Part shown: positions 1 to 64,000 of the stretch, one piece after another
Layout of the letters: the number at the start of each line of letters is the position of its first letter
Numbering within the stretch: the first letter of the stretch is position 1
Origin: Eubacteriales bacterium
Lineage (GTDB): Bacteria > Bacillota > Clostridia > Oscillospirales > CAG-272
Reading direction: 5' to 3'
Length of the DNA stretch: 64,000 nucleotides
Assembly: GCA_045659405.1 (NCBI GenBank)
Contig: JAZOWX010000033.1
Coordinates: forward strand, 4,205-68,204
Notes under the pieces: model-generated
Databases searched by the model: none
What the model saw: only the letters and a program-made list of their open reading frames with translations
Told to the model about the DNA's origin: nothing
Position numbers and translations under genes: made by a program

Positions 1-1248
1 ATCGTCCATACAAACGTGGTTCGCTCCGCCCTCGTCGCCAATCTCGCCCGCTGTGATTATTACGGTTGCGACGTTTCTGTAAGTACTGTGTTGCGCCTTT
101 CCGTAGTATCCGTAAAAATCCAAGGCGGTAGTGCCGACTATTGCCCGGGTAAGCGGATAGCGCACGATATAATATCCGTCTCTTTGATAGATTTTTACGC
201 CCACGCCCGAAATCACGTCACCGTAAAATCCGTCGGGGCAGATATGACCGTCAAGTATAAAGTAAAGGAAGGTCGGTATATCGTCGGTGCTGACGCTTAT
301 GGTATTTTGGAACTCGGTTGTGCTGCCGGTGGTGTTCACACCGAGAAGATTCGGCTTATCACCGTTTGGCACGCGGCGCATATTGAAGCCCTCGGTTCTC
401 GTCCACACAGAGCCGCTCGAATGCATATATCCGTATGAAACGTTAGGCGAAAACGCACGGCAAAGCTCGTTGCTTGGCGCTTCGTAGTAAACAGGAACGA
501 CGTACCTGCCGCCCTTAACAAATCCGTCCTTTACGGTGAAGCTGCCGTTGTAGCCGTAAATACCGTCCTCAAAAATGTTAATTTCCCCTTCGGGAATTTG
601 CGTGAAGATGAAGTATACGGTTTTAGCGCGCTCGGAAAGCGAAACGTAAACGCAGGGGGTGATATCCTCTTCATCTGCGGTTTCGGAAATACCTATAAAA
701 TCGATATCGGCATTCGGGTCAAGCGTGCTTCCGTCACCGTTATAGTCGGGCATTACTCCGCCGCAAATATCGCAGAAGCCGTTATCCTCATTGTCTTCAC
801 ATTCTGTTGCGACTTCGTCACAGCTGTCGCATATATGGTCACCATTTCCGTCAGCGCAGTTGTGTGAGCCGCCCAGGTCACCGCCACCTTGGTCACCGCC
901 ACCTTGGTCACCGCCGCCGGAGCTGCCCATAGCCAAATTGCAAACGTCACACTTGTTGTCGCTGTTCGTATCAGCACAAGAGGAAAGCGGCTTTTTACAA
1001 GTGTTGCACGTATGGTCGTTGTCGGTGTCCGAACAACTCGTGATTGGCTTTTCGCAGGTATCACACTTGTGGTCGTTATCCGAGTCAGCACAAGCGCCTA
1101 AAGCCTTTTGACAAACGTCGCAGATATGATTTTTATCATCATCCTTGCAGGTTGCGCAGGGGGGATTGCTAACCTCGGGAGTGCAAGAGCAAAGTATTGC
1201 AAAAATCATAGCTGTGACAGCTAACAGAGTAAAAATTCGTTTTTTCAT
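1..1248 (-). CDS. putative lipoprotein with Cys/Asp-rich tandem repeats (start in window, 3' end runs off the left edge)
   Basis: I checked all 416 plus-strand triplets from base 1 to 1248 and found no minus-strand stop. ATG at 1248..1246, with AAGGAGA RBS (1260..1254) 5 nt upstream. The N-terminus MKKRIFTLLAVTAMIFAILCSC looks like a signal peptide plus a lipobox-like LCSC. It is absent from the ORF track because its stop lies outside the window. Confidence 0.65.
   Translation of the reverse strand, partial: MKKRIFTLLAVTAMIFAILCSCTPEVSNPPCATCKDDDKNHICDVCQKALGACADSDNDHKCDTCEKPITSCSDTDNDHTCNTCKKPLSSCADTNSDNKCDVCNLAMGSSGGGDQGGGDQGGGDLGGSHNCADGNGDHICDSCDEVATECEDNEDNGFCDICGGVMPDYNGDGSTLDPNADIDFIGISETADEEDITPCVYVSLSERAKTVYFIFTQIPEGEINIFEDGIYGYNGSFTVKDGFVKGGRYVVPVYYEAPSNELCRAFSPNVSYGYMHSSGSVWTRTEGFNMRRVPNGDKPNLLGVNTTGSTTEFQNTISVSTDDIPTFLYFILDGHICPDGFYGDVISGVGVKIYQRDGYYIVRYPLTRAIVGTTALDFYGYYGKAQHSTYRNVATVIITAGEIGDEGGANHVCMDD
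763..1158 (-). repeat. six tandem ~19-20-aa Cys/Asp repeats (C-x-D-x-[DN]-x-[DN]-[HNG]-x-C-[DN]-x-C) inside the lipoprotein gene
   Basis: The translation reads CKDDDKNHICDVC / CADSDNDHKCDTC / CSDTDNDHTCNTC / CADTNSDNKCDVC / CADGNGDHICDSC / CEDNEDNGFCDIC. It resembles shortened thrombospondin type-3 Ca-binding repeats; this resemblance is judged by eye only. Confidence 0.6.
876..920 (-). repeat. 15-nt tandem repeat x3 (ggtcaccgccacctt) encoding GGGDQ-GGGDQ-GGGDL
   Basis: Direct reading gives units at 876-890, 891-905 and 906-920; the last unit is slightly diverged. Confidence 0.85.
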
Positions 1249-1354
1249 AATTTTCTCCTTGCAGCGTGAGCTAAAATATTAAGAGTCTTTTATAAGAAAA
1301 TTATACTATAAGCCGAATAAAATGTCAAGGAAAGGGGCTATTTTCACATATCAC

Positions 1355-1383
1355 TTGCAAAAAGTGCGGTTTTGTAGTATCAT
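1355..1383 (+). promoter_or_regulatory. candidate sigma-A promoter for dusB (TTGCAA-17 nt-TATCAT)
   Basis: Hexamers at 1355-1360 and 1378-1383 with a 17-nt spacer. It lies inside the longer 1322 ORF, which argues for the 1415 start. Confidence 0.35.
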
Positions 1384-1414
1384 TGAATTAAAACGTGAAG
1401 AAACGAGAAGCCTT

Positions 1415-2383
1415 ATGAGGATAGGAAATACAGAGCTTGAATACGGACTGTGCCTAGCGCCAATGGCGGGATATACCGACAGAGCTATGCGTATTGTGGC
1501 GCACAAATTCGGCGCTGAATACTCGGTAAGCGAGATGATAAGCGCAAAGGCTGTGGTTTTTGGTGATAAAAAGACGCATAAGCTTGCCGAAATTTCAGCC
1601 GACGAGGGAAAGGTTGCTCTGCAGATTTTCGGCAGTGAGCCTGATGTTATGGCAGAGGCGGCGGCTATGCTAGAGGGCGGCGAGCGTGGATTTTGTAAAC
1701 CCGTCGCTATTGATATAAATATGGGATGCCCCGTGCATAAGATATTTTCGAGCGGAGATGGCAGTGCGCTTATGCGCTCACCCGATTTGATTTACCGCAT
1801 AGTCGAAGCTACGTCGGGGGCAACGAAGCTGCCTGTTACGGTCAAGCTCCGCCTCGGTATTGACGAGCGAAGCATAAACGTCAGCGAATGCGCTATCGCT
1901 GCCGAATCCGGCGGCGCTGCGGCTGTTTGCATACACGGCAGAACTCGCACGCAGATGTATTCGGGAGAGGCAAGCTATGAAAAAATTGCCGAGGTTGTCG
2001 GTGCTGTCAAAATCCCGGTTATTGCCAACGGAGATATAACAAATGCCGAAAAAGCTTTGCGTGTTCTTAAAAGCACGGGTGCTGCGGCAATTGCCATAGG
2101 TCGAGGCGCTGTCGGCAATCCGTTCCTTTTTTCAGAGATACGGGCGGCATTTTCGGGCGGTGTATATACACCTCCAACGCTCATAGAGCGTGTTGATACA
2201 GCACTTATGCAGCTGAAGCTTGCGGTCACGTTTAACGGTGAGGAGATTGCCGTCAGAGAAGCGAGAAAGCAGATTGCGCTCTATTTGTCGGGATTTCGGG
2301 GTGCGGCGGCAGTAAGAGCAAAAATAAACACCGCCACAACTTATGCCGAGGCAGAGGCTGCCTTGCGCTCACTCTTTGAATAA
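1415..2383 (+). CDS. dusB: tRNA-dihydrouridine synthase
   Basis: MRIGNTELEYGLCLAPMAGYTDRAMR..., INMGCP and the TIM-barrel Dus pattern. The track ORF starts at 1322, but the conserved N-terminus begins at the ATG at 1415. Confidence 0.85.
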   Translation: MRIGNTELEYGLCLAPMAGYTDRAMRIVAHKFGAEYSVSEMISAKAVVFGDKKTHKLAEISADEGKVALQIFGSEPDVMAEAAAMLEGGERGFCKPVAIDINMGCPVHKIFSSGDGSALMRSPDLIYRIVEATSGATKLPVTVKLRLGIDERSINVSECAIAAESGGAAAVCIHGRTRTQMYSGEASYEKIAEVVGAVKIPVIANGDITNAEKALRVLKSTGAAAIAIGRGAVGNPFLFSEIRAAFSGGVYTPPTLIERVDTALMQLKLAVTFNGEEIAVREARKQIALYLSGFRGAAAVRAKINTATTYAEAEAALRSLFE

Positions 2384-2451
2384 TTACGAGACTATTTACA
2401 AATTTCGTAATTTGTGCTACAATAAAACAAAAACTTTGCGAGGTAAAATTT

Positions 2452-3237
2452 ATGTCAATAGCTATTATCACGGGCGCATCAAGCGGAATGGGCGCTGAAT
2501 TTGTAAAGCAGCTTAAGCTCCAGTACGGAGTAAATGATTTTTGGCTTATAGCAAGGCGAGAGGATAAAATGCGTGCTATTGCGGATGAGCTTTCGGTAAA
2601 TGCGAAAATAATCCCCGCTGACCTGACGCTTCCCGAGGGAATAGAAAAGCTCAAGCGTGAGCTTGAAGCCGAGCGCCCCTCGGTAAAATATCTCATAAAT
2701 TCAGCGGGATTTGGAAATTTCGGCTCGTTTGACCAGCTCCCCGAGAGGGATGTCACAAAGATGATTGACCTCAACGTAAAGGCGCTTGTGCTTATCACGC
2801 ATATGGTAATTCCTTATATGGAGCGTGGCGGCAGAATTGTTGAGCTTGGAAGCGGCTCCTGCTTTACGCCCCTGCCGAGCTTTAATATTTACGCATCGAG
2901 CAAGGCTTTTGTTCTTCATTATACAAAGGGTCTTAATCCCGAAATAAAAAAATACGGACTTCGTGCCACCTGCTTCTGCCCCGGTTGGGTTGAAACCGAG
3001 TTTCTCGATAAGGCAACCGGCAGGTCTGACGTAACCGTGCCAAAAAAGATGTCGCCTATGCTTAAGTGCGAGGATGTTGTAAGGGGCTGTGTGAAATCGC
3101 TAAAGCGCGCACCTACAATGTACGTTACGAATTGGTACACGAAGCTTCAGCATCTACTCTTTAAGCTTGTACCCGACGTTATTCTCACAAAGCTCTGGCT
3201 CGGAATGTTGAAATACCCGAATGGAGCAGAAAAATAA
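2452..3237 (+). CDS. SDR-family short-chain dehydrogenase/oxidoreductase
   Basis: TGASSGMG Rossmann motif near the N-terminus and the YASSK (YxxxK) catalytic motif. Confidence 0.85.
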   Translation: MSIAIITGASSGMGAEFVKQLKLQYGVNDFWLIARREDKMRAIADELSVNAKIIPADLTLPEGIEKLKRELEAERPSVKYLINSAGFGNFGSFDQLPERDVTKMIDLNVKALVLITHMVIPYMERGGRIVELGSGSCFTPLPSFNIYASSKAFVLHYTKGLNPEIKKYGLRATCFCPGWVETEFLDKATGRSDVTVPKKMSPMLKCEDVVRGCVKSLKRAPTMYVTNWYTKLQHLLFKLVPDVILTKLWLGMLKYPNGAEK

Positions 3238-3980
3238 TGGGTAGAAAAAATCTTTCCCCCGGTGCGCTTACAGCGCCGCTTCCTGCGGTTATGGTAACCG
3301 TCGGGGATATGGAAAATTCGAATATTATAACCGTTGCCTGGACGGGAATACTTGCAACGCATCCGCCAAAGGCGTACGTCTCGGTGCGCCCGAGCCGCCA
3401 TTCCTACGGAATGATAAAGGCGAGCGGTGAATTCGTAATAAATCTCACAAACGAAAAGCTTCTCTTTGCAACCGATTTTTCGGGTATATATACCGGGGCA
3501 AAGCTGGATAAATTCGAGCGGCTTTCGCTTACAAAGGTGAAAAGCGAAAAGGTAGCGCCGCCGACCATTGCCGAAGCGCCGCTGTCGCTTGAATGCCGTG
3601 TTTGCGAGGTTTTGAGTATGGGTACGCACGACGTTTTTATCGCTGATATTTTGAGCGTTTCCTGTGATGATTCTCTCATTGACGAGGCGGGGAAAATTCA
3701 TCTTGATAAGGCGGAGCTTTTAGCCTATGCGCACGGTGAATACTATGCGCTCGGTAAAATGCTCGGCAAATTCGGCTTTAGCGCCGCAAAGAAAAAAAGC
3801 GCCCCGAAGCCGAAAACCAAGTCTGCCGCAAAAGCCTCTGCGGCCACGTCAATGAAAAAAAGTTCAGCCGCACGTGTAAATGCCGGGGAAAAGAGTGCGG
3901 AAAATAAAAAAAGCTCTGATTCGGGTGAGCCGTTTTATATCGGAGCGCTCAAATATAAAAAGAGGAGGGGCAAAAAATGA
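3237..3980 (+). CDS. flavin reductase-like (FMN-binding split barrel) protein with K/A/S-rich basic C-terminal tail
   Basis: LPAVMVTVGD...NIITVAWTG...PPKAYVSVRPSRHSY is typical of the flavin reductase domain. The last ~65 aa are low-complexity and basic. The start overlaps the SDR stop. Confidence 0.75.
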   Translation: MGRKNLSPGALTAPLPAVMVTVGDMENSNIITVAWTGILATHPPKAYVSVRPSRHSYGMIKASGEFVINLTNEKLLFATDFSGIYTGAKLDKFERLSLTKVKSEKVAPPTIAEAPLSLECRVCEVLSMGTHDVFIADILSVSCDDSLIDEAGKIHLDKAELLAYAHGEYYALGKMLGKFGFSAAKKKSAPKPKTKSAAKASAATSMKKSSAARVNAGEKSAENKKSSDSGEPFYIGALKYKKRRGKK

Positions 3981-4375
3981 AAAATGAAAATTCAGAACGA
4001 ATAAGGGCGAGAATTCTTTCCTTGATAGATTCCGAATTTGAAAGCGATGCTGCGTTTGAGCGAGCAATGAATCTGCCCGATAAAACCGTCAGCAACTGGC
4101 GGCGCGGACGCTCGTCGTCATATATGAATATGCTCCCGACTCTTTCCGAAAGCTTCAGGGTAAACGTCGGTGAGCTTCTTGATATCCCGCTTCGCAAGGA
4201 TACCTCGGAGCTTTCCGAGGAGGAGCTGCATCTTTTGCATCTTTACCGCAAATCACGCACAATGCCGCCCAAAATGCGCTCGGCTCTGCGTGAGAGTGTT
4301 GAGTCTGTTATAAACCTGTATATCACCTCGGCAAACGAGATAAGAAAAGAGAAAAGAGATAAGAAAAGCAAATAA
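3977..4375 (+). CDS. XRE-family helix-turn-helix transcriptional regulator
   Basis: FERAMNLPDKTVSNWRRGRSSSYMNMLPTLSESFRVNVGELL matches the HTH_3-type pattern. A 4-nt ATGA overlap links it to the upstream gene. Confidence 0.7.
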   Translation: MKNENSERIRARILSLIDSEFESDAAFERAMNLPDKTVSNWRRGRSSSYMNMLPTLSESFRVNVGELLDIPLRKDTSELSEEELHLLHLYRKSRTMPPKMRSALRESVESVINLYITSANEIRKEKRDKKSK

Positions 4376-4605
4376 AAGTTGTCAAAAAGTGAGAAAATCC
4401 ACCCGACAGCTTGAATATTTAAGCAGTTGTTTTTTGATTCTTAATGAAACAGCCACAAGGGCGTGCGGGATTTAGAGCGGAAAGCGTTGTTTGCACTCCG
4501 AAGCTGTATAAGCATACTGCGAGAGGGGGCAAACGGCGGTAGAATAGAAAACTATAATAAAACCGGGAAAACCGCAGGTTTTCAACCTTAATTTCTTAAT
4601 GTTAG

Positions 4606-4658
4606 ATAAAAATACGGCAGAGGCACTGTTTTTTGACAATGCTTCTGCCGTTTTCTAT
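4606..4658. terminator. bidirectional rho-independent terminator (pyrB 3' end; also faces the HTH gene)
   Basis: Stem CGGCAGAGGCA (4615-4625) pairs with TGCTTCTGCCG (4640-4650) with 1 mismatch. It is flanked by an A-run upstream and TTTT downstream. Confidence 0.55.
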
Positions 4659-4715
4659 TCGGTTACGCCTAAATGACGCAGCCCCTTTTTGTTTTATGGT
4701 TTCTGTAAAAACGTA

Positions 4716-5771
4716 TTAAGCCTTGCTTGCCGTCTGGTCGCAGTAGAGGCATTTTTCGCCAACAAATTTGCGAACTATTCCACGCTCTGTGTGGGTTATG
4801 CAGTGCGGATTGTTGCAGACAAGCTCGGGGTTTTCTTCACCGTCCGGGCGATTGTCGGCATTGCCTTTTTCACCGAGCAGGAAGAGTATCAGCGCCATTC
4901 TTATATATCTGCCGTTTTCCGCCTGCTCAAAGTAGTGAGCACGCTCGTCCTCGTCTACGTCAACGCTTATCTCGTTGACACGGGGCAAGGGATGCATTAT
5001 AGAAAGGTCGGGCTTCGCACCTGAAAGCTTATCTCGTGTCAGGATGTAGGAATCCTTAAGTCTTTCATAGTCGTCACGGCTCTGGAAGCGCTCTGCCTGT
5101 ATTCTTGTCATATAAAGAATATCAAGTGAGGGGATTGCGTCATCAAGACTCTCTGTTTCAACGTAATTTCCAGAGCGGAGATATTCGTCCTTTACGTAGT
5201 CGGGAAGCTTCAGCTCATCGGGGGATATCAGAACGAAACGGACGTTTTCGTATCTGACCATTGCCGAGATAAGCGAATGCACAGTTCTTCCGTATTTGAG
5301 GTCGCCGCAAACACCTACGGTCAGACCGTCAAATCTGCCCTTTTTGCGCTTGATTGTAAGAAGGTCGGTGAGCGTCTGCGTGGGGTGGAAATGTCCACCG
5401 TCACCTGCGTTTATTATCGGAACCTTGGATGCTTTTGCCGCAACTATCGGTGCGCCCTCTTTCGGGTGGCGCATAGCGATAATATCGCTGTATGCGCTTA
5501 CCATTCTTATTGTGTCAGAAACCGTTTCGCCCTTTGAAACAGATGAGCTGCCAGCATTCGAAAATCCAAGCACGTTGCCGCCGAGCGACATCATAGCGCT
5601 CGTAAAGCTGAGTCTTGTTCTCGTTGACGGCTCAAAGAACAGCGTTCCGAGAATTTTTCCCCGACAGCTTTCAGCATATTTTTCGGGGTTATCTATGATT
5701 TTGTTTGCAAGCTCAACGAGCGAGTCAAGCTCGGATACCGAAAAATCAAGTATATCAATGAGATTTCTCAT
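4716..5771 (-). CDS. pyrB: aspartate carbamoyltransferase catalytic chain with fused PyrI-type Zn-binding C-terminal domain
   Basis: [16 protein letters not shown] and HPLPR motifs. The C-terminal extension [12 protein letters not shown]...KCLYCDQ resembles the PyrI zinc domain. AAGGAG RBS upstream. Confidence 0.9.
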
Positions 5772-5993
5772 AATAGCTCCTTAACCGTAAGGGAATCGAA
5801 CTCATAAGGCTTTGAAAGATAGATTTTCCCAGATACATCACCGAATTTTTCTTAAATATGTGCATATTCTTCAAAAAATTCGGCTCGTCTATGAAAAAAT
5901 CTATTGTTTCAAAACTGCTTCGCATCTTACGGCGAATAAATTTTTGATGGATTTTGTTGTGACGAGTCGCAGTAAAGTACGAACTTTACAAGG

Positions 5994-6650
5994 CTATGCC
6001 CGAGCGCCGTTTATTTCGAGATATTTCTTTATGCGCTCAACGTTTTCACGGTTTTTCTCGTCTTCCTCGAGGTATTCGATGATATCGTAAACGTCAACTA
6101 CCGAGTAAACCGGGAATCCGAATTCCTCGCCAACTTCAGCCATTGCGGATTTTTCGGTCTTGCCCTTTTCTTTTCTGTCAACCATAACGAACGTAGCGAT
6201 AACCTTTGCTCCATTCAAGGAGGAAAGAATTTCCATACTCTCGCGTATTGCAGTTCCTGCTGTAATTACATCCTCAACGATAACGATGTTCTCACCCTCT
6301 TTTGGCACGTAGCCTACAAAAACACCGCCCTCACCGTGGTCCTTTGCTTCCTTTCTGTTAAAGAAGAAGGGAAGGTCAAGTCCGGATTTTGAAAGAGCAA
6401 CGGCAGATGAAACGGCAATCGAAATTCCTTTGTATGCCGGGCCGTAGAGTACGGCTTTTTTGTTGCCTATCTTTTCAAGGTAGGCTTTTGCGTAAAATTC
6501 ACCGAGCTTCGATATCTGCTCGCCTGTTTTTATGTCACCGGCATTGATGAAATAGGGAATCTTTCTTCCGCTTTTTGCGGTGAAATCTCCGAATTTAAGA
6601 ACTCCGGCATCTTCAAGAAACTTTATAAATTCTCTTTTGTAGCTTTCCAC
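5994..6650 (-). CDS. pyrE: orotate phosphoribosyltransferase
   Basis: GVLKFGDFTAKSGRKIPYFINAG and the PRPP-binding VIVEDVITAGTA motif. Confidence 0.9.
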   Translation of the reverse strand: MESYKREFIKFLEDAGVLKFGDFTAKSGRKIPYFINAGDIKTGEQISKLGEFYAKAYLEKIGNKKAVLYGPAYKGISIAVSSAVALSKSGLDLPFFFNRKEAKDHGEGGVFVGYVPKEGENIVIVEDVITAGTAIRESMEILSSLNGAKVIATFVMVDRKEKGKTEKSAMAEVGEEFGFPVYSVVDVYDIIEYLEEDEKNRENVERIKKYLEINGARA

Positions 6651-6664
6651 TTTTAACTCTCCTT

Positions 6665-7363
6665 TTAGTCTACGAACTCACGAATGCATCTTTCATAAGC
6701 TGCAACGGGGTCTTGGGCTGCTGTGATAGGTCTGCCTACAACTATGTAGTCCGAGCCGATTTTCTTTGCCTCGGCGGGTGTCATAACTCTGACCTGGTCG
6801 CCAAGCTCGCCATCTGCAAATCTTACACCGGGCGTTACGGTTATAAAGTCTTTACCGCAGGTGTCGTGCACCTTGCCTGCCTCAAGTGGTGAGCATACGA
6901 TTCCGTCAAGTCCGGCACGCTTTGCGCAGGATGCGTAGTGCATAACAACCTTTTCAAGAGGCTCGTTTATAAGAAGGTCTTCTTTCATTCTTTCCTCGCT
7001 TGTCGAGGTAAGCTGTGTTACGGCAATGAGCAGGGGGCGGGTGCCGTCGGGCTTTGTAAGGCCCTCTATTGCGGCTTCCATCATAGCGACGGTTCCCGCA
7101 GCGTGAAGGTTTGTCATATCAACGTCAAGTCCCGAAAGGACAGCCATTGATTTTTTTACAGTGTTGGGAATGTCGTGAAGCTTAAGGTCGAGGAATATCT
7201 TATGACCTCTTTTTTTAATTTCACGTACTATCGAGGGGCCCTCGGCATAGTAAAGCTCCATTCCTATTTTAACGAAAGGCTTTTTACCCTGGAATTTATC
7301 AAGAAATTCAAATGTTTTTTCAGCGCTTGCAAAGTCGCAGGCGATAATTACGTCACGTCCCAT
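6665..7363 (-). CDS. pyrF: orotidine 5'-phosphate decarboxylase
   Basis: IIACDF..., KIGMELYY and [13 protein letters not shown] motifs. Confidence 0.9.
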
Positions 7364-8274
7364 CAGTGAGCACCTCCGATTATTTCTTTAAGTGATTTAA
7401 TACCGTATTTTTCCATAGCACGGGGAAGAGCCTCTATTATGTCACGGCAAGCGTACGGATTAACGAGGTTTTCAGCACCAACCTCGACAGCCGCAGCGCC
7501 TGCAAGCATAAATTCGATTACGTCCTCTGCCGTAGCGATTCCGCCCATTCCGACAATCGGGATTTTTACCGCATCGTAAACCTGGTAAACCATTCTGATG
7601 GCAACAGGCTTGATTGCGGGGCCGGAATAACCGCCCGTTTTGTTCGCAAGAAGCGGCTTTTTGCTCTTCAGGTCTATTCTCATACCGAGAAGCGTATTGA
7701 TAAGGCTGATGCCGTCAGCACCCTCTGCCTCACAAGCTTTAGCTATCGAAGCAATGTCGGTAACGTTTGGTGAAAGCTTGATTATAAGCGGCTTCTTGGT
7801 AACCGCTCTTACAGCCTTGGTTATTTTTCCTGCCATTCCGGGGCTTGTGCCGAAGCTCATACCGCCGCCGTGAACGTTGGGGCAGGAGATATTAACCTCA
7901 AACCAACCGATATCATTTTCGCTGTCGAGTGCGGAAACCGTGTAAACGTATTCCTCCTCGGAAAATCCGCTGACGTTTGCCATAACCGGCTTTCCGAACA
8001 CCCGGCGAAGCTTTGGAAGCTCGGTGTCGATAACTCTTTGTACACCCGGATTCTGAAGTCCTACTGCGTTGAGCATACCCGACGGGCATTCAGCTATTCT
8101 CGGGGTCGCATTGCCGAAGCGAGCATCCTTCGTAGTACCCTTGAAGGAGAGTGTGCCGAGCATATTTATGTCGTAAAGCTCTGCAAATTCATAGCCGAAG
8201 CCGAATGTTCCGCTGGCGGGAATTACAGGGTTTGTAAGCTTTATACCGCAAAGCTCTGTTGAAATATCTACCAT
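7363..8274 (-). CDS. pyrD: dihydroorotate dehydrogenase B, catalytic subunit
   Basis: Class 1B DHODH pattern ([24 protein letters not shown]), paired with pyrK. Confidence 0.9.
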
Positions 8275-8999
8275 ATAATTTCCTCCTTTGTAAGCACAGG
8301 ACCGTCACGGCAAATGCGCTTATTTGCAAACTTTGTTTTACAAGAACAGCCCATACAAGCTCCAAATCCGCATCCCATACGCTCCTCGAAGCTGAACTGT
8401 CCGTCAGATGTACTTGCGCTGTTTATAGCACGGAGCATAGGCATAGGACCGCAGGTGTAGAAGTAGGTGTAGTTGACATCTGCCATCGCATCTGTTACAA
8501 AGCCGCGTATTCCGTACGAGCCGTCTGCCGTTGTAACCTTTACCTCACAGCCAAGCTCGGAAAATTCCTTTTCAAAGAACACCTCGTCACGGGTGTTGAA
8601 GCCGAGTATTACGGTAGGACGCTTGCCCTCTTTGAGAAGCTTCTTTGCAAGCATATACATCGGGGGTACACCTGCGCCGCCGCCGATAAGCAGGGGGCGC
8701 TCTCCCGAGCATTCGGTGTTATATCCGTTGCCAAGGCCCGTAAGCACGGAAAGCTTTTCGCCGGGGAGCATTCCCGACATAAGCTCTGTACCCGCACCGA
8801 CAGCCTTGAATATGAGCGTAAGCGTACCGTTTTCTGCATCGCAGACCGATATCGGGCGTCTTAAGTAGAAGCCGGAAAGCTTGACGTTTACAAACTGACC
8901 GGGTGCGCTGATGTCCGAGGTGTCACCCGAAAGCTTCCAAAGATACGTGTTTTTGGCTATTTTTTCGCATTTTGTAAGTTCAAATACTGTATCCTTCAC
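8268..8999 (-). CDS. pyrK: dihydroorotate dehydrogenase B electron-transfer subunit
   Basis: FNR-like RRPISV motif and the C-terminal 2Fe-2S Cys cluster CGFGACMGCSC. Overlaps pyrD by 7 nt. Confidence 0.9.
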   Translation of the reverse strand: MKDTVFELTKCEKIAKNTYLWKLSGDTSDISAPGQFVNVKLSGFYLRRPISVCDAENGTLTLIFKAVGAGTELMSGMLPGEKLSVLTGLGNGYNTECSGERPLLIGGGAGVPPMYMLAKKLLKEGKRPTVILGFNTRDEVFFEKEFSELGCEVKVTTADGSYGIRGFVTDAMADVNYTYFYTCGPMPMLRAINSASTSDGQFSFEERMGCGFGACMGCSCKTKFANKRICRDGPVLTKEEIIW

Positions 9000-9013
9000 A
9001 TCTAACTCCTCTG

Positions 9014-12000
9014 TCAGCTGTCGATAGTAGATATTGTGATAGTGATATCCTCAAGCACGTCGAGAAGAACACGTACAGTATCAAGAGAGGTGAACATAGT
9101 CGTTCCTGTTTCAACGGCAAGCTTGCGGATTTCGTATCCGTCCTTCTGCTGTGCCATAGAGCCGACGCTGCTTGTGTTTATAACGTAAGCGATATGTCCT
9201 TGCTTGATAGAGTTCGGTATGTCGTTCTCGTCCTCGCTGAGCTTTTTCTTAACTCTTGTCTTTATGCCGTGCTCCTTGAGGAATTTCGCTGTTCCGCTTG
9301 TTGCTTCAATATTGAAGCCGAGGTTGTAGAAGCGTCTGATAAGAGGAAGCGCCTCTTCCTTGTCCTCGTCTGCGATTGTTACAAGCACTGTGCCGTAATT
9401 CTGCACGTTTGTGCCTGCTGCCTGCAGCGCCTTGTAGAATGCACGGTTGAGGTCATCGTCATATCCGATAGCCTCACCTGTGGATTTCATTTCGGGTGAG
9501 AGATATGCATCAATTCCGTTTATCTTCTTGAATGAGAATACGGGCGCTTTGCAGTACCATCTCTTTTTCTCCTCGGGATAGAGCGAGAATATTCCAAGCT
9601 CCTTGAGCGATTTTCCGAGAATTACCTCGGTAGCTATATCCGCAAGTGAGAAGCCTGTGGATTTTGAAAGGAAGGGAACCGTTCTTGAGGAGCGGGGGTT
9701 AACCTCAATAATATAAACGTCATCCTTTTCGTCAACGATAAACTGAATGTTAAACAGACCCACGATTCCAAGACCGATACCGAGCTTTTTCGAGTAGGTA
9801 AGAATCTTGCCCTTTACCGCATCCGAAACCGAGTAGGTGGGATAAACGCTGATACTGTCGCCCGAGTGAACACCTGTGCGCTCAACAAGCTCCATAATAC
9901 CTGCAACGAATACGTCCTGTCCGTCACAGATGGCATCAACCTCAACCTCTTTACCCTGGATATAGTGGTCAACAAGAACAGGCTTGTCCTCGTCAATTTC
10001 AACCGCTGTTTTGAGGTAGTGGCGAAGCTGCTGCTCGTTTCCTACAAGCTGCATTGCACGTCCGCCGAGAACGAATGAGGGACGGACAAGCACGGGATAG
10101 CCTATTTCCTTTGCTACCTTAACGCCGTCCTCAATTTTTGTAACCGCTCTGCCCTGGGGCTGGGGAATTGAAAGCTCTGCGAGTATCTTTTCAAAAGCGT
10201 CACGGTTTTCCGCACGCTCGATAGCGTCACAGTCTGTTCCGATTATCTTAACGCCTCTTTTTGCAAGCGGCTCTGCAAGGTTGATTGCGGTCTGACCGCC
10301 AAGAGATGCGATAACTCCGTCAGGCTTCTCAAAGTCGATAACGCTCATAACGTCCTCAACCGTAAGCGGCTCGAAGTAAAGCTTGTCCGAGGTGGTGTAG
10401 TCGGTAGAAACCGTTTCGGGGTTGTTATTTATAATGATAGCCTCGTAGCCGCTGTTGCGGATTGTATTAACTGCGTGTACAGTCGAATAGTCGAACTCAA
10501 CGCCCTGTCCGATTCTGATAGGTCCTGCACCGAGAACGATTACCTTTTTGCGGTTTGTCAGGCGGGACTCGCACTCACCTGTGTAGGAGGAGTAGAAGTA
10601 AGGAGTATATGCGCCAACGTGTGCCGTATCAACCATTCTGAATGCCGGCGTTATACCCTCATTCTTTCTTGTTTGGTATACCTCAAGCTCGGATACACCC
10701 CAAAGTCTTGCAATATACTTATCCGAGAAGCCCATAAGCTTTGCCGCCTTGAGAATCTCCATGTTGTTTTTGTTGTCCGAGAGTGTTTTTTCCATATCCA
10801 CTATCTTCTTGAACGAGTCAAGGAAATAGGGTGTAATCATAGTGATTTCTGCAATTTTTTCAACCGATACTCCGCGGCGCATAAGCTCGGTTATTGCAAA
10901 TGCGTTGTCATCGTGGAATTCGTCAATGTATTCAAGTATTTCATCGGTAGTTTTTGCATCAAACTTCGGCATATAGAGGTGGCAAACACCGATTTCAAGC
11001 GAGCGCACGGATTTGAGAATACATTCCTCAAGGTTGGTGCCGATACCCATACATTCACCTGTTGCCTTCATCTGCGTGCCGAGCTTGTTCGGTACGGATG
11101 TGAATTTGTCAAACGGGAATCTCGGGAATTTAGCTACTATATAGTCGAGTCTGGGCTCAAAGGATGCGCGTGTTCCGGCAACCTCGATTTCGTCAAGCGT
11201 CATACCGACGGCTATCTTTGCGGTAACTCTTGCAATGGGGTATCCGCTCGCCTTGGAAGCAAGTGCCGAGCTTCTCGAAACTCTGGGGTTTACCTCGATG
11301 AGGTAGTACTCCGACGAGTTGGGGTTGAGCGCAAACTGAACGTTGCAGCCGCCCTCGATTTTAAGCTCCTTAATAAGCTTGATAGCGCTGTCGTTGAGCA
11401 TTTTGCGGTCGTGGTCGTTGAGCGTCAGAATGGGAGCGACAACCATGGAGTCACCCGTGTGAACGCCAACAGGGTCGATGTTTTCCATTCCGCAGATAGT
11501 GATTGCATTATCAGCGCCGTCACGCATAACCTCGAACTCTATTTCCTTATAGCCGCGAACGCTCTTCTCAACAAGCACCTGGTGAACGGGTGAAGCCGAA
11601 AGCGCACCGACTGCAAGCTCACGAAGCTCCGCCTCGCTGTATGCAAAGCCGCCGCCCGTGCCGCCAAGTGTGAATGCGGGACGCAAAACTACGGGATATC
11701 CTATTTTTTTCGCTGCGTCAACAGCTTCCTCGAGAGTATTTGCAATATCGGAGGGGATTACAGGCTCGCCTATTGATTCGCAAAGCTCCTTGAACAGCTC
11801 TCTGTCCTCGGCGCGCTCAATGCTCTCGCTCGACGTACCGAGAAGCTCAACTCCCGCTTCCTTGAGTATTCCTTTTTTCTCAAGAAGCATAGCCATATTA
11901 AGACCTGTCTGTCCGCCGATACCGGGAACGATTGCGTCAGGACGCTCGTATCTTATTATCTTGGCGATATATTCGAGTGTGAGCGGCTCCATATAAACCT

Positions 12001-12187
12001 TGTCCGCAATGGTTGTATCGGTCATTATTGTCGCAGGGTTGGAGTTTACAAGTATTACCTCGTAGCCCTCCTCCTTAAGCGCAAGGCAGGCCTGTGTGCC
12101 GGCATAGTCGAACTCGGCGGCTTGACCTATTACTATCGGACCTGAACCGATTATCATAACCCTTTTAATGTCTTTTCTCTTTGGCAT
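9014..12187 (-). CDS. carB: carbamoyl-phosphate synthase large subunit
   Basis: 1,057 aa with duplicated ATP-grasp halves (IGQAAEFDYAGTQA / IGQGVEFDYSTVHA) and an MGS-like C-terminus. Confidence 0.95.
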   Translation of the reverse strand: MPKRKDIKRVMIIGSGPIVIGQAAEFDYAGTQACLALKEEGYEVILVNSNPATIMTDTTIADKVYMEPLTLEYIAKIIRYERPDAIVPGIGGQTGLNMAMLLEKKGILKEAGVELLGTSSESIERAEDRELFKELCESIGEPVIPSDIANTLEEAVDAAKKIGYPVVLRPAFTLGGTGGGFAYSEAELRELAVGALSASPVHQVLVEKSVRGYKEIEFEVMRDGADNAITICGMENIDPVGVHTGDSMVVAPILTLNDHDRKMLNDSAIKLIKELKIEGGCNVQFALNPNSSEYYLIEVNPRVSRSSALASKASGYPIARVTAKIAVGMTLDEIEVAGTRASFEPRLDYIVAKFPRFPFDKFTSVPNKLGTQMKATGECMGIGTNLEECILKSVRSLEIGVCHLYMPKFDAKTTDEILEYIDEFHDDNAFAITELMRRGVSVEKIAEITMITPYFLDSFKKIVDMEKTLSDNKNNMEILKAAKLMGFSDKYIARLWGVSELEVYQTRKNEGITPAFRMVDTAHVGAYTPYFYSSYTGECESRLTNRKKVIVLGAGPIRIGQGVEFDYSTVHAVNTIRNSGYEAIIINNNPETVSTDYTTSDKLYFEPLTVEDVMSVIDFEKPDGVIASLGGQTAINLAEPLAKRGVKIIGTDCDAIERAENRDAFEKILAELSIPQPQGRAVTKIEDGVKVAKEIGYPVLVRPSFVLGGRAMQLVGNEQQLRHYLKTAVEIDEDKPVLVDHYIQGKEVEVDAICDGQDVFVAGIMELVERTGVHSGDSISVYPTYSVSDAVKGKILTYSKKLGIGLGIVGLFNIQFIVDEKDDVYIIEVNPRSSRTVPFLSKSTGFSLADIATEVILGKSLKELGIFSLYPEEKKRWYCKAPVFSFKKINGIDAYLSPEMKSTGEAIGYDDDLNRAFYKALQAAGTNVQNYGTVLVTIADEDKEEALPLIRRFYNLGFNIEATSGTAKFLKEHGIKTRVKKKLSEDENDIPNSIKQGHIAYVINTSSVGSMAQQKDGYEIRKLAVETGTTMFTSLDTVRVLLDVLEDITITISTIDS

Positions 12188-12210
12188 AATCTTTCTCCTC
12201 TATCTATCTC

Positions 12211-13461
12211 TTATTTTATTTTTTCATCAACGTAGACGGCATTGCCGTTGTATACGGTAAGCAGACATTTTCCGAAAAGCCGCTCTCCGCTAAAGGGGGT
12301 TGCGTGTCCCATAGAAAGGAATTCTTTGGGATTTACCGTGAATTCTTCATTCGGGTCAAATACCGTGAAGCCTCTGTCGGTATTTATAGAAAATCTTTCT
12401 CTCGGACGCTCGCACATCAGCTCTATAAGCTTTTGTGGTGTGAGTATTCCCGTCCTTACGAATTTTGTATACATAGCCGCAAATGCGGTTTCAAGACCTA
12501 CAACACCCATAGGCGACTTTTCAAGTCCCCTCGACTTTTCCTCGTCCGAGTGCGGTGCGTGGTCGGTTGCTATCATATCAATCGTGCCGTCAAGCACACC
12601 CTCGATAAGCGCTTTTTTGTCCTCACGGGAGCGCAGGGGCGGATTCATCTTGAAGCGTGCGTCCTCTTGTAGGTTGCTGTCATCGTAAATCAGGTAGTGC
12701 GGCCCTGTCTCGCAGGTGATATCCACACCCTCACGCTTTGCTTTTCTGATAAGCTCGACGCTTTCCTTTGTCGAAACGTGGCAGACGTGGTATGAAGCTC
12801 CGCTTTTTTTGAGAAGCTCAATATCCCGTTTAATCGGCCCCCACTCGGATTCCGAGCAGATTCCTCGGTGTCCGTGCGCTCTCGCATACTCACCGTCGTG
12901 AATATAACCGCCGAAAAGCAGAGCGTTGTCCTCGCAGTGCGCCGCTATAATCTTGCCGAGCGACTTTGCCCGCTTCATTGCCTCAAGCATCATATCCTCG
13001 CTTTGCACTCCGCGTCCGTCGTCCGAAAAGCCGACAACACAGTCGCTCATACCCTCAAGGTCGGCAAGCTCCTCTCCAAGCTCTCTTTTTGTAATTGCGC
13101 CAAAGGGGAGCACAGCGATTTTTGCATCTGAATTTATTATATCAAGCTGAAGCTTCAGATTTTCCGGTGAGTCGGGCACGGGATTCAGGTTTGGCATAGT
13201 GCAAACCGCAGTATATCCGCCGTGCGCCGCAGCCATAGAGCCACAGCTTACCGTTTCTTTATAAGAAAAACCCGGCTCTCTGAAATGCACGTGCACATCA
13301 CAGAAACCGGGAAAAATAAATACTCCGTCTATAACGTTATCAAAGGAAGAAATACAAACGTCAGAAGCAACACGGGAAAGAGTAGTGCCGTCAAAGGAAA
13401 AATCAGCTTTTGTAAGCTTGGAATTTTCATATATCGCAGCGTTTGTGAAAAGTGTTTTCAT
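12211..13461 (-). CDS. pyrC: dihydroorotase
   Basis: DVHVHFREPG metal-binding motif, a later ...HVCHVS..., and ATDHAPH. Confidence 0.9.
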   Translation of the reverse strand: MKTLFTNAAIYENSKLTKADFSFDGTTLSRVASDVCISSFDNVIDGVFIFPGFCDVHVHFREPGFSYKETVSCGSMAAAHGGYTAVCTMPNLNPVPDSPENLKLQLDIINSDAKIAVLPFGAITKRELGEELADLEGMSDCVVGFSDDGRGVQSEDMMLEAMKRAKSLGKIIAAHCEDNALLFGGYIHDGEYARAHGHRGICSESEWGPIKRDIELLKKSGASYHVCHVSTKESVELIRKAKREGVDITCETGPHYLIYDDSNLQEDARFKMNPPLRSREDKKALIEGVLDGTIDMIATDHAPHSDEEKSRGLEKSPMGVVGLETAFAAMYTKFVRTGILTPQKLIELMCERPRERFSINTDRGFTVFDPNEEFTVNPKEFLSMGHATPFSGERLFGKCLLTVYNGNAVYVDEKIK

Positions 13462-13532
13462 AAAATCTCCTTCGGTATACTTCGAGCCCCGAGGGGCGTA
13501 TTTTCAAAGTCAACTATAATATTATCTTGAAT

Positions 13533-13561
13533 ATTATAACATACACGCGCCCTCGTGTCAA
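13533..13561 (-). promoter_or_regulatory. near-consensus sigma-A promoter of the pyr operon (TTGACA-17 nt-TATAAT with TGn extension)
   Basis: On the minus strand, TTGACA is at 13561..13556 and TATAAT at 13538..13533 with a 17-nt spacer and TGT immediately upstream of the -10. Confidence 0.6.
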
Positions 13562-13567
13562 GAACTT

Positions 13568-13609
13568 TAAAATAAAAATGGGTGCAAAATTATGTCGATG
13601 TTTGCACCC
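13568..13609 (-). terminator. rho-independent terminator of the 13643..14191 gene
   Basis: GGGTGCAAA (13580-13588) pairs with TTTGCACCC (13601-13609). On the minus strand the stem is followed by ATTTTTATTTT. Confidence 0.6.
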
Positions 13610-13642
13610 GTATTTTTGTAGAATTGTGACAATTCAGGTTGG

Positions 13643-14191
13643 TTAAAGCAGGAAGGAAAGAAAGCCGACAACACCGTATGAGGCAAGCGTCATAATTATG
13701 CCGCAGCCTATAACACCGAGGGTGATTGCCAGAAGCGAGCGCCAGAAGGGGAGCTTGAAAAGTGCGGCTACCAACGCTCCGGTCCACGCACCCGTACCCG
13801 GCAGAGGTATAAGAACAAACATCATAAGACCGATAAATATTCCGATGAAGCTGCTTTTGCTGACGGCGGCAACCTCTTCAGCCCGGACTTCGGAATTCTG
13901 CGCATCCTTTGCATCTGTATCGCCGCTTGTGCCTACAACCTTGCCCGAATGCTTGTTTGCCTTTTTCCACAGCCAGGCGACTATCGGCTGAAACGGCTTG
14001 AAGCGGTTGAGAAATTCAAGTATTTTGGGGATGAAAAGAAGTATAAACGGAACGGGTAAAAGGTTTCCTATAACGGCGGCTGCGTAGTTGTAATAGAATT
14101 CAACTCCGAGCGCCGCTCCAACAGGAACTGCGCCTCGCAATTCTATCAGCGGAAGCATTGAAATCAAGAAAATGTAAATAATGTTTTTCAT
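13643..14191 (-). CDS. small multidrug export-like (COG2426-type) membrane protein
   Basis: The N-terminus MLPLIELRGAVPVGAALG is typical of this family. It has multiple TM helices with a charged central loop. Confidence 0.6.
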   Translation of the reverse strand: MKNIIYIFLISMLPLIELRGAVPVGAALGVEFYYNYAAAVIGNLLPVPFILLFIPKILEFLNRFKPFQPIVAWLWKKANKHSGKVVGTSGDTDAKDAQNSEVRAEEVAAVSKSSFIGIFIGLMMFVLIPLPGTGAWTGALVAALFKLPFWRSLLAITLGVIGCGIIMTLASYGVVGFLSFLL

Positions 14192-14281
14192 TTTGCATCA
14201 AATTCCTCTGTTTTTTCTAATCTTAACCGAATTAAATTCCTGAAAATTTATGTTTTGTAAGTGTGAAATGATACTTTTCGA

Positions 14282-15322
14282 TTATTCCTCAACGTATTCG
14301 AATCTTCTCACCATACCGTCGGGGAGTGTAACCATTTGAGACCACATATAAGCGGGGCGCACCCACACACCGCCATCACCGTAAAGCGCACGGTAAACTA
14401 CCATATTTTCAAGGCTCTCCGAATGTCTGCCAACGGCTATAACCTCATAAAGGTTACCCTTGTAGTGGCGGTATTTTCCGAGCGGAATTTTACCGACGCT
14501 CTCATCCTCTTTATATATTCCGAATGCCCCGCCGATAGATTCCCCAAGCAAAAGCTTTGCCTTTACAGCACGTTGCAAGGAGGTTTTTTCTGGGAGCGAG
14601 GACAGGTCGATATCCTTTATACTTTTTCCGATTATACCGAATACCCAACCGATGCAGCTCTCCCCCTCAAGCTCACGCTCGATGTGAAATCTGTCCCCGA
14701 ATTTCAGTATTTTTGAGCCTTCGGGCAGTATTTCTCGAAGCCTCGGTGAAAGCAACCACGTGCCACAGGTTATTCTCGCTTTTCCGTACTTGGGATAATA
14801 TTTTTTGAAAAATTCTCTTGCCGAAGCGAAAGATGCGTCCAGATTTTCGTCTGTTAATACCGCATCCGTGGGGATGTGTACTGCTATCATATCCTCACCG
14901 TATTTGCTGTCGGGTGCGTATTCAAGCTCACCTATTCTGAAAAGCGACAAGGACAGGTGGGGCAAGTCGCATAAGGCTCGGTCAAACACAAAGCCACGCT
15001 CCTCGGTGTAGCTTTCGTAAAGCTGACGTCGAAAGGTGCGCATCGTGTCGAAATAAATACCGTCGCAGATACCAAGTGCCTTGTAAGCGTCGTAAGCTAT
15101 TGCGGCGGCGGTGATTTCAATAGCGAAAATTTTAACTCCGTCACCGTCCCCCGGGAGCTGCTCACAAAGCAGCTTGTACCCGTCAGCGGAGGTGTCGGCT
15201 GAAAGTATGAGCTTTATCGCTTGTTCGTATTCGGTTATATCAATGCTATCAAGAAATGCAAGAACCCTTTGGGAAAACTCTGTGGGTATATCAATTTTCC
15301 TCATCAACTCTTTAGCGTTCAT
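14282..15322 (-). CDS. two-domain hypothetical protein: acyltransferase-like N-terminal part fused to a C-terminal DUF1653-like module
   Basis: The C-terminal GKYRHYKGNLYEVIAVGRHSESLENMVVYRALYG...WVRP matches my memory of DUF1653. The N-terminal ~270 aa resembles GNAT_C/DUF5596-type proteins, a weaker recognition. Confidence 0.45.
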   Translation of the reverse strand: MNAKELMRKIDIPTEFSQRVLAFLDSIDITEYEQAIKLILSADTSADGYKLLCEQLPGDGDGVKIFAIEITAAAIAYDAYKALGICDGIYFDTMRTFRRQLYESYTEERGFVFDRALCDLPHLSLSLFRIGELEYAPDSKYGEDMIAVHIPTDAVLTDENLDASFASAREFFKKYYPKYGKARITCGTWLLSPRLREILPEGSKILKFGDRFHIERELEGESCIGWVFGIIGKSIKDIDLSSLPEKTSLQRAVKAKLLLGESIGGAFGIYKEDESVGKIPLGKYRHYKGNLYEVIAVGRHSESLENMVVYRALYGDGGVWVRPAYMWSQMVTLPDGMVRRFEYVEE

Positions 15323-15572
15323 ATAATGCCTTTCTGTTTGCTTTTTCGAAATTTTATCCGAAGCACTCCGCCACAGCCACCGTCAAAGGAGCGCCTTTAT
15401 CTATAAGCTCACGTCGGAAGAAGCCGAGAAAGAGCTCACAGTGCGTGTCGGCTGTGAGATTAAAATTCGGTGTCCGCACACTTCGAAATCCTATATTTTG
15501 TCAACTTATATTTGCATATTGTCGAATTTTTGAAATACAAATCCGTGGCGCGAGCAGAGCTGTGTGAGCGTT

Positions 15573-16088
15573 TTATTCGAAATAGCTGACGTGCTCCTTG
15601 TCAATTCCGCTGTGGGGCGGAACGCTTTCGTTTGCGTATCCGATTTTTATCATTGAAAAGGGAACTGTATTTTCGGGCAGAGAAAGTATCTCTTTTATGC
15701 TATCCATAAGCGACTTTTGAAGATATACACCGCACCACAGCGAGCCGAGGCCGAGCGAGGTTGCACGTATCAGTATGTTTTCTGTTGCCGCACCCGCATC
15801 GTGAATCCAATAGTCGGAAAAGCTCCTCGGCAGAGTGCGGCTCATATCACCCGCTACGATTATTACAAGCGGAGCTGAAATATCCGTAAATCTGCCCGCC
15901 CCCTGAAGCTTTGCAAGCTTGTCCTCGTTTGTCACAACAAAAAAATCAATAGGACGCTTATTACAGGCGCTGGGCGCTGCAAACCCCGCCTCAAGCAGCT
16001 CGTTTATAAGCTCCTTATCTATCTTGTCGGCTTTGAATTTTCTGATGCTTCGTCTTGCAAGTATAGCTTCCTTTGCGTTCATAACCAT
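15573..16088 (-). CDS. nitroreductase family protein
   Basis: ILARRSIRKFKADKI...APSACNKRP motif; 171 aa. Confidence 0.85.
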   Translation of the reverse strand: MVMNAKEAILARRSIRKFKADKIDKELINELLEAGFAAPSACNKRPIDFFVVTNEDKLAKLQGAGRFTDISAPLVIIVAGDMSRTLPRSFSDYWIHDAGAATENILIRATSLGLGSLWCGVYLQKSLMDSIKEILSLPENTVPFSMIKIGYANESVPPHSGIDKEHVSYFE

Positions 16089-16205
16089 TCCTTTTCTCTT
16101 ACAGTGCGGAAAGCTCCGCAGTTTTTTCTGTTTTCTATTTTATCATATCCGTATAAGTTTTTCAAGAGCCTTGTTTTCAATAAATCGTCAGTAGGCGAAA
16201 CGGCA

Positions 16206-16234
16206 TTGGCAACGGTGGCTTTTTGTGTTACAAT
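16206..16234 (+). promoter_or_regulatory. candidate promoter (TTGGCA-17 nt-TACAAT, TGn extended -10)
   Basis: Hexamers at 16206-16211 and 16229-16234, 32 nt upstream of the 16266 start. Confidence 0.45.
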
Positions 16235-16265
16235 TCACTCGACGGTATGAAAAGGAGAATCTTTT

Positions 16266-17300
16266 ATGTTTGCTGAAAAAATGGATGCCTTTGTCCGCGA
16301 TTACTGCAAGAGTCATAATTTTTCGGGGGCTTTGCGTGTCAGCGTGGGCGGTAAAATTATTTACGAGCGAGGAATCGGGTATGCGGATATCGAAAGGAAG
16401 CTTCCCGTAAGCTCGGATATGCTGTTTTCATTTTATTCTATGACCAAGCCGTTTACGGCAATCGGGATTATGACTTTGGTGGATGCCGGACTTGTATCCC
16501 TTGATGCTCATCCGTCTGTTTACGTTCCCGAGACCTGTGGCTTTGATAAGCGTGTAACCGTAAGACATCTTCTTCAGCACGTGAGCGGTCTTCCGGATTT
16601 TGAGCAAAACAAGGAATTTGCGAAAATGTACGCTCCGGGCACTCCCGAGAAAATTCGTGAGCATATTGTGCTTATATCCGAACAGCCTATGCTTTTCGAG
16701 CCCGGCACGGGTGATTTTTATGCAAACATTAACTATACGATACTTGCTCTTATCATAGAAAACGTATCCGGTATGAAATATGCCGACTTTATGAAAAAGC
16801 GTGTCTTTGAGCCGCTTGGCGCAAAAACCGCATATATTGACAGCTACAGCGAATTTACAGAGGGAGGTGCTGTCGGATACGGGGAGGCTGACGGCAGTCT
16901 TCGCCCGATACACCGAGGCTTGGATTGGATGCTCGGTGCGGGCGATATGGTAGGCACTGTTGACGATGCGTATACGCTTAATCTCGCTGTGAAGAATAGG
17001 CTTCTGCTATCTGATAAGAGCTGGGAGCTGTTGCTTACGCCAACGCCCATAAACGATATGGGATTTGGCTGCCGTGTGACTGTGTGGCACGGAAAAAAGA
17101 GAATTACGCACAACGGCGGACACCTCGGCTTCAGAACTCTGCACGTACATCTGCCTGATGACGATTTTGATATCATACTGCTTTCAAACTGCGGCTTTGG
17201 CGGCGCAAGGACGGATTTTTCGGAGGCGATTTACGATGCTTATTACGGCATATCCGGCGAGGCGGCAGATAATATGAAGATGGATGCGGGTTATATATAA
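16266..17300 (+). CDS. serine hydrolase, beta-lactamase/PBP-like (class C family)
   Basis: SMTK (SxxK) active-site motif near the N-terminus and a typical family length. AAGGAGA RBS upstream. Confidence 0.8.
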   Translation: MFAEKMDAFVRDYCKSHNFSGALRVSVGGKIIYERGIGYADIERKLPVSSDMLFSFYSMTKPFTAIGIMTLVDAGLVSLDAHPSVYVPETCGFDKRVTVRHLLQHVSGLPDFEQNKEFAKMYAPGTPEKIREHIVLISEQPMLFEPGTGDFYANINYTILALIIENVSGMKYADFMKKRVFEPLGAKTAYIDSYSEFTEGGAVGYGEADGSLRPIHRGLDWMLGAGDMVGTVDDAYTLNLAVKNRLLLSDKSWELLLTPTPINDMGFGCRVTVWHGKKRITHNGGHLGFRTLHVHLPDDDFDIILLSNCGFGGARTDFSEAIYDAYYGISGEAADNMKMDAGYI

Positions 17301-17326
17301 TTAATGTAGCCGAAAGCGCTTCGGAA

Positions 17327-17881
17327 TCATTCGAGCATTTCTTTTCCGATAGCGATACACTTTATTAAAAACGACATATTTTTAGCGAGGGTGAGGGCTG
17401 TGTCCTCACCCTCTTTGTCGCCCTTCGTATGCATTAAATTCCAGTAGCTTGACGTGGCTATCGGCATTTCGGATATCGCAAAATATTTGTTAATCACGTC
17501 AAATGAAGCCGTGCATCCGCCGCGCCTTGCGGTTACAAAGGCTGCACCGACCTTCATTCTCTTGTCAAAATTCGAGCTTTGAAAAAGCCTGTCGAGCAGG
17601 GCTATGACAGCACCGTTTGGCGAGCCGTAATATACGGGCGAGGTAACTATAAGTCCGTCTGCTGTGCGGAAGCCCTCGGAAAGTCTTTCAAGGTCGCCAA
17701 GAGTGCATCCGCCGCCGCTTTTACACCCACCGCAGGCAGAGCACCCACCGCCCGAAAAATCACCGACGCTGTAAATTTCCGTGCTTATGCCTTGCCTTTC
17801 AAGTTCGCTTGAAATGATTGATATAACACCTCTGCCGCATCCGTTTTTGTGCGGACTTCCGTTGATAATTAATACCTTCAT
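17327..17881 (-). CDS. iron-sulfur flavoprotein-like NAD(P)H-dependent FMN reductase (flavodoxin fold)
   Basis: MKVLIINGSPHKNG N-terminus and a CSACGGCKSGGGC motif (C-x2-C-x2-C-x5-C, Isf-type). I chose the ATG at 17881 because it has an AAGGAG RBS. The 74-aa upstream extension in the track has no coding character. Confidence 0.75.
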   Translation of the reverse strand: MKVLIINGSPHKNGCGRGVISIISSELERQGISTEIYSVGDFSGGGCSACGGCKSGGGCTLGDLERLSEGFRTADGLIVTSPVYYGSPNGAVIALLDRLFQSSNFDKRMKVGAAFVTARRGGCTASFDVINKYFAISEMPIATSSYWNLMHTKGDKEGEDTALTLAKNMSFLIKCIAIGKEMLE

Positions 17882-17999
17882 ACCGACTAACTCCTTATCT
17901 AAAAGTATACAAATATACAGTTTCGCAAGGAAAAATATTACAAAAAATGGTAAAAACACAAAGAAAAGCTCTGAATTTGGGTGGAAATCCACTTGCGTA

Positions 18000-18047
18000 T
18001 TTGGTAAACAAAAGTTTGCTAAATGTGTTTTGGTAAACAAATGTTTG
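18000..18047. promoter_or_regulatory. two tandem 20-nt direct repeats (TTTGGTAAACAAA[A/T]GTTTGC), candidate operator
   Basis: Copies at 18000-18019 and 18028-18047 differ by 1 mismatch. Each contains the imperfect inverted repeat GTAAAC-N4-GTTTGC. They lie in the divergent intergenic region. Confidence 0.35.
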
Positions 18048-18110
18048 CGTTTTGTTAAAGCTGATTTTGAAAAAAGTTTGTAAATTTCCAGCACTTTTTC
18101 CATATACCCC

Positions 18111-18139
18111 TTGTCAAACCAAAATATATGTGTTATAAT
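18111..18139 (+). promoter_or_regulatory. sigma-A promoter (TTGTCA-17 nt-TATAAT with TGn extension) ahead of the mutS-like/giant-gene cluster
   Basis: Hexamers at 18111-18116 and 18134-18139, with TGT at 18131-18133. Confidence 0.55.
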
Positions 18140-18200
18140 ATTTCTACTAATTTTATTTATTTAGAAAGAGGCGGCAAAACAGCGGCCCCGGAGCTTTGAA

Positions 18201-19823
18201 ATGCAAGAGAAATTTATCAGCCTTTTATATCCCGACGAGTCATCACAGATGTTCCATTCGGACAGACGCAATCTGCCGAATATATCCGAGCAGGTTTGTG
18301 ACGAGCTGGGGCTTAATGAAATATTCGATCTGAAAAACAGCGAGCTTTCGGATTTCTTTACCGCCGACCCCGACGTTATTGCATACCGTCAAGCGGTGAT
18401 TTCGGATATGATGAATATACCCGAGCTTAAGGAAATGCTCGGCAGAGTTCAGCCGATACTTGACGATATACTTGAGCTTCAGCGCCTTGAGGCGGACAGC
18501 TCTTCGGCGGGTGACTCTTATCTTTACAGCATAACCGAGATTGAGCTTTACGTTTCCTGCATAGATGCCTTGCACGACGGATTTGCGAAAATTGCTGACA
18601 GACTTGCGAGTCCTGCATTCCGTCAGCTCTCCGACTACATTTCCGAGCTTTCGGACTCGGAGTATTACCGAGAGCTTGTAAAGCGGTTGGCGGCGCTTTC
18701 CTCACGTGTCAGAGAGGTGCGCAGTATTACCGTGGGTGTAAATCTTGACAGAGAGCTTCGTCCTGAAAGTGCCGGTGTTATCTCGATAAATTCCGAGCAG
18801 TTCAAGTCGGGAAAGATGCTTGACAAAATACTCCGTATGTCCTTTAAGAACGATGCATATACCTGCATTGCGGATCTTACACCGTTTGGTAAGGGGCAGA
18901 GTGAAAACAGGCAGGAGGCGCTTATCGGCGCATTCAACTCGGCTATTGAGGACGTGTTTAAAAGCTCGGTGCGAGGTTGGCGCTCGATAGTGGGTGATTA
19001 CGTCCTTGACAATACCGACTTTCTTCTTAAGCTTGCGCCGGAAATTGAGTTTGTAAGCCGTGCTGTGGAGCTTTTACACCGTCTTACCGACGTTAAAGGC
19101 GAGAAAATAACCGTGCCGATTACAGCACCTATCGGGGAAAAAGCATTTTCGGCAAAGGGAATTTACAATCCCCGTGTGGCGCTTGCGGTTGATGATGCTA
19201 TGGTGCTTAATGACGTTGAGTTCGACGACGATGCGAGGATATACGTTATAACAGGCCCTAACCGAGGCGGAAAATCGGTTATAACAGTGGCTGTCGGAGC
19301 GGCGCAGGCTATGTATCAGCTCGGACTTCCGGTTGCGGCAGAATCCGCAAGAATATCTGCGGTTGACGGAATCTTTACGCATTTCCCCGAGGGCGCTGAC
19401 GACACGATTGATAAGGGACGACTCGGTGAGGAATGTGCGCGTCTTGGAGAAATATTCGCAGATGCATCGGGCGACAGTATGATACTGCTCGACGAGTCGC
19501 TTTCGTCAACCGGTGCTTACGAGGCATCGTATATAGCTTCCGAGATACTTACGGGATTTGCGGTGCTTGGCTGTCGCGGAATATTTTCCACTCACCTGCA
19601 CGAGCTTGCGGCAAACATTCCCGATATCAACGCTCGCTCGAGGGAAATGGGCGGTGTTATGACAGACACGCTTGTTGCGGGTATCGAGGAGGGGGAGCGC
19701 TCGTTCAAAATTTACAGAGCGAAGCCCGACGGTAAGTCGTATGCCCGTGATATTGCCAACAAATACGGTCTTTCGTTTGAGAGCATAATGAAAAGTAAAA
19801 ACATAGGGAGGGATAAGTCGTGA
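18201..19823 (+). CDS. MutS-related ATPase (MutS domain V only, no mismatch-binding domain)
   Basis: Walker A ITGPNRGGKS, Walker B MILLDESLSSTG and STHLHEL motifs in the C-terminal half. The N-terminal ~300 aa is not recognisable. Confidence 0.8.
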   Translation: MQEKFISLLYPDESSQMFHSDRRNLPNISEQVCDELGLNEIFDLKNSELSDFFTADPDVIAYRQAVISDMMNIPELKEMLGRVQPILDDILELQRLEADSSSAGDSYLYSITEIELYVSCIDALHDGFAKIADRLASPAFRQLSDYISELSDSEYYRELVKRLAALSSRVREVRSITVGVNLDRELRPESAGVISINSEQFKSGKMLDKILRMSFKNDAYTCIADLTPFGKGQSENRQEALIGAFNSAIEDVFKSSVRGWRSIVGDYVLDNTDFLLKLAPEIEFVSRAVELLHRLTDVKGEKITVPITAPIGEKAFSAKGIYNPRVALAVDDAMVLNDVEFDDDARIYVITGPNRGGKSVITVAVGAAQAMYQLGLPVAAESARISAVDGIFTHFPEGADDTIDKGRLGEECARLGEIFADASGDSMILLDESLSSTGAYEASYIASEILTGFAVLGCRGIFSTHLHELAANIPDINARSREMGGVMTDTLVAGIEEGERSFKIYRAKPDGKSYARDIANKYGLSFESIMKSKNIGRDKS

Positions 19824-20680
19824 GTATGGTTATAGGAATAGACGTCGGCGGCTCGACAACTAAAATCGTCGGCATAAGACAGACCGATAACGCCACGTCG
19901 CTTATCGAGCCTCAATTTGTTCGTGCAAACGACCCGATGACGTCAACCTACGGCGCTTTCGGAAAGTTTACGGACGAAAACAGAATACAGATATCCGACG
20001 TGGACAGAGTTATGATGACCGGTGTGGGTTCATCTCATATAAAGCGAAATCTTTACGGCCTTGAATGCCGTAAGGTGGAGGAATTCCAAGCTATTGGCAG
20101 GGGCGGCCTCTATCTTTCGGGACTGGATGATGCGATAGTCGTCAGCATGGGCACGGGAACTGCCATAGTCCATGCAAAATCAGGCGGACGTATGACCTAT
20201 CTCGGCGGTACGGGCGTAGGCGGCGGAACGCTTATGGGACTTTCAAAGCTTATGCTTTCGGCTGAAAGTGTTGAGCATATAGAGGAATATGCGGATACAG
20301 GCTCGCTTGCAAACGTGGACCTGCGCATAAAGGATATAACTGCCGATTCGAAAAGCACGGGACTCAATGCCGAGCTTACGGCTTCGAATTTCGGAAACGT
20401 TTCGGATATAGCCACCAAGGGCGATATAGCTCTCGGAATTCTCAATATGGTTTACGAAACGATAGCGATGACGTCAATATTTGCCGCTCGCTCACGTGGG
20501 GTGCGTGATATCGTGCTTACGGGAAACCTCACGATAATCGGTTATTGCCGAAAGAAATTCGAGGAATTCAATCACCTTGGCTACGGTGTGAATTTTGTAA
20601 TACCGAAGCTTGCTCAATTTGCTACTGCGATTGGTACGGCGCTTGTCGGCTTGGATGAGAGCTCGGAGGAGTCCGTATGA
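19820..20680 (+). CDS. coaW: type II pantothenate kinase-like ASKHA-fold kinase
   Basis: GIDVGGSTTKIV, MGTGTA, GGTGVGGGTLMGL, ELTASNFG and ATAIGTAL line up with the S. aureus CoaW motifs as I remember them. The GTG start overlaps the upstream stop (GTGA). Confidence 0.7.
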   Translation: MSMVIGIDVGGSTTKIVGIRQTDNATSLIEPQFVRANDPMTSTYGAFGKFTDENRIQISDVDRVMMTGVGSSHIKRNLYGLECRKVEEFQAIGRGGLYLSGLDDAIVVSMGTGTAIVHAKSGGRMTYLGGTGVGGGTLMGLSKLMLSAESVEHIEEYADTGSLANVDLRIKDITADSKSTGLNAELTASNFGNVSDIATKGDIALGILNMVYETIAMTSIFAARSRGVRDIVLTGNLTIIGYCRKKFEEFNHLGYGVNFVIPKLAQFATAIGTALVGLDESSEESV

Positions 20681-21102
20681 ACATACTTCGATTTATGATA
20701 CCGAAGAGCTTGGTTTCGTACGTGGAAGTTGATAATACGGTAAGGCAGGCGCTTGAGAAAATGCGCTTTCACAGATATGCGGCGATACCCGTGCTTGATA
20801 AGTCGGGAAAATACGTCGGAACTCTGCGAAACGACGACCTTTTTGAATACTTTTTAGACAGCGGAAATTTCAATTCCCGATCTGCGGAGAGGGATGAGGT
20901 TTCATTGATACTGCAGTCCGGATATAAGCCCGTGCATCATAATGCAACGATGAATGAGCTTATAGAAAACGTCAAGGAGCATAATTTTGTTCCGGTTGTT
21001 GACGATCGGGGCTGCTTCATAGGAATAATTTTACGACGGGATATTCTGAATTTCCTTTTGAGCAATTACAAAGAAAATCAGGGGTCCGATTTAGGGGGAT
21101 AA
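20677..21102 (+). CDS. CBS domain pair protein
   Basis: Two CBS-like units (AIPVLDKSGKYVGTL / FVPVVDDRGCFIGII). ATGA overlap with coaW and a GGAGGAG RBS. Confidence 0.8.
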   Translation: MNILRFMIPKSLVSYVEVDNTVRQALEKMRFHRYAAIPVLDKSGKYVGTLRNDDLFEYFLDSGNFNSRSAERDEVSLILQSGYKPVHHNATMNELIENVKEHNFVPVVDDRGCFIGIILRRDILNFLLSNYKENQGSDLGG

Positions 21103-21108
21103 AAATCG

Positions 21109-24100
21109 ATGTCAGATTTGACTAACATCAACGAAAACGAAGCCGTTAATGTCGGTGGGGCTTCGGAAAACAAGGAGCAGGGTGCGGCTGCGGATGCGGC
21201 GCAGCTTGCGTACCTTGTTTACGCAAGAAAATACAGAAAGAAGCTGCAGGCGGAAAAGCGAAAGGCGGCAAAAGCGGCGGCAGAGGCCAAGGAAGCTGAA
21301 GCTGCAGAAGCAGCGGCGGAAGAAGCTTCCACCGAGATGCCCGAATCTGCGTCCGCTGTGGAAAACGAGCTGCCCGTAGCAGAGGCTGCGCCCGAACAGC
21401 AGTCGGAGCAGATGCCAAAGCCGCAGGATGAGGAAGCTCTCGCTGACGGTCAAGCACAGCAGGCGGCAGAGGATAATCAGGAAGCTGCCGAAGATGCGGC
21501 AGAGCCTGAAAAAACCGACAATGACAATAACGTAGAGGACGAGCGCAAATCTGATGCGTCCGTATCCGAGGCTACACCTACCGAAGCAGAGGCAGAGCCT
21601 GAAGCAGAAGCTGCGCCCGAAACGGAAACTGCGCCCGAGACGTCTGAAACCGAGAATTCTTCCCCTGATTTCTCGGATGATTCGGATATGGTCATCAAGG
21701 TGGACAGCGAGCCGCAGAAGAAGAAAAATACACTTGACGGCATTGATATGGATCTCAACATTGGCGAACCCGAAGAGCCGGAAGAGCCCCAAAATGAGAA
21801 GAATACACTTGACGGTGTTGATATGGATCTCAATATGGGAGAGCTTGCATCTGCTCCCACCCCCGGACAGATGCCGAGAAATCCCGATGACGGTATGACG
21901 ATTCGCATTGATGAGCAGATAAAGGAAAACGAAAATCTTATTAATATAAGCGCAAGAGTTTATCCCGAAGCGGCATTCGATTCTCTTATGAGAGAAAAAG
22001 CCGCTATCACCAAGATGATAGACGACCATTACAATGCTTATGCTGATGAAATGGAGCGCCTCAGAAAGAAGCATATGTTCCTTCGCATGGATGCAACCGC
22101 AAGAGCGGCTGCAGAGCGCAGCGAGGAATTCAAGCTTCTTCAGCAAGAGGAGGAGCGTTACAACCGTGAGGTTAAGGATCTTGAACGCCGCCGTGACGAG
22201 GCTGCGAAGACATATCTTGACCGCAAGGCCGACCTTGAGCGCATCATAGATGAATTTGATGCAAAGAAGCGTGATATGGATACCCTTGCCGGTGCAGCGC
22301 AGAGAATAGCTGCCGGCGCGGCGGACGTTACTTCCGCAATCGCAAACGGACTTGCGCAGAGCGGATTTGACAGCAATGCCGCAAGAGCAGAGGCGGCTGT
22401 TGCCAATGCCAACCTCGAAAAGGAGCGTGCTGTTGCCGCAGCAGTCCTTGAAAAGGAAAAGGCACTTGCAGATGCAAGGCTTGAAGCCGAAAAGAGAGCT
22501 GCTGCCGAAGCAAGGCTTGAAGCTGAAAAGAAAGCTGCTGCCGAAGCAAGACTTGCGGCTGAAAAGAAAGCCGCCGAGGCAAAGCCCGAAGCCGCACGTG
22601 CCTCTGACGAAAAGGCAAAAGAGCCTGCCGTTAAGACAGCGCCTATGGATACAAAGGGTCAAGGACTCGAGGCTGCCGAGCCCGAAAAGAGCAAGCCTGC
22701 GGGTCACGTAGTAGTGCCGGGTGCTATCGACAAGGCGCGTGATGATGCACAGCTTCAGAAAAAGCTTGCCGAGCGCTTAAGCGAGCCTAAACGTATAGAA
22801 GTAGAGCCGAAGGACCTTCCTGCGTATATCGCATCTGCGGAAAAGGATCTTTCCAAGCTTGATAAAGAATACAAAAAACTTGAAAACGCAGCGCCTAAAA
22901 CCGAGGCGGAGCGTATAGAAAACGCAGTAGACCGTCTTGGTGTAAGGCGTCGTGCGGTTGAGCGAATGACGGATAAGCTTCTCGCTTGCAGAGCCGCAGG
23001 CGCACCCACGTCTGTGTGCGAAAAGCACAGAGACGAGCTTGGCTCGGCTGTCGCACGCTATAATGCGGACGTTGACGGGTACAAAGCTCTTACAGGTCAC
23101 GAGCTTACCCGTGCCGAGTCTGATATGGCAGAGCGTGTTTTGCGTGGAGAGCCTTATCAGCAGTTGCCCGTCATAAAGTCTCGTAACGAGGTGGTTTCAA
23201 AGGAGGACGGCAAGCCTGTTGAGGATGCCGCACCTGCGGATATAGAGAATGCACCGCTTAAGGTAGATACTGTTGTAGATAACAGACGTCAGCGCAGCGC
23301 TGATGCTGAAGATAGAGTGAGCGAGCGCACACCTGATGAAGGCTACGCAAAGGAGCAGGGTGAAGACCGTCTGCCCCAGGGCGAGTATGCCGACGTCTCG
23401 GGCGCAAAGAAAAAGCCGAGTGCGCTTGACGGACTTTCCAAGCGTGAGATACGCAGAAGAATGAATGCCGAGAAGGCGGCTCTTCGTGAGCAGTCGCTCG
23501 AGCTTGCCGAGTCTGCAAAGAAAAATGCCGCAAAATCCAAGGAGGCTGCAAAGCTTGCCAAGCATGGCAGCAAAGAAGAACGCCAAAAGAACAAAGAGGA
23601 AGCGATTGAGTATGCTAAACGCAGTGCGGCAGACGAAGCGCTTTCCAAGGAAAAGGCACAGACCGAAAAGTCTTTGAAGACACTCAAGGATTACGAGAAA
23701 TACCTGCTTGACCGTGAGGCGTTGGATGCTGTCGCAGAGCCTGATACCTCGGCTTACGACAAGGCGCTCGAAGCTCGCAAGGCTGATGAAGAAAGGGTTC
23801 TTCGTGAGCTTGAAAGAGAAGATCAGGATCTCGAGAGCCTTGCACGTACCGACGAGCTTGATGAGGCTGTTGCCGAGGAGGATGCGGAGCTTCAGCGTCA
23901 GCTTTCCGAATACCGTAATGAGCAGATAAAAAGAGCAGACGTTGATCTTGCCGGCTTATCTTCATATCTTGAATCGACTCAAAAGGATCTTGATGAGCTT
24001 GATAAGCAGTATAAGGAGCTTGAGGCGCAGGAGCCGGCAAATGATGCCGAGCGCATAGAAAATGCCGTAGCTCGACTTGGCGTAAAGCGCGGTGTTGTTG

Positions 24101-27100
24101 AAAAAATGACAGATAAGCTCCTTGCTTGTAAGGGAGCGGGTGCGCCGAGCGCTGTTTGCGAAAAGCACAAAAACGAGCTTAACGATTCTGCGGAGCAGTA
24201 CAATTCAATAGTTGACGAGTACAAGGCTCTGACAGGTCACGACCTCACACGTGCAAAGACCGATATGGCAGACCGTATTCTTCGTGGCGAGGAGTATCAG
24301 CTGCTGCCTGTTGTCAAGTCGCGCCATGAGGTGCTCTCGACAGAAGACGGACAGCCGGTTGATAACGTTTTGTCCTCCGATGCCGAAGGTGCGCCTATAA
24401 AGATAGATACCGTCGTTGACGGAAAGCATCAGCTTACCGAAGAGGTCGAGCCGAACAAGGAAGACGGCACAGGAAAAGACGCAACCGTTATTATGACGGA
24501 AAAGGAAATTCCCGCCTTCTTCAAAAAGCAGAAACAAAAAGAGGAAAAGCTTCGTGAGCGTGACAGCGTTCTTGCAACGCTTAATCCGGATAATACCGAG
24601 GATAGAATAGCTGTTATCGTTGAGCGTCTGGGAACACAGCGTGAGCTTGTAGACAGTCTTTCAAAGGATATGAAGCTTGCTGTAAAGACGGGTGATAAAA
24701 AGAAAACACGCTCCTACAAAAAGCAGCTTACCTCTCACATAAATCAATATAATAATCTCGCCGATGAATATGAACGCATTACGGGCAACTCGCTCACACG
24801 TGCGGACAAAAACATTCCGGGTTACATAATGAGGGGCGAGAAATATAAGCCTATTCCCGTATTGACCTACCGCAAGGAAGCGCCCGACGGAACTCTGCTT
24901 TCGGATAGTCTCGGAGCAGGCACGACCTGCGGCGCTGCGTATTCGCTTATTCCCGAAAGACAAAGACGTGAGCTTGAAAAGCGCGGTGTCATAGAAAAGA
25001 AGAAGGCAACCTCCATAGAGGGACTTTCAAAGAAGGAAGCAAGAGAGCGTTTGAAGGCGGAGAAGGCCGCTCTTCACGAGGAGTATCTCGCTCTTGCCGA
25101 ATCAGCGAAGAAAAATGCCGCAAAATCTGCCGAGGCTGAAAAGCTTGCAAAGAAGGGCAGTAAGGAAGAGCGTGAAGCTCACCTGGCAGAGGCTGCCGAG
25201 TACGCTAATCGCAGTGCAACCGAGGAAGCGCTCGCAAGGCAGAAGGCACAGACAGAAAAAGACTTGAGAACGCTCAAGGATTACGAAAATTATCTGATTG
25301 AGCGTGAAAAGGCTGCAGAGCTTTCCCGAGCACGTGAGGAAGAATATCGGGCAGCTCTCAGCGCAGTACAAAAAGAGCCTACCGAGGAAATGCTCGAATA
25401 CGAGCGCTTTAGAAAGCTCGACAAAAAACAAAAGCGCGAAAAGCTTAAAGAAGAGAAGAAAAAGCTCTTCGAGGCGGCGCGTGATGACGAAGACAAAGCA
25501 AAGCTTGTCGCACAGCAGGCAAAGGAAGAAAGAAAGCTTGCAAAGCGCGGAACACGTGAAGAGCGTGCAGAGCACAGAGCAGAGGCTGATAAGCTTGAAG
25601 CGAAAGCAAAGCAGGCGAGCGAGGATGCAAAAAATGCCAAGGAAACGGCAATAGCGCTCAAAAACGAAAAGGATTATGAGCGTTACCTCAAGGGACGTGC
25701 AGAGCGCGCGGAAATCCGCCGCCGTGAAGAAGAGGTAGCAAAGAGCGCAAGAGAAAAAGCACCCGAAACGCTTGATGAGCAAGAAATCGCAGAGCAGACC
25801 GAAAAGAGCGATGCTCTTATCTCGCAGGCTGATACCGAGGAAATCGTTCATTCGAAGATTGACGATGAAGAAGCAGCTCCGAGCGGTGAAGCTGCGGAAG
25901 AGTCGGCTTATTCAAGAGATTCCGCTGATGAGGCTTTGAGTAGTGAAGCTTCAAGCGATGCGGCACAGGCAGCAGTTGAAAGCTTCAGACAGCTTTCTGC
26001 GCAAGAGCAGGAGCAACAGATTGACGAGGATAAAAAGCTCCTTCTTGAGGAAGCTCGTGTAAACGAGGAAAAGGCAAGCCTTGCCGAGGAGCAGGCCCAG
26101 AAGGAAAGAGAGCTTTCAAAGAGCGGAACTCCCGCAGAGCGTGATGCGCACAAGGCAGAGGCAGAAAGACTGCTTAACAAGAGCGCAGAGTATAGCCTTG
26201 CCGCACAGAGGAGCGCAGCGCTTGCTGATGAAATTTCATCCACCGAGGCTTACGAAAGCTATCTTTCAGGGGTTGCATCGGGTGACGGTCAAATCAGACC
26301 TTACGGTATGTCAAATGATGAAGCCTACGAGACTATGGAAGCCGCAAAACGGCAGATAGGCTCTACCGACAAGGCGCTTGCAAGAGCAGAGCTTGAGGAG
26401 TTTATGAGTCTTTCCGCTAAAGAAAAGCGGGACGTAGTAGAGCAGAAGAAGCGCGCACTTCTCGAAGAGGCTCAAAATAATAAGGAAAAGGCGGAGCTTA
26501 TTTCCGAGCAGGCAAAGGAAGAAAGAAAGCTTTCAAAGAGCGGAACACGCACCGAGCGCACCGCACATAGAGCAGAGGCTGAAAGACTTGATAAGATTGC
26601 AGAAGACGCTCGTGAAAAAGCAAAAGCGGCAAAAGCGGCAGCTAAATCCTTCAAAAACAAGAACGACTATCAGGAATACCTGCAAATGCGTGCGCAGATA
26701 GAGGAATCCTTGTTCAAGAAGAATGAGGAAGCCTTCGACGCAAAAGTAAAATCAATTACCCCCGCAGCATATTACGGCGAATCCGAGCTTGATGAGTTCA
26801 AAAATCTCTCTCGCAGAGAAAAGAGAGAAAAAATCAAGAGCGAGAAGCTTGCGCTGCTTGAGGGAGTACGTGCAAACGAAGAACGGGCAAGGCTTGCGCT
26901 TGAGCGTGAAAGAGAAGAAAGAAAGCTCGCAAGACGCGGTACACGTGCCGAGCGTGCAGAGCATGCAGCGGAGGCTGAAAGACTTCGCAAGATAGCCGAG
27001 GATGCCGAGGAAAAAGCAAGAATAGCAAAGCGTGAAGCAAGGTTGCTCAAAGAAGAGGGCGACTACGTTGATTATTTGACAAGACGTGATGCGATTACTG

Positions 27101-30100
27101 AAAGCTTCGACGAGGAAGACTCTGTTAAGAGCGTGTCGGGCGAGACCGCAGAAATATCTTCGACTGACGAGGCGGTAGACGTTGCGGATGCGGCAGCAGC
27201 TGCGCCTGCAGAAGCATCAACCTCACAAACCGACACCGAAGAAGCAATTTCGGAAAAAGCACACGAGACAGAGCTTGAAAAATTCAGAAAGCTCACAGAA
27301 GATGAGCAGCTGGAAAGAATCAACGAGGCAAGAATTCGTCTTCTTGAGGAAGCACGTGCCAATGACGAAAATGCCAGAATGGCAGAGGACGCTGCGAGAA
27401 GAGAATACAGACTTTCACAGCAGGTAGCGCCCGAGGAGCGTGATTTCCACAGAGCTGAAGCGGACAGACTTGTACGCAGAAGCGAAGAATTCCAGAAGGC
27501 AGCGGAGCTTGGTATAAAGACCGTAAAAGAGCTTGACAGCCGCAGTGCTTATGAAAAACACCTGACTGCCAAACTCGCAAAGGATACCGATGAGGACGGT
27601 CAGATTAAGCCTTACGGCATGACCGATAAGGAAGCTTACGAGAGCATGCTTTCCGCAAAGCGTTATGCGGCTAATTCTACCGATAGGGCGCTTGCAAAGG
27701 CAGAGCTTGAGGAATTCAGCAAGCTTTCGCTCAGCGAAAAACGTGCGAAAATCGAAGAAGAAAAGCTTGCGCTTCTGAAAGAAGCACGTGAGAATGCGGA
27801 AAAGGCAAAGCTCGCAGCAGAAAAGGCAAAGGAAGAAAAGAAGCTTGCCAAGCGAGGAAGCCGTGCAGAGCGTGCCGAGCATGAGGCAAATGCTGAAAGA
27901 CTTGAAAAGAGTGCGGATAACGCTAATGAAAGCGCAAAGACCGCAAGGCAGACTGCGGCACTTCTGAAGAGCCAGGAGGATTACAAGAATTACCTGGCAA
28001 TGCGTGCGCAGGTCGAGAAATTCATTCAGGAAAGCGAAGTAGCAAAGAGCGCAAGGCGCGACGCTGAAATCGTTTCTGCAATTGAAAATACAGAGCTTGG
28101 TAAATTCAGACGTCTTTCCGCACAGGCAAAGAAGGAAAGAATCAAAGAAGAAAGACTTGCTCTGCTTGAGGATGCTCGTGAAATCGAGAAGCAGGCAAGA
28201 ATTGCAAAAGAGGAAGCTGCGATAGAAGCAAGGCTTTCGAGGCTCGGAACAGACGAGGAGCGTGTAGCACACGAGGCAAGAGCAGATGTCCTTTCGAAGG
28301 AAAGTGATGAAAACAGCAAAATTGCCGAGTCGATAGTACAGACCGCAAAGGAAATAGGCGATATAACCGCCTATGAGAAATACCTCGCACTAAAAGAAGA
28401 AAAAGCGTTGGCTTCCGCAAAGCAGCGCAACGCAAGACGCAGAGATTTAAGCACTCTTGACGGACTTTCGGAGCGTGAGAAGAAGGCTCGTCTTATAGAG
28501 GAGCGCAATTTGCTTCTCAATGAGGCTGAAGCGTACGATGCCGAAGCGAAGATAAGCAAAGAAAACGCCAAGGCGGCGAAGTCTTCTGCGAGAAACGACA
28601 GATACCGTGAAAGAAGTGAAACGAGAGCCGAGCTTAAAGCGCTTTCGAAGCTTGCGGCAGAGCAGAAGCTTCAGGCTAAAGAAGCAAGAATAGCGGCAAA
28701 ATCGCTAAGGAGCGTAGCCGATTATGAAAAATACCTTGCTTCGGGTGCGGCGGCTAAAGCTGCGGCATACAAGAAGCCTGTCGGAGCCAATGCGGATTCT
28801 GCGATCAAGACCTACGGCTTGACCGATAAGGAAGCCTATGAAAGCATGGTTGCCGTCAAACGTATGGAGGCGGCTTCATCCGACAAGGTGCTTGCAAGAG
28901 CAGAGCTTGAGGACTTCAGAAAGCTTTCCACAAAAGAAAAGAAAGCAAAGATTAAGCAAGAAAAGGCTGCTCTTCTTGAGCAGGCGCGCGAGAGCGAGGC
29001 TGAAGCAAATCTTGCCGCTGTAAGGGCTAAAGAGGAAAAGAAGCTTGCAAAACGCGGAATGCGCGCAGAGCGTGCCGCGCACAAGGAAAAGGCTGATAAG
29101 CTTTCGCTGCGCAGCGTAGAGCTTGGACAGACTGCAAAGCAGCGCGCAAAGACTGCCAAGGAAATTAACAGTATATACGCTTACGAGAAGTATCTTGAAA
29201 ACAAGGTAGCTTCCATTCCTGCGTCTGAAGAAAAGCCGACCTCAAAGAGCTATAATAACGGACTCTCGCCGCTTGAGATGCAAAGGACTCTTAACGATGC
29301 GGCCATGGCAGAGCAAAGCATCTCGCAGATAACTGCACTCGATGAGTTTAATGCGCTCCCCGAGCGAGAGAAAAAGGCGAAAATTGCCGAGGAGCGTAAG
29401 CTTCTTCGTGACGTTGCCGACTCTCTTGATGCAGAGTCAAAGGCAAACAAGACGAGCGTAAGACAGACTAAGGCGCTCTCAAGACGTGATTTGTACATAG
29501 GCATTGAGGATTCGTTCAACGAATCCAAGCTGTTTGCGAAGCGCAGAGCAGAGCAGAAGCACCAGGCAAAGGAAGCAAGAAAGGCTGCAAGATCTCTTAA
29601 AACCGTAAATGATTACGAAAAGCATCTTGCTAAAGCAGAGCTTGCTGCAATTCACGAGGAAGAAAAAACACGTAAGGCTTTGGCTCACGAGATAAGTCTG
29701 CTCACAAACGTGCAGCCTGTAAGAGCTCGCAGTGCAGAGCCGTCTTATGAGGCGTACGACAGATATCTTGAAAAGCTTGAGATGGCTAAGGCTTACTCCA
29801 AAGAAGCAGAGCTTTCCGAGCGTCAAAAGAATGCTGCCGAGCAGACGCTCGCAAAGACAGAGCTTGAAAAGTTCAGAGCTCTTTCCCCGAAGAAACAGAA
29901 GGAAAGAATCAGAGAAGAGAAGCTTGAGCTGCTTGCACAGGCTCGTGAAAACGAGGAGCAGGCAAAGCTCAATGCCAAGATGGCAAACGAGGAAAGAAAG
30001 CTTGCAAAGCGTGGAAGCCGCGCGGAGCGTGTTAAGCACAAGTCCGAGGCTAACAAGCTTTCACGCAGAAGCGAAGAGTATGATATCGCTGCCAAGAATG

Positions 30101-32394
30101 CGGAAAAAACCGCAAAAGAGCTTAACAGCATAGAGTCATACGAAAGATATCTTGCCGCAAAGGAGCTTCTTGCACAGCCCGGAAAAGAAGTTAAGTCTTA
30201 CGACTCGTCGGCTTATGACAGAGGTGTTGCTGTAAGAGAGTTCTCGAAGCAGAATGCCAAGGGGGCAGAGCCGTCACATCAGGCTTATGACAGACATCTT
30301 GAAAAGCGTGAGATGGCAAAGGCTTATCTCGAGGATAGCAAAGCACCCGTAAAGGCACAGCCCTCGGTTGAGCCCGAGCGCACACCCGAGCCCTCATACA
30401 GCGAGTATGAAAGACATCTTGCAAACCGTGAGATGATGGACTTTGCAAAAGACGCTGACTTCGGTAAAAAAGCTGCAAAAGAAAAGAGCGGCCTGATGTC
30501 GCTTGACGGACTTTCGAAGCAGGAGAAAATGCTGTTGGTTGCACAGGAGCGCACAGAGCTTCTTAACGCTGCATACTCTCTTGAAGCAGAGTCAAAATCC
30601 AACCAGGCTAATGCCGAGGTGGCAAAGGCTCGCTCGAAGAGCGGACCGCGCCGCACAAGAGCCGAGGCAAAGGCTGAAGCGCAAGAGCTTTCGGCGCTCA
30701 GTAAGGCGCAGAGCCGTCAGGCTAAAATAGCCAAAAAGACCGCTAAATCTCTCAAAAACGTAAGCTCGTATGAAAAATACCTTGCTACAAAAGAGCTTTT
30801 GACAAACTCGCAAAAGACAAAGGATGACTCTTTCGCTACTTCGGCTTATGACAGAAGCCTTATGGAAAAAGAGCTTTCTGCAATGGGTGCCAAAAGGTCG
30901 GAATCATCCTATGACGAGTACGAAAGACATCTTGCGAAAAAAGAGCTTTTGAGTGCAAATGCGTACAGACCCGAGCCAACGTACGACGAGTATGACAGAC
31001 ATCTTGAAAAGCGTGAAATGCTTCAGGTTGCCAAAGACCCGACGCTCAGCGGCACATATTCTGCAAGTCAAAAACCTCTTGCAGGACGCACCAAGCGTCA
31101 GCTTCGTTCGGAAGCAAAGCGCAGAAGTGCGGAATGTGAGCTTGAGGCTAAACGTCTTTTGAAGGAGTCAAAGGATGCGGATAAGCTTGCAAAAGAGGAG
31201 CGTAAGCAAGCCAAAAGAGCAAAGCGTGCCCAAAAGCCGTACCACTTAAGTCAGGCTGAAGCGTATGAAGCCCACAGCCTTGAATTGAAGGCGTTGGCCG
31301 AGGCCGCAACACTTGAGGCGGCGGAGCTTAAGGATTTGCACACTCTCGCTGAGTTTGAAAAATACAATGCAAACAAGGAAGCCCTCGCTTTTGCGGCATC
31401 CCGTGATCAGTATGAGGCAAAGCCCCGTGCAGGTAAAGCGGATTTTGCGGATGCAGACCGTCATATAAAGCACGACCGTGCCGCAATAAACAAATTCTGC
31501 CGTGAGCAATCCGATTATGACGAGACAATGATATTGCGCCGTTATGAGACAAAGCTTGCGACAGCGTATTCGGAAATGCAGATAAAGAAGCTTCATTTCG
31601 GTGAAAAGAACCGTAAGTACAAGAAAAAGTACGACGCTCTTTGCAAGGAGCGTGCAATGGTAGAGGCTCATATTCCGAAGGCGATGAAGGCTGAAAAGCG
31701 TGACAACGAGCGTTATTATGCAGTAGTAAAGAGCGATATCAATAAGATGAAGCTTCCGAAGCACGCCAATAAAGAGGCGCTTACAGAGCTTCAAATAGAG
31801 ATTGAAACTCTGCTTCGTGAGCGTGATGCTGTAAACCGTGAGCTTATTGCGCTTTACAATAGCTCAAAAACTGCGGACGACACCAAGAATAACACCTTTG
31901 AACGTCTTAAAACAGCGAGAAAGGGCGCAAAGTCTGCGTACAACAAGCAAAGAAAGCTTGCTAACGAAATAGACGCTTTGCATATACCTCTTGACGAAAA
32001 GAAGAAAATCTATGACCCGATGAACCGTATAACGCAGCTTAATGCCGAGATAAACGAGCTTATATACCGCATCGAGCGTGAAAAGCTCAAGGGACGTGCA
32101 AAGAATGCGGCTATATCGAGCATCAAAAAGAAAAAGAGCGAGCGTGCGCACCTTGAGCGTGTTGTAAAGGCTCTTTCGAAAAAGGCGAAGAAAAAGGCTT
32201 ACCGTGAGCGTGAGGAAAGAAAGCTTCAGCTGTTCTGGATAGTAATTCTTCTTATCGTTGTAGCAGCAGGAATTGCGGCTTGGTATTTCCGTGCGGATAT
32301 AATGAGTTATATAAAAAGCTTTGCTAAAGCTACCATTCCCGAATCCGTACTGACGGTTTTGAGTTCTGTATTTGGAGGTGCTATAAATGGCTGA
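21109..32394 (+). CDS. giant (3,761 aa) tail-anchored, highly charged coiled-coil repeat protein of unknown function
   Basis: A single stop-free frame of 11,286 nt, with an AGGGGGA RBS 9 nt upstream of the ATG. In-frame repeat families are diverged yet keep the frame. A C-terminal hydrophobic helix lies at 32224-32289. No signal peptide. Confidence 0.85.
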   Translation: MSDLTNINENEAVNVGGASENKEQGAAADAAQLAYLVYARKYRKKLQAEKRKAAKAAAEAKEAEAAEAAAEEASTEMPESASAVENELPVAEAAPEQQSEQMPKPQDEEALADGQAQQAAEDNQEAAEDAAEPEKTDNDNNVEDERKSDASVSEATPTEAEAEPEAEAAPETETAPETSETENSSPDFSDDSDMVIKVDSEPQKKKNTLDGIDMDLNIGEPEEPEEPQNEKNTLDGVDMDLNMGELASAPTPGQMPRNPDDGMTIRIDEQIKENENLINISARVYPEAAFDSLMREKAAITKMIDDHYNAYADEMERLRKKHMFLRMDATARAAAERSEEFKLLQQEEERYNREVKDLERRRDEAAKTYLDRKADLERIIDEFDAKKRDMDTLAGAAQRIAAGAADVTSAIANGLAQSGFDSNAARAEAAVANANLEKERAVAAAVLEKEKALADARLEAEKRAAAEARLEAEKKAAAEARLAAEKKAAEAKPEAARASDEKAKEPAVKTAPMDTKGQGLEAAEPEKSKPAGHVVVPGAIDKARDDAQLQKKLAERLSEPKRIEVEPKDLPAYIASAEKDLSKLDKEYKKLENAAPKTEAERIENAVDRLGVRRRAVERMTDKLLACRAAGAPTSVCEKHRDELGSAVARYNADVDGYKALTGHELTRAESDMAERVLRGEPYQQLPVIKSRNEVVSKEDGKPVEDAAPADIENAPLKVDTVVDNRRQRSADAEDRVSERTPDEGYAKEQGEDRLPQGEYADVSGAKKKPSALDGLSKREIRRRMNAEKAALREQSLELAESAKKNAAKSKEAAKLAKHGSKEERQKNKEEAIEYAKRSAADEALSKEKAQTEKSLKTLKDYEKYLLDREALDAVAEPDTSAYDKALEARKADEERVLRELEREDQDLESLARTDELDEAVAEEDAELQRQLSEYRNEQIKRADVDLAGLSSYLESTQKDLDELDKQYKELEAQEPANDAERIENAVARLGVKRGVVEKMTDKLLACKGAGAPSAVCEKHKNELNDSAEQYNSIVDEYKALTGHDLTRAKTDMADRILRGEEYQLLPVVKSRHEVLSTEDGQPVDNVLSSDAEGAPIKIDTVVDGKHQLTEEVEPNKEDGTGKDATVIMTEKEIPAFFKKQKQKEEKLRERDSVLATLNPDNTEDRIAVIVERLGTQRELVDSLSKDMKLAVKTGDKKKTRSYKKQLTSHINQYNNLADEYERITGNSLTRADKNIPGYIMRGEKYKPIPVLTYRKEAPDGTLLSDSLGAGTTCGAAYSLIPERQRRELEKRGVIEKKKATSIEGLSKKEARERLKAEKAALHEEYLALAESAKKNAAKSAEAEKLAKKGSKEEREAHLAEAAEYANRSATEEALARQKAQTEKDLRTLKDYENYLIEREKAAELSRAREEEYRAALSAVQKEPTEEMLEYERFRKLDKKQKREKLKEEKKKLFEAARDDEDKAKLVAQQAKEERKLAKRGTREERAEHRAEADKLEAKAKQASEDAKNAKETAIALKNEKDYERYLKGRAERAEIRRREEEVAKSAREKAPETLDEQEIAEQTEKSDALISQADTEEIVHSKIDDEEAAPSGEAAEESAYSRDSADEALSSEASSDAAQAAVESFRQLSAQEQEQQIDEDKKLLLEEARVNEEKASLAEEQAQKERELSKSGTPAERDAHKAEAERLLNKSAEYSLAAQRSAALADEISSTEAYESYLSGVASGDGQIRPYGMSNDEAYETMEAAKRQIGSTDKALARAELEEFMSLSAKEKRDVVEQKKRALLEEAQNNKEKAELISEQAKEERKLSKSGTRTERTAHRAEAERLDKIAEDAREKAKAAKAAAKSFKNKNDYQEYLQMRAQIEESLFKKNEEAFDAKVKSITPAAYYGESELDEFKNLSRREKREKIKSEKLALLEGVRANEERARLALEREREERKLARRGTRAERAEHAAEAERLRKIAEDAEEKARIAKREARLLKEEGDYVDYLTRRDAITESFDEEDSVKSVSGETAEISSTDEAVDVADAAAAAPAEASTSQTDTEEAISEKAHETELEKFRKLTEDEQLERINEARIRLLEEARANDENARMAEDAARREYRLSQQVAPEERDFHRAEADRLVRRSEEFQKAAELGIKTVKELDSRSAYEKHLTAKLAKDTDEDGQIKPYGMTDKEAYESMLSAKRYAANSTDRALAKAELEEFSKLSLSEKRAKIEEEKLALLKEARENAEKAKLAAEKAKEEKKLAKRGSRAERAEHEANAERLEKSADNANESAKTARQTAALLKSQEDYKNYLAMRAQVEKFIQESEVAKSARRDAEIVSAIENTELGKFRRLSAQAKKERIKEERLALLEDAREIEKQARIAKEEAAIEARLSRLGTDEERVAHEARADVLSKESDENSKIAESIVQTAKEIGDITAYEKYLALKEEKALASAKQRNARRRDLSTLDGLSEREKKARLIEERNLLLNEAEAYDAEAKISKENAKAAKSSARNDRYRERSETRAELKALSKLAAEQKLQAKEARIAAKSLRSVADYEKYLASGAAAKAAAYKKPVGANADSAIKTYGLTDKEAYESMVAVKRMEAASSDKVLARAELEDFRKLSTKEKKAKIKQEKAALLEQARESEAEANLAAVRAKEEKKLAKRGMRAERAAHKEKADKLSLRSVELGQTAKQRAKTAKEINSIYAYEKYLENKVASIPASEEKPTSKSYNNGLSPLEMQRTLNDAAMAEQSISQITALDEFNALPEREKKAKIAEERKLLRDVADSLDAESKANKTSVRQTKALSRRDLYIGIEDSFNESKLFAKRRAEQKHQAKEARKAARSLKTVNDYEKHLAKAELAAIHEEEKTRKALAHEISLLTNVQPVRARSAEPSYEAYDRYLEKLEMAKAYSKEAELSERQKNAAEQTLAKTELEKFRALSPKKQKERIREEKLELLAQARENEEQAKLNAKMANEERKLAKRGSRAERVKHKSEANKLSRRSEEYDIAAKNAEKTAKELNSIESYERYLAAKELLAQPGKEVKSYDSSAYDRGVAVREFSKQNAKGAEPSHQAYDRHLEKREMAKAYLEDSKAPVKAQPSVEPERTPEPSYSEYERHLANREMMDFAKDADFGKKAAKEKSGLMSLDGLSKQEKMLLVAQERTELLNAAYSLEAESKSNQANAEVAKARSKSGPRRTRAEAKAEAQELSALSKAQSRQAKIAKKTAKSLKNVSSYEKYLATKELLTNSQKTKDDSFATSAYDRSLMEKELSAMGAKRSESSYDEYERHLAKKELLSANAYRPEPTYDEYDRHLEKREMLQVAKDPTLSGTYSASQKPLAGRTKRQLRSEAKRRSAECELEAKRLLKESKDADKLAKEERKQAKRAKRAQKPYHLSQAEAYEAHSLELKALAEAATLEAAELKDLHTLAEFEKYNANKEALAFAASRDQYEAKPRAGKADFADADRHIKHDRAAINKFCREQSDYDETMILRRYETKLATAYSEMQIKKLHFGEKNRKYKKKYDALCKERAMVEAHIPKAMKAEKRDNERYYAVVKSDINKMKLPKHANKEALTELQIEIETLLRERDAVNRELIALYNSSKTADDTKNNTFERLKTARKGAKSAYNKQRKLANEIDALHIPLDEKKKIYDPMNRITQLNAEINELIYRIEREKLKGRAKNAAISSIKKKKSERAHLERVVKALSKKAKKKAYREREERKLQLFWIVILLIVVAAGIAAWYFRADIMSYIKSFAKATIPESVLTVLSSVFGGAING
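22813..24897 (+). repeat. three copies of a ~130-160-aa module (copies 22813-23289, 23944-24426, 24505-24897) within the giant ORF
   Basis: Copies 1 and 2 share ERIENAV.RLGV.R..VE.MTDKLLAC..AGAP..VCEKH..EL...YN..VD.YKALTGH.LTRA..DMA.R.LRGE.YQ.LPV.KSR.EV. Copy 3 is divergent and lacks the Cys pair. Confidence 0.7.
23425..31368 (+). repeat. array of 14 (+1 degenerate) copies of an exactly 94-aa / 282-nt module separated by variable linkers, within the giant ORF
   Basis: Module boundaries ([FL]-x-x-L-S ... [DAS]-Y-E-x-[YH]-L) are at 23425-23706, 25015-25296, 25408-25689, 25984-26265, 26401-26682, 26797-27078, 27283-27564, 27715-27996, 28105-28386, 28456-28737, 28915-29196, 29347-29628, 29872-30153 and 30502-30783, plus a degenerate copy at 31087-31368. 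All are in frame with the ATG at 21109. Confidence 0.85.
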
Positions 32395-32608
32395 TTACAG
32401 ACAGGGACGTAATCCTATCGGAGCAATGTCTGCCGAGCAGCGTGCTGCCGCTATTGAAAAAGCAGAAATTCAAAGAATCCGCATCGTTGAATTGCTGGAG
32501 GAAAGAATGCAGGATTTCGCAAGACTCAGCGGTAAAAAATCGCTCGGTAAGCGTAAATACCGCATCGGAAAAGCTCCAAATGATTGGAAAAAGAAAAATA
32601 AGCTTTAA
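32387..32608 (+). CDS. small basic hypothetical protein (73 aa), translationally coupled to the giant ORF
   Basis: The ATG at 32387 overlaps the giant-ORF stop (ATGGCTGA). A GGAGGTG RBS lies 8 nt upstream. The product has a K/R-rich C-terminus. Confidence 0.55.
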   Translation: MADYRQGRNPIGAMSAEQRAAAIEKAEIQRIRIVELLEERMQDFARLSGKKSLGKRKYRIGKAPNDWKKKNKL

Positions 32609-32634
32609 AAAATGCGGAAAAATTTGAAAAACTA

Positions 32635-32662
32635 TTGATTTTTTCAAAAATTATGTTATAAT
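32635..32662 (+). promoter_or_regulatory. sigma-A promoter of the rimP-nusA-infB operon (TTGATT-16 nt-TATAAT with TGn extension)
   Basis: Hexamers at 32635-32640 and 32657-32662, with TG at 32654-32655. Confidence 0.6.
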
Positions 32663-32686
32663 AGTTAGGAAGTTAATAGTGAAAGG

Positions 32687-32714
32687 TGAAGAGTGGCTTG
32701 CGGGTCACTCTTCA
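32687..32714 (+). promoter_or_regulatory. leader hairpin (9-bp perfect stem) between promoter and rimP, candidate NusA-dependent attenuator
   Basis: TGAAGAGTG (32687-32695) pairs with CACTCTTCA (32706-32714) across a 10-nt loop. It is followed by a short interrupted T tract (TTTACGTCTT). Confidence 0.4.
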
Positions 32715-32754
32715 TTTACGTCTTGAGAACATTTATTCCGAAAGGAGCTTTATA

Positions 32755-33219
32755 ATGAAGAAAACAATAAGAGAGACCGTGCAGGAGGCTATTGCGCCTA
32801 CCGTTTCGGAGCTTGGATATTCGATTTGGGATATCACCTATTCAAAGGTTGGCGCGGACTATCACCTTGAAATTACGATTGATTCTCCTCGCGGTATAGA
32901 TATTGAGGATTGCGAGCGTGTACACCGCGCTATCGACCCTATACTTGATGAGTGTGATCCTATCGAGGGATTTTATTACCTTGACGTTTCATCACCCGGA
33001 ATTGAACGTGAGCTTCGTACAGACGAGCATATTCTTGCGTCAATCGGAGTACGTGCCGAGGCGAAGCTGTTTGCTGCAAAGGATGGCAGAAAAAGCATTG
33101 TGGGAAACATCGTCAGCTATGAGGACGGTGTCTTGACTCTTGATGACGGCGAGCAAAGGTTCGTGCTTGAAAAGCAGGAAATTTCAAAGCTCAATACCGT
33201 ATTTTTTGAAAATAAGTAA
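32755..33219 (+). CDS. rimP: ribosome maturation factor RimP
   Basis: Position upstream of nusA and a YYLDVSSPGIEREL motif. The ATG at 32755 has an AAAGGAG RBS. The track start at 32686 lies upstream of the leader hairpin and is rejected. Confidence 0.85.
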   Translation: MKKTIRETVQEAIAPTVSELGYSIWDITYSKVGADYHLEITIDSPRGIDIEDCERVHRAIDPILDECDPIEGFYYLDVSSPGIERELRTDEHILASIGVRAEAKLFAAKDGRKSIVGNIVSYEDGVLTLDDGEQRFVLEKQEISKLNTVFFENK

Positions 33220-33301
33220 ACAATTATTAGAAATATAAACGAAAAACGAAAGGATAGCAACAAGCCGAGACCAAGGTAACGTTGCACGGTAAGTATCAAA
33301 A

Positions 33302-34333
33302 ATGAACGCAGAATTTTTCAACGCACTTGACCTTCTTGAAAAAGAGAATGGAATTTCAAAGGAGTATATGATATCGCAGATTGAGCTTGCTCTGGCAAAC
33401 GCATGCAGAAGGGAGCTTGGCGCTACCACGGTTATCAGAGTTCAGCTTGACCCCGTTAAGCAGGATATGAAGGTTTTCCAGCGCCGTGACGTCGTTGCTG
33501 ACGGTGAGGTTGTAGACCCGCACTATCAGATTTCGCTTTCGGATGCAAAGGCACTCAGCCGCCGTAACAAGCTTGGCGGCGTCGTTGAGACCGAGCTTAA
33601 AACAAAAACCTTCCGTCGTCTTTCCGCACAGGCAGGTAAGCAGATGATAGTTCAGGCTATCCGCACAGCAGAGCGTGACAGACAGACAAGAGAATATGAA
33701 GAAAAGAAGGAAGAAATAATCACAGCTATCGTAGATAAGGTAGATACAACTACCGGAAATCTTATCCTCGATACAGGCACAGGATATGCAACGCTTCTTC
33801 ACTCCGAGCAGATTCCCGGTGAGATTCACGAGGTTGGTGACAGAATAAAGGTATTCATCAGCGAGGTAAAGCGTGGCGAGGTAAGAGGACCTATCGTTAC
33901 TCTTTCCAGAGTTCATCCCAACTTTGTAAAGCGTCTTTTCGAGCTTGAAATTCCCGAAATTCAGGACGGAACAATTCTTGTTCGCGGCATTGCTCGTGAG
34001 GCAGGCTCAAGAACAAAGATAGCTGTTGAATCAAGAGATGAGAACGTTGACGCAATAGGCTCGTGTATCGGTAAGAACGGAATGAGAATTTCCGCAATAC
34101 TTGATGAGCTTGGCGGTGAAAAGATAGATATAATTAAGTATAATGAGGACATTGCACAGTATATTGCTGAGGCTCTTTCTCCTGCAAAGGCGCTTTCTGT
34201 TACAATGGATGGCGAGCGCTCCTGCCGTGTAATAGTTTCCCCTGACCAGCTCTCTCTTGCTATCGGTAAGGAAGGACAGAACGCAAAGCTTGTTGCCCGT
34301 CTTACCGGCTGTAAGATAGACATAAAGGCATAA
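33302..34333 (+). CDS. nusA: transcription termination/antitermination factor NusA
   Basis: N-terminal MNAEFFNALDLLEKENGISKEYM, then S1 and two KH domains (AIGSCIGKNGMRI, AIGKEGQNAKL). Confidence 0.95.
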   Translation: MNAEFFNALDLLEKENGISKEYMISQIELALANACRRELGATTVIRVQLDPVKQDMKVFQRRDVVADGEVVDPHYQISLSDAKALSRRNKLGGVVETELKTKTFRRLSAQAGKQMIVQAIRTAERDRQTREYEEKKEEIITAIVDKVDTTTGNLILDTGTGYATLLHSEQIPGEIHEVGDRIKVFISEVKRGEVRGPIVTLSRVHPNFVKRLFELEIPEIQDGTILVRGIAREAGSRTKIAVESRDENVDAIGSCIGKNGMRISAILDELGGEKIDIIKYNEDIAQYIAEALSPAKALSVTMDGERSCRVIVSPDQLSLAIGKEGQNAKLVARLTGCKIDIKA

Positions 34334-34334
34334 T

Positions 34335-34616
34335 ATGGCAAAAAGTGGCGGAGCCGCACCGAAAAAAATCCCGGTGAGAAGATGCACCGGTTGCGGCGAG
34401 CATTATCCCAAAATCGAGCTGACAAGGGTTTTACGCACTCCGGAGGGTGAGATAATTCTTGACGAGAGTGGCAAGAAATCCGGCAGAGGCGCATATATAT
34501 GCAAGAAAAAGGATTGCCTCAAGAGAGCAAGGCGGGCAAGGAGGCTTGAAAGCTCTCTGCAATGCAATATCCCCGATGAGGTCTACGACAGACTTGAGGA
34601 GGGGCTTTCGAATTGA
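34335..34616 (+). CDS. ylxR: YlxR/DUF448 RNA-binding protein
   Basis: RRCTGCGEHYPKIELTRV...GRGAYIC motif and a conserved position after nusA. Confidence 0.85.
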   Translation: MAKSGGAAPKKIPVRRCTGCGEHYPKIELTRVLRTPEGEIILDESGKKSGRGAYICKKKDCLKRARRARRLESSLQCNIPDEVYDRLEEGLSN

Positions 34617-34939
34617 GTTCGGTTGGAATGGAGCGCATTCTCGGTATGCTTGGACTTGCGATGCGTGCAGGCGAGCTTATAATAGGTACTGATATGATTT
34701 GCCGTGCTATGTCAAAGCATCAAACGATGCTTGTGGTTGTATCCTCGTCGGCATCGGACGGTACGAAAAAGAAGCTTCGCACCAAATGTGAGTTCTATAA
34801 TACAGAGTCGATAGAAATAGACCTGGATACCGAAAAGCTCGGTCATCTTCTTGGAAAAACCTATACCCCGGCAGCCGTTGCGGTTACGCAGAGCGGTATA
34901 GCGGAAGAGATAAGGAAGGCGCACGGCGCCCTATGTTAA
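34613..34939 (+). CDS. ylxQ: L7Ae-family ribosome-associated protein YlxQ
   Basis: GLAMRAGELIIG motif and its position between ylxR and infB. The TTG start overlaps the ylxR stop, with a GAGGAGGGG RBS 8 nt upstream. Confidence 0.7.
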   Translation: MSSVGMERILGMLGLAMRAGELIIGTDMICRAMSKHQTMLVVVSSSASDGTKKKLRTKCEFYNTESIEIDLDTEKLGHLLGKTYTPAAVAVTQSGIAEEIRKAHGALC

Positions 34940-34972
34940 CAATAAGAAAGGAAGTTTCCGTACTCGGAAACG

Positions 34973-37849
34973 GTGATATGTATGGCAGCGGGAAAGGAAA
35001 AAATTACATTAACTCAAATATCCAAAGACTTCAACCTTAAGCCTAAGGACGTTATAGACGTATTCAAAAGCTTCGGCATCGAGAAAAAGAGCGGAGCTAC
35101 TGTTGAAAAGGACGATTTTGAGCTTTTCTTACAGAATATAACCATAAAAAATCAAATAAAGAATCTTGAAGCCTATTGCAGCGGAGCTGTAACTATAAAT
35201 TCGGTGCGCGAGACAAAGCCAAAGGCAGAGCCCAAGCCCGAAGCTAAAGCAGAGGTTAAAGCAGAGCCTAAAGCTGAAGTTAAGGCAGAGCCTAAAGCAG
35301 AGGTTAAAGCAGAAGTTAAGGCAGAAGTTAAGGTTGAGCCTAAACCTGTGACCAAGGCAGAGCCTAAAGCGCCGGAGACGAAAAGGGTTCAGCCTGCGCC
35401 GCAGCAGCGCAGCGGTGATAGACCCGAGCGCCGCCCGAATCCGCAGGATAGACAGTTCGGCGCAAGAGTACAGCGTGACGGTTATCAGCAGCGTGAGCCT
35501 TATTCAAAATATAATGCAAAGCCGCAGGATAATCCCTTTGCCAAGCGCATTGAGGGTATGAACAGACGTGCGGAGGGCAAGCCGATGCAGCGTCCTGCTT
35601 CAGCACAGCAGCCCCCTAAGACAGCGCAGCAGCCGACCAAGCCGGTTGAAGCTACGGCTCGTCCTGCACAGCAGGTAGCGCTCGAGCGTCAGAGACTTGC
35701 CGAGGAGCGAGCAAAGCAGGCGCAGGCGGCACAGCAGGCGGCACAGCCCCAGCAGAAGCGTGAAAAGGAAAAGGCGCAGAAGCAGCAATTCCGTAAGATT
35801 ACACCCGTGCTTGACGTTAAAAACGTTCAGGGCGGTGTAAATATCGGTGTGGATTATACCGATGCAAAGCAGGCAAAGACCAGAGTTGTCGATATGAGAA
35901 CCTCTGACGTAAACCTGTCAAAATATGACGACCACTATAACGATCAGTACTACGCTATAATGAACGGTACTGATAATAAGAGCTCCAAGCAGAAGCTTAA
36001 GAAGCAGGATAACAAGGGTCAAAATGCAAAGAGCGCCAAGGATAAGGAGCGCCTTGCGCAGGAAAAAATCAAGCGTATGGAAGCAGAGCGTGCAAGAAAC
36101 AAACCGCTTGAAATTACCGTTCCCGATGAGATAACAGTATCCGAGCTTGCCACAAGACTTAAAAAGGCTTCGGGTGAGGTTATCAAGAAGCTTATGCTTA
36201 TGGGCGAGATGAAGGGACTTAACGACGTCGTTGATTACGACACCGCAGAGCTTATTGCCGATGAGTTTGGAGCAAAGGTGACACGTGAGATTGTCGTTAC
36301 AATAGAAGAGCGTCTGTTTACCGAGGCGGAGGACAGCGATGAAGACCTCGTCGAGCGCGCACCCGTAGTATGCGTTATGGGTCACGTTGACCACGGTAAA
36401 ACTTCAATTCTTGATGCTATAAGACACACAAACGTTACCCGTGGAGAAGCGGGCGGTATTACTCAGGCTATCGGCGCTTACAGAGTTGTGGCGCAGGGCA
36501 AGGATATTACCTTCCTTGACACTCCCGGTCACGAGGCGTTTACCGCAATGCGTATGCGCGGAGCAAAGTCTACCGATATTGCAATTCTCGTAGTAGCAGC
36601 CGACGACGGTGTTATGCCGCAGACTATTGAGGCTATAAATCACGCAAAGGCGGCAGGAATAGATATTATAGTTGCTATAAATAAAATGGATAAGCCGCAG
36701 GCTAATCCCGACAACGTGCTTAACCAGCTCACACAGCACGAGCTTGTTCCCGAGGCATGGGGCGGTGACGTTATCTGCGTTCCCGTATCTGCTCACACGG
36801 GTATGGGTATTGACGACCTTCTCGAGAGCGTTTTGCTTGTTGCCGAGGTTAAGGAGCTTAAGGCGAACCCCGCAAGACGTGCAAAGGGTATCGTAATCGA
36901 GTCCAAGCTTGACAAGGGACGTGGACCTGTTGCAACCGTTCTTGTTCAGAACGGTACGCTTCATCAGGGAGACTACGTTATCGTAGGAAATGCTGTTGGC
37001 CGTGTACGTGCTATGATAGACGACAAGGGCAAGAATACAAAGATTGCAGGACCTTCGGTTCCTGTTGAGATTGTAGGTCTTGACGACGTTCCGCAGGCGG
37101 GCGACGAGCTTAATGCTGTTGAAAACGAGAGAATGGCAAGAGACCTTGCCGAGCAGCGCCGTGAAAAGCAGCGTCAGGAAATACTTGCCGCTAACGCAAG
37201 AGTTAATCTTGACGAGCTGTTCAGCCAGATATCCGACGGTGTCAAGACACTTAATATCGTCGTTAAGGCCGACGTTGCAGGCTCTGCCGAGGCTGTAAAG
37301 GCTTCGCTTATGAAGCTGTCGGGTGATGAGGTAAAGGTAAGCGTTATTCACTCTGCCGTTGGCGGAATTACAGAATCCGACGTAATGCTTGCAGCTGCTT
37401 CAAACGCAATTATCGTAGGCTTTAACGTCCGTCCTGACAGAAATGCGCTTGATTCGGCAGACAGAAACAAGGTTGATATACGTACTCACCGCATAATCTA
37501 TGAAATAATAGACGAGGTTGAGGCGGCTATGAAGGGTATGCTTTCGCCTACCTATCACGAGGTGCTGCTTGGTCACGCAGAGGTTCGTCAGACCATCCGT
37601 GTTCCCAACGTCGGTATCATTGCAGGATGTTACGTTCAGAACGGAAAGATTACACGTCAGTCGCAGATAAGAATTGTGCGTGACGGTGTTGTTATCTTCG
37701 AGGACAAGATTTCCTCTCTCCGCCGCTTTAAGGACGACGTTCGTGAGGTGGCAGAGGGATATGAATGCGGTGTCGGTATTGAGAAATTCAACGACATAAG
37801 AGAGGGCGATACTCTCGAAGCATTCATTATGGAAGAGGTAAAAAGATAA
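34973..37849 (+). CDS. infB: translation initiation factor IF-2
   Basis: GTPase motifs [16 protein letters not shown] and NKMD, with a conserved C-terminal domain. The start is ambiguous between GTG 34973 and ATG 34982. Confidence 0.95.
35218..35370 (+). repeat. low-complexity KAE[VP]K tandem repeats in the IF-2 N-terminal region
   Basis: The translation reads [52 protein letters not shown]. Confidence 0.7.
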
Positions 37850-37934
37850 CTTTTGTTTGCAAAAACCGAGGCTTTTGTCAGCAAAAGCTTGAAAGCTTCC
37901 TTTAAAATCAGTGATAATTTAAACAAAAAACAAA

Positions 37935-37980
37935 GCGGCATTTTCGAAAAAATCAAAGCTCGAAAATGCCGCTTTAAATA
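37935..37980 (+). terminator. rho-independent terminator downstream of infB
   Basis: GCGGCATTTTCG (37935-37946) pairs with CGAAAATGCCGC (37961-37972), followed by TTTAAAT. Confidence 0.55.
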
Positions 37981-38097
37981 TAAGCTGCAGCTACGAATGT
38001 CAATATTGTACAACTATCGGTAAAAATAAATGTAGCACTTATTTTAACTTGAAGCTATAATTTAAATAAAAGGCAACTGCCGAAAAGGAGATGTAAT

Positions 38098-39066
38098 ATG
38101 GAATTAAGCGTACTTGCTAACCTCTACGGAGCAAAATCACTTGATGAAACCTTGAAAATTCTTACAGATCTTGGAGTTTATACTGTCGAGATAGGTGCGG
38201 GCGGCTACCCCGGAAAGGCACACTGTGACCCTGCCGCTTTGCTTGCAGATGAGAAAAAATATAACGAGTTTGTGAAAACCTTTCAAAAATACGGTGTAAA
38301 AATCTGCGCCCTTGCCACTCACGGCAACCCTCTGCATCCGAACAAGGCTATTGCCGCAGAGTTTGATACGGATTTCAGAAATGCCGTGCTTCTTGCAGAG
38401 CGTCTCGGTGTTGATACGGTTATAACGTTTTCGGGCTGTCCCGGCGACCACGAGGGAGCAAAGATGCCCAACTGGGTAACCTGTCCTTGGCCTGATGATT
38501 TTACCGAGATACTTAACTGGCAGTGGGAGCAAAAGGTTATTCCTTATTGGAAGAATATGTCCGAATTCGTAAAAGCGCATAACGTGCCGAGAATAGCCTT
38601 TGAAATGCACCCCGGCTTCTGCGTATATAACCCTGAAAGCTTACTTAAGCTCCGCCTTGCTGTCGGTGACGCTATCGGTGCAAACCTTGATCCCTCTCAC
38701 TTGATATGGCAGGGTATTGACCCGGTTATGGCGGTTCGTGTGCTTCGTGGCGCTATCTACCACGTTCACGCAAAGGATACGAGAATTGATAAATACAATA
38801 CCGCCGCAAACGGTGTGCTTGATACCAAGCATTACGCAAGAGAATCCGAGCGTTCCTGGGTGTTCCGCACCGTAGGCTACGGAAACGGCGAGGGCTATTG
38901 GCGTGACTTCGTATCCGAGCTTCAGCTTGCCGGATATGACAGAGTTCTCTCTATCGAGCACGAGGACAGCTATATGTCTATCGACGAAGGACTCAAAAAG
39001 GCTGTCGCTTTCTTAAAGGACATTATAATAACCGAGCCGAAACCCACTAGTATGAGCTGGGCATAA
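38098..39066 (+). CDS. sugar phosphate isomerase/epimerase (xylose isomerase-like TIM barrel)
   Basis: Family-typical pattern (VEIGAGGYPG, AFEMHPG, HVHAKD, SIEHED). Confidence 0.8.
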   Translation: MELSVLANLYGAKSLDETLKILTDLGVYTVEIGAGGYPGKAHCDPAALLADEKKYNEFVKTFQKYGVKICALATHGNPLHPNKAIAAEFDTDFRNAVLLAERLGVDTVITFSGCPGDHEGAKMPNWVTCPWPDDFTEILNWQWEQKVIPYWKNMSEFVKAHNVPRIAFEMHPGFCVYNPESLLKLRLAVGDAIGANLDPSHLIWQGIDPVMAVRVLRGAIYHVHAKDTRIDKYNTAANGVLDTKHYARESERSWVFRTVGYGNGEGYWRDFVSELQLAGYDRVLSIEHEDSYMSIDEGLKKAVAFLKDIIITEPKPTSMSWA

Positions 39067-39109
39067 GCTGAACCTTTTGGGATAAAAAAGTCATTGAATG
39101 CAAATAAAC

Positions 39110-39139
39110 AAACCCGTGCATACCAAAATGCACGGGTTT
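39110..39139. terminator. bidirectional terminator between convergent genes
   Basis: AAACCCGTGCAT (39110-39121) pairs with ATGCACGGGTTT (39128-39139) across a 6-nt loop, with T-rich flanks on both strands. Confidence 0.65.
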
Positions 39140-39163
39140 ATTTGCTTGAAAATGTTTTTGGGG

Positions 39164-41063
39164 TTACTTGAACTTAACCGTCTTTTTCTCACCGATTTTG
39201 AGATTTACCTTTGCAAAGTCGCAAAGCAGCTTTTTGGGGTTGAGCTTTTTATTTTTGTCGGGCGTGGGAGCTTCAAATTTCAGAACAGAGTATGCGGTGT
39301 TATACGGGCCATTGTTTACAAGCTCTACCGTGTTTTCGTCTATCCAGTTTTCTTTGATATCAGAGTAGGTAAGTCCGTGACCGAACTCAAATACGGGAGT
39401 GCCGCTGAAATACTTATAGGTTCTGTTTTCCATACTGTAATCTCTGAACGGCGGCAGGTCGGAGTCGCTCTCGTAGAAGGTAACGGGGAGTCTTCCGCTC
39501 GGGGATAGCTTTCCGAATAAAATATTCGCAAGTGCATCGCCACCCGTAGCTCCGGGGTAGAAGCACTGAATAACTGCACTGCAGTTTTTCTTTTGGTCGC
39601 CAAGCGCCATACAGCTTCCCGAAACGTTTACGAAAACGATAGGCTTGCCCACGGCCTTGACAGCCTCGTAAAGCTCTTTTTGAACCTTTGGCAGGGAGAT
39701 AGTCGCCTTGTCTCCGCTGAGCTGTGCCAGGCTGTACTGGTCAACCTCCTCGCCCTCGTATTCGGGTGTGATACCCATACACATAATTACAACGTCACAC
39801 ATTTTTGCCACAGTAACCGCCTCAATTACAGTACGCTCCTCGTATCTGTTAGGCTCAAGCATATGGTTACAGCCTCTGGCATACATAACCTCTGCCTGCT
39901 TCTGTATACCTGCAAGAAGTGTTGTGTAGCTTGACGGTGTGCCGTTATAGTTTCCGATAAGCACGGCACGGTTGTCGGCATTCGGTCCGATAACCGCTAT
40001 TTTTTTGCTCTTGTCGAGCGGTAAAATGCCATTGTTTTTAAGAAGAACTATGGATTCCTCTGCAAGCTTTTGGTTGAGCTTTTTGTGCTTTTTACAGTCG
40101 ATAACGTCATAAGGAATATTATCGTATTCGCAGTCGTCTGCAAACATTCCGAGCCTGAAGCGTGCTTCGAAGAGCTTTGTTACAGCCTCGTCTATGCGCT
40201 CGTCTGTAATAAGTCCGCGCTCGTATGCATCCTCAAGGTTTTCGTAAGCATCGCCAATGCAAAGCTCACAGCCCATATTGACAGCCATAGCGGCACTTTC
40301 GGTCACGTCACGTGTAAGTGCGTGATACTGATTTATGTACTCAACTCCCGCGGCGTCAGACATAACGAAGCCGTCGAATTTATACTCATCACGAAGAATA
40401 TCAATAAGCAGAGTTTTACTTGCTGTACACGGCTCTCGGTTTACTGCGTTATAAGCGCCCATTACAGCCGAGGGCTTTGCATTTTCGACACAGTATTTGA
40501 ATGCCGCAAGATAGGTGTCATCCATAGTTTCTCTATCTATGTCAACGTTGAGTCCTCGGCGCTCTGCTTCCGGGCCTGAATGAACGGCATAATGCTTAAG
40601 CGTAGCGTCAGCCTTTCTGTATTTGCCGTTTCCTTGAAGTCCCTTTACGAATTCTGTCGCAAGCATACCCGTAAGAGTCGGGTCCTCGCCAAAGGTTTCG
40701 TGGCCTCTGCCCCATCTGGGGTCACGGAATATATTTATGTTGGGGCTGCACATTGTAAGACCTTGATAAATGTCGGTGTACCCCCTGCTTTTTGTTTTCG
40801 TTATACTTTGCACGCACCTCGTCGGAAATAGCCGCACCCACCTTTTTAAGCGCCGCCTTGTTGAAGCTTGCCGCCATGCCGATAACCTGCGGGAATACGG
40901 TTGCCGTGCCGTTTCTTGCAGCGCCGTGCAGACACTCGCTCCACCAGTTGTATGCGGGAATGCCCAGTCTTTCAATAGCGGGGGCATTGTATTTCATTTG
41001 AGAAAGCTTTTCCGAAACGGTCATTTTCGAGACCAGCTCTTTTGCCATTTTTCTAAAATTCAT
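39164..41063 (-). pseudogene. glycoside hydrolase family 3 (beta-glucosidase/beta-xylosidase-like), split by a +1-nt frameshift
   Basis: The N-terminal ORF (41063..40722) ends ...VRAKYNENKKQG and then reads out of frame. The second frame continues GYTDIYQGLTMCSPNINIFRDPRWGRGHETFGEDP. Removing one G from the GGGGG run (plus-strand C5 at 40781-40785) joins them. Confidence 0.8.
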
Positions 41064-41379
41064 ATAAAAAAACTCCTGATTTTGACAACTTAAGATTGCA
41101 TTATTGCTTTGTTTTCGCTATGTTTCCCGATGTCCTGTTTGATTGCTGTTTTCGGCAGCTTTTGTTCCCTGTATAATATAATGTAAGCGTCAAGCCGTCG
41201 GAAAAAGAGACGGATAAAGTATTATGAGAAGCTTCACCGCTTTGCAAGACAAACAAAGGACTTCGGTTTTAATCTTTCGCACCTCTTTAAATAAAACTAC
41301 TATATAAATTATATCATTCAAGGATTAAAAGTCAACTCGCTTTTTGGACAAAAGTGAAGTGCAATGTCCAAATCCGACG

Positions 41380-41424
41380 TATAAAAATACGGACAAAGAG
41401 ATTAAATTTGCACTCTCTTTGTCC
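41380..41424 (-). terminator. rho-independent terminator of the 41453..42652 gene
   Basis: GGACAAAGAGA (41391-41401) pairs with TCTCTTTGTCC (41414-41424). On the minus strand the stem is followed by GTATTTTTAT. Confidence 0.55.
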
Positions 41425-41452
41425 GTAATTATTATTCATTTTACGATTAAGG

Positions 41453-42652
41453 TCAATCGTTGGTGTAGTTATCGAAATATCCCTGAATATAGATAATCGG
41501 TGTACCCTTATCGCCAGAACCTGATGTAAGGTCGCAAAGCGAACCGATAAGGTCGGTAAGTCTTCTCGGAGTAGTACCCTCCGAAGCCATATTTCCGACA
41601 AGGTTTGCATCCTTTTTGGAAATTTCGGATTTTATAGCTGCCTTGAGCGCATCACCCTCAAGAGATGCGAAATCGTTATCCGCAAGATACTTGAGCTTAA
41701 GCTCGTTGGGTGTACCCTCAAGTCCTTTGGTGTAAGCGGGCGAAACAACCGGATCTGCAAGCTCCCAGATCTTTCCGACAGGATCCTTGAATGCTCCGTC
41801 ACCGTATACCATAACCTCTACGTTTTTACCGGTTTTTTCTGCGAGTCTTGCCTGAATAGCATCTACGAGCGCCTGGCAGTCTCTGGGGAAGAGCTTTACT
41901 GTGTCCTCTGTTGCCTTGTTTGAGCCAAGCAGACCGTAATCTGCATTAAAGCCGCCCATTTTACCGGGCTCTGTCATAATTTCGTCAAGACCGAATACGC
42001 ATTCAGCACCTGCCGCACGGAGAATACGCTTTGTTCTTGCTCTTGTGTGTATGTCACAGTTAAGCACGTTCTTTGTATAGCTGAGGACTGCTCTTGCGTC
42101 GTTTGCAAAGATTATAACGGGTTCAGCACCCTCCTCACGAATGATGCTTTCGTAATATGCAACGTAGTCGATGCCGGTAAATCTGTGCTTCTCGTAGCCG
42201 AACAGCTCTCTGTATTTTTCAAGAGTCAATACGTCCGAATAGGGGTTAACACCCTTTTCGTCGATAGCGTCAAGACTTATAAGATGATTTCCAACCTCGT
42301 CAGAGGGGTAAGACAGAGCAAGTACAACTCGCTTCGTACCTCTTGCTATACCGCGAAGACAAATAGCAAATCTGTTACGCGAGAGGATGGGGAAAACAAC
42401 AGCAACCTCCTCACCGCCGAACTTTTTGCGAACGTCCTCGGCTATATCATCAACGGATGCGTAGTTACCCTGTGCTCTGGCAACGATAGCTTCCGTCATT
42501 GCAACGATGTCTTTGTCACGGACCTTGAAGCCGTCCTCGGTGTCGTTAGCTGCCATAAGCACCGATTCGGTAACGATGTCTATCAGATTATCACCGCTTC
42601 TGATGATTGGTGCACGAACACCTCGAGATACAGTACCGACCATACGACTCAT
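41453..42652 (-). CDS. CofE-like (F420-0:gamma-glutamyl ligase family) protein
   Basis: VRAPIIRSGDNL...DKDIVAMTEAIVARAQGN resembles the F420_ligase fold family. I chose the ATG at 42652 because it has an AAAGGAG RBS 9 nt upstream. Confidence 0.5.
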   Translation of the reverse strand: MSRMVGTVSRGVRAPIIRSGDNLIDIVTESVLMAANDTEDGFKVRDKDIVAMTEAIVARAQGNYASVDDIAEDVRKKFGGEEVAVVFPILSRNRFAICLRGIARGTKRVVLALSYPSDEVGNHLISLDAIDEKGVNPYSDVLTLEKYRELFGYEKHRFTGIDYVAYYESIIREEGAEPVIIFANDARAVLSYTKNVLNCDIHTRARTKRILRAAGAECVFGLDEIMTEPGKMGGFNADYGLLGSNKATEDTVKLFPRDCQALVDAIQARLAEKTGKNVEVMVYGDGAFKDPVGKIWELADPVVSPAYTKGLEGTPNELKLKYLADNDFASLEGDALKAAIKSEISKKDANLVGNMASEGTTPRRLTDLIGSLCDLTSGSGDKGTPIIYIQGYFDNYTND

Positions 42653-42952
42653 AAGAAAAATCTCCTTTATATTCATACCGAAGCAAAAAACAGCCCGGTA
42701 AATTCAAAACCACTTATGTATTATATCAAAAAAAATGCTGTTTGTAAAGTAGTTAGATAAAAATATTTGAATGTAAATTGTAGAAAAATCCGAATATGCT
42801 TTTTTTGATGTTTGTACTAAATCTACAAAGCGGCAGCGATTATGCTGTGTGACGGTTAAAGTGCGGCTGTCGCTGCTGTATGCGTTTGTCATCACGGGAA
42901 TTTTTCTTGGGCGAAATTCGAAGCTTGCGCTCAAAAAGCCTTTCGCACGGTG

Positions 42953-43912
42953 TTATTTTTTCTCATCCTTGCCCTCTATATTCCTTATGTAGTGGAATAT
43001 ATATTGCTGTGCAATTCCTGCGTGTTTTCCGAACGCCTCATAGTCAAGATGACCACTAAAGTAGTCATTTATAGCCTTTTTAACCCATACGTCTATCGGG
43101 AATGCTTCCAAATTTCCAAAACCGAAGAGCGCAACGCAGGATGCAACCTTGTCACCGACACCCTTGATTTTTTTGAGTGTCTGGACGGTGTATTCATAGC
43201 TTTGACGCTCGGATATTTCGGACAGATTCACCTCGCCATCCGACACCGCCAGGGCTGATGCAAGTAGGTATTTATATCTGAAGCCGGGCTTTGAGGGCAG
43301 CATTTTTTCGGGTGCGGCAAGAATATCCGAGGGTGTGGGGAAGGAATAACATATTCCGCACTCACCGCAAGAGGCATCACACGGACGTGTGCCGTGCCGT
43401 AAGAGCGGACAGCATTCGTATTCTGCGGCAAGATTTCTACCGTAGGCACGGCAGATTGAGAAAAGAATTTTCCTGATTCTCGGTATGTTGTTGTTTTGGG
43501 AAACTATAAACGAAAACAGGGTTTCCCATTCGTCCTGGCGCAGAATTGCGATACCTTTAGCGCACTCGACTGCCGCCCTCATCCACTCTGAATCGGTAGA
43601 TTTTGCAATGCTTTGGCTGATGCTTTCATAATCGGTATCAAGCGAGAAGAAGCCTACTATTTTCTTTTCGAAATTTTCCTCATCGAGGCCGTAAAATATC
43701 AGCTCGCCCGCCCTGCTTTGTCCAACGCTTACAAGAAGCTCTCCGACGGGAATCAGATATTCTACGTATCCGTCCTTTTTGACCGTCAGCTCATAGCGGA
43801 ATATCTGTCCGCATTCGAGCGTATCATCCAATTTATAGCTGCCAAGACCGGATACGACAAGAGCATCTCTGCCGTTTACGGTTTTGTGTATTTTTGTGAA
43901 CATTTTTGACAA
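42953..43912 (-). CDS. ogg: 8-oxoguanine DNA glycosylase/AP lyase (Ogg, HhH-GPD superfamily) with Cys-rich insertion
   Basis: LECGQIFRY N-domain motif and the HhH-GPD segment KGVGDKVASCVALFG...FPIDVWV. Confidence 0.7.
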   Translation of the reverse strand: MSKMFTKIHKTVNGRDALVVSGLGSYKLDDTLECGQIFRYELTVKKDGYVEYLIPVGELLVSVGQSRAGELIFYGLDEENFEKKIVGFFSLDTDYESISQSIAKSTDSEWMRAAVECAKGIAILRQDEWETLFSFIVSQNNNIPRIRKILFSICRAYGRNLAAEYECCPLLRHGTRPCDASCGECGICYSFPTPSDILAAPEKMLPSKPGFRYKYLLASALAVSDGEVNLSEISERQSYEYTVQTLKKIKGVGDKVASCVALFGFGNLEAFPIDVWVKKAINDYFSGHLDYEAFGKHAGIAQQYIFHYIRNIEGKDEKK

Positions 43913-44026
43913 TCCCCTCTTGAAAATAGGTTATTTATGTTGTATAATGATAATGAATATTTTTATTTAAATATATTTTAACACATTTTTCTTTTGTGTG
44001 CAAGTACTTTTGTAAGGAGAGAGCAA

Positions 44027-44728
44027 GTGGAGCAGATATATACCATACCGGTAAACGAGGCGTTTGACAGAGTAACCGAGGGGGGCGAATGTGCCTGTCC
44101 TTTTTGTCTGCTTTACAAGAAGCTGGAGGAGGACGAGCTTGAAATAATCCTCGGAGCTTCGATGATGGAGCCTGACATAAGAATAAAGACCAATGAGCAG
44201 GGCTTTTGCGCAAGGCACTATTCGAAAATGCTTATAAGAAAGCGAATGCTCGGTATGGGGCTTATAATGCAGAGCCACCTTGCGGAGGTAGAAAAAAAGC
44301 TGAAAGGACCGACGGTTTCCCTGAATCCGAGAGCGGCATCGCTTTGTGAGCTGTCACGGCTTGAATGCGATTGCTACGTATGCGGCAGGATAAACAAAAA
44401 CATCGGTGCTATGACTGCAACTGCGGCATATCTTTGGGAGAGCGACCCCGCCTTTGAGAAGAAATTCTCAAAAATTCCATTTATTTGTCTGCCGCACTAC
44501 CGAGCGCTTATGGAATACGCATCAAAGAAGGTGAACAAAAAGAAGTATGCGGAGTTTCACGATACGGCAAAGGCTATCAACGAGTCTTATATGAAAACGC
44601 TTCGCGGCGACGTTGATTGGTTTTGCAAAAAATTCGATTACCGATACGATGAGGAGCCTTGGTATAACTCAAAGGATTCGGTGCAGCGCGGGATCAAATT
44701 TTTATCGGGCGATATGTCGCTTGACTGA
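44027..44728 (+). CDS. DUF6062-like Cys-rich hypothetical protein
   Basis: IYTIPVNEAF...CPFC...GFCARHY pattern. I chose the GTG at 44027 because an AAGGAGAG RBS lies 5 nt upstream. The domain is recognised from memory only. Confidence 0.5.
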   Translation: MEQIYTIPVNEAFDRVTEGGECACPFCLLYKKLEEDELEIILGASMMEPDIRIKTNEQGFCARHYSKMLIRKRMLGMGLIMQSHLAEVEKKLKGPTVSLNPRAASLCELSRLECDCYVCGRINKNIGAMTATAAYLWESDPAFEKKFSKIPFICLPHYRALMEYASKKVNKKKYAEFHDTAKAINESYMKTLRGDVDWFCKKFDYRYDEEPWYNSKDSVQRGIKFLSGDMSLD

Positions 44729-44748
44729 CTAAGGGGAGGGAATCTGCT

Positions 44749-47067
44749 GTGATAATAGAGAAAATCGTTATAAAAAGCTTTGGACTTATCAGAGATATGA
44801 CGCTTGAATTTTCAAGCACTATAAACGTCATTGAGGGACATAACGAGGCAGGTAAGAGTACCATAGCCGCATTTATAAAATATATGCTTTACGGCTTTGA
44901 ACAGACCGAGGGAGATGGACTCACCGAGCGTAAGCTGCGCCTTAACTGGACGACCGGTACTGCCGAGGGCTCAATGTACGTGAACGTCAAGGGTAAGCGT
45001 TATCTCATTACGAGAATGACTGCGCTTGGCGATAATGCCGCGCGTCCTACCTATAAGGAGGAGGCTACGATAATTGACCTTTCGACGGGTGCGCCCGCAT
45101 TCGGAAAAGTGCCCGCAGGCGAAGTATTCTTCGGTGTTGACTCGGAGCTTTTCGGCAATACGGCTTTCGTCGGACAGATAGGCGATTCTAAAATTAACGA
45201 GGGCTCTGTCAGAGAGTCGATAGAAAATATACTTTTCTCGGGTGCTGAAACGGTAAACAACCGTCGTGCGGCAACTAAAATTTCGGATAAAATGGAGCTG
45301 CATTTACATGAGAGCGGCCATGGCGGAACGATAGTTGACCTTATGAGAAAATCCGAGGAGCTTGAGGACAAGCTGAAGTCCTCGGATGAGGAAAACCAGC
45401 TTATCCTTGTAAAGGAAGCCGAGCTTCACGACATAAGAATGAAAAAGGCTGATTACGAGGACAGACTCGTAAGGCTTCATACACTCAATAACGACTATCA
45501 GAATGCGATGCTTATTCAGGCGTTTGACAGACTTCACGAGCTTGAGGAGCAGTGCGAGAAAAAGAACGCTGATTATAATGCGTTTATAGAAGAAAACACT
45601 CATCTCGGATTTGTGCCGGGAAGAGATTATCTCACGGATATAGCCGTTGCAAGGCAGACGGTGAATGAAACCTACCGCCGCCTTACGGAGTCCGAGGCAG
45701 CTTATGAAAAGGAAAGAGCGGCTATCGGTATCACTAAAGACGTGGAGACTGCAATACAGATATGCGATGAGTGCGGCGGAGAAGAGCATCTTAAAAACTC
45801 GGCATCAACCCTTTACCGAACCTTGATAAGAGATATTTCCCTCATTACCGTCGGCGGACTTTTCGCTGTTGCGGCGGCGGTTATGTTCATACTTTCGGGC
45901 GGAAACGTCGGTCTTATCGTTGGCGGAGTGCTTTGTGCGCTTGCGGCGGTGGCGGGGGTTGCATTCGGTGTTTATTCCTACAACGGAACACATAAGGCTC
46001 TATCCTCGCTTGAGGCTAAATTCTCTACCTCGTCCTACCGTGACTTTAATGCCAAGATAAATCATATTGCAGAGCAGAGGAATAAGCGTGACGGTATACT
46101 TCGTGCTACCGAAAATGCAAGAGCTGCGGCAGAGTCTGCAAGAATGGCTTATGAAAGCGCAAAAATAGAGCTTGCAAGTATTATTCTCAAATGGGGTGGC
46201 GAGCCGCCCGAATCAGACCTCAACGGATATCTCGATGCGCTTGATTTGCGTGTTCGTAATTTCCTTGACCAAAAGGATGCACTGCATCTGGACAAGAGCG
46301 AGAGCGAATTGACCGTAAAAGAAATAAGAAGAACACTCTCGGACAAGAGTGAGATAGATATAAGAGCGCAGGTGCCGCCTCTGCGAAGAAAGGCTCTCGT
46401 CGGTGTAAGCTACGACGATATAATCGGAGATATAAACAAGCACAAGGAGCTTATAGCCGCCGAAGAGGAGCGTGCAAGAGAGGTTGACAGAACGCTCTTC
46501 TCGCTTAAGAGCCGTGCGGGCGACCCCGGTGAGCTTTATTCGAAAATACAGGCGCTTGACAGCCGTATAGATGAGCTTCGAAGAAGGCATAAGGCTTATT
46601 ACATAGCATTAAGAGCGATTGAGGGAGCGTCTGACAATCTTCGTGCTGAAATATCACCAAGACTCGGTGAATATGCAACGCAGATGATGAGCGTTATGAC
46701 TGATAAGAAATATACTCATTTTGACGTCAGCGACGGTCTTGTCGTTACCTTTGAGGCGGCAGACGGTGAGAAGAAATCGGTAGATTTCCTTTCGGGCGGA
46801 ACACGTGACCTTGCGTATATTGCGGTGCGTCTTGCGCTTGTTGATATGCTTTATACCGAGCGTCCTCCGCTCTGCTTTGACGAGAGCTTTGCTCACCAGG
46901 ATAACGTGCGTGCGCACGCTATGATGAAAGCTCTTGCCAAGCTTGCCAAGGAGGGCTCACAGAGCTTTATATTCACTTGCAGAAACAGAGAGAGCGCACT
47001 TGCAACCGAGCTTTCCAAGCGTGCACGTGTGTTCAAGATTTCGCATGACGACGAGATGCTGGGATAA
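44749..47067 (+). CDS. YhaN-like SMC/Rad50-type AAA ATPase with central membrane hairpin
   Basis: N-terminal IEGHNEAGKST Walker A, long coiled-coil stretches, two adjacent hydrophobic helices (~45835-45980), a C-terminal LSGGTRD signature and FDESFAHQD Walker B. Confidence 0.7.
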   Translation: MIIEKIVIKSFGLIRDMTLEFSSTINVIEGHNEAGKSTIAAFIKYMLYGFEQTEGDGLTERKLRLNWTTGTAEGSMYVNVKGKRYLITRMTALGDNAARPTYKEEATIIDLSTGAPAFGKVPAGEVFFGVDSELFGNTAFVGQIGDSKINEGSVRESIENILFSGAETVNNRRAATKISDKMELHLHESGHGGTIVDLMRKSEELEDKLKSSDEENQLILVKEAELHDIRMKKADYEDRLVRLHTLNNDYQNAMLIQAFDRLHELEEQCEKKNADYNAFIEENTHLGFVPGRDYLTDIAVARQTVNETYRRLTESEAAYEKERAAIGITKDVETAIQICDECGGEEHLKNSASTLYRTLIRDISLITVGGLFAVAAAVMFILSGGNVGLIVGGVLCALAAVAGVAFGVYSYNGTHKALSSLEAKFSTSSYRDFNAKINHIAEQRNKRDGILRATENARAAAESARMAYESAKIELASIILKWGGEPPESDLNGYLDALDLRVRNFLDQKDALHLDKSESELTVKEIRRTLSDKSEIDIRAQVPPLRRKALVGVSYDDIIGDINKHKELIAAEEERAREVDRTLFSLKSRAGDPGELYSKIQALDSRIDELRRRHKAYYIALRAIEGASDNLRAEISPRLGEYATQMMSVMTDKKYTHFDVSDGLVVTFEAADGEKKSVDFLSGGTRDLAYIAVRLALVDMLYTERPPLCFDESFAHQDNVRAHAMMKALAKLAKEGSQSFIFTCRNRESALATELSKRARVFKISHDDEMLG

Positions 47068-47090
47068 GTCTGCTGACAGGAGAAAAAGTG

Positions 47091-48017
47091 ATGAAAAGAA
47101 TTTTACTTGTCGGAAGCGCAAATATGGATTTGTCGCTTAATATGTACGAGGTCCCAGCCCCGGGAGAAACGGTGATAGATGACGGCGGCGTTGCCTATAC
47201 ACCCGGCGGAAAGGGTGCAAATTCAGCGGTAGCTCTTGCAAAGCTTGGCGGTGACGTTGTGTTTTCAGCAAAGCTTGGACGTGACACTCACGGTCAGAAG
47301 CTTTTTGAGTATTACAAGAGTCAGGGAATAAATACCTCACACATAAAGGTAGACCCTGATGCGCCCACAGGATTTGCGGCGGTTATGAAGGAAAGCAGCA
47401 CGGGTCAAAACAGAATCGTTGTTTATCCCGGCGCTAACGCAAATATAAGCACGGAAAATCTTATAGAAGCCTTCAGGTGTGAGCCGGATGCGCTTTATAT
47501 CGGCTTTGAAATACCGTTTTCGGTGGCGCTTTCGGCTGCCAAAATAGCATCCTCAAAGGGAATACCGATATTCGTTGACGCAGCTCCCGCCTCTGCGGAT
47601 TATCCGCTGTCCTCGCTTCCGCAGATAGAGATATTCTCTCCAAACGAGACAGAGACCGAAACCTATACGGGAATTAAGCCTGTCGGCTCGGACAGCTCGC
47701 TCCGTGCGGCGCTTGAGCTTTATAAGCGTGTAAAATGCAAGTACATCGTTATAAAACAGGGTGAGCGAGGCTCATTCGTTTACGACGGAAAGAAATATTA
47801 TATGATACCTGCCGAGCGTGTGACAAGGGTTGTCGACACCACGGCTGCTGGTGATACCTTTACTGCGGCAATGACGCTTGAATATCTGCGCACGGGTGAT
47901 ATACTTGCCTCTGTCAGATATGCAACTGCGGCTGCGGCAATTACCGTCACAAGAAGCGGAGCTTCTGTGTCAATTCCTACCGCAAACGAGGTAGAAGAAT
48001 TTATAAGGTCTAAATAA
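47091..48017 (+). CDS. rbsK: ribokinase (PfkB family)
   Basis: GSANMDL, GGKGANSAVA and DTTAAGDTF motifs. The ATG at 47091 has an AGGAG RBS 8 nt upstream; a GTG at 47088 is also possible. Confidence 0.8.
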   Translation: MKRILLVGSANMDLSLNMYEVPAPGETVIDDGGVAYTPGGKGANSAVALAKLGGDVVFSAKLGRDTHGQKLFEYYKSQGINTSHIKVDPDAPTGFAAVMKESSTGQNRIVVYPGANANISTENLIEAFRCEPDALYIGFEIPFSVALSAAKIASSKGIPIFVDAAPASADYPLSSLPQIEIFSPNETETETYTGIKPVGSDSSLRAALELYKRVKCKYIVIKQGERGSFVYDGKKYYMIPAERVTRVVDTTAAGDTFTAAMTLEYLRTGDILASVRYATAAAAITVTRSGASVSIPTANEVEEFIRSK

Positions 48018-48143
48018 GCATTTAAGTGCAAAGCCAAAGGACTTGGCTGACGTCGATTCTTTGCGCTCGTGTTGCCTGATAGGTTAATCCGAGTGATACG
48101 TAAACAAACATTTACATATTGAAGATTCAGAAAGGGAATCCGT

Positions 48144-49076
48144 ATGAATTATGTTTTTTCAGAAATAACATTTCCGTCCTCTGACGGAGTACATACCATA
48201 TATGCGGAGATATATGCCCCGAAGACGAAAGAACCGAAGGGTGTCGTGCAGCTCTGCCACGGAATGAGAGATTACGTGGGAAGATATCAGGCTCTTGCCG
48301 AATATCTCACGGGCGAGGGATATATTTTTGCAGGACACGCTCATCTCGGTCACGGAAAGAGTGCTGATGATGAGGGGCGGGGATATTTCGCCGAGCGTGA
48401 CGGAGTGCTGTATTTGCTCAAGGATATTCATTCTATGAATAAATATCTGCGAAGCGTTTACCCGACGCTTCCTTTGTGGCTTCTCGGTCACAGTATGGGC
48501 TCGTTTCTTGCCCGTCTTTATACCAACCGTCACCCTCACAGTATTCAGGGACTTATTATCCACGGCACGGCAGGCCCGAACCCTGCGCTTCCGTTTGGTA
48601 AGCTTGCGGTAAAGCTTGGTAAGATTTTCCACGGCGATAAGCACAGAAGCAGCTTTGTCGCTTCTTTGGCATTTATGGGATACAACTCCAGATTTCCGAA
48701 ATCGGATGGCGAGCACGCATGGCTGACACGTGAGGTCTCTCGTGTTGCGAGCCGTGACGATGACCCTTATACCAATTTCACATTTACTCTTTCGGCATTC
48801 GGCGATCTGTTTTCAATGCTCGGAATGGCAAACAGCAAGAGCTGGTTTGAGAACTATCCGAAAGAGCTTCCCACGCTTATTATCAGCGGTGATAAAGACC
48901 CTGTCGGCTCATACGGCAAGGGCCCGGAGTACGTTTATAAGCATCTTCTGCTCTCGGGTTGCAGCTCTGTCAGCTTAAAGCTTTTCGAGGGTTGCCGTCA
49001 CGAGCTGTTTAATGAGAGTAACCGTGAGGAAATATTCGACTATATCGGAGATTGGCTCGGTAGCAATACAAAATGA
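48144..49076 (+). CDS. alpha/beta hydrolase (lysophospholipase/monoacylglycerol lipase-like)
   Basis: GHSMGS nucleophile elbow, and HG...G upstream. Confidence 0.8.
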   Translation: MNYVFSEITFPSSDGVHTIYAEIYAPKTKEPKGVVQLCHGMRDYVGRYQALAEYLTGEGYIFAGHAHLGHGKSADDEGRGYFAERDGVLYLLKDIHSMNKYLRSVYPTLPLWLLGHSMGSFLARLYTNRHPHSIQGLIIHGTAGPNPALPFGKLAVKLGKIFHGDKHRSSFVASLAFMGYNSRFPKSDGEHAWLTREVSRVASRDDDPYTNFTFTLSAFGDLFSMLGMANSKSWFENYPKELPTLIISGDKDPVGSYGKGPEYVYKHLLLSGCSSVSLKLFEGCRHELFNESNREEIFDYIGDWLGSNTK

Positions 49077-50038
49077 TAAAGTGCATAGCTATCGTAGGAC
49101 CTACTGCGTCGGGAAAGACTGCGCTTGGAGTAGCTCTTTCGGGGGCGCTCGGCGGTGAGGTTGTGAATTGCGACTCGATGCAGATATACAAATATATGAA
49201 TATAGGAACGGCGAAGCCTACCGAGGAGGAAAGAGAGGGCATCAGGCATCATATGCTTGATTTTCTCTCACCGGATGAAAGCTTTAGCGCCGAGGCATAC
49301 CGAGAGGGTGCAATGGCGGCGATAGCAGAGATATCCGAGCGAGGAGGCATTCCCGTAATAGTCGGCGGAACAGGACTTTATTTGGATACGCTTTTGCGTA
49401 GCCCTGCGCAGTCGGTAGAAGCAAGTTCGGCAGAGTACAGAGAAAAAATACTCGCAGGGATAAAGGATGCGGATGACAGACACCGCCTTTGGCAAAGACT
49501 TTGGGATATTGACCCGGTATCAGCCGAAAAAATACACGAGAATAACGTCAAGCGTGTAATAAGAGCAATCGAGGTTTATGAAACCACGGGAAAGCCTAAA
49601 TCCTATTGGGATGAGTTGACAAGGGCGCAAAAGAGTGAGCTTGACGTAAAAATTATTGTGCTGTCATTTCACGAGCGACAGACTCTTTACGACAGAATTG
49701 ATAAAAGAGTTGATTTGATGTTTGATATGGGGCTTCTTTCCGAGGTGGAGGAGCTGTATTCGCAAGGATATCTTCGTGAGCCGTCCACAGCCTCGTCGGC
49801 AATAGGCTACAAGGAGATTGTTTCTTATCTTGAGGGCGAATGCACTCTCGATGAGGCAAAGGAAAAAATCAAGCTTTCGTCAAGAAGATATGCAAAGCGT
49901 CAGCTTACCTGGTTCAGGCATGAAGATGCGGCACAGACTCTTTATATTGATGACGAGAGCGGAGCTTTGCGTGATAGGGAATCCCTGATAGAGGAAGCTA
50001 AACGTATTGTAACAGAATTTTTAAAGGTGCAGATATGA
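49073..50038 (+). CDS. miaA: tRNA dimethylallyltransferase
   Basis: GPTASGKT P-loop, NCDSMQIYK and RQLTWFR motifs. Confidence 0.9.
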   Translation: MIKCIAIVGPTASGKTALGVALSGALGGEVVNCDSMQIYKYMNIGTAKPTEEEREGIRHHMLDFLSPDESFSAEAYREGAMAAIAEISERGGIPVIVGGTGLYLDTLLRSPAQSVEASSAEYREKILAGIKDADDRHRLWQRLWDIDPVSAEKIHENNVKRVIRAIEVYETTGKPKSYWDELTRAQKSELDVKIIVLSFHERQTLYDRIDKRVDLMFDMGLLSEVEELYSQGYLREPSTASSAIGYKEIVSYLEGECTLDEAKEKIKLSSRRYAKRQLTWFRHEDAAQTLYIDDESGALRDRESLIEEAKRIVTEFLKVQI

Positions 50039-51306
50039 ACTCAACAGAGCTTAAGGTTAAAATAAAAGAGAGCGCAGCCGACGTTTTGGGGTGGCTTTAC
50101 AGCGAACCCGAAAGACAGGCACAGCGTATTATATCGGCAATAGAGAGCTTTGAGAAGAAGTACGGTGCGGGACGGGATATTTCGATATTCTCAACCCCCG
50201 GCAGAAGCGAGATTATAGGTAACCACACCGACCATAATGACGGTTGCGTTATAGCTTCGGCAATCGACAGAGATATAATAGCCGTTGCGGCTAAAAATGA
50301 CCTCGGTATAGTACGCTTTCTTTCCGAGGGCTATGAAGAAAATATAATTGAGCTTGATAAGATATCAAGCCCGGATAATTTTGAAAAGTACACCTCATCA
50401 GCGCTTATCGGCGGAGTTGCAAGGGCATTTTCGGATAACCGTCTGTGTATCGGCGGCTATGATGCCTACTCGACAACAGAGGTCTTGAAGGGAAGCGGTC
50501 TTTCCTCCTCTGCGGCATTTGAGGTTATGGTTGGAAATATATTCAGCCATCTTTATAACGGCGGAGCGGTAGAAAATTCAACGCTTGCAAAATTTGCGCA
50601 GTATGCTGAAAACCTGTATTTCGGTAAGCCTTGCGGTCTTATGGACCAGATGGCTTGTGCTGTCGGCGGCTTTGTTTACATAGATTTTGCAGATAAGGCA
50701 TCGCCCACGGTTGAAAAAATAGATTTTTCTATGGACGGGCAGGGCTATAAGCTCTGCATAGTTAATACGGGCGGTAACCACGCTGACCTGAATGAGGATT
50801 ATGCATCGGTTCCCTCTGAAATGCGCAGTGTAGCGGCTGTTTTCGGAAAGGACGTGCTTCGCACGGTAGAATTTTCCGAGCTTTTGGATAAGAGCTGTGA
50901 AATAAGAGCGACACTCGGTGACAGAGCTCTTTTGCGTGCTGTGCATTTTATAAAGGAAAACGAGCGTGTGGCAAAAGCCCGTGCGGCACTGCTTGACCGA
51001 CGCACTTCGGATTTCTTCTCAATGCTGAAGGAGTCGGGGCGCTCATCATACGAATATCTTCAAAACGTATATACAAACAAAAATCCTGGGGAGCAGGGTC
51101 TGTCTTTAGCTCTTATGCTCACCGATATGTTTGATAATGGAGTTGGAGCTTACCGTGTGCACGGCGGCGGATTTGCAGGAACAATACAGGCATTTATCGA
51201 GGATGCCGCAGTTTCGGAGTATTCGGATTATATGGAGCGCATCTTTGGCGAGGGTGCTGTTATGAAGCTCTCGGTCAGAGCTGTGGGCGCTTGTAAAATT
51301 ATATAA
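50035..51306 (+). CDS. galactokinase-family GHMP kinase
   Basis: PGRSEIIGNHTDHNDG (galactokinase signature-like) and the GHMP motif GSGLSSSAA. Confidence 0.75.
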   Translation: MNSTELKVKIKESAADVLGWLYSEPERQAQRIISAIESFEKKYGAGRDISIFSTPGRSEIIGNHTDHNDGCVIASAIDRDIIAVAAKNDLGIVRFLSEGYEENIIELDKISSPDNFEKYTSSALIGGVARAFSDNRLCIGGYDAYSTTEVLKGSGLSSSAAFEVMVGNIFSHLYNGGAVENSTLAKFAQYAENLYFGKPCGLMDQMACAVGGFVYIDFADKASPTVEKIDFSMDGQGYKLCIVNTGGNHADLNEDYASVPSEMRSVAAVFGKDVLRTVEFSELLDKSCEIRATLGDRALLRAVHFIKENERVAKARAALLDRRTSDFFSMLKESGRSSYEYLQNVYTNKNPGEQGLSLALMLTDMFDNGVGAYRVHGGGFAGTIQAFIEDAAVSEYSDYMERIFGEGAVMKLSVRAVGACKII

Positions 51307-51382
51307 AGAAAACCAAAAGTCCTATTTATGGGACAGAACTTGATATATAATCAAAGTACAACAACGAAAAAGGAGATTAATT

Positions 51383-52480
51383 ATGGCAGCTAAAAAAACG
51401 ACTGCAGCTGCGGAAAAGCCCGCAGTAAGCGATAAAAAGGCAGCGGTTGAAACCGTAATGGCAAGAATAGAAAGAGAGTGTGGCAAGGGGTCGATTATGC
51501 GCCTTGGCGAGAACAGCGCAATGAACGTTTCGGCTGTTTCCACAGGCTCGCTTACGCTTGATTTCGCACTTGGAATCGGCGGTATTCCGAGAGGAAGAAT
51601 AACAGAGATATACGGCCCGGAGTCCTCGGGTAAAACCACAATAGCGCTTCACGTTATAGCAGAGGTGCAAAAGGAGGGCGGAGAAGCGGCATTTATTGAT
51701 GCTGAACACGCTCTTGACCCCGTTTATGCAAAGAAGCTCGGTGTAGATACCAACAATCTTCTCGTATCACAGCCCGATTGCGGTGAGCAGGCGCTTGAGA
51801 TTGCGGAAACACTCGTTAATTCGGGAGCTATTGACATTATAGTTATCGACTCTGTTGCGGCTCTTGTACCCAGACAGGAAATAGAGGGTGATATGGGCGC
51901 TTCTCACGTTGGTGTACAGGCAAGACTTATGTCGCAGGCTATGAGAAAGCTTTCAGGCTCTATTGCAAAATCCAACTGTATCGTTATTTTCACAAACCAG
52001 CTTCGTGAGAAGGTTGGCGTGATGTACGGCAACCCCGAGGTTACAACCGGTGGTCGCGCGCTTAAATTCTATGCGTCCGTGCGTATTGACGTAAGACGTG
52101 CCGAGACACTCAAGAACGGCTCTGAAGTATACGGCTCGCATACTAAATGTAAGGTCGTTAAGAATAAGGTAGCGCCGCCCTTCAAAACTGCGGAATTTGA
52201 TATTCTTTACGGCTCTGGTATCTCGAAGTCTTCCGAAATAATAGATATGGCTATCCAGCTTGAGATAATTGACAAGAGCGGTGCTTGGTTCTATCTTGAC
52301 GGTGAAAGACTCGGACAGGGTAAGGATAACGTAAGAAAGCTTATCGAGGGTGATGCTGCGCTTATGGCAAGTCTTGAAGAAAAAATCAAGGAAAAAATCA
52401 AAGCTGCGCCTATTGATGCCACAGCAGACACACTTGACGATGACGACTTTGAAATCAAGGATTTTGACGACGAAATCTGA
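51383..52480 (+). CDS. recA: recombinase RecA
   Basis: GPESSGKTT Walker [10 protein letters not shown] and an acidic C-terminus. AAAGGAG RBS upstream. Confidence 0.97.
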
Positions 52481-52563
52481 TTCTTTTGGGATATCCTAAA
52501 GCAACTACAAAATGTTTTTTCCGTAAGTTGATATTTATGGAAAGGATAAATCAAGGTTCACAA

Positions 52564-53139
52564 ATGAAGATTAAAACTGTCAGTAAAACAGAACATGGCG
52601 AATACGTAATGATAACGCTTGTCGGTGAGAAAAAGGCTCTTAATCTCACCGACGAGCTTTATTGCTTGCTGGGTGAGCCAACCGAGGGATATGAGCTTTC
52701 AGCCGATGAGTATTCGGAGCTGATTGGGGCTGACGAGTATTACAGAGCTACGAAAAAAGCGCTTAATATTCTCTCGTTTGGCGATAATTCAAAAAGAAAG
52801 CTTTATGAAAAATTAAGGCGTGGCGGATTTCCCTCTGACGTCTGTCAGCGTGTGGTTGCCGATATGACAGACCTTGGATATATTAATGAAGAAAAACAGC
52901 TTCGCCGACTTGTGGTGGGACTTGCAAACGACTCGCTTTTCGGGCCGAAAAGAATTACGGCAAAGCTTGTCAATTCGGGCTATTCGCCCACCGATATACA
53001 TCGGGTTATATCAGCGCTTACAGAGTGCGCAGAGATTGATTTTGATTCAGGCTTTAAAAGACTTGCACAGAAGCATCTTGGGGGGAATACCGATTCCGAG
53101 TCGCTTACGAAATTAAGGTATAAATACGGTTACAGATGA
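52564..53139 (+). CDS. recX: recombination regulator RecX
   Basis: Position after recA and helical-repeat content (ALNILSFGDNSKRKLYEKLRRGGF...). The start is uncertain: ATG 52564 is chosen, and ATG 52537 or TTG 52486 are possible. Confidence 0.65.
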   Translation: MKIKTVSKTEHGEYVMITLVGEKKALNLTDELYCLLGEPTEGYELSADEYSELIGADEYYRATKKALNILSFGDNSKRKLYEKLRRGGFPSDVCQRVVADMTDLGYINEEKQLRRLVVGLANDSLFGPKRITAKLVNSGYSPTDIHRVISALTECAEIDFDSGFKRLAQKHLGGNTDSESLTKLRYKYGYR

Positions 53140-54860
53140 TGATAAAGAAATTTTTGAGCTATTACAAGCCGCATATGCGGCTCTTTATTCTCGATATGAT
53201 ATCTGCGGTGATAGTTGCTGCTTGTGCGCTCTTTTACCCGCTGATAACAAAAGAAATGATAAATAACTACGTGCCGAATGAGAATCTTTCTATGATAATA
53301 ACCTCGTCAATTTTTCTGCTCGGTATTTATCTTATAAAGGCGCTGTGCACCTATATTATGGGATATTACGGTCACGTTGTCGGTGTCAGAATGCAGGCGC
53401 AGATGCGACGGGATTTGTTCTGCAAGTACGAAAAGCTTCCATTTTCTTATTTTGATGACCACAAGACGGGTGATTTGCTCTCCCGTCTTACAAACGACCT
53501 TCAGGATATATCAGAGCTTGCACACCACGGCCCGGAAAATCTTTTGCTCGGTGTTCTGATGCTTGTTGGCGCATTTGTTGTGCTTTCGGGTATAGACGTT
53601 GTGCTTACGCTTATAATGTTTGCGGTAGTTCCGTTCATAGTTCTTTTTACGGTTATCTCGCGCAAAAGAATGAGAGAGGCGATGAGCGCTTCAAGACGGC
53701 AGATGGCTGCGATAAACACAACGCTTGAAAATTCGATAACGGGTATAAGAGAAACGAAGGCATACGTAGCAGCCCAGCACGAAATTAAAAAATTCAACAA
53801 GGCAAACGGGCTTTTCGCAAAGTACAGAAGCCGTGCTATGTTCTCGCTCGGTTTCTTCGACTCTATAATGCAGTTTTTGCAGGACCTGCTTTACCTTGTG
53901 ATAATACTTGCGGGCGGTCTTTTCCTCTACTATGACAGAATAGATCCGGGTGAGTTTGCCGCATTTATACTTTATACAAGTATGTTTCTTACTCCAATAC
54001 AGCGCTTTACTGCGCTGTTTACACAGCTTCAGGAGGGAATGTCGGGTTACTCACGCTTCTATGAGCTGATATGCGAGAGCGAGGAGATTGACAACGGTAA
54101 AACCGAGATTGCCGAGGTTTCGGGGCATATAAGATTTGAGGGCGTGTCGTTTGGCTACGGTGATACAAATTCCCCCGATAAGCTTGTCATATCCGAGCTT
54201 AACCTGGATATCCCTGCGGGTAAAACGCTCGCCCTTGTCGGACCGTCGGGCGGTGGCAAGACAACGCTTTGCAACCTTATACCGAGATTTTATAACATAA
54301 CAAGCGGAAGGATAACGCTCGACGGAGTTGATATTTCGGATATCACCCTCGACAGCCTTCGCTCAAATATAGGTATCGTATCTCAAAACGTATTTCTCTT
54401 TGACGGCACTGTCAGGGAAAATATCGCTTATGGTAAAGAGGTCTGTGACGAGGAGTTGATTTTAGCCGCAAAACGAGCTAATATACACGACTTTATATGC
54501 ACTCTTGATAATGGCTACGACACCGAGGTCGGTGAGCGTGGCGTAAAGCTTTCGGGCGGTCAGAAGCAGAGAATAGCTATAGCCCGTGTGTTCCTCAAAA
54601 ACCCGAAGCTCCTGATACTTGATGAGGCTACGAGTGCGCTTGATAACGCTACTGAAATGCAGATACAGGCATCGCTTGAGGAGCTTTCACGAGGCAGGAC
54701 GGTTATAGTTGTCGCACACAGACTCTCGACTGTAAAGGGCGCTGACGAGATAGTCGTTATAGATACAAGGGGCGTTATTGAGCGAGGTACGCACGAGGAG
54801 CTTATCCAGCTTGACGGAGAATATAAAAAGCTTTATCTTTATCAGTTCAGAGAAAACTAA
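53136..54860 (+). CDS. ABC transporter, fused permease/ATP-binding exporter (MsbA/type I exporter-like)
   Basis: Six N-terminal TM helices, then GPSGGGKTT, LSGGQKQRIAIAR and ILDEATSALD. Confidence 0.9.
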   Translation: MMIKKFLSYYKPHMRLFILDMISAVIVAACALFYPLITKEMINNYVPNENLSMIITSSIFLLGIYLIKALCTYIMGYYGHVVGVRMQAQMRRDLFCKYEKLPFSYFDDHKTGDLLSRLTNDLQDISELAHHGPENLLLGVLMLVGAFVVLSGIDVVLTLIMFAVVPFIVLFTVISRKRMREAMSASRRQMAAINTTLENSITGIRETKAYVAAQHEIKKFNKANGLFAKYRSRAMFSLGFFDSIMQFLQDLLYLVIILAGGLFLYYDRIDPGEFAAFILYTSMFLTPIQRFTALFTQLQEGMSGYSRFYELICESEEIDNGKTEIAEVSGHIRFEGVSFGYGDTNSPDKLVISELNLDIPAGKTLALVGPSGGGKTTLCNLIPRFYNITSGRITLDGVDISDITLDSLRSNIGIVSQNVFLFDGTVRENIAYGKEVCDEELILAAKRANIHDFICTLDNGYDTEVGERGVKLSGGQKQRIAIARVFLKNPKLLILDEATSALDNATEMQIQASLEELSRGRTVIVVAHRLSTVKGADEIVVIDTRGVIERGTHEELIQLDGEYKKLYLYQFREN

Positions 54861-54911
54861 AATTTTCAGTTTTACTCTAAAATGTAAACAAATATATTAA
54901 ATTTGAGAAAA

Positions 54912-55640
54912 ATGCTTTTATCAAAGACTGAAAACAACAACTTTAAAATGGGGCTTCGGGACGGCATTCCGATAGCGCTTGGCTACGTGCCTGTTTCCTT
55001 TGCCTTTGGACTTTTTGCGACTTCATCAGGCCTTAATATAATCGAGGCGGTTATGATATCGCTCTTTAACCTGACGTCGGCTGGGCAAATGGCTGCTGTT
55101 CCGATTATTGCCGGTGGCGGTACGCTTATCGAGCTTGCCTTAACACAGCTCATAATAAATATGCGATATTCATTGATGTCGGTCTCGCTCTCACAGCGCT
55201 TTGGCGCCAGCGTGCGCTTTGCCGACAGATTTCTTGTAGCCTATACGAACACGGACGAGATTTTTGGTGTTGCAATAGGCAAGGAGTCACCGCTCGGGAG
55301 AAAATATCTTTTCGGGCTTCCGATTGCCCCTTATTTAGGCTGGGCGCTCGGCACAGCGCTGGGGGCGGCAGCCGGCAATATTTTGCCTGAAATTATTGTA
55401 AATTCACTCGGCATAGCTCTTTACTGTATGTTTATTGCCATAGTTGTGCCACGTGTTAAGCAGAGCCGTGCAACAGCGCTTGCGGTGCTTTCTTCTGTGG
55501 TGCTTTCCGCACTCTTTTACTACACACCGTATTTATCCGATATACCCGCAGGCTTTGTGATTATGATTTGCGCAGTAAGCGTCAGCGCTGTTTTCGCTAT
55601 CGCCCGTCCGCTTCCGGATGAGGAGGAGGCGCAAAAATGA
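54912..55640 (+). CDS. azlC: AzlC-family branched-chain amino acid exporter subunit
   Basis: GLRDGIPIALGYVPVSFAFG pattern, multi-TM, and paired with azlD. The start is ambiguous (54903, 54912 or 54948). Confidence 0.8.
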   Translation: MLLSKTENNNFKMGLRDGIPIALGYVPVSFAFGLFATSSGLNIIEAVMISLFNLTSAGQMAAVPIIAGGGTLIELALTQLIINMRYSLMSVSLSQRFGASVRFADRFLVAYTNTDEIFGVAIGKESPLGRKYLFGLPIAPYLGWALGTALGAAAGNILPEIIVNSLGIALYCMFIAIVVPRVKQSRATALAVLSSVVLSALFYYTPYLSDIPAGFVIMICAVSVSAVFAIARPLPDEEEAQK

Positions 55641-55954
55641 GAGTCGAATTTCTTATATATCTTATCGTTATGGCGGGTGTAACCTACCTTGTAAGGCTCT
55701 TGCCTATGCTCTTTATAAGGCGGAAAATAACAAACCGCTTTGTCCGTTCTTTCCTTTATTATATACCTTATACCGTGCTGTCGGTTATGACAATCCCCGC
55801 TGTGTTCTATTCGACATCCTCGCCAATATCGGCGGTTGTCGGTGTAGCGGTTGCGGTAGCACTTGCGTTTTTCGGAAAAGGTCTTGTTACCGTTGCAGGC
55901 TTTGGCGCACTCTCGGTTTTTGCAGTCGAGCTTGTTATGCTGCTTGCGCAGTAA
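55637..55954 (+). CDS. azlD: AzlD-family branched-chain amino acid transport protein
   Basis: 105-aa hydrophobic protein (YLVRLLPMLF) overlapping the azlC stop by 4 nt. Confidence 0.75.
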   Translation: MRVEFLIYLIVMAGVTYLVRLLPMLFIRRKITNRFVRSFLYYIPYTVLSVMTIPAVFYSTSSPISAVVGVAVAVALAFFGKGLVTVAGFGALSVFAVELVMLLAQ

Positions 55955-56032
55955 TATAAGCTTTCTCTAAAACAGGTGGAAAGAATTTAAATACAGCAAA
56001 AAGGTTTAGGAAAAAATTCGCAACATTTTGTC

Positions 56033-56061
56033 TTGACAAGACCGTGCTTTTTGTGTATTAT
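56033..56061 (+). promoter_or_regulatory. candidate sigma-A promoter (TTGACA-17 nt-TATTAT)
   Basis: Hexamers at 56033-56038 and 56056-56061, 28 nt upstream of the ATG at 56089. Confidence 0.5.
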
Positions 56062-56088
56062 AAAAATGACATTGAAAGGAGATGTAAA

Positions 56089-57429
56089 ATGATAAATATC
56101 AATATTGATTTTAAAAACACGGCAGGTAAAATTAACGCTGTAAATTCGTTAAACAACGGCCCTGTCGGCTCGTCTGTGAGAAATACGAAATCCAACGTGT
56201 TTGCCGACCTCGAAATTCCGTATTCAAGACTACACGATTCATCCTTCAACGCATCATACGGAGGCGAGCATACGGTAGACGTACATAGAATATTTAAAAA
56301 CTTTGATGCTGATGAAAATGACCCCGCATCCTATCTTTTCGGTCCTACCGATGAGTATATAGCTACTATTGTAGCGGCGGGAACGAAGCCCTTTTATAGA
56401 CTCGGTGCATCTATCGAGCACGGCCACAAGGTTGGTACGCAGGTGCCGCCCGATTTTGCAAAGTGGGCAAGAATCTGCGAGCACATCATTATGCACTATA
56501 ATGAGGGCTGGGCAAACGGCTTTAACTACAATATAGAATATTGGGAGATTTGGAACGAGCCGGAATGCGGAGACGCTGACGGCACAAACCCCTGCTGGCA
56601 GGGCACAGAGGAGCAGTTTATAGACTTCTATGAGGTTGCCGCAAAGCATCTTAAGGGCAGATTCCCGAATCTTAAAATCGGCGGTCCGGCTTTCGCTATT
56701 GCTTGGCGCACGGATTTCAAAGAGGCTTTTATCCGTGCTGTGAGCGAGAGAAAAGCTCCGCTTGATTTCTTCTCATTCCACGCTTACATAAGAAGGCCCG
56801 AGACCTTGTATAAAGTGGCTGAAGTCGCAAGAGAGCTGCTCTGTGAATACGGACTCGGTGATACCGAGCTTGTGCTTGACGAGTGGAATTACATTCGCTC
56901 CTGGCAGGGCGAGGACTATAAGTACTCAATGAAGCAGATAAACGGACTAAAGGGTGCGTCTGTTGTTGCGGGCGGTATGTGTGCGGCACAGGCTGGCGGC
57001 ATCAGCAAGATGATGTACTACGAGGGCCGCCCCGGTGTTTGGTCGGGAATTTACGACCAGTTCTCCGAGCCGCAGAAGGCTTATTACAGCTTTATCTTCT
57101 TCCGTGAGCTTTACCGCCTCGGAACTTGGGTAAAGACCGATTATGCGTATGACAATATACACGTATGCGCCGCAACAGACGGCAAGGACGGTGCAATTCT
57201 TGCAACGAATTACAGCGAGCACGACAGCGATTTCCCAAGAAACGTTGTATTTAACGTAGCAAATCTCTTCTCCGAAAACGGCGGAAAAACCAGAGTGCAG
57301 ATATATAAAATAGGTAAGGAAAATGACGGCGAGCTTCTTTACGACGAGCCGTATTTCGATGAAAAGCCCGAAATTCGTGTACACCTTGAGCTTTTTGAAA
57401 CCGTTCTCATTAAAATTATTCCTATTTGA
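56089..57429 (+). CDS. clan GH-A glycoside hydrolase, GH39-like (beta-xylosidase-like)
   Basis: YWEIWNEPE acid/base motif followed by FPNLKIGGPA, as in GH39 enzymes. The ATG at 56089 has an AAAGGAG RBS. Confidence 0.55.
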   Translation: MININIDFKNTAGKINAVNSLNNGPVGSSVRNTKSNVFADLEIPYSRLHDSSFNASYGGEHTVDVHRIFKNFDADENDPASYLFGPTDEYIATIVAAGTKPFYRLGASIEHGHKVGTQVPPDFAKWARICEHIIMHYNEGWANGFNYNIEYWEIWNEPECGDADGTNPCWQGTEEQFIDFYEVAAKHLKGRFPNLKIGGPAFAIAWRTDFKEAFIRAVSERKAPLDFFSFHAYIRRPETLYKVAEVARELLCEYGLGDTELVLDEWNYIRSWQGEDYKYSMKQINGLKGASVVAGGMCAAQAGGISKMMYYEGRPGVWSGIYDQFSEPQKAYYSFIFFRELYRLGTWVKTDYAYDNIHVCAATDGKDGAILATNYSEHDSDFPRNVVFNVANLFSENGGKTRVQIYKIGKENDGELLYDEPYFDEKPEIRVHLELFETVLIKIIPI

Positions 57430-57466
57430 ACAACTCTTCGTTAAAAATTATTTGCGAGTTAAGCCT

Positions 57467-57814
57467 ATGAAAATTCTTTTTCAAGGCGATTCTATTACGG
57501 ATTCGGGTAGAGACAAAGGAAGTGAAGTGCACGTAGGCACGGGTTATCCGCTTCTTGTAAAATCCGAGCTTGGATTTTGTGAGCCCGGAAAGTACGAATT
57601 TATCAATAAGGGTATAAACGGCAACAGAATAGTTGATATTTATGCCCGTATAAGGCAGGATATTATAAATCTTACGCCTGACGTGTTGAGCATACTAGTA
57701 GGTGTTAATGACGTATGGCATAATTTCCATGCGAGTCCAAACGGTGTTCATCCCACCCCTATGGGTCACGAGCTTATCAAAAACGAGTGGATGAAGGCAT
57801 TTGAAAATATTTAA
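57467..57814 (+). CDS. SGNH/GDSL hydrolase-like protein, internally shortened (115 aa)
   Basis: Block I FQGDSITD, block II GINGN and block III GVNDVWH run directly into a block V-like NGVHPTPMGH. There is no obvious RBS. Confidence 0.45.
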   Translation: MKILFQGDSITDSGRDKGSEVHVGTGYPLLVKSELGFCEPGKYEFINKGINGNRIVDIYARIRQDIINLTPDVLSILVGVNDVWHNFHASPNGVHPTPMGHELIKNEWMKAFENI

Positions 57815-57817
57815 AAT

Positions 57818-57865
57818 AAAAAAGCGCTTATGATATGCGATTTTACATATCATAAGCGCTTTTTG
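57818..57865. terminator. strong bidirectional terminator between convergent genes
   Basis: AAAAAGCGCTTATGATATG (57819-57837) pairs with CATATCATAAGCGCTTTTT (57846-57864), a perfect 19-bp stem including the A/T runs. Confidence 0.75.
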
Positions 57866-57905
57866 CAAACAATTGATTGCAATATAAGCCTTTTATTGGC
57901 TGAAA

Positions 57906-60008
57906 TTATATTTTAAATATAATGTCACCGTACGTGGGCATCGGCCAGGCATCTCTTGCTACAAGCAGCTCCATTGAGTCAACGAGAGTGCGGAGCGCAT
58001 TCATTTTAGGAATTACGCTGTTCTTATAATAGAAGGACGCTTCCTCTGCGCACTCCTTGGTGATAGCCGTACTCTCCACACGCTCAAGGGCGGTGTATGC
58101 CGAGTAGGTTTTGGAAAGCAGGTCTGAAAGCTTTTCTATTATCTCGCATTCGCACACGGTATCAATATTCTTGATTGCCATACGCTTTGCGTTGACAGCA
58201 TCCGAAAGTCTGCCGATATATTCTGACACAGCGGGGATGATATCACGCACAGTCATCTCAAGCATAGTACGTGCCTCGATATTCTTAACCTTTCTGTAAT
58301 TCTCAAAGAATATCTCACGGCGGGATTTCATCTCGGTCTCGCTCATAACGCCAAAGTCACCAAAGAGCGAGATGTTCTTCTCATCTGTAAAGTGCTCGTA
58401 TGCTTCGGGGGCTGTCTTGAAGTTGGAAAGACCTCTTGCCGCAGCCTCGGCTTCCCATTCCTTTGAGTAAGAGTTTCCACCGAAGAATATACGCTTGTGC
58501 GCACGGAACGTATCCGCAATAAGCTTGTCCAGCGTAGCATCAAAATTCTCGCAGGATTCGAGTATATCAGCAAAGTCGTGAAGCGATTTTGCAACCGCTG
58601 TGTTAAGCACGATGTTTGCAAGAGCTATATTCTGTGACGAGCCAACCATTCTGAATTCGAACTTGTTTCCCGTAAAGGCAAACGGTGAGGTTCTGTTTCT
58701 GTCTGTTGTATCACGTCTTATATTCGGGAGCATAGACGTACCGAGCGACATATATTTCTTATCGCTGTTTTTCGAATACTTCGAGCCGTCTATAATTGAG
58801 CCTACTATCGTGTCAAGCTCATCTCCAAGGAATATTGAAATAATTGCGGGGGGCGCTTCGTGACCGCCAAGACGGCAGTCGTTTGCCGCTGTTGCCGCAG
58901 AAATACGTAAGAGATCCTGATAATCGTCACCCGCCTTTACGACAGCCGCAAGTACAAGCAGAAACTGCTTGTTTTCCTCGGGTGTTTTGCCGGGCTTCAG
59001 AAGATTCTTTCCTGTGTCTGTTCCAAGCGACCAGTTGTTGTGCTTACCCGAGCCGTTAATACCGTCAAACGGCTTTTCGGTAAGCAGGCAGGTCATACCG
59101 TATTTCGGCGCAAGTCTTCTCATACATTCCATAGTAAGCAGGTTCTGGTCTACTGCTATGTTTGTAGTGCAGAAAACGGGCGCAAGCTCGTGCTGCGAGG
59201 GCGCAGCCTCGTTATGCTTTGTCTTTGCGCTGATTCCAAGCCTCCAAAGCTCGGTATCAAGCTCGTGCATAAATGCACTTACCTTTGGCGGGAGCGCTCC
59301 GAAATAGTGATCCTCCATTTCCTGACCCTTAATTGCGGGCGCACCGAACAGCGTTCTTCCGCAGAAGAACAGGTCGCGACGAGCCTTGAAATCCTCCTCG
59401 TCAATAAGGAAGTATTCCTGCTCTGCGCCAACCGTGGTTATAACACGCTTTGCCTCTGTATCACCGAAAAGACGAACTATTCGAAGTCCCTCTGTGTTTA
59501 TTGCATCCATAGAACGCAGAAGCGGTGTTTTTGTATCAAGCGCCTCGCCTGTGTAGGAGCAAAAGGCAGTCGGTATGTAAAGCGAGCCGTCCTTTACAAA
59601 GGCATAGGATGCGGGATCCCAGGCTGTATATCCCCTTGCTTCAAACGTGGCACGCAGGCCGCCAGAGGGGAAAGAGGAAGCGTCAGGCTCACCCTTTATA
59701 AGCTCCTTGCCCGAGAACTCCATTATCGCCTTTCCGTGTCCTATCGGAGAGAGAAAAGCATCGTGCTTCTCGGCAGTCACACCTGTGAGCGGCTGGAACC
59801 AATGCGTATAGTGTGTAGCACCGTGCGAGATTGCCCAATCCTTCATTGCACCTGCAACCGTATCGGCAATTCCGGCATCAATTTCCTTGCCCTCTGCTAT
59901 GGTATTAAGAAGCGATTTATAAACCTCTTTCGGAAGCTTATCTCGCATTACGTCCTCGCTGAAAATCTGCGAAGCGAATATCTCGGGAATTCTTGTGGTG
60001 TTTTCCAT
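57906..60008 (-). CDS. glnN: glutamine synthetase type III
   Basis: About 700 aa. The N-terminus [24 protein letters not shown]... and internal GS catalytic blocks are typical of GSIII. Confidence 0.9.
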
Positions 60009-60037
60009 TTGCCACGCTCCTAAAATTTAATAATATT

Positions 60038-60066
60038 ATTATATACAAATAAAAGCTCAATGTCAA
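60038..60066 (-). promoter_or_regulatory. consensus sigma-A promoter of glnN (TTGACA-17 nt-TATAAT)
   Basis: On the minus strand, TTGACA is at 60066..60061 and TATAAT at 60043..60038, with a short leader to a TAGGAG RBS. Confidence 0.6.
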
Positions 60067-60104
60067 GTTTTTATAGCTCTTTTCTTCTTTTGGGGGTTGA
60101 TATA

Positions 60105-60133
60105 TTGACTTTTTCTATGCATAATGGTATAAT
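60105..60133 (+). promoter_or_regulatory. sigma-A promoter of the exonuclease gene (TTGACT-17 nt-TATAAT, TGn extended)
   Basis: Hexamers at 60105-60110 and 60128-60133, with TG at 60125-60126. Confidence 0.55.
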
Positions 60134-60169
60134 TATTTTCGTTGTATGATAAAAAGAAAGGTTTAACCG

Positions 60170-61171
60170 ATGTACTACATAACACTTGACCTGGAGTGGA
60201 ACCAGGCGTATGCGGAAAAGTCGCTTGCGGTGCAAAAGCGATTGAATTGCCGTCTGCGTGGCGAGGTTATACAGATAGGCGCTGTAAAGCTTGACAAGAA
60301 GCTTCAGCCCTGCGGCTCTTATCAGATAATAGTCAAGCCAAAATATTTTAAAAAGATTCATAAGCACGTTTCTTCTCTGACGGGAATAACACAGGAGCGT
60401 ATGGACAGCGGTGTATCTCTGCCCGAGGCGGCGGAGAGCTTCAAGCGCTGGTGCGGAAAGGACTTCGTATTTCTCACATGGGGGCCTGATGATATCCCGA
60501 TGCTCAAGGAGAATTTTAACGTTCACGGTATTTCTTCCGAGTGGCTCGATAAGGTCTATGACCTGCAGAGAATATTCAACAAAGAGAACAGCGACGGCGC
60601 AAAGCAACGCTCTCTCGAATATGCTATGGAATTTTATGAAATTCCGCAAACACTTCCTGCACACGATGCTCTTAACGATGCGTATTTCACAGCGCTCGTT
60701 GCGGCAAAGCTTGACGTTGAGGGCGGCATAGCCGCATACAGCCTTGCCGAGGGGAATATGCTCGAAAGCGAGGTTATCGGAGATGCGGATGCGGGCGGTG
60801 ACGGATACGTTACGATAAGCGAGATGCTCGATGACGATATTGTAAAAGCACCGATATGCCCGATATGCAAAAAGCCGCTTATACCTCTTGATAAGCCTCT
60901 GCACAGCAAAGGGCAGAAATACACATATCACTACAAGTGCAAAACGCACGGAGATATGTTCTTGGTGCTGAAGCTTCACAGAAACTTTAACGAAACCTGG
61001 CGTGCAAAGCGCACTGTCAGCCGTGTAGAGGAGAGGGAAATCTCCGAGTACCGCGCGGCACTTGAGCGTGCGAGCGTTGTAAGAAAGCACAGAACAAGAC
61101 GGGGCGGACAGAGATCAAGACGCAAATTCGCCGCTCAAGGCGAAAAAACAAATACCGTAACCAAGTCTTGA
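60170..61171 (+). CDS. DEDDh-type 3'-5' exonuclease (KapD/ERI-1-like) with C-terminal Cys-containing and basic tail
   Basis: Exo I LDLEWN, Exo II-like segments and Exo III HDALNDAY. C-terminal CPICKKPL...YKCKTHG plus an R/K-rich end. Confidence 0.8.
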   Translation: MYYITLDLEWNQAYAEKSLAVQKRLNCRLRGEVIQIGAVKLDKKLQPCGSYQIIVKPKYFKKIHKHVSSLTGITQERMDSGVSLPEAAESFKRWCGKDFVFLTWGPDDIPMLKENFNVHGISSEWLDKVYDLQRIFNKENSDGAKQRSLEYAMEFYEIPQTLPAHDALNDAYFTALVAAKLDVEGGIAAYSLAEGNMLESEVIGDADAGGDGYVTISEMLDDDIVKAPICPICKKPLIPLDKPLHSKGQKYTYHYKCKTHGDMFLVLKLHRNFNETWRAKRTVSRVEEREISEYRAALERASVVRKHRTRRGGQRSRRKFAAQGEKTNTVTKS

Positions 61172-61189
61172 AAACGGTAAAATTAAGAA

Positions 61190-61232
61190 AAAAGACGGCA
61201 ATGGGTGCAAATTGCCGTCTTTTCCTTTTGGT
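61190..61232. terminator. bidirectional terminator between the exonuclease gene and thiT
   Basis: AAGACGGCAAT (61192-61202) pairs with ATTGCCGTCTT (61211-61221), with an A-run before and a T-rich tract after. Confidence 0.6.
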
Positions 61233-61296
61233 TTTTAAAATTACTCTCACATTCTCTTTCCTGTAAGTGAGAGTGCGAAAATCCAAGATGATTTTT

Positions 61297-62103
61297 TTAT
61301 TTCGCTTTGCTGCCGTGCTTATTTGCCGCTATCATAACAGCTACGAATATTGCAAGTGCGGCTATGCTGACACCGCCTATTGCCCACCAGTTTGCATAGG
61401 CTAAATTTTTGATTACAAAATCACCTGTTTCGGCATCCTGTATCACCTCAAAAATCTTGACAGTATCAAAAATCACGGCAAACACAAGCACGAGTGTGCC
61501 GAGTGTTTTCGGAATATAGCCGACGTTTTCTGCTGTTCGGTTTCTTGTAGGTACAGACCTTGAAAAATCAACAGCCGAGGCAAGATATACCGCCGCTGTA
61601 ACAAGCACTATTGTTTCGGGAATCATATAGGTTGCGTTGTAGCTTATGGAATATATGAGCGCCGCCTCTGTCGGTATAGAGAGTCCTGCCCAAATTGTTG
61701 CGCCCGATATTACGTGGAATATATAACGCAAAACCGAGGGCAGAAGCGCAGATGCGAAAATTGCGGCGGTGTAGGGAAGCCTTTTTCTGAACAGCGGCGC
61801 AATACCGAATACCGCAAAGGCGAGTATATAGTCGAAAACAGCAAGTGCTACAATCGACTGCCAGGTAGTGAAATACGAGAAGTTTTTCAGTCCCAGAAGA
61901 AGCTGTATTACAGATGACGTCAGAGCCGCAGATATGCCCCACCTTGCACCGTGTCTGTACGCAAATATAATTATCGGGAGCATTGATGCAAAGGTTACCG
62001 ATCCGCCGTATGGCATCTCAAGCAGCTTGAAAAGCGAAAGCACGGTAGAAAGCGCTATCATAATTCCCGCTTCGGTGAGAGCTAAAATTTGTCTTTTTTT
62101 CAT
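61297..62103 (-). CDS. thiT: thiamine transporter ThiT-like ECF S-component with extra C-terminal TM segments
   Basis: EAGIMIALSTVLS...PYGGSVT pattern, with a TPP riboswitch immediately upstream. The ATG at 62103 has an AAAGGAGG RBS. Confidence 0.7.
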   Translation of the reverse strand: MKKRQILALTEAGIMIALSTVLSLFKLLEMPYGGSVTFASMLPIIIFAYRHGARWGISAALTSSVIQLLLGLKNFSYFTTWQSIVALAVFDYILAFAVFGIAPLFRKRLPYTAAIFASALLPSVLRYIFHVISGATIWAGLSIPTEAALIYSISYNATYMIPETIVLVTAAVYLASAVDFSRSVPTRNRTAENVGYIPKTLGTLVLVFAVIFDTVKIFEVIQDAETGDFVIKNLAYANWWAIGGVSIAALAIFVAVMIAANKHGSKAK

Positions 62104-62159
62104 TTTTCCTCCTTTTTGACAGTACAAATATACGCTGTCTGTCAATAGCCATAAGTTTT

Positions 62160-62320
62160 GGCAAAAAAATCTACCGTACAGGACGAATGTCTGTACGGTA
62201 GATTTGAGCGAAAAACGCTGCTTATCCTATCTCCCTACGACGGCATTATCCGTATCAGGTTAAAGGGTTTGGCGAAAAAGCCATCTCAGCCGTATTGCAA
62301 AAAGCAAAGCACCCCTGACA
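62160..62320 (-). promoter_or_regulatory. TPP (THI-box) riboswitch with intrinsic-terminator expression platform
   Basis: The minus strand reads CAGGGGTGC...CTGAGA...ACCCTTTAACCTGATACGGATAATGCCGTCGTAGGGA, the THI-element core. It is followed by the hairpin ATCTACCGTACAG/CTGTACGGTAGAT (62203..62169) and TTTTTTT. Confidence 0.85.
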
Positions 62321-62369
62321 TATATTCTGTTCGGTAGCCGATGCTGTGTTGATTTGCATCGACAGGTCT

Positions 62370-62398
62370 ATTATAAACCGTCATTTCGGTTTTGTCAA
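62370..62398 (-). promoter_or_regulatory. consensus sigma-A promoter driving riboswitch-thiT (TTGACA-17 nt-TATAAT)
   Basis: On the minus strand, TTGACA is at 62398..62393 and TATAAT at 62375..62370. Confidence 0.65.
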
Positions 62399-62406
62399 TA
62401 GCGAAT

Positions 62407-63027
62407 TTAATTATTTTCAGCCATAATGAGAAGCCTACCGTTAGCAACCGAAATCTCTGCCGCATCATCGGTAAAGCTGTTTGAAACACCGAGAGGGAAG
62501 TCGCAGGTGAGTGTAACTTCATTTGCCGTGTACTTCGTACCCTTGATGGTGACGCCAAGTGCCTCCCCACCGAAGGCAAAGACCGAAAGTGTGTCGCCCG
62601 ACTTACCCGAGAGTGAAACCGCTTCGTTTTCTATGATGAATGAATATGTTTTCTCTCCTATAAGATACATCTGCTTTCCTTGCTTTTTTGCATAATAAAG
62701 CAAACAATAGTTAGCAAAAGTATGGTCATCCCTGCCGCCAACACCGCCAAAAACGTAGAACGTATCATATCCGCGACGCACTCCCTCCAAAAAAGCGAGG
62801 TGCATATCCGTCTCATCCTTTTCGATTTTGTGGCGGATATATTCTATATTTTGGGGAACGCTTCCCGAATCAAAGTCACCGACAACAAGGTTCGGGATAA
62901 TACCTTTTGACAGAAGCGTATCACAGCCGCCGTCAGCGGCTATTATAAAATCGTATTTGTCCTTGTCAAAGCGGCTTATGAAAAAATCTCCCGCACCGAC
63001 AATAGCACAGACCTTCATAAGCTTCAA
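62407..63027 (-). CDS. thiN: thiamine diphosphokinase
   Basis: IVGAGDF..., IAADGG and VVGDFDS motifs, with a C-terminal TPK B1-binding domain. Confidence 0.85.
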   Translation of the reverse strand: MKLMKVCAIVGAGDFFISRFDKDKYDFIIAADGGCDTLLSKGIIPNLVVGDFDSGSVPQNIEYIRHKIEKDETDMHLAFLEGVRRGYDTFYVFGGVGGRDDHTFANYCLLYYAKKQGKQMYLIGEKTYSFIIENEAVSLSGKSGDTLSVFAFGGEALGVTIKGTKYTANEVTLTCDFPLGVSNSFTDDAAEISVANGRLLIMAENN

Positions 63028-64000
63028 TCCTCTTTTAGCATTTCGTCTATGGCACGCATAACACCAAGCTTGCCGTATTCATAGGTGAGTCCGCCCTGCA
63101 TAAAAGCGGTATAGGGGGGTGTCAGAGGACCGTCACAGCTAAGCTCGTTTGTAGCGCCCGTGACAAACGTACCCGCCGCCATAATTTCGGGGTGCGGGTA
63201 ACCCGGCATATCACCGGGTACGGGTGTACAGTATGCCTCAACAGGCGACCCCTTTTGTATTCCCGTGCAGAATTTGATGAGGTTTTCAGGGGTGTTCAAA
63301 TCAACCGTCTGCACGATATCCGTGCGCACCTCATCATAGGTGGGGTCGATATGCGAAAATCCGCAAAGCTCAAGCATTCTTGCCGCAAACGACATTGATT
63401 TGAGAGTTGACGCTACTGCTGCGGGCGCCATAAAGAAGCCCTTGTAGAAGCTTGCAAGCTGGTTGAAGTTAGCGCCAAGCTCCTTTCCGACGCAAGGGGC
63501 GGTGAGCCTTTCTGCGATATCCTCGATAACGTCACGTCTTCCGACACAGTATCCGCCGCTCACAGCAAAGCCTGCTCCGAGATTCTTCATCATAGAGCCA
63601 ACGAAAACGTCAGCTCCTACGTCTGTCGGCTCTCTGTCCTCGGTAAATTCACCGTAGCAGTTATCAACCATTATAATGCTTTCGGGGCTTACTTCCTTTA
63701 TAGCCTTGATAGCCTTTTCTATCTTGTCAATGGTCAGGCTCTTTCTTCTTGAATAGCCTCGACTGCGCTGAATGGCAACAAGCTTTACAAAGCTCTCGGA
63801 AAGACGGGCTTTGATAGCCTCTATATCAAAATCATCATCAACAAGTCCGATTTCTTCGTATTTTATACCGCATTTTATCAGCGAATTGCGGCTGTCGCCG
63901 TGCGTTCCGATAACGCTGCCGAGCGTATCGTACGGAGCGCCGGTAACGTAAAGAAGCGTGTCACCGTATTTGAGCAGACCGCCGAGAGTTATGGCAAGTG
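63024..64000 (-). CDS. aluminium-resistance/YnbB-family PLP-dependent (Cys/Met metabolism lyase-like) protein, 5' end outside the window
   Basis: The frame stays open from 63671 to the window edge, reading ...GDTLLYVTGAPYDTLGSVIG...IIMVDNCYGEF...SMMKNLGAG. Its stop overlaps the thiN start by 4 nt. Confidence 0.75.
   Translation of the reverse strand, partial: LAITLGGLLKYGDTLLYVTGAPYDTLGSVIGTHGDSRNSLIKCGIKYEEIGLVDDDFDIEAIKARLSESFVKLVAIQRSRGYSRRKSLTIDKIEKAIKAIKEVSPESIIMVDNCYGEFTEDREPTDVGADVFVGSMMKNLGAGFAVSGGYCVGRRDVIEDIAERLTAPCVGKELGANFNQLASFYKGFFMAPAAVASTLKSMSFAARMLELCGFSHIDPTYDEVRTDIVQTVDLNTPENLIKFCTGIQKGSPVEAYCTPVPGDMPGYPHPEIMAAGTFVTGATNELSCDGPLTPPYTAFMQGGLTYEYGKLGVMRAIDEMLKED

Follow-up and report, generated by a model that had tools for sequence, protein, structure and literature searches.

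The giant proteins described so far in bacteria are, to our knowledge, nearly all secreted adhesins, toxins or synthetases, and the bacterial tail-anchored proteins known to us are small to medium-sized. Among the giants, the staphylococcal surface proteins Ebh and Embp carry FIVAR, GA and DUF1542 domains. Both are built from tens of ~120-aa helical-bundle repeats that form a rod, with a transmembrane segment close to the C terminus; a secretion signal directs them out of the cell, where they are exposed (PMC6548404; PMC7587433). EzrA, a cell-division regulator of Firmicutes known as a 'bacterial spectrin', forms a membrane-anchored arch in which continuous helices connect five triple-helical bundles of ~100 aa each. 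According to the authors of its structure, no other bacterial protein was known to be made from serial spectrin-like repeats (PMC4243239). In the nuclear envelope of eukaryotes, the giant tail-anchored nesprins have a long helical-bundle rod, a C-terminal transmembrane helix and, across the membrane from the rod, a short conserved peptide (PMC3296292). Bacterial proteins of the tail-anchored class lack an N-terminal signal and have a single transmembrane segment at the extreme C terminus (PMC6794478).

Within the window, i.e. the whole 64,000-nucleotide stretch of DNA that we analyzed, one gene encodes a protein of 3,761 aa that resembles each of these systems in part. Like EzrA it is predicted to be cytoplasmic, held by a single transmembrane anchor and formed from serial ~100-aa antiparallel bundles arranged head to tail. 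However, its anchor is C-terminal while that of EzrA is N-terminal, it has ~18 recognizable units compared with 5 repeats in about 560 aa, and the two share no sequence or significant structural similarity, with no match to the EzrA Pfam family. With the nesprins it shares the predicted tail anchor, the long rod and the short conserved peptide beyond the membrane, but nesprins have true spectrin repeats, a SUN-binding KASH peptide and an N-terminal actin-binding domain, and no nesprin-type domain is detected by Pfam in the bacterial protein. The likeness is an analogy of architecture only. It matches Ebh and Embp in giant size, helical-bundle rod and a transmembrane segment near the C terminus, whereas its family has no signal peptide and the distribution of charge around the membrane helix is the opposite. 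Compared with other bacterial tail-anchored proteins, its 3,761-aa passenger, which is probably cytoplasmic, lies far beyond the usual size range.

The gene and its product

The sequence-only reading had described an uninterrupted frame of 11,286 nt preceded by an AGGGGGA ribosome-binding site 9 nt from the ATG, and both are borne out (Table 1). The only stop lies at the end of 3,761 codons, and the stop codon of the preceding CBS gene falls between the ribosome-binding site and the start codon. In random sequence of ~48% GC about one codon in 21 is expected to be a stop, and an open frame of this length is therefore not a chance event. Repeat copies within the gene are 60-89% identical at the DNA level, a divergence that makes a collapsed or chimeric assembly unlikely. 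A sister species, represented by an independent ENA assembly, has a colinear orthologue of 3,711 aa in the same slot, of which the first 2,906 codons are free of stops, colinear and 75% identical to the giant gene, with small indels only. Comparison with a 2,382-aa orthologue, made region by region, gives dN/dS values of 0.11-0.22 across four regions including the repeats; these ratios are approximate, with dS near saturation. The gene is real and intact, and it is under purifying selection.

The protein (identical to P0001 of the protein collection) is rich in Ala (16.2%), Glu (14.6%), Lys (11.3%) and Arg (7.9%). Asp, Glu, Lys and Arg together make up 39.6% of the residues, with a net charge of -47, and there are just 8 Cys and 2 Trp. 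The first 200 residues have a net charge of -37, in keeping with the acidic N-terminal region recognized at the outset. Where at least three in-frame repeat families had been proposed, we count five kinds of repeat: R1 (~100 aa, 15 copies), module A (~116 aa, 3 copies), PSYxEYxRHLxKREM (5 copies), a 12-aa (36 nt) tandem ARLEAEKKAAAE (~3 copies) and one 25-aa duplicate, KKNTLDGIDMDLNIGE, in the acidic region. This low-complexity region (aa ~55-290) is probably disordered and is shared with no members other than the closest relatives, P0002 and P0003; the helical region that follows is common only to P0002, P0003 and P0004.

Table 1. Positions in the window of the giant gene, the segments of its product and the flanking features.
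Feature	Position	Strand	Basis or detail
Candidate sigma-70-like promoter, TTGTCA, 17 nt spacer, TATAAT, extended -10 TG	18111..18139	+	11/12 consensus positions
Operon gene 1, 540-aa soluble ATPase, MutS domain V only	18201..19823	+	PF00488, E 1.8e-17
Operon gene 2, type II pantothenate kinase (ASKHA fold)	19820..20680	+	NCBIfam NF009842, 235.7 bits vs cut-off 234
Operon gene 3, 141-aa CBS-pair protein	20677..21102	+	CbpB-like, below cut-off; overlaps gene 2 by 4 nt
Ribosome-binding site AGGGGGA, 9 nt 5' of giant-gene ATG	21093..21099	+	sequence
Giant ORF, 3,761 aa	21109..32394	+	ATG start, single terminal stop, 11,286 nt
N-terminal motif YARKYRKKL, aa 38-46	21220..21246	+	family pattern [YFH][AV]..[YF]R[KRQ]KL
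Acidic E/A/P/T-rich low-complexity region, aa ~55-290, with KKNTLDGIDMDLNIGE duplicate (repeat family D15)	21271..21978	+	
Helical N-terminal region, aa 291-574, includes ARLEAEKKAAAE tandem	21979..22830	+	
Module A copy 1, aa 579-695	22843..23193	+	
R1 copy 1, aa 772-866	23422..23706	+	
Module A copy 2, aa 959-1075, AlphaFold2 target	23983..24333	+	
Module A copy 3, aa 1132-1258, copy nearest family consensus	24502..24882	+	
R1 copies 2-15 array, aa 1302-3419, linkers 19-112 aa	25012..31365	+	
Five short PSYxEYxRHLxKREM repeats (family D9), linkers of last R1 units, aa 2878-3304	29740..31020	+	
Membrane-proximal C-domain, aa 3458-3705	31480..32223	+	motifs E..DN.RYY, LL.ERD..N..L..LY
Single transmembrane helix, aa 3706-3727, LQLFWIVILLIVVAAGIAAWYF	32224..32289	+	hydrophobicity
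34-aa tail beyond transmembrane helix, predicted extracytoplasmic	32290..32391	+	amphipathic F-[GR]-x-D-[ILM]...G
Operon gene 5, 73-aa basic protein ending GKAPNDWKKKNKL	32387..32608	+	conserved ORF
Promoter-like site ahead of rimP-nusA-ylxR-L7Ae-infB	32635..32662	+	

An unnamed family in gut Clostridia

The giant protein has no match in Pfam, NCBIfam, PHROGs, PADLOC or PDB, and profile searches of the PDB with module A, the C-domain and R1 return noise, or designed coiled coils at E ~0.01. To this extent the first impression of a protein of no recognizable family stands, in that no named family is matched. Yet there are relatives: by sequence the giant protein belongs to an unnamed family whose architecture and operon are fixed. 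Exhaustive HMMER scanning of 1.84 billion proteins gives 57 cluster representatives of this fast-evolving family. Every member detected is from a group of related uncultured Clostridia of the gut, and the family is common in metagenomes from ruminant and human guts. The relatives seen are named solely 'hypothetical protein [Clostridia bacterium]', and the protein is uncharacterized, as had been supposed.

The plan of the family is well supported. From the N to the C terminus it comprises a YAxxYRKKL helix, a variable and often acidic low-complexity region, module A, the C-domain, a transmembrane helix and a tail. There are 180 instances of module A, with 1-8 copies per member. The ~250-aa C-domain, probably helical, is present in 48 of the 57 representatives, the giant protein included. 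A hydrophobic helix lies within the last ~50 residues of 45 of the 57, and at the N terminus of none. The N-terminal motif occurs in 21 of 34 full-length members, always near the N terminus. The tail after the membrane helix is 5-37 residues long (median 17), and its amphipathic pattern F-[GR]-x-D-[ILM]...G is kept across the family. The giant protein has all the defining parts, with three copies of module A, the C-domain and the terminal helix. What had been taken for a non-repetitive basic region before this helix is the most conserved domain of the family.

In module A a conserved tail motif, YN...TG..LT.A....P.DI..G..Y..LP, follows the three-helix bundle. Module A is unrelated to R1 and to the C-domain when compared by hhalign. 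Using a degenerate DNA pattern for the C-domain motif LLxER[DE]x[VIL]NxxLxx[LIM]Y we find at least 24 family loci. The same pattern also matched an unrelated gene of Marinobacter/Halomonas.

A predicted rod of helical bundles

The data on the fold are the secondary-structure strings and confidence values of single-unit models of module A and R1. Copy 2 of module A is modelled by AlphaFold2 as three helices (2-19, 25-55 and 60-88) with pLDDT 91.6 and pTM 0.81. R1 unit 8 (aa 2154-2330; pLDDT 89.3, pTM 0.70) has helices of 32, 42, 34 and 41 residues, in which a 42/34-residue hairpin is flanked by helices running into the neighboring units. There is a conserved K-x-G turn at the middle of each R1 unit. 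We considered whether the R1 units could be ER/K single alpha-helices, long isolated helices that do not fold back; this turn and the hairpin model both speak against it.

The models point to a rod of stacked helical bundles as the most likely form of the product. Its length had been put at hundreds of nm on the assumption of one continuous helix. The models give antiparallel bundles and hairpins with helices of 30-42 residues, and since these fold back upon each other we infer that the rod would extend ~100-130 nm from end to end, not several hundred.

At 116 aa and ~100 aa, module A and R1 lie within the ~100-120 aa unit size of spectrin-like repeat proteins. Foldseek comparison of the two models with the PDB gives no significant structural relative (best E 0.53 and 0.056), and nothing falls below E 0.02 for both models against the PDB and for R1 against viral models. 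The dystrophin spectrin repeat 3uun_B aligns with the module A model at E 4.5, TM score 0.38 and RMSD 11 Å, compared with an RMSD of about 2-2.6 Å as the criterion for superposition of spectrin repeats. For the R1 model there is no EzrA or spectrin match in Foldseek, and no Pfam match. As there is no significant relative in these comparisons, we use 'spectrin-like' as a description and claim no homology.

Expansion of R1 in one lineage

Comparison of the family sequences indicates that the giant size is a recent expansion of R1 in one lineage and not a trait of the family. The protein is giant because 15 copies of the lineage-specific ~100-aa R1 hairpin have been inserted. Fourteen of these lie after the last module A and ahead of the C-domain, while in other complete members module A directly adjoins the C-domain. 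R1 is limited to the giant protein and a handful of close relatives, P0002 and P0004 among them, and its expansion corresponds to growth from ~2,370 to ~3,760 aa. Typical members have 1,000-2,000 aa, close relatives 2,369-2,382 aa, and complete genes vary ~fourfold in length, from 963 to 3,761 aa. Species with 90-96% identity between their MutS-like proteins differ in the length of the giant protein, at 2,369, 2,382, 3,711 and 3,761 aa.

The sequence has also changed quickly. In two relatives the identity of the C-domain is 70 and then 28%, compared with 99 and then 84% for NusA. The corresponding values for the small protein encoded downstream are 73 and 38%. The giant and small proteins thus diverge together, far faster than neighbors such as NusA.

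A conserved five-gene operon

The giant gene is the fourth in an operon encoding a MutS-domain-V ATPase, a type II pantothenate kinase, a CBS protein, the giant protein and a 73-aa basic protein, and this five-gene order is repeated in all loci with enough flanking sequence. The promoter ahead of it is a candidate by consensus match alone. The first protein has no Smr domain and no transmembrane helix, and scores far below the NCBIfam cut-offs for MutS and MutS2; its gene precedes the giant gene wherever the locus covers that flank. The kinase also matches Pfam Fumble and BcrAD_BadFG, and its start overlaps the first gene by 4 nt. The fifth gene overlaps the end of the giant gene by 8 nt, and in 16 of 21 further loci the giant gene is followed, at a distance of 2-24 nt, by an ORF of this type encoding 68-81 aa. 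This small ORF was absent from the first reading of the sequence. Between it and rimP there is no terminator-like site on the + strand.

We also considered a role in anti-phage defense. PADLOC gives no defense-system signal for the operon proteins; the MutS-like protein has a 13.6-bit match to the LmuB P-loop, and there is none for the others.

Topology at the membrane

The sole hydrophobic segment of the entire protein is the helix at aa 3706-3727 (hydrophobicity window 3702-3733), leaving 34 residues before the stop. At the N terminus there is no hydrophobic stretch, the highest 9-residue Kyte-Doolittle mean within the first 70 aa being 1.23, and by hydrophobicity no signal peptide is found in the giant protein or in the full-length members inspected. 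Scanning of the giant protein reveals no LPXTG, YSIRK or twin-arginine motif, and no LP.T[GAS] anywhere. The absence of a signal peptide and of LPXTG and the position of the terminal helix, as set out in the sequence-only reading, are all upheld, and these features support its having the defining layout of a tail-anchored protein. With a lone transmembrane helix at the extreme C terminus and no signal, insertion into the membrane would therefore occur after translation (PMC6794478).

Across the family the 15 residues before the helix contain on average 3.9 Lys and Arg, compared with 1.0 after it, a pattern followed by 41 of 45 members, and the tail of the giant protein is not basic. Because the basic residues are concentrated ahead of the helix, the predicted orientation favors a cytoplasmic location as the most likely one for the bulk of the protein; this positive-inside argument is weakened by the Lys and Arg content of the protein as a whole (19%). 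The layout and predicted orientation thus lend support to the original suggestion of a cytoplasmic protein tethered by its tail.

Possible function

Helical repeat proteins offer little purchase for inferring function, and the hosts are uncultured. The explanation that best fits the architecture is a membrane-anchored spacer or scaffold, in which a cytoplasmic helical rod is tail-anchored in the membrane, and we give it about an even chance of being correct. The C-terminal helix would be inserted after translation to hold one end in the membrane, and the serial helical bundles would build a rod, semi-rigid and ~100 nm long. Repeated binding sites could then be offered by the module A array and by the N-terminal motif, at a distance from the membrane that would be set by the number of repeats. 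The 73-aa basic protein is the most likely direct partner, putatively. Such a mode of working would be like that of EzrA, spectrin or nesprin as a membrane-anchored spacer or scaffold, and it is from the architecture that we infer a scaffold role. A 400-kDa tail-anchored cytoplasmic rod would be an unusual addition to the repertoire of bacterial cytoskeletal and scaffold proteins. Despite being common in gut metagenomes, the whole family, its fixed operon and three new domains included, has yet to be named.

A more ambitious reading, which we consider rather doubtful, is that the protein is a bacterial counterpart of the nesprin/spectrin design, acting as a spacer or membrane skeleton whose tail couples outward and whose length would be tuned in evolution by gain and loss of repeats, and with it the distance from the membrane to any partner bound by module A and the N-terminal motif. 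Gain and loss of repeats spans about 960 to 3,760 aa in one bacterial clade. If this reading were true, the external tail would couple outward in the manner of a KASH peptide, and the protein would join EzrA as the second bacterial scaffold of serial helical bundles, far exceeding it in size.

Fast divergence relative to neighboring genes is a trait seen more often in surface proteins or in those involved in conflict. A giant envelope protein or adhesin like Ebh and Embp, exposed at the surface with the repeats outside, exported by an unrecognized route and anchored by the C-terminal helix, would be in keeping with the drift from its neighbors (28% identity where NusA retains 84%), the rapid shifts in repeat number (2,369-3,761 aa among close species) and the animal guts that the hosts inhabit. 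Ebh is likewise a giant string of ~120-aa helical bundles ending in a transmembrane segment and a cytoplasmic anchor (PMC6548404; PMC7587433). We nevertheless judge such a location unlikely. The signal peptide and all the export and sorting motifs sought are missing, and searches with the whole protein and its parts, taken to E = 1, give no FIVAR, GA, DUF1542 or wall-binding Pfam domain. The basic residues precede the membrane helix, opposite to the arrangement of an Ebh-type anchor, and export of 3,700 residues, 40% of them charged, with no signal is implausible.

The extreme charge content, the ~fourfold variation in repeat content and length and the fast divergence of the rod would be expected of a polyampholyte 'brush' attached to the membrane and lacking specific partners, for which only bulk and anchoring matter, for example in exclusion of nucleoid or ribosomes or in ion buffering. 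That would not explain why Y77, N78, I103, G106 and P113 of module A, which are non-structural positions, are nearly invariant over 55 diverged copies, nor the retention of the N-terminal and C-domain motifs at 25-30% overall identity, nor a dN/dS of 0.1-0.2 even in the repeat region. The conserved positions, the motifs and the low dN/dS therefore indicate specific interactions, and a brush of this kind is distinctly unlikely.

Very improbable is a membrane-remodelling or stress polymer like ESCRT-III, PspA or Vipp1, in which helical hairpins polymerize on membranes. The R1 model has weak Foldseek matches to CHMP1B/IST1, Vipp1, PspA and Asgard ESCRT-IIIB (E 0.25-2.2, TM score 0.37-0.43), but none is significant, the RMSDs are ~20 Å, designed coiled coils score equally well or better, and there is no PspA/IM30 or Snf7 Pfam match. 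Moreover, R1 is missing from most of the family, and it cannot therefore carry the core function.

Finally, an assembly artefact, a decaying pseudogene, a chance ORF or a prophage tape-measure protein might be suspected for a repetitive gene with no database annotation in a metagenome-type genome, tape-measure proteins being likewise long and helical, but these are effectively refuted by the colinear orthologue in an independent assembly, the divergence of the repeats at the DNA level and the purifying selection, by an operon slot amid housekeeping genes that is kept in >25 loci, by nearby genes (MutS-like, PanK, CBS, rimP, nusA and infB) that include no phage genes, and by searches in which the giant protein matches 0 PHROGs families and no Pfam family and the matches of the R1 model to tape-measure proteins among viral models are insignificant (BFVD, Foldseek; E 0.6-0.7, TM score 0.18-0.35).

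For a membrane-anchored spacer or scaffold, close species provide a natural series of lengths, of 963, 1,296, 1,474, 1,752, 2,369, 3,711 and 3,761 aa, with which the question of whether length matters is directly testable.

An intact gene encodes the giant

The 11.3-kb frame on the forward strand was confirmed by ORF listing and translation, with a single stop that is terminal and the AGGGGGA ribosome binding site claimed for it. At 48 % GC, 3,761 codons without an internal stop exclude a chance origin. The product, here called the giant, is identical to P0001, a family protein of the public collection (NCBI contig of 92,627 bp). It is rich in A (16.2 %), E (14.6 %), K (11.3 %) and R (7.9 %), with D, E, K and R together making up 39.6 % of residues, and it carries a net charge of -47, with -37 in its strongly acidic first 200 residues.

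Within an independent ENA metagenome assembly of a sister species (ERZ27317293, contig k141_420255) the same position is occupied by a gene of 3,711 aa, flanked by neighbors 96 % (MutS-like), 92 % (pantothenate kinase, PanK) and 96 % (CBS) identical to those of the window. Its 2,906 readable codons contain no stop, run colinear with the giant and are 75 % identical to it, with small indels only. The DNA of the giant's repeat copies is only 60-89 % identical, so that a collapsed or chimeric assembly is unlikely. Slightly more distant species, with MutS-like proteins 92 % and 90 % identical, have versions of 2,369 and 2,382 aa. Comparison with the 2,382-aa orthologue in four separate regions gives pN of 0.20-0.29, pS of 0.60-0.74 and dN/dS of 0.11-0.22, values that are rough as dS is near saturation. 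We conclude that this is an intact gene under selection.

Many antisense ORFs of up to 531 aa lie within 21109-32394 on the reverse strand. The coding strand of the giant is rich in purines (AT skew as high as 0.37; GAA, AAA and GCA codons), so that few stop codons fall in the antisense frames, and we treat these ORFs as by-products and not as genes.

Features of the giant, its operon and the surrounding DNA (nucleotide positions in the window; aa positions in the giant)
Feature	Position	Strand	Description
ORFs of 1,057 and 416 aa	9014-13461	-	agree in length, order and strand with genes that precede the operon in related loci L127 and L129
Promoter-like site, good	18111-18139		upstream of the five-gene operon
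MutS-domain-V protein	18201-19823	+	540 aa, soluble, without Smr, well below MutS/MutS2 cut-offs
Type II (staphylococcal/eukaryotic-type) PanK	19820-20680	+	NCBIfam equivalog, 235.7 against a cut-off of 234 bits
CBS-pair protein			operon gene 3, directly before the giant gene
Ribosome binding site AGGGGGA	ends 9 nt before giant ATG	+	TAA stop of CBS gene in between
Giant ORF	21109-32394	+	3,761 codons
Antisense ORF (example)	21112-22707	-	opposite giant gene
73-aa basic protein	32387-32608	+	start overlaps last 8 nt of giant gene; ends in GKAPNDWKKKNKL
TPP riboswitch (RF00059)	62215-62326	-	70.8 bits, full length
Motif YARKYRKKL	aa 38-46		giant's form of N-terminal motif
Module A	aa 579-695, 959-1075, 1132-1258		3 copies, ~116 aa each; self-BLAST/HMM
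R1	between aa 772 and 3419		15 copies, ~100 aa each; self-BLAST/HMM
PSYxEYxRHLxKREM short repeat	late linkers		5 copies
12-aa tandem			about 3 copies
25-aa duplicate	acidic region
Hydrophobic segment	aa 3706-3727		followed by 34 residues

A new family with three modules

Searches of Pfam, NCBIfam, PHROGs, PADLOC and PDB sequences with the giant, whole or in parts, gave no match, in keeping with the claim that it belongs to no recognized named family. Taken to mean that it has no relatives, that claim fails. With aa 590-1789 as the query, an exhaustive HMMER search through 1.84 billion cluster representatives retrieved 57 proteins that share its plan; the search for homologues and synteny that the reading had proposed yields both a family and a conserved five-gene operon.

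The family plan begins with a motif [YF]A..YR[KR]KL near the N-terminus (21 of 34 full-length members), and local HMM analysis of the 57 proteins shows no N-terminal hydrophobic segment in it. Module A, a repeat of ~116 aa, follows in 1-8 copies per member (180 instances overall). A conserved C-terminal block of ~275 aa, present in 48 members, includes a transmembrane (TM) helix, and carries the motifs E..DN.RYY and LL.ERD..N..L..LY. The tail beyond the helix is 5-37 residues long (median 17), with a recurrent amphipathic F-[GR]-x-D-[ILM]...G pattern. Profile-profile comparison detects no relationship linking module A, the ~100-aa repeat R1 and the C-domain (the conserved domain preceding the TM helix). 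The giant belongs to a new, unnamed family with three new modules.

Repeats within the giant were defined by chunked self-BLAST and iterated HMM. At least three in-frame repeat families had been noted; we find R1, module A and PSYxEYxRHLxKREM together with the 12-aa tandem and the 25-aa duplicate. Among family representatives, a local HMM detects R1 in the giant and otherwise only in a handful of close relatives, P0002 and P0004 among them. The distance from the last module A to the C-domain is 40-60 residues in all other complete members; in the giant this interval holds ~2,150 residues of R1 array. Complete family genes encode 963 to 3,761 aa, the window's being the longest seen. This size range and the restriction of R1 to close relatives make the size of the giant a lineage-specific expansion: its gigantism arose by recent expansion of R1 in the window's lineage and is not a trait of the family.

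Predicted folds and length

Fold models were read as secondary-structure strings with confidence values. For module A copy 2, AlphaFold2 with 55 aligned family copies gives a pLDDT of 91.6 and a pTM of 0.81, with helices at 2-19, 25-55 and 60-88 that lead through a loop into a short helix and then an extended tail. Of the near-invariant residues, Tyr77 and Asn78 belong to the third helix, while Ile103, Gly106 and Pro113 fall in the short helix and tail. For R1, unit 8 was modeled together with its linkers (aa 2154-2330) from 28 aligned copies, with a pLDDT of 89.3 and a pTM of 0.70, as helices 20-51, 55-96, 99-132 and 136-176. These form a 42/34-residue hairpin about a conserved K-x-G turn, and the flanking helices continue into the neighboring units. 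The models strongly support a helical-bundle or hairpin repeat architecture.

Foldseek comparison with the PDB found nothing significant for module A (best E 0.53) or R1 (best E 0.056). The top TM scores for module A are designed three-helix bundles, with a dystrophin spectrin repeat at E 4.5 and TM 0.38. R1 matches designed binders and long-hairpin proteins (ESCRT-III, Vipp1/PspA, F-BAR, chemoreceptors) with TM 0.35-0.43 and RMSD ~20 Å.

Since the helices fold back, each unit of 100-130 aa would add about one helix length, roughly 5 nm; the size of a spectrin repeat is likewise quoted as roughly 5 nm (PMC4243239). On these models ~24-26 units would make a rod of ~100-130 nm, to which the disordered acidic stretch at the N-terminus would add. 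The giant is probably rod-like, and the earlier estimate of hundreds of nm, from 0.15 nm for each of more than 3,000 residues, is three- to four-fold too long because the helices fold back.

Membrane topology and a possible scaffold role

The sole hydrophobic segment of the giant is the predicted single helix close to its C-terminus, and we regard this as a well-supported membrane anchor. The whole protein contains no LPXTG, as had been claimed, nor YSIRK or twin-arginine motifs. Full-length family members have no signal peptide, and the giant no N-terminal hydrophobic stretch, again as claimed. The 15 residues before the TM helix contain on average 3.9 K+R (net +2.1) and the 15 after it 1.0 (net -0.1), an asymmetry found in 41 of 45 members, although the giant is K/R-rich throughout and the charge argument is weaker than these figures look. 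The missing signal peptide, the charge asymmetry and the very short tail give the layout of a tail-anchored protein (as defined in PMC6794478) with a cytoplasmic passenger, and from sequence the bulk of the giant probably lies in the cytoplasm.

The giant might act as a membrane-anchored spacer or scaffold. We favor such a role because both ends are conserved (the N-terminal motif, and the C-domain, TM helix and tail), because the length of the intervening rod ranges about fourfold, and because module A, itself multivalent, has surface residues that do not vary. EzrA, spectrins and nesprins are built to the same plan (PMC4243239, PMC3296292), which also speaks for it. EzrA has its anchor at the opposite end, and none of these proteins has a sequence or significant structural match to the giant, which lies outside their families.

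The main alternative is a surface protein like Ebh (PMC6548404). This would suit the fast evolution and repeat dynamics of the giant, but the family lacks any secretion signal, and the charges on either side of the TM helix speak against it. A phage tape-measure protein, also considered in the sequence-only reading, can be dismissed: PHROGs is empty, R1 matches no viral model better than the PDB (tape-measure matches at E 0.6-0.7), and there are no phage genes near the operon in the window. Nor are defense genes found nearby, and PADLOC is empty.

We read the giant as a probable membrane-anchored helical-repeat scaffold from a wholly unnamed family. The original observation and its tail-anchored, uncharacterized and, more conditionally, cytoplasmic interpretation stand; only the lack of relatives and the length of hundreds of nm are corrected.

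A conserved operon

Five genes on one strand make up the operon, each overlapping or almost touching the next, and the giant gene comes fourth. This order is kept in every related locus with enough flank, and an ORF of 68-81 aa of the same type as the small basic protein lies 2-24 nt after the giant gene in 16 of 21 further loci. The operon is clearly conserved. The basic protein has no match in Pfam, PHROGs or PADLOC.

The MutS-domain-V gene is always first in giant-bearing operons, and the PanK gene is translationally coupled between it and the CBS gene. Over 3,500 relatives of the MutS-like protein are present in the collection, named, where at all, only 'hypothetical protein'; the best 120 of these are all at least 72 % identical, indicating that the host clade is common in metagenomes.

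Downstream of the operon most loci have rimP-nusA-ylxR-L7Ae-infB, with pyrimidine genes instead in locus L007. A promoter-like site of its own stands before rimP in the window, and no forward-strand terminator was detected ahead of the gene. The L127 and L129 counterparts of the upstream 1,057- and 416-aa ORFs are annotated as carbamoyl-phosphate synthase large subunit and dihydroorotase; by this match pyrimidine genes lie upstream in the window and downstream of the giant gene in L007. The TPP riboswitch is the window's only Rfam match.

Distribution and rate of evolution

A degenerate DNA pattern built on a C-domain motif picked up the window and all but one of seven known family loci, and in the GTDB species collection it found at least 24 family loci. 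All are uncultured MAGs, labeled Clostridia bacterium, Eubacteriales bacterium, uncultured Ruminococcus sp. and one Coriobacteriaceae. Sources among the matches listed include yak, goat, roe deer and water deer guts, and one 'HGM'-labeled isolate is read as a human-gut MAG. The locus filed as 'Coriobacteriaceae bacterium' (Actinomycetota) is L027 (CAVEOF010000060.1); all other members listed are Clostridia MAGs, and the label is probably a binning error. Many Marinobacter, Halomonas and Vreelandella genomes (loci among L008-L126) gave matches to the pattern as well, in one conserved gene; these loci show no HMM similarity to module A or the C-domain, and we take the motif match to be coincidental.

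The genomes found are fairly near to that of the window, with identities of 80-84 % in NusA, 71-73 % in the MutS-like protein and 67-71 % in PanK, against 27-33 % in the giant's best-conserved domain and 38-42 % in the small protein. For L001, a closer genome, the values are 99 % (NusA), 90 % (MutS-like), 73 % (small protein), 70 % (C-domain) and 56 % (rest of the giant). From these contrasts and the loci found, the family is confined to a single clade and its evolution outpaces that of its neighbors several-fold. The small basic protein diverges at the pace of the giant while the neighboring genes stay conserved, a hint that it may be the giant's direct partner.

Follow-up and report, generated by a model that had tools for sequence, protein, structure and literature searches.

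The spectrin repeats of the tail-anchored nesprins and the spectrin-like repeats of EzrA are antiparallel helical units of ~100 aa that occur in many copies. EzrA is anchored at its N-terminus. Ebh, an extracellular protein, has a signal (YSIRK) at its N-terminus, a TM helix at its C-terminus and repeated FIVAR-GA units of ~126 aa. Scy, FilP and crescentin are continuous parallel coiled coils that have no discrete modules, linkers or TM anchor. A giant protein predicted from the genome of an Eubacteriales bacterium likewise bears many copies of a helical unit of about 100 aa, termed here the B module, which is a previously undescribed domain family; the protein has its TM helix at the C-terminus, unlike EzrA.

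The giant protein (3,761 aa; 21109..32394) is encoded within a stretch of 64,000 nucleotides that was analysed as a whole (the window; all coordinates are window positions and all features are on the + strand). Its translation is identical to library protein P0001, and the 11.3-kb frame is uninterrupted in a genome of 48% GC. The order of parts is an acidic N-terminus, a conserved region, A1, B1, A2, A3, B2 through B14, B15, a C-terminal domain and the TM helix. A1 (aa 563-720, 22795..23268) is a unit of ~150 aa with the motif YNxxVDxYxxLTGxxLTRA....G.xY..xPV, and is followed by A2 (aa 944-1100, 23938..24408) and A3 (aa 1127-1275, 24487..24933). The conserved C-terminal domain (aa 3421-3705, 31369..32223) has a net charge of +27. 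The only predicted TM helix is LQLFWIVILLIVVAAGIAAWYF (aa 3706-3727, 32224..32289), and on reading of the sequence these 22 residues are the sole long hydrophobic stretch of the protein; the helix has a K/R-rich stretch, KKAKKKAYREREERK, before it and a 34-aa tail after it, and is kept in six homologues. No signal peptide is apparent at the N-terminus, where MSDLTNINENEAVNVGGASENKEQ has no hydrophobic core, and for this reason a reading of the protein as a surface adhesin was rejected. The lack of a signal, a single TM helix at most ~50 residues from the C-terminus and positive charge on its N-terminal side are the characteristics of a tail-anchored protein, and the position of KKAKKKAYREREERK ahead of the TM helix assigns most of the chain to the cytoplasm by the positive-inside rule. 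The predicted topology is thus probably cytoplasmic and tail-anchored, and a giant protein of this kind would be a rare case in bacteria. The B modules are basic (about +3.7 apiece) and the linkers between them acidic, with net charges that sum to +52 for modules and -52 for linkers, which suggests rigid basic beads threaded on a flexible acidic string.

A preliminary description had delimited 14 modules of exactly 94 aa (282 nt), none with an indel, and one degenerate copy. Each of the 15 coordinate pairs falls in frame 0 of a single open reading frame and yields 94 aa on translation, and the 14 copies align over 94 columns without a gap both by MAFFT L-INS-i and in a second alignment; the 3-residue gap in the module alignment is forced by B15 alone. 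A second subtype consisting of B10, B12 and B14 had also been proposed, and this grouping stands, but as the third of three subtypes rather than the second of two. Subtype I consists of B1 (aa 773-866, 23425..23706), which follows A1, and B2 (aa 1303-1396, 25015..25296), which follows A3 and is 69% identical to B1. Subtype II consists of B3 (aa 1434-1527, 25408..25689), B4 (aa 1626-1719, 25984..26265), B5 (aa 1765-1858, 26401..26682), B6 (aa 1897-1990, 26797..27078), B7 (aa 2059-2152, 27283..27564), B8 (aa 2203-2296, 27715..27996), B9 (aa 2333-2426, 28105..28386), B11 (aa 2603-2696, 28915..29196) and B13 (aa 2922-3015, 29872..30153). Subtype III consists of B10 (aa 2450-2543, 28456..28737), B12 (aa 2747-2840, 29347..29628), which is the most divergent copy, and B14 (aa 3132-3225, 30502..30783), which is 63% identical to the module at aa 1826 of P0002; the divergent centre of this subtype may contain compensating indels. 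The degenerate terminal module B15 (31087..31368) needs a 3-residue insertion and ends in FEKYN, and its equivalent is the last module before the C-terminal domain in all homologues. A profile HMM trained on the 14 copies recovers all of them in the giant protein, with matches that span hmm positions 1-94 over 94 residues (from position 2 in B2), recognizes B15 by a partial match (aa 3346-3419, i-E 1.5e-4), and finds no further B copies in the protein.

The invariant residues of the B module are L4, Y90 and L94, the conserved hydrophobic positions are 4, 13, 20, 63, 84, 90 and 94, and the combination that defines the family (L4, L20, R53, Y90, L94 and an end-to-end profile match) is found in 14/14 copies. 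The motifs first put forward for the module need revision. The start motif F/L-x-x-L-S was too strict, as IEGLS, FRKLD, FRKLT and FNALP are also present; in the end motif Y-E-x-[YH]-L, Y90 and L94 hold throughout but E does not (YQEYL, YVDYL and YKNYL occur); and the central motif KLAKRG[ST]RAER.EH, said to recur in most copies, is found in its literal form only in B8, although 11/14 copies have an L-[AS]-x-x-G/V tip and seven of the 14 have the relaxed motif [KE]L[AS][KR][RS]G[STM][RP].ER..H. The 3-4 residues that directly precede the module start (E-L-[ED]-[EK]) are conserved as well in most type II copies, and the N-terminal boundary of the module is therefore good to about 4 residues.

The constancy of length extends to the relatives of the giant protein. 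Among non-terminal modules, 17 of the 18 in homologues (P0002-P0008 and L001), and 31 of 32 when those of the giant protein are included, have 94 aa; the remaining one has 95 aa, owing to a 1-residue insertion in a module of P0003, and thus the length rule, though strong, has an exception. This constancy coexists with considerable divergence: pairwise identity among the 14 copies is 20-69% (aa) and 39-71% (nt), synonymous sites between copies are saturated (pS 0.64-0.79), and dN/dS is about 0.1-0.25 in the closest module pairs. The A modules of the same protein do have indels at a divergence similar to that of the B modules. The linkers that separate B modules vary as had been described, from 23 to 116 aa (23, 36, 37, 38, 45, 50, 50, 59, 68, 81, 98, 101 and 116), and the far larger gap between B1 and B2 (436 aa) holds two of the ~150-aa A modules. 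The B module is almost certainly a real domain of fixed length.

The AF2 model of a single module (B8), computed as a monomer from a shallow alignment of paralogous modules only, consists of a helix at residues 6-44, a turn at 45-49 (AKRGS), a second helix at 50-83 and a short third helix at 87-93, with pLDDT 95 and pTM 0.79. In a model of three modules, also run as a monomer, pLDDT is 75-94 (mostly 86-94) in the modules and 56-66 in the linkers, so that the module boundaries emerge without having been imposed, and the pTM of 0.37 implies no confident packing between modules. The preliminary description had named featureless single helices without module boundaries as a prediction that would contradict a folded unit; a hairpin with a short third helix, bounded by linkers of low confidence, was predicted instead. 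A different reading of these data is that the modules are segments of ER/K-type single alpha-helices, of an intermolecular coiled coil or of a four-helix bundle, forming a dimeric or filamentous rod like Scy, FilP or crescentin in which the 94-aa period is an inter-chain register. A rod is suggested by the composition of the modules (A, E, K, R and L are 68% of residues; Trp is absent), by a hydrophobic period of 3.5 residues in helix 1, and by the three-module model, in which pTM is low and the linkers are also predicted to be helical, so that the shape of the molecule could be closer to a rod than to a string of beads. AF2 tends to turn monomeric amphipathic helices back into hairpins. Helix 2 has no clean heptad period, and the antiparallel symmetry of hydrophobic positions is weak (best r = 0.31). 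This rod is nevertheless unlikely because the exact centre of the module has a conserved turn (G48 in 11/14 copies, flanked by K/R and S/T), because confidence is high in the hairpin and falls at the linkers, and because the spread of linker lengths would break long-range inter-chain register. A hairpin is the likely fold of the B module as modelled, and the AF2 hairpin, the preserved length, dN/dS and the indels of the A modules agree with the original proposal of a discrete folded unit, such as a helical hairpin, in place of simple coiled coil.

Searches for known families returned little. Pfam and NCBIfam models have no significant match to the whole giant protein or to seven sub-regions, PHROG and PADLOC have no match at E <= 0.01 to the A, B or C parts or to the 73-aa ORF described below, and in PDB sequences the profiles made for parts A, B and C retrieve only designed helical proteins or noise. 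A literature search on giant, tail-anchored or hairpin-repeat proteins in Clostridia yielded nothing relevant. Foldseek comparison of the module model with PDB and BFVD gave no match at E < 0.1, and generic hairpins only. The top PDB folds are hairpins of CHMP1B (TM 0.69-0.72, rmsd 1.5-1.9 A over ~77 columns), and Asgard ESCRT-IIIB, Snf7, CHMP4B and Vipp1 are also among the matches, which raises the possibility that the modules are membrane-binding hairpins like those of ESCRT-III, PspA and Vipp1, and that the protein is a membrane-remodelling or membrane-stress factor presenting basic hairpins to the inner leaflet; the net basic charge of the modules and the membrane anchor would fit. This is quite improbable, since the best CHMP-type match (TM 0.72) has E = 0.34, the Snf7 and PspA_IM30 profiles have no match in Pfam even at E = 10, nor in NCBIfam, and the module stops after its short third helix, whereas the ESCRT-III subunit plan continues from alpha1-alpha2 to alpha3-alpha5. 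EsxA, PE/PPE and designed hairpins score similarly, and thus the ESCRT-III match is that of a generic hairpin.

The extreme A/E/K/R content and the absence of any Pfam match across the whole protein could also describe a hydrophilic, largely disordered, low-complexity region (LEA- or hydrophilin-like) with a loose periodicity, the constant length of which would be an accident of recent duplication. The duplications are old, judging from synonymous saturation and nucleotide identity, and yet length has been kept, in orthologues as well; together with the conserved hydrophobic positions and the confident AF2 models, this makes accidental periodicity very improbable.

The array would have arisen by old duplications that were partly segmental, copying a linker with a module at a period of about 1.2-1.3 kb. 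The type 'a' linkers before B5 (DGQIRPYGMSNDEAYETM...ALARAELEE; 26266..26400; DNA families D4 and D5), before B8 (27565..27714) and before B11 (28738..28914) are homologous to one another, and 300-nt copies located 1,200 nt apart are 71% identical. Some linkers contain solo copies of module helices: a C-terminal helix motif between B12 and B13 (EPSYEAYDRYLEKLEM, 29737..29784, family D9), and helix-3 motifs between B13 and B14 (EPSHQAYDRHLEKREM, 30268..30315; EPSYSEYERHLANREM, 30388..30435) and between B14 and B15 (ESSYDEYERHLAKKEL, 30901..30948, family D7; EPTYDEYDRHLEKREM, 30973..31020). Repeats longer than 100 nt in the giant ORF are at most 80% identical and the longest exact direct repeat is 26 nt, so the assembly collapse that had been named as a danger to the array is not a concern, and an assembly artefact was rejected because the repeats are too diverged. 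Although the exact giant protein is found on a single contig, the probability that the array is a mis-assembled repeat or the ORF a non-coding open frame is negligible given the 11.3-kb open frame, the coding signal with dN well below dS, and the orthologue P0002, which three or more independent assemblies carry in identical form at the same locus.

A profile search of 1.84 billion proteins, made to follow up the suggestion that the unit might occur elsewhere, found 10 carriers of the B module, and every carrier with a named source comes from uncultured Clostridia. The 18 non-terminal copies in relatives are distributed across P0002-P0008 and L001, same-locus orthologues have 6+1 and 5+1 modules, and the number of modules ranges from 5 to 14 between species. 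In relatives of 520-600 aa, the A and C parts are present and B modules are absent, and thus the array is a lineage-specific insertion; it would be flanked by the A modules on one side and the C-terminal domain on the other, and these two parts would make up the ancestral core. Alignment searches found seven distant relatives by the C region and only three fragments by the A module; a pattern scan for the C domain found one short locus in metagenomes and two in genomes, and a homologous-protein search with the C-terminal 342 aa as query had no matches.

The locus has a conserved order: pantothenate kinase (coaW), CBS protein, giant gene, 73-aa ORF, then rimP-nusA-infB. Two conserved neighbours are upstream, a type II pantothenate kinase (19820..20680), the stop of which overlaps the start of the next gene, and a CBS-pair protein that is CbpB-like but below the family cut-off (20677..21102) and ends 6 nt before the giant ORF. 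The conserved 73-aa basic ORF (32387..32608) shares 8 nt with the 3' end of the giant ORF, and such an ORF follows the corresponding gene in every related locus. The neighbours are housekeeping genes and give little information on the function of the giant protein. A phage or defence element was rejected on account of the housekeeping synteny and the lack of model matches.

Taken as a whole, a membrane-tethered scaffold made of 14 (+1) paralogous alpha-helical hairpins, basic beads on acidic linkers, is on balance the favoured explanation. Each module would fold on itself as an antiparallel hairpin with the turn at an L-[AS]-K-[RS]-G-[ST] tip, and the short third helix would bear the invariant Y90 and L94, with L4 at the opposite end of the module. 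With the helices kept in register and both ends conserved, we infer that indels within modules are selected out and linkers are free to vary. The cytoplasmic array would be held at the membrane by the one C-terminal TM helix and would project from the inner membrane face as a length-tunable, multivalent scaffold or spacer, its candidate binding surfaces being the hairpin tips, which are basic and conserved, and the Y-x-x-Y-L helices that recur along the chain. Such a scaffold or spacer function is suggested tentatively. It is a more speculative and rather improbable idea that the protein is a bacterial counterpart of the nesprin/spectrin ruler, in which tail-anchored, rigid, basic hairpins would reach tens of nm into the cytoplasm, the number of modules (5 to 14) would set distance or valency, and the conserved tips would be binding sites for something anionic, for example nucleoid DNA, RNA or ribosomal particles; a partner of this sort would fit the fixed position in front of rimP-nusA-infB.

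If the tethered-hairpin model is right, the giant protein is a clean natural example of structural selection that has held a repeat unit to one length as its sequence, the linkers and the copy number drifted, with controls in the same chain, namely the linkers and the A modules, both of which tolerate indels. Three uncharacterised families are defined (the A module, the B module and the C-terminal domain), along with a conserved 73-aa partner ORF, all from a poorly known group of Clostridia of the gut or rumen type. The B module is a candidate for registration as a new domain family, and its small size and good behaviour suit it to biophysical tests. Practical value will be modest for as long as there is neither a function nor a cultured host.

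Of the known systems that resemble the giant protein, WXG100 proteins such as EsxA and the PE/PPE proteins are helix-turn-helix units of ~90-100 aa that appear among the fold matches of the B module. They differ in that the B module has L-A-K-R-G-S/T and no W-x-G at its turn, is embedded in a giant chain, and has coaW, the CBS protein, rimP and nusA as neighbours rather than type VII secretion genes. The alpha1-alpha2 segment of ESCRT-III, PspA and Vipp1 is a basic hairpin of ~80 aa like the B module and gave the best fold matches (TM 0.65-0.75), but with E-values of 0.3 or worse, no profile match and no counterpart of alpha3-alpha5 in the B module; moreover, ESCRT-III consists of separate polymerising subunits, whereas 14 repeats are present here within one chain. 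Scy, FilP and crescentin are alike by description in their long, charged, alanine-rich helices, unusual long periodicities and proposed scaffolding role, whereas the conserved central turn and variable linkers mark separate units in the giant protein. Ebh, also from a Firmicute, likewise runs to several thousand residues and combines dozens of helical modules of constant length with a membrane anchor at the C-terminus; the giant protein differs from it in having no signal peptide and a bulk that is cytoplasmic by the positive-inside rule, and the FIVAR and GA models of Pfam have no match in it. The analogy to spectrin repeats, drawn in the preliminary description, holds in so far as a helical repeat of fixed length recurs within a giant anchored protein, and fails for the canonical three-helix bundle: the spectrin profile (Pfam PF00435) has no match to the whole protein or a single module even at E = 10, spectrin is a three-helix bundle of ~106 aa with a continuous C-to-A helix at its junctions, and the B module has two long helices plus a short one and is joined to the next by a variable acidic linker of 23-116 aa. 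Spectrin and EzrA are set beside the B modules by description rather than by structural superposition, and on that basis the giant protein and proteins of the nesprin/EzrA type are alike in being very large and cytoplasmic, with one terminal TM tether and a variable number of repeats.

Computation shows the B module to be a discrete, selected unit of fixed length, carried on acidic linkers of variable length. All of the modules are housed in a giant ORF (window 21109-32394, + strand) that is a single open frame of 3,761 aa, and each of the 15 segments delimited in the preliminary description as 94-aa modules is in frame with it and translates to 94 aa. The claim that no copy carries an indel also holds for B1-B14, which fill 94 columns with zero gaps when aligned with MAFFT L-INS-i at pairwise identities of 20-69% (protein) and 39-71% (DNA); the degenerate terminal copy, B15, is the only one that forces a gap (3 residues). 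A profile made from the 14 copies recovers those 14 end to end and nothing further in the protein except B15, as a partial match (aa 3346-3419, i-E 1.5e-4). As internal controls, the three A modules (the other repeat of the same protein) contain several gap blocks at 27% identity, the C-terminal domain of orthologues has indels, and the linkers of the same chain vary five-fold in length, from 23 to 116 aa, with 436 aa separating B1 from B2 because two A modules sit between them. The start and end motifs first proposed were too strict, the actual motifs being looser, and three subtypes were found where two had been claimed: I (B1, B2), II (B3-B9, B11, B13) and III (B10, B12, B14). The motif KLAKRG[ST]RAER.EH, said to recur in most copies, occurs once in its literal form and in 7 of 14 copies in a relaxed form, and a tip of the form L-[AS]-x-x-G/V is present in 11 of 14. 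Conservation also extends to the 3-4 residues directly ahead of many type II copies (E-L-E/D-E/K).

Structure prediction, at high confidence, gives the module as a helical hairpin with a short third helix closing it, in support of the earlier proposal of a discrete folded unit. The AlphaFold2 model of B8, for which the 14 copies served as the alignment, has a mean pLDDT of 95 and a pTM of 0.79 and consists of a helix (residues 6-44), a turn (45-49, A-K-R-G-S), a second helix (50-83) and a short helix (87-93) on which the D-Y-E-K-Y-L motif sits. In a three-module model (aa 2191-2555, B8-B10 with flanks), each module again shows these three helical elements and the third helix continues into the linker; pLDDT per 10-residue block is 75-94 (mostly 86-94) in the modules and 56-66 in the two linkers, but the pTM is only 0.37, so that the modules are confident and their mutual arrangement is not. 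The predicted array is thus one of beads on a string. In the 32 modules compared, hydrophobic residues are conserved at positions 1, 4, 13, 20, 63, 84, 90, 93 and 94, interspersed with alanine-rich positions. Helix 1 has a hydrophobic period of 3.5 residues, as might be expected if the modules formed an intermolecular coiled coil or a single-alpha-helix rod, a reading that is unlikely given the confident hairpin model of B8. In the sequence alone, antiparallel symmetry of the hydrophobic pattern is weak (best r = 0.31). Considerably less probable are membrane-binding hairpins like those of ESCRT-III/PspA: CHMP1B (TM 0.72) and Vipp1 are among the best Foldseek matches of the module model, together with EsxA, PE/PPE, designed proteins and uncharacterised phage proteins, all of them generic helical hairpins, and none of the matches in PDB and BFVD reaches E < 0.1. 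Slightly weaker still is the case for a disordered hydrophilin, with which the confidently modelled modules would not agree. The net charges add up to +52 for the modules and -52 for the linkers. For the helical hairpin, module length would be fixed because the two helices must stay in register and the conserved ends are parts of a single fold.

The copies diverged long ago. Synonymous differences already reach a proportion of 0.64-0.79, at or near saturation, in the most similar module pairs, against 0.19-0.33 for non-synonymous differences, so that dN/dS, where it can be estimated at all, is roughly 0.1-0.25. An artefactual array is practically excluded: the longest exact direct repeat of the ORF is 26 nt and no repeats above 100 nt exceed 80% identity, and therefore neither collapse in short-read assembly, raised as a concern beforehand, nor expansion is a worry. 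When the 14-copy profile was scored against 1.84 billion representative proteins (E < 1e-3), ten matched: the window's own protein, P0002 (2,382 aa, six modules plus the terminal one), P0003 (1,907 aa, five modules plus the terminal one) and seven fragments. The only named source among these carriers is a 'Clostridia bacterium' MAG (hypothetical protein MBQ1260623.1); scanning genomes with the C-terminal domain adds two further MAGs, one from Eubacteriales and one from an uncultured Ruminococcus. Seventeen of the 18 non-terminal modules of the homologues are 94 aa long (the remaining one, in P0003, is 95), and hence the fixed length belongs to the family and not to the window's array alone. 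In three proteins the degenerate module at the end of the array measures 97 aa, and in P0003 and the homologues P0006 and L001 it has no indel relative to the profile. The best reciprocal identities of the P0002 modules are to B1, B2, B3, B10/B14, B8/B11/B13 and B14 (63%), which implies that the extra copies (B4-B9 and neighbours) represent either expansion in the window's lineage or loss in that of P0002. The linkers preceding B5, B8 and B11 share clear homology, and DNA copies of 300 nt spaced 1,200 nt apart are 71% identical; thus, the array grew partly through segmental duplications that took in a linker together with a module. The third helix seems to undergo duplication by itself, five solo motifs (E-P-S/T-Y-x-x-Y-D/E-R-H/Y-L-x-x-K/R-E-M/L; window 29737-31020, +) being present in the last three linkers, after B12, B13 and B14. 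A solo motif is also found upstream of the module in L001.

The order of the giant protein is an acidic N-terminus, a conserved helical region, A1, B1, A2, A3, B2, B3-B14, B15, a conserved, basic C-terminal domain (~285 aa), a single hydrophobic helix (aa 3706-3727) and a 34-aa tail. The first 290 aa are acidic and of low complexity (net -50) and contain the motif NTLDG[IV]DMDLN twice (window 21727-21759 and 21802-21834, +), as does P0002; it could serve as a short linear motif for binding. Three 12-aa units in tandem, ADARLEAEKRAA, AEARLEAEKKAA and AEARLAAEKKAA (window 22468-22575, +), form a 36-nt tandem repeat with 89% matches, the sole near-perfect tandem repeat of the ORF. The A modules (~150 aa each; window 22795-24933, +) share Y-N-x-x-V-D-x-Y-x-x-L-T-G-x-x-L-T-R-A ... 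G-x-x-Y-x-x-x-P-V, and have no match in Pfam or PDB; of the family's units, they are the more widespread. An N-terminal signal sequence is absent, and strongly basic residues directly precede the hydrophobic helix; by the positive-inside rule the bulk of the protein should be cytoplasmic, and the sequence suggests a tail-anchored protein. The chain would extend from the membrane on its cytoplasmic side and act as a multivalent scaffold or spacer, its reach or valency depending on the number of modules and its candidate binding surfaces being the conserved basic tips (K-R-G-S/T-R-x-E-R-x-x-H) and the recurring Y-x-x-Y-L helices.

The genes of the window are ordered MutS-domain-V protein, type II pantothenate kinase, CBS-pair protein, giant gene, 73-aa ORF, rimP, nusA and infB, with start and stop codons overlapping or almost touching in the run from the MutS-like gene to the 73-aa ORF, and the order is identical on the P0002 contigs and for P0003; the P0002 sequence is itself identical across at least three independent assemblies. 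The 73-aa basic ORF (window 32387-32608, +) shares 8 nt with the end of the giant gene, is kept in every related locus (68-73 aa, with an invariant G-K-A-x-N-D-x-K near the C-terminus) and has no family match in PHROGs, NCBIfam or PADLOC; its product is a possible partner of the giant protein. The CBS-pair gene (window 20677-21102, +), directly upstream of the giant gene and adjoining it in all related loci, encodes a protein that resembles cyclic-di-AMP-binding CbpB/DarB (82 bits, under the NCBIfam cut-off of 125). The 540-aa MutS-domain-V protein (window 18201-19823, +) has only the domain V ATPase, without a mismatch-binding domain; its gene, found in the three closest loci, has a stop codon that overlaps the start of the pantothenate kinase gene. 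A full-length TPP riboswitch (Rfam RF00059; window 62215-62326, -; 70.8 bits) is the only Rfam match in the window at the gathering threshold. The gene context indicates no specific pathway. Distant relatives of 520-600 aa, with two A modules, the C-terminal domain and a TM helix present or absent, hold the same locus position without B modules, and therefore the B array is a lineage-specific insertion into an older A-plus-C protein. At two distant loci, L007 (2441-7894 and 8001-9575) and L008 (2-5656 and 5763-7334), there are two genes in place of one. The first product measures 1,817 aa (in L008, at least 1,884 aa) and combines an acidic N-terminus with several diverged A modules; the second, of 524 aa, comprises two A modules and the C-terminal domain and lacks a TM helix. 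Internal hydrophobic helices were seen in the first product of L007, the copy that was read.

Compared with known families, the whole protein has no significant match in Pfam or NCBIfam, nor do seven sub-regions in Pfam or smaller sets of sub-regions in NCBIfam, PHROGs and PADLOC, and profiles of the B module, C-terminal domain and A module find nothing significant among PDB sequences. The B module lies outside the ESCRT-III/PspA family (no profile match, no alpha3-alpha5), the WXG100 family (no W-x-G, no type VII secretion context) and the spectrin family, of which it has neither the profile match, the three-helix bundle nor the continuous junction. The analogy with spectrin repeats drawn in the preliminary description survives in part, in that the module works like a fixed-length helical repeat of the spectrin kind. 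It represents a new domain family within a familiar structural class, and the giant protein that carries it is an orphan of uncultured Clostridia.
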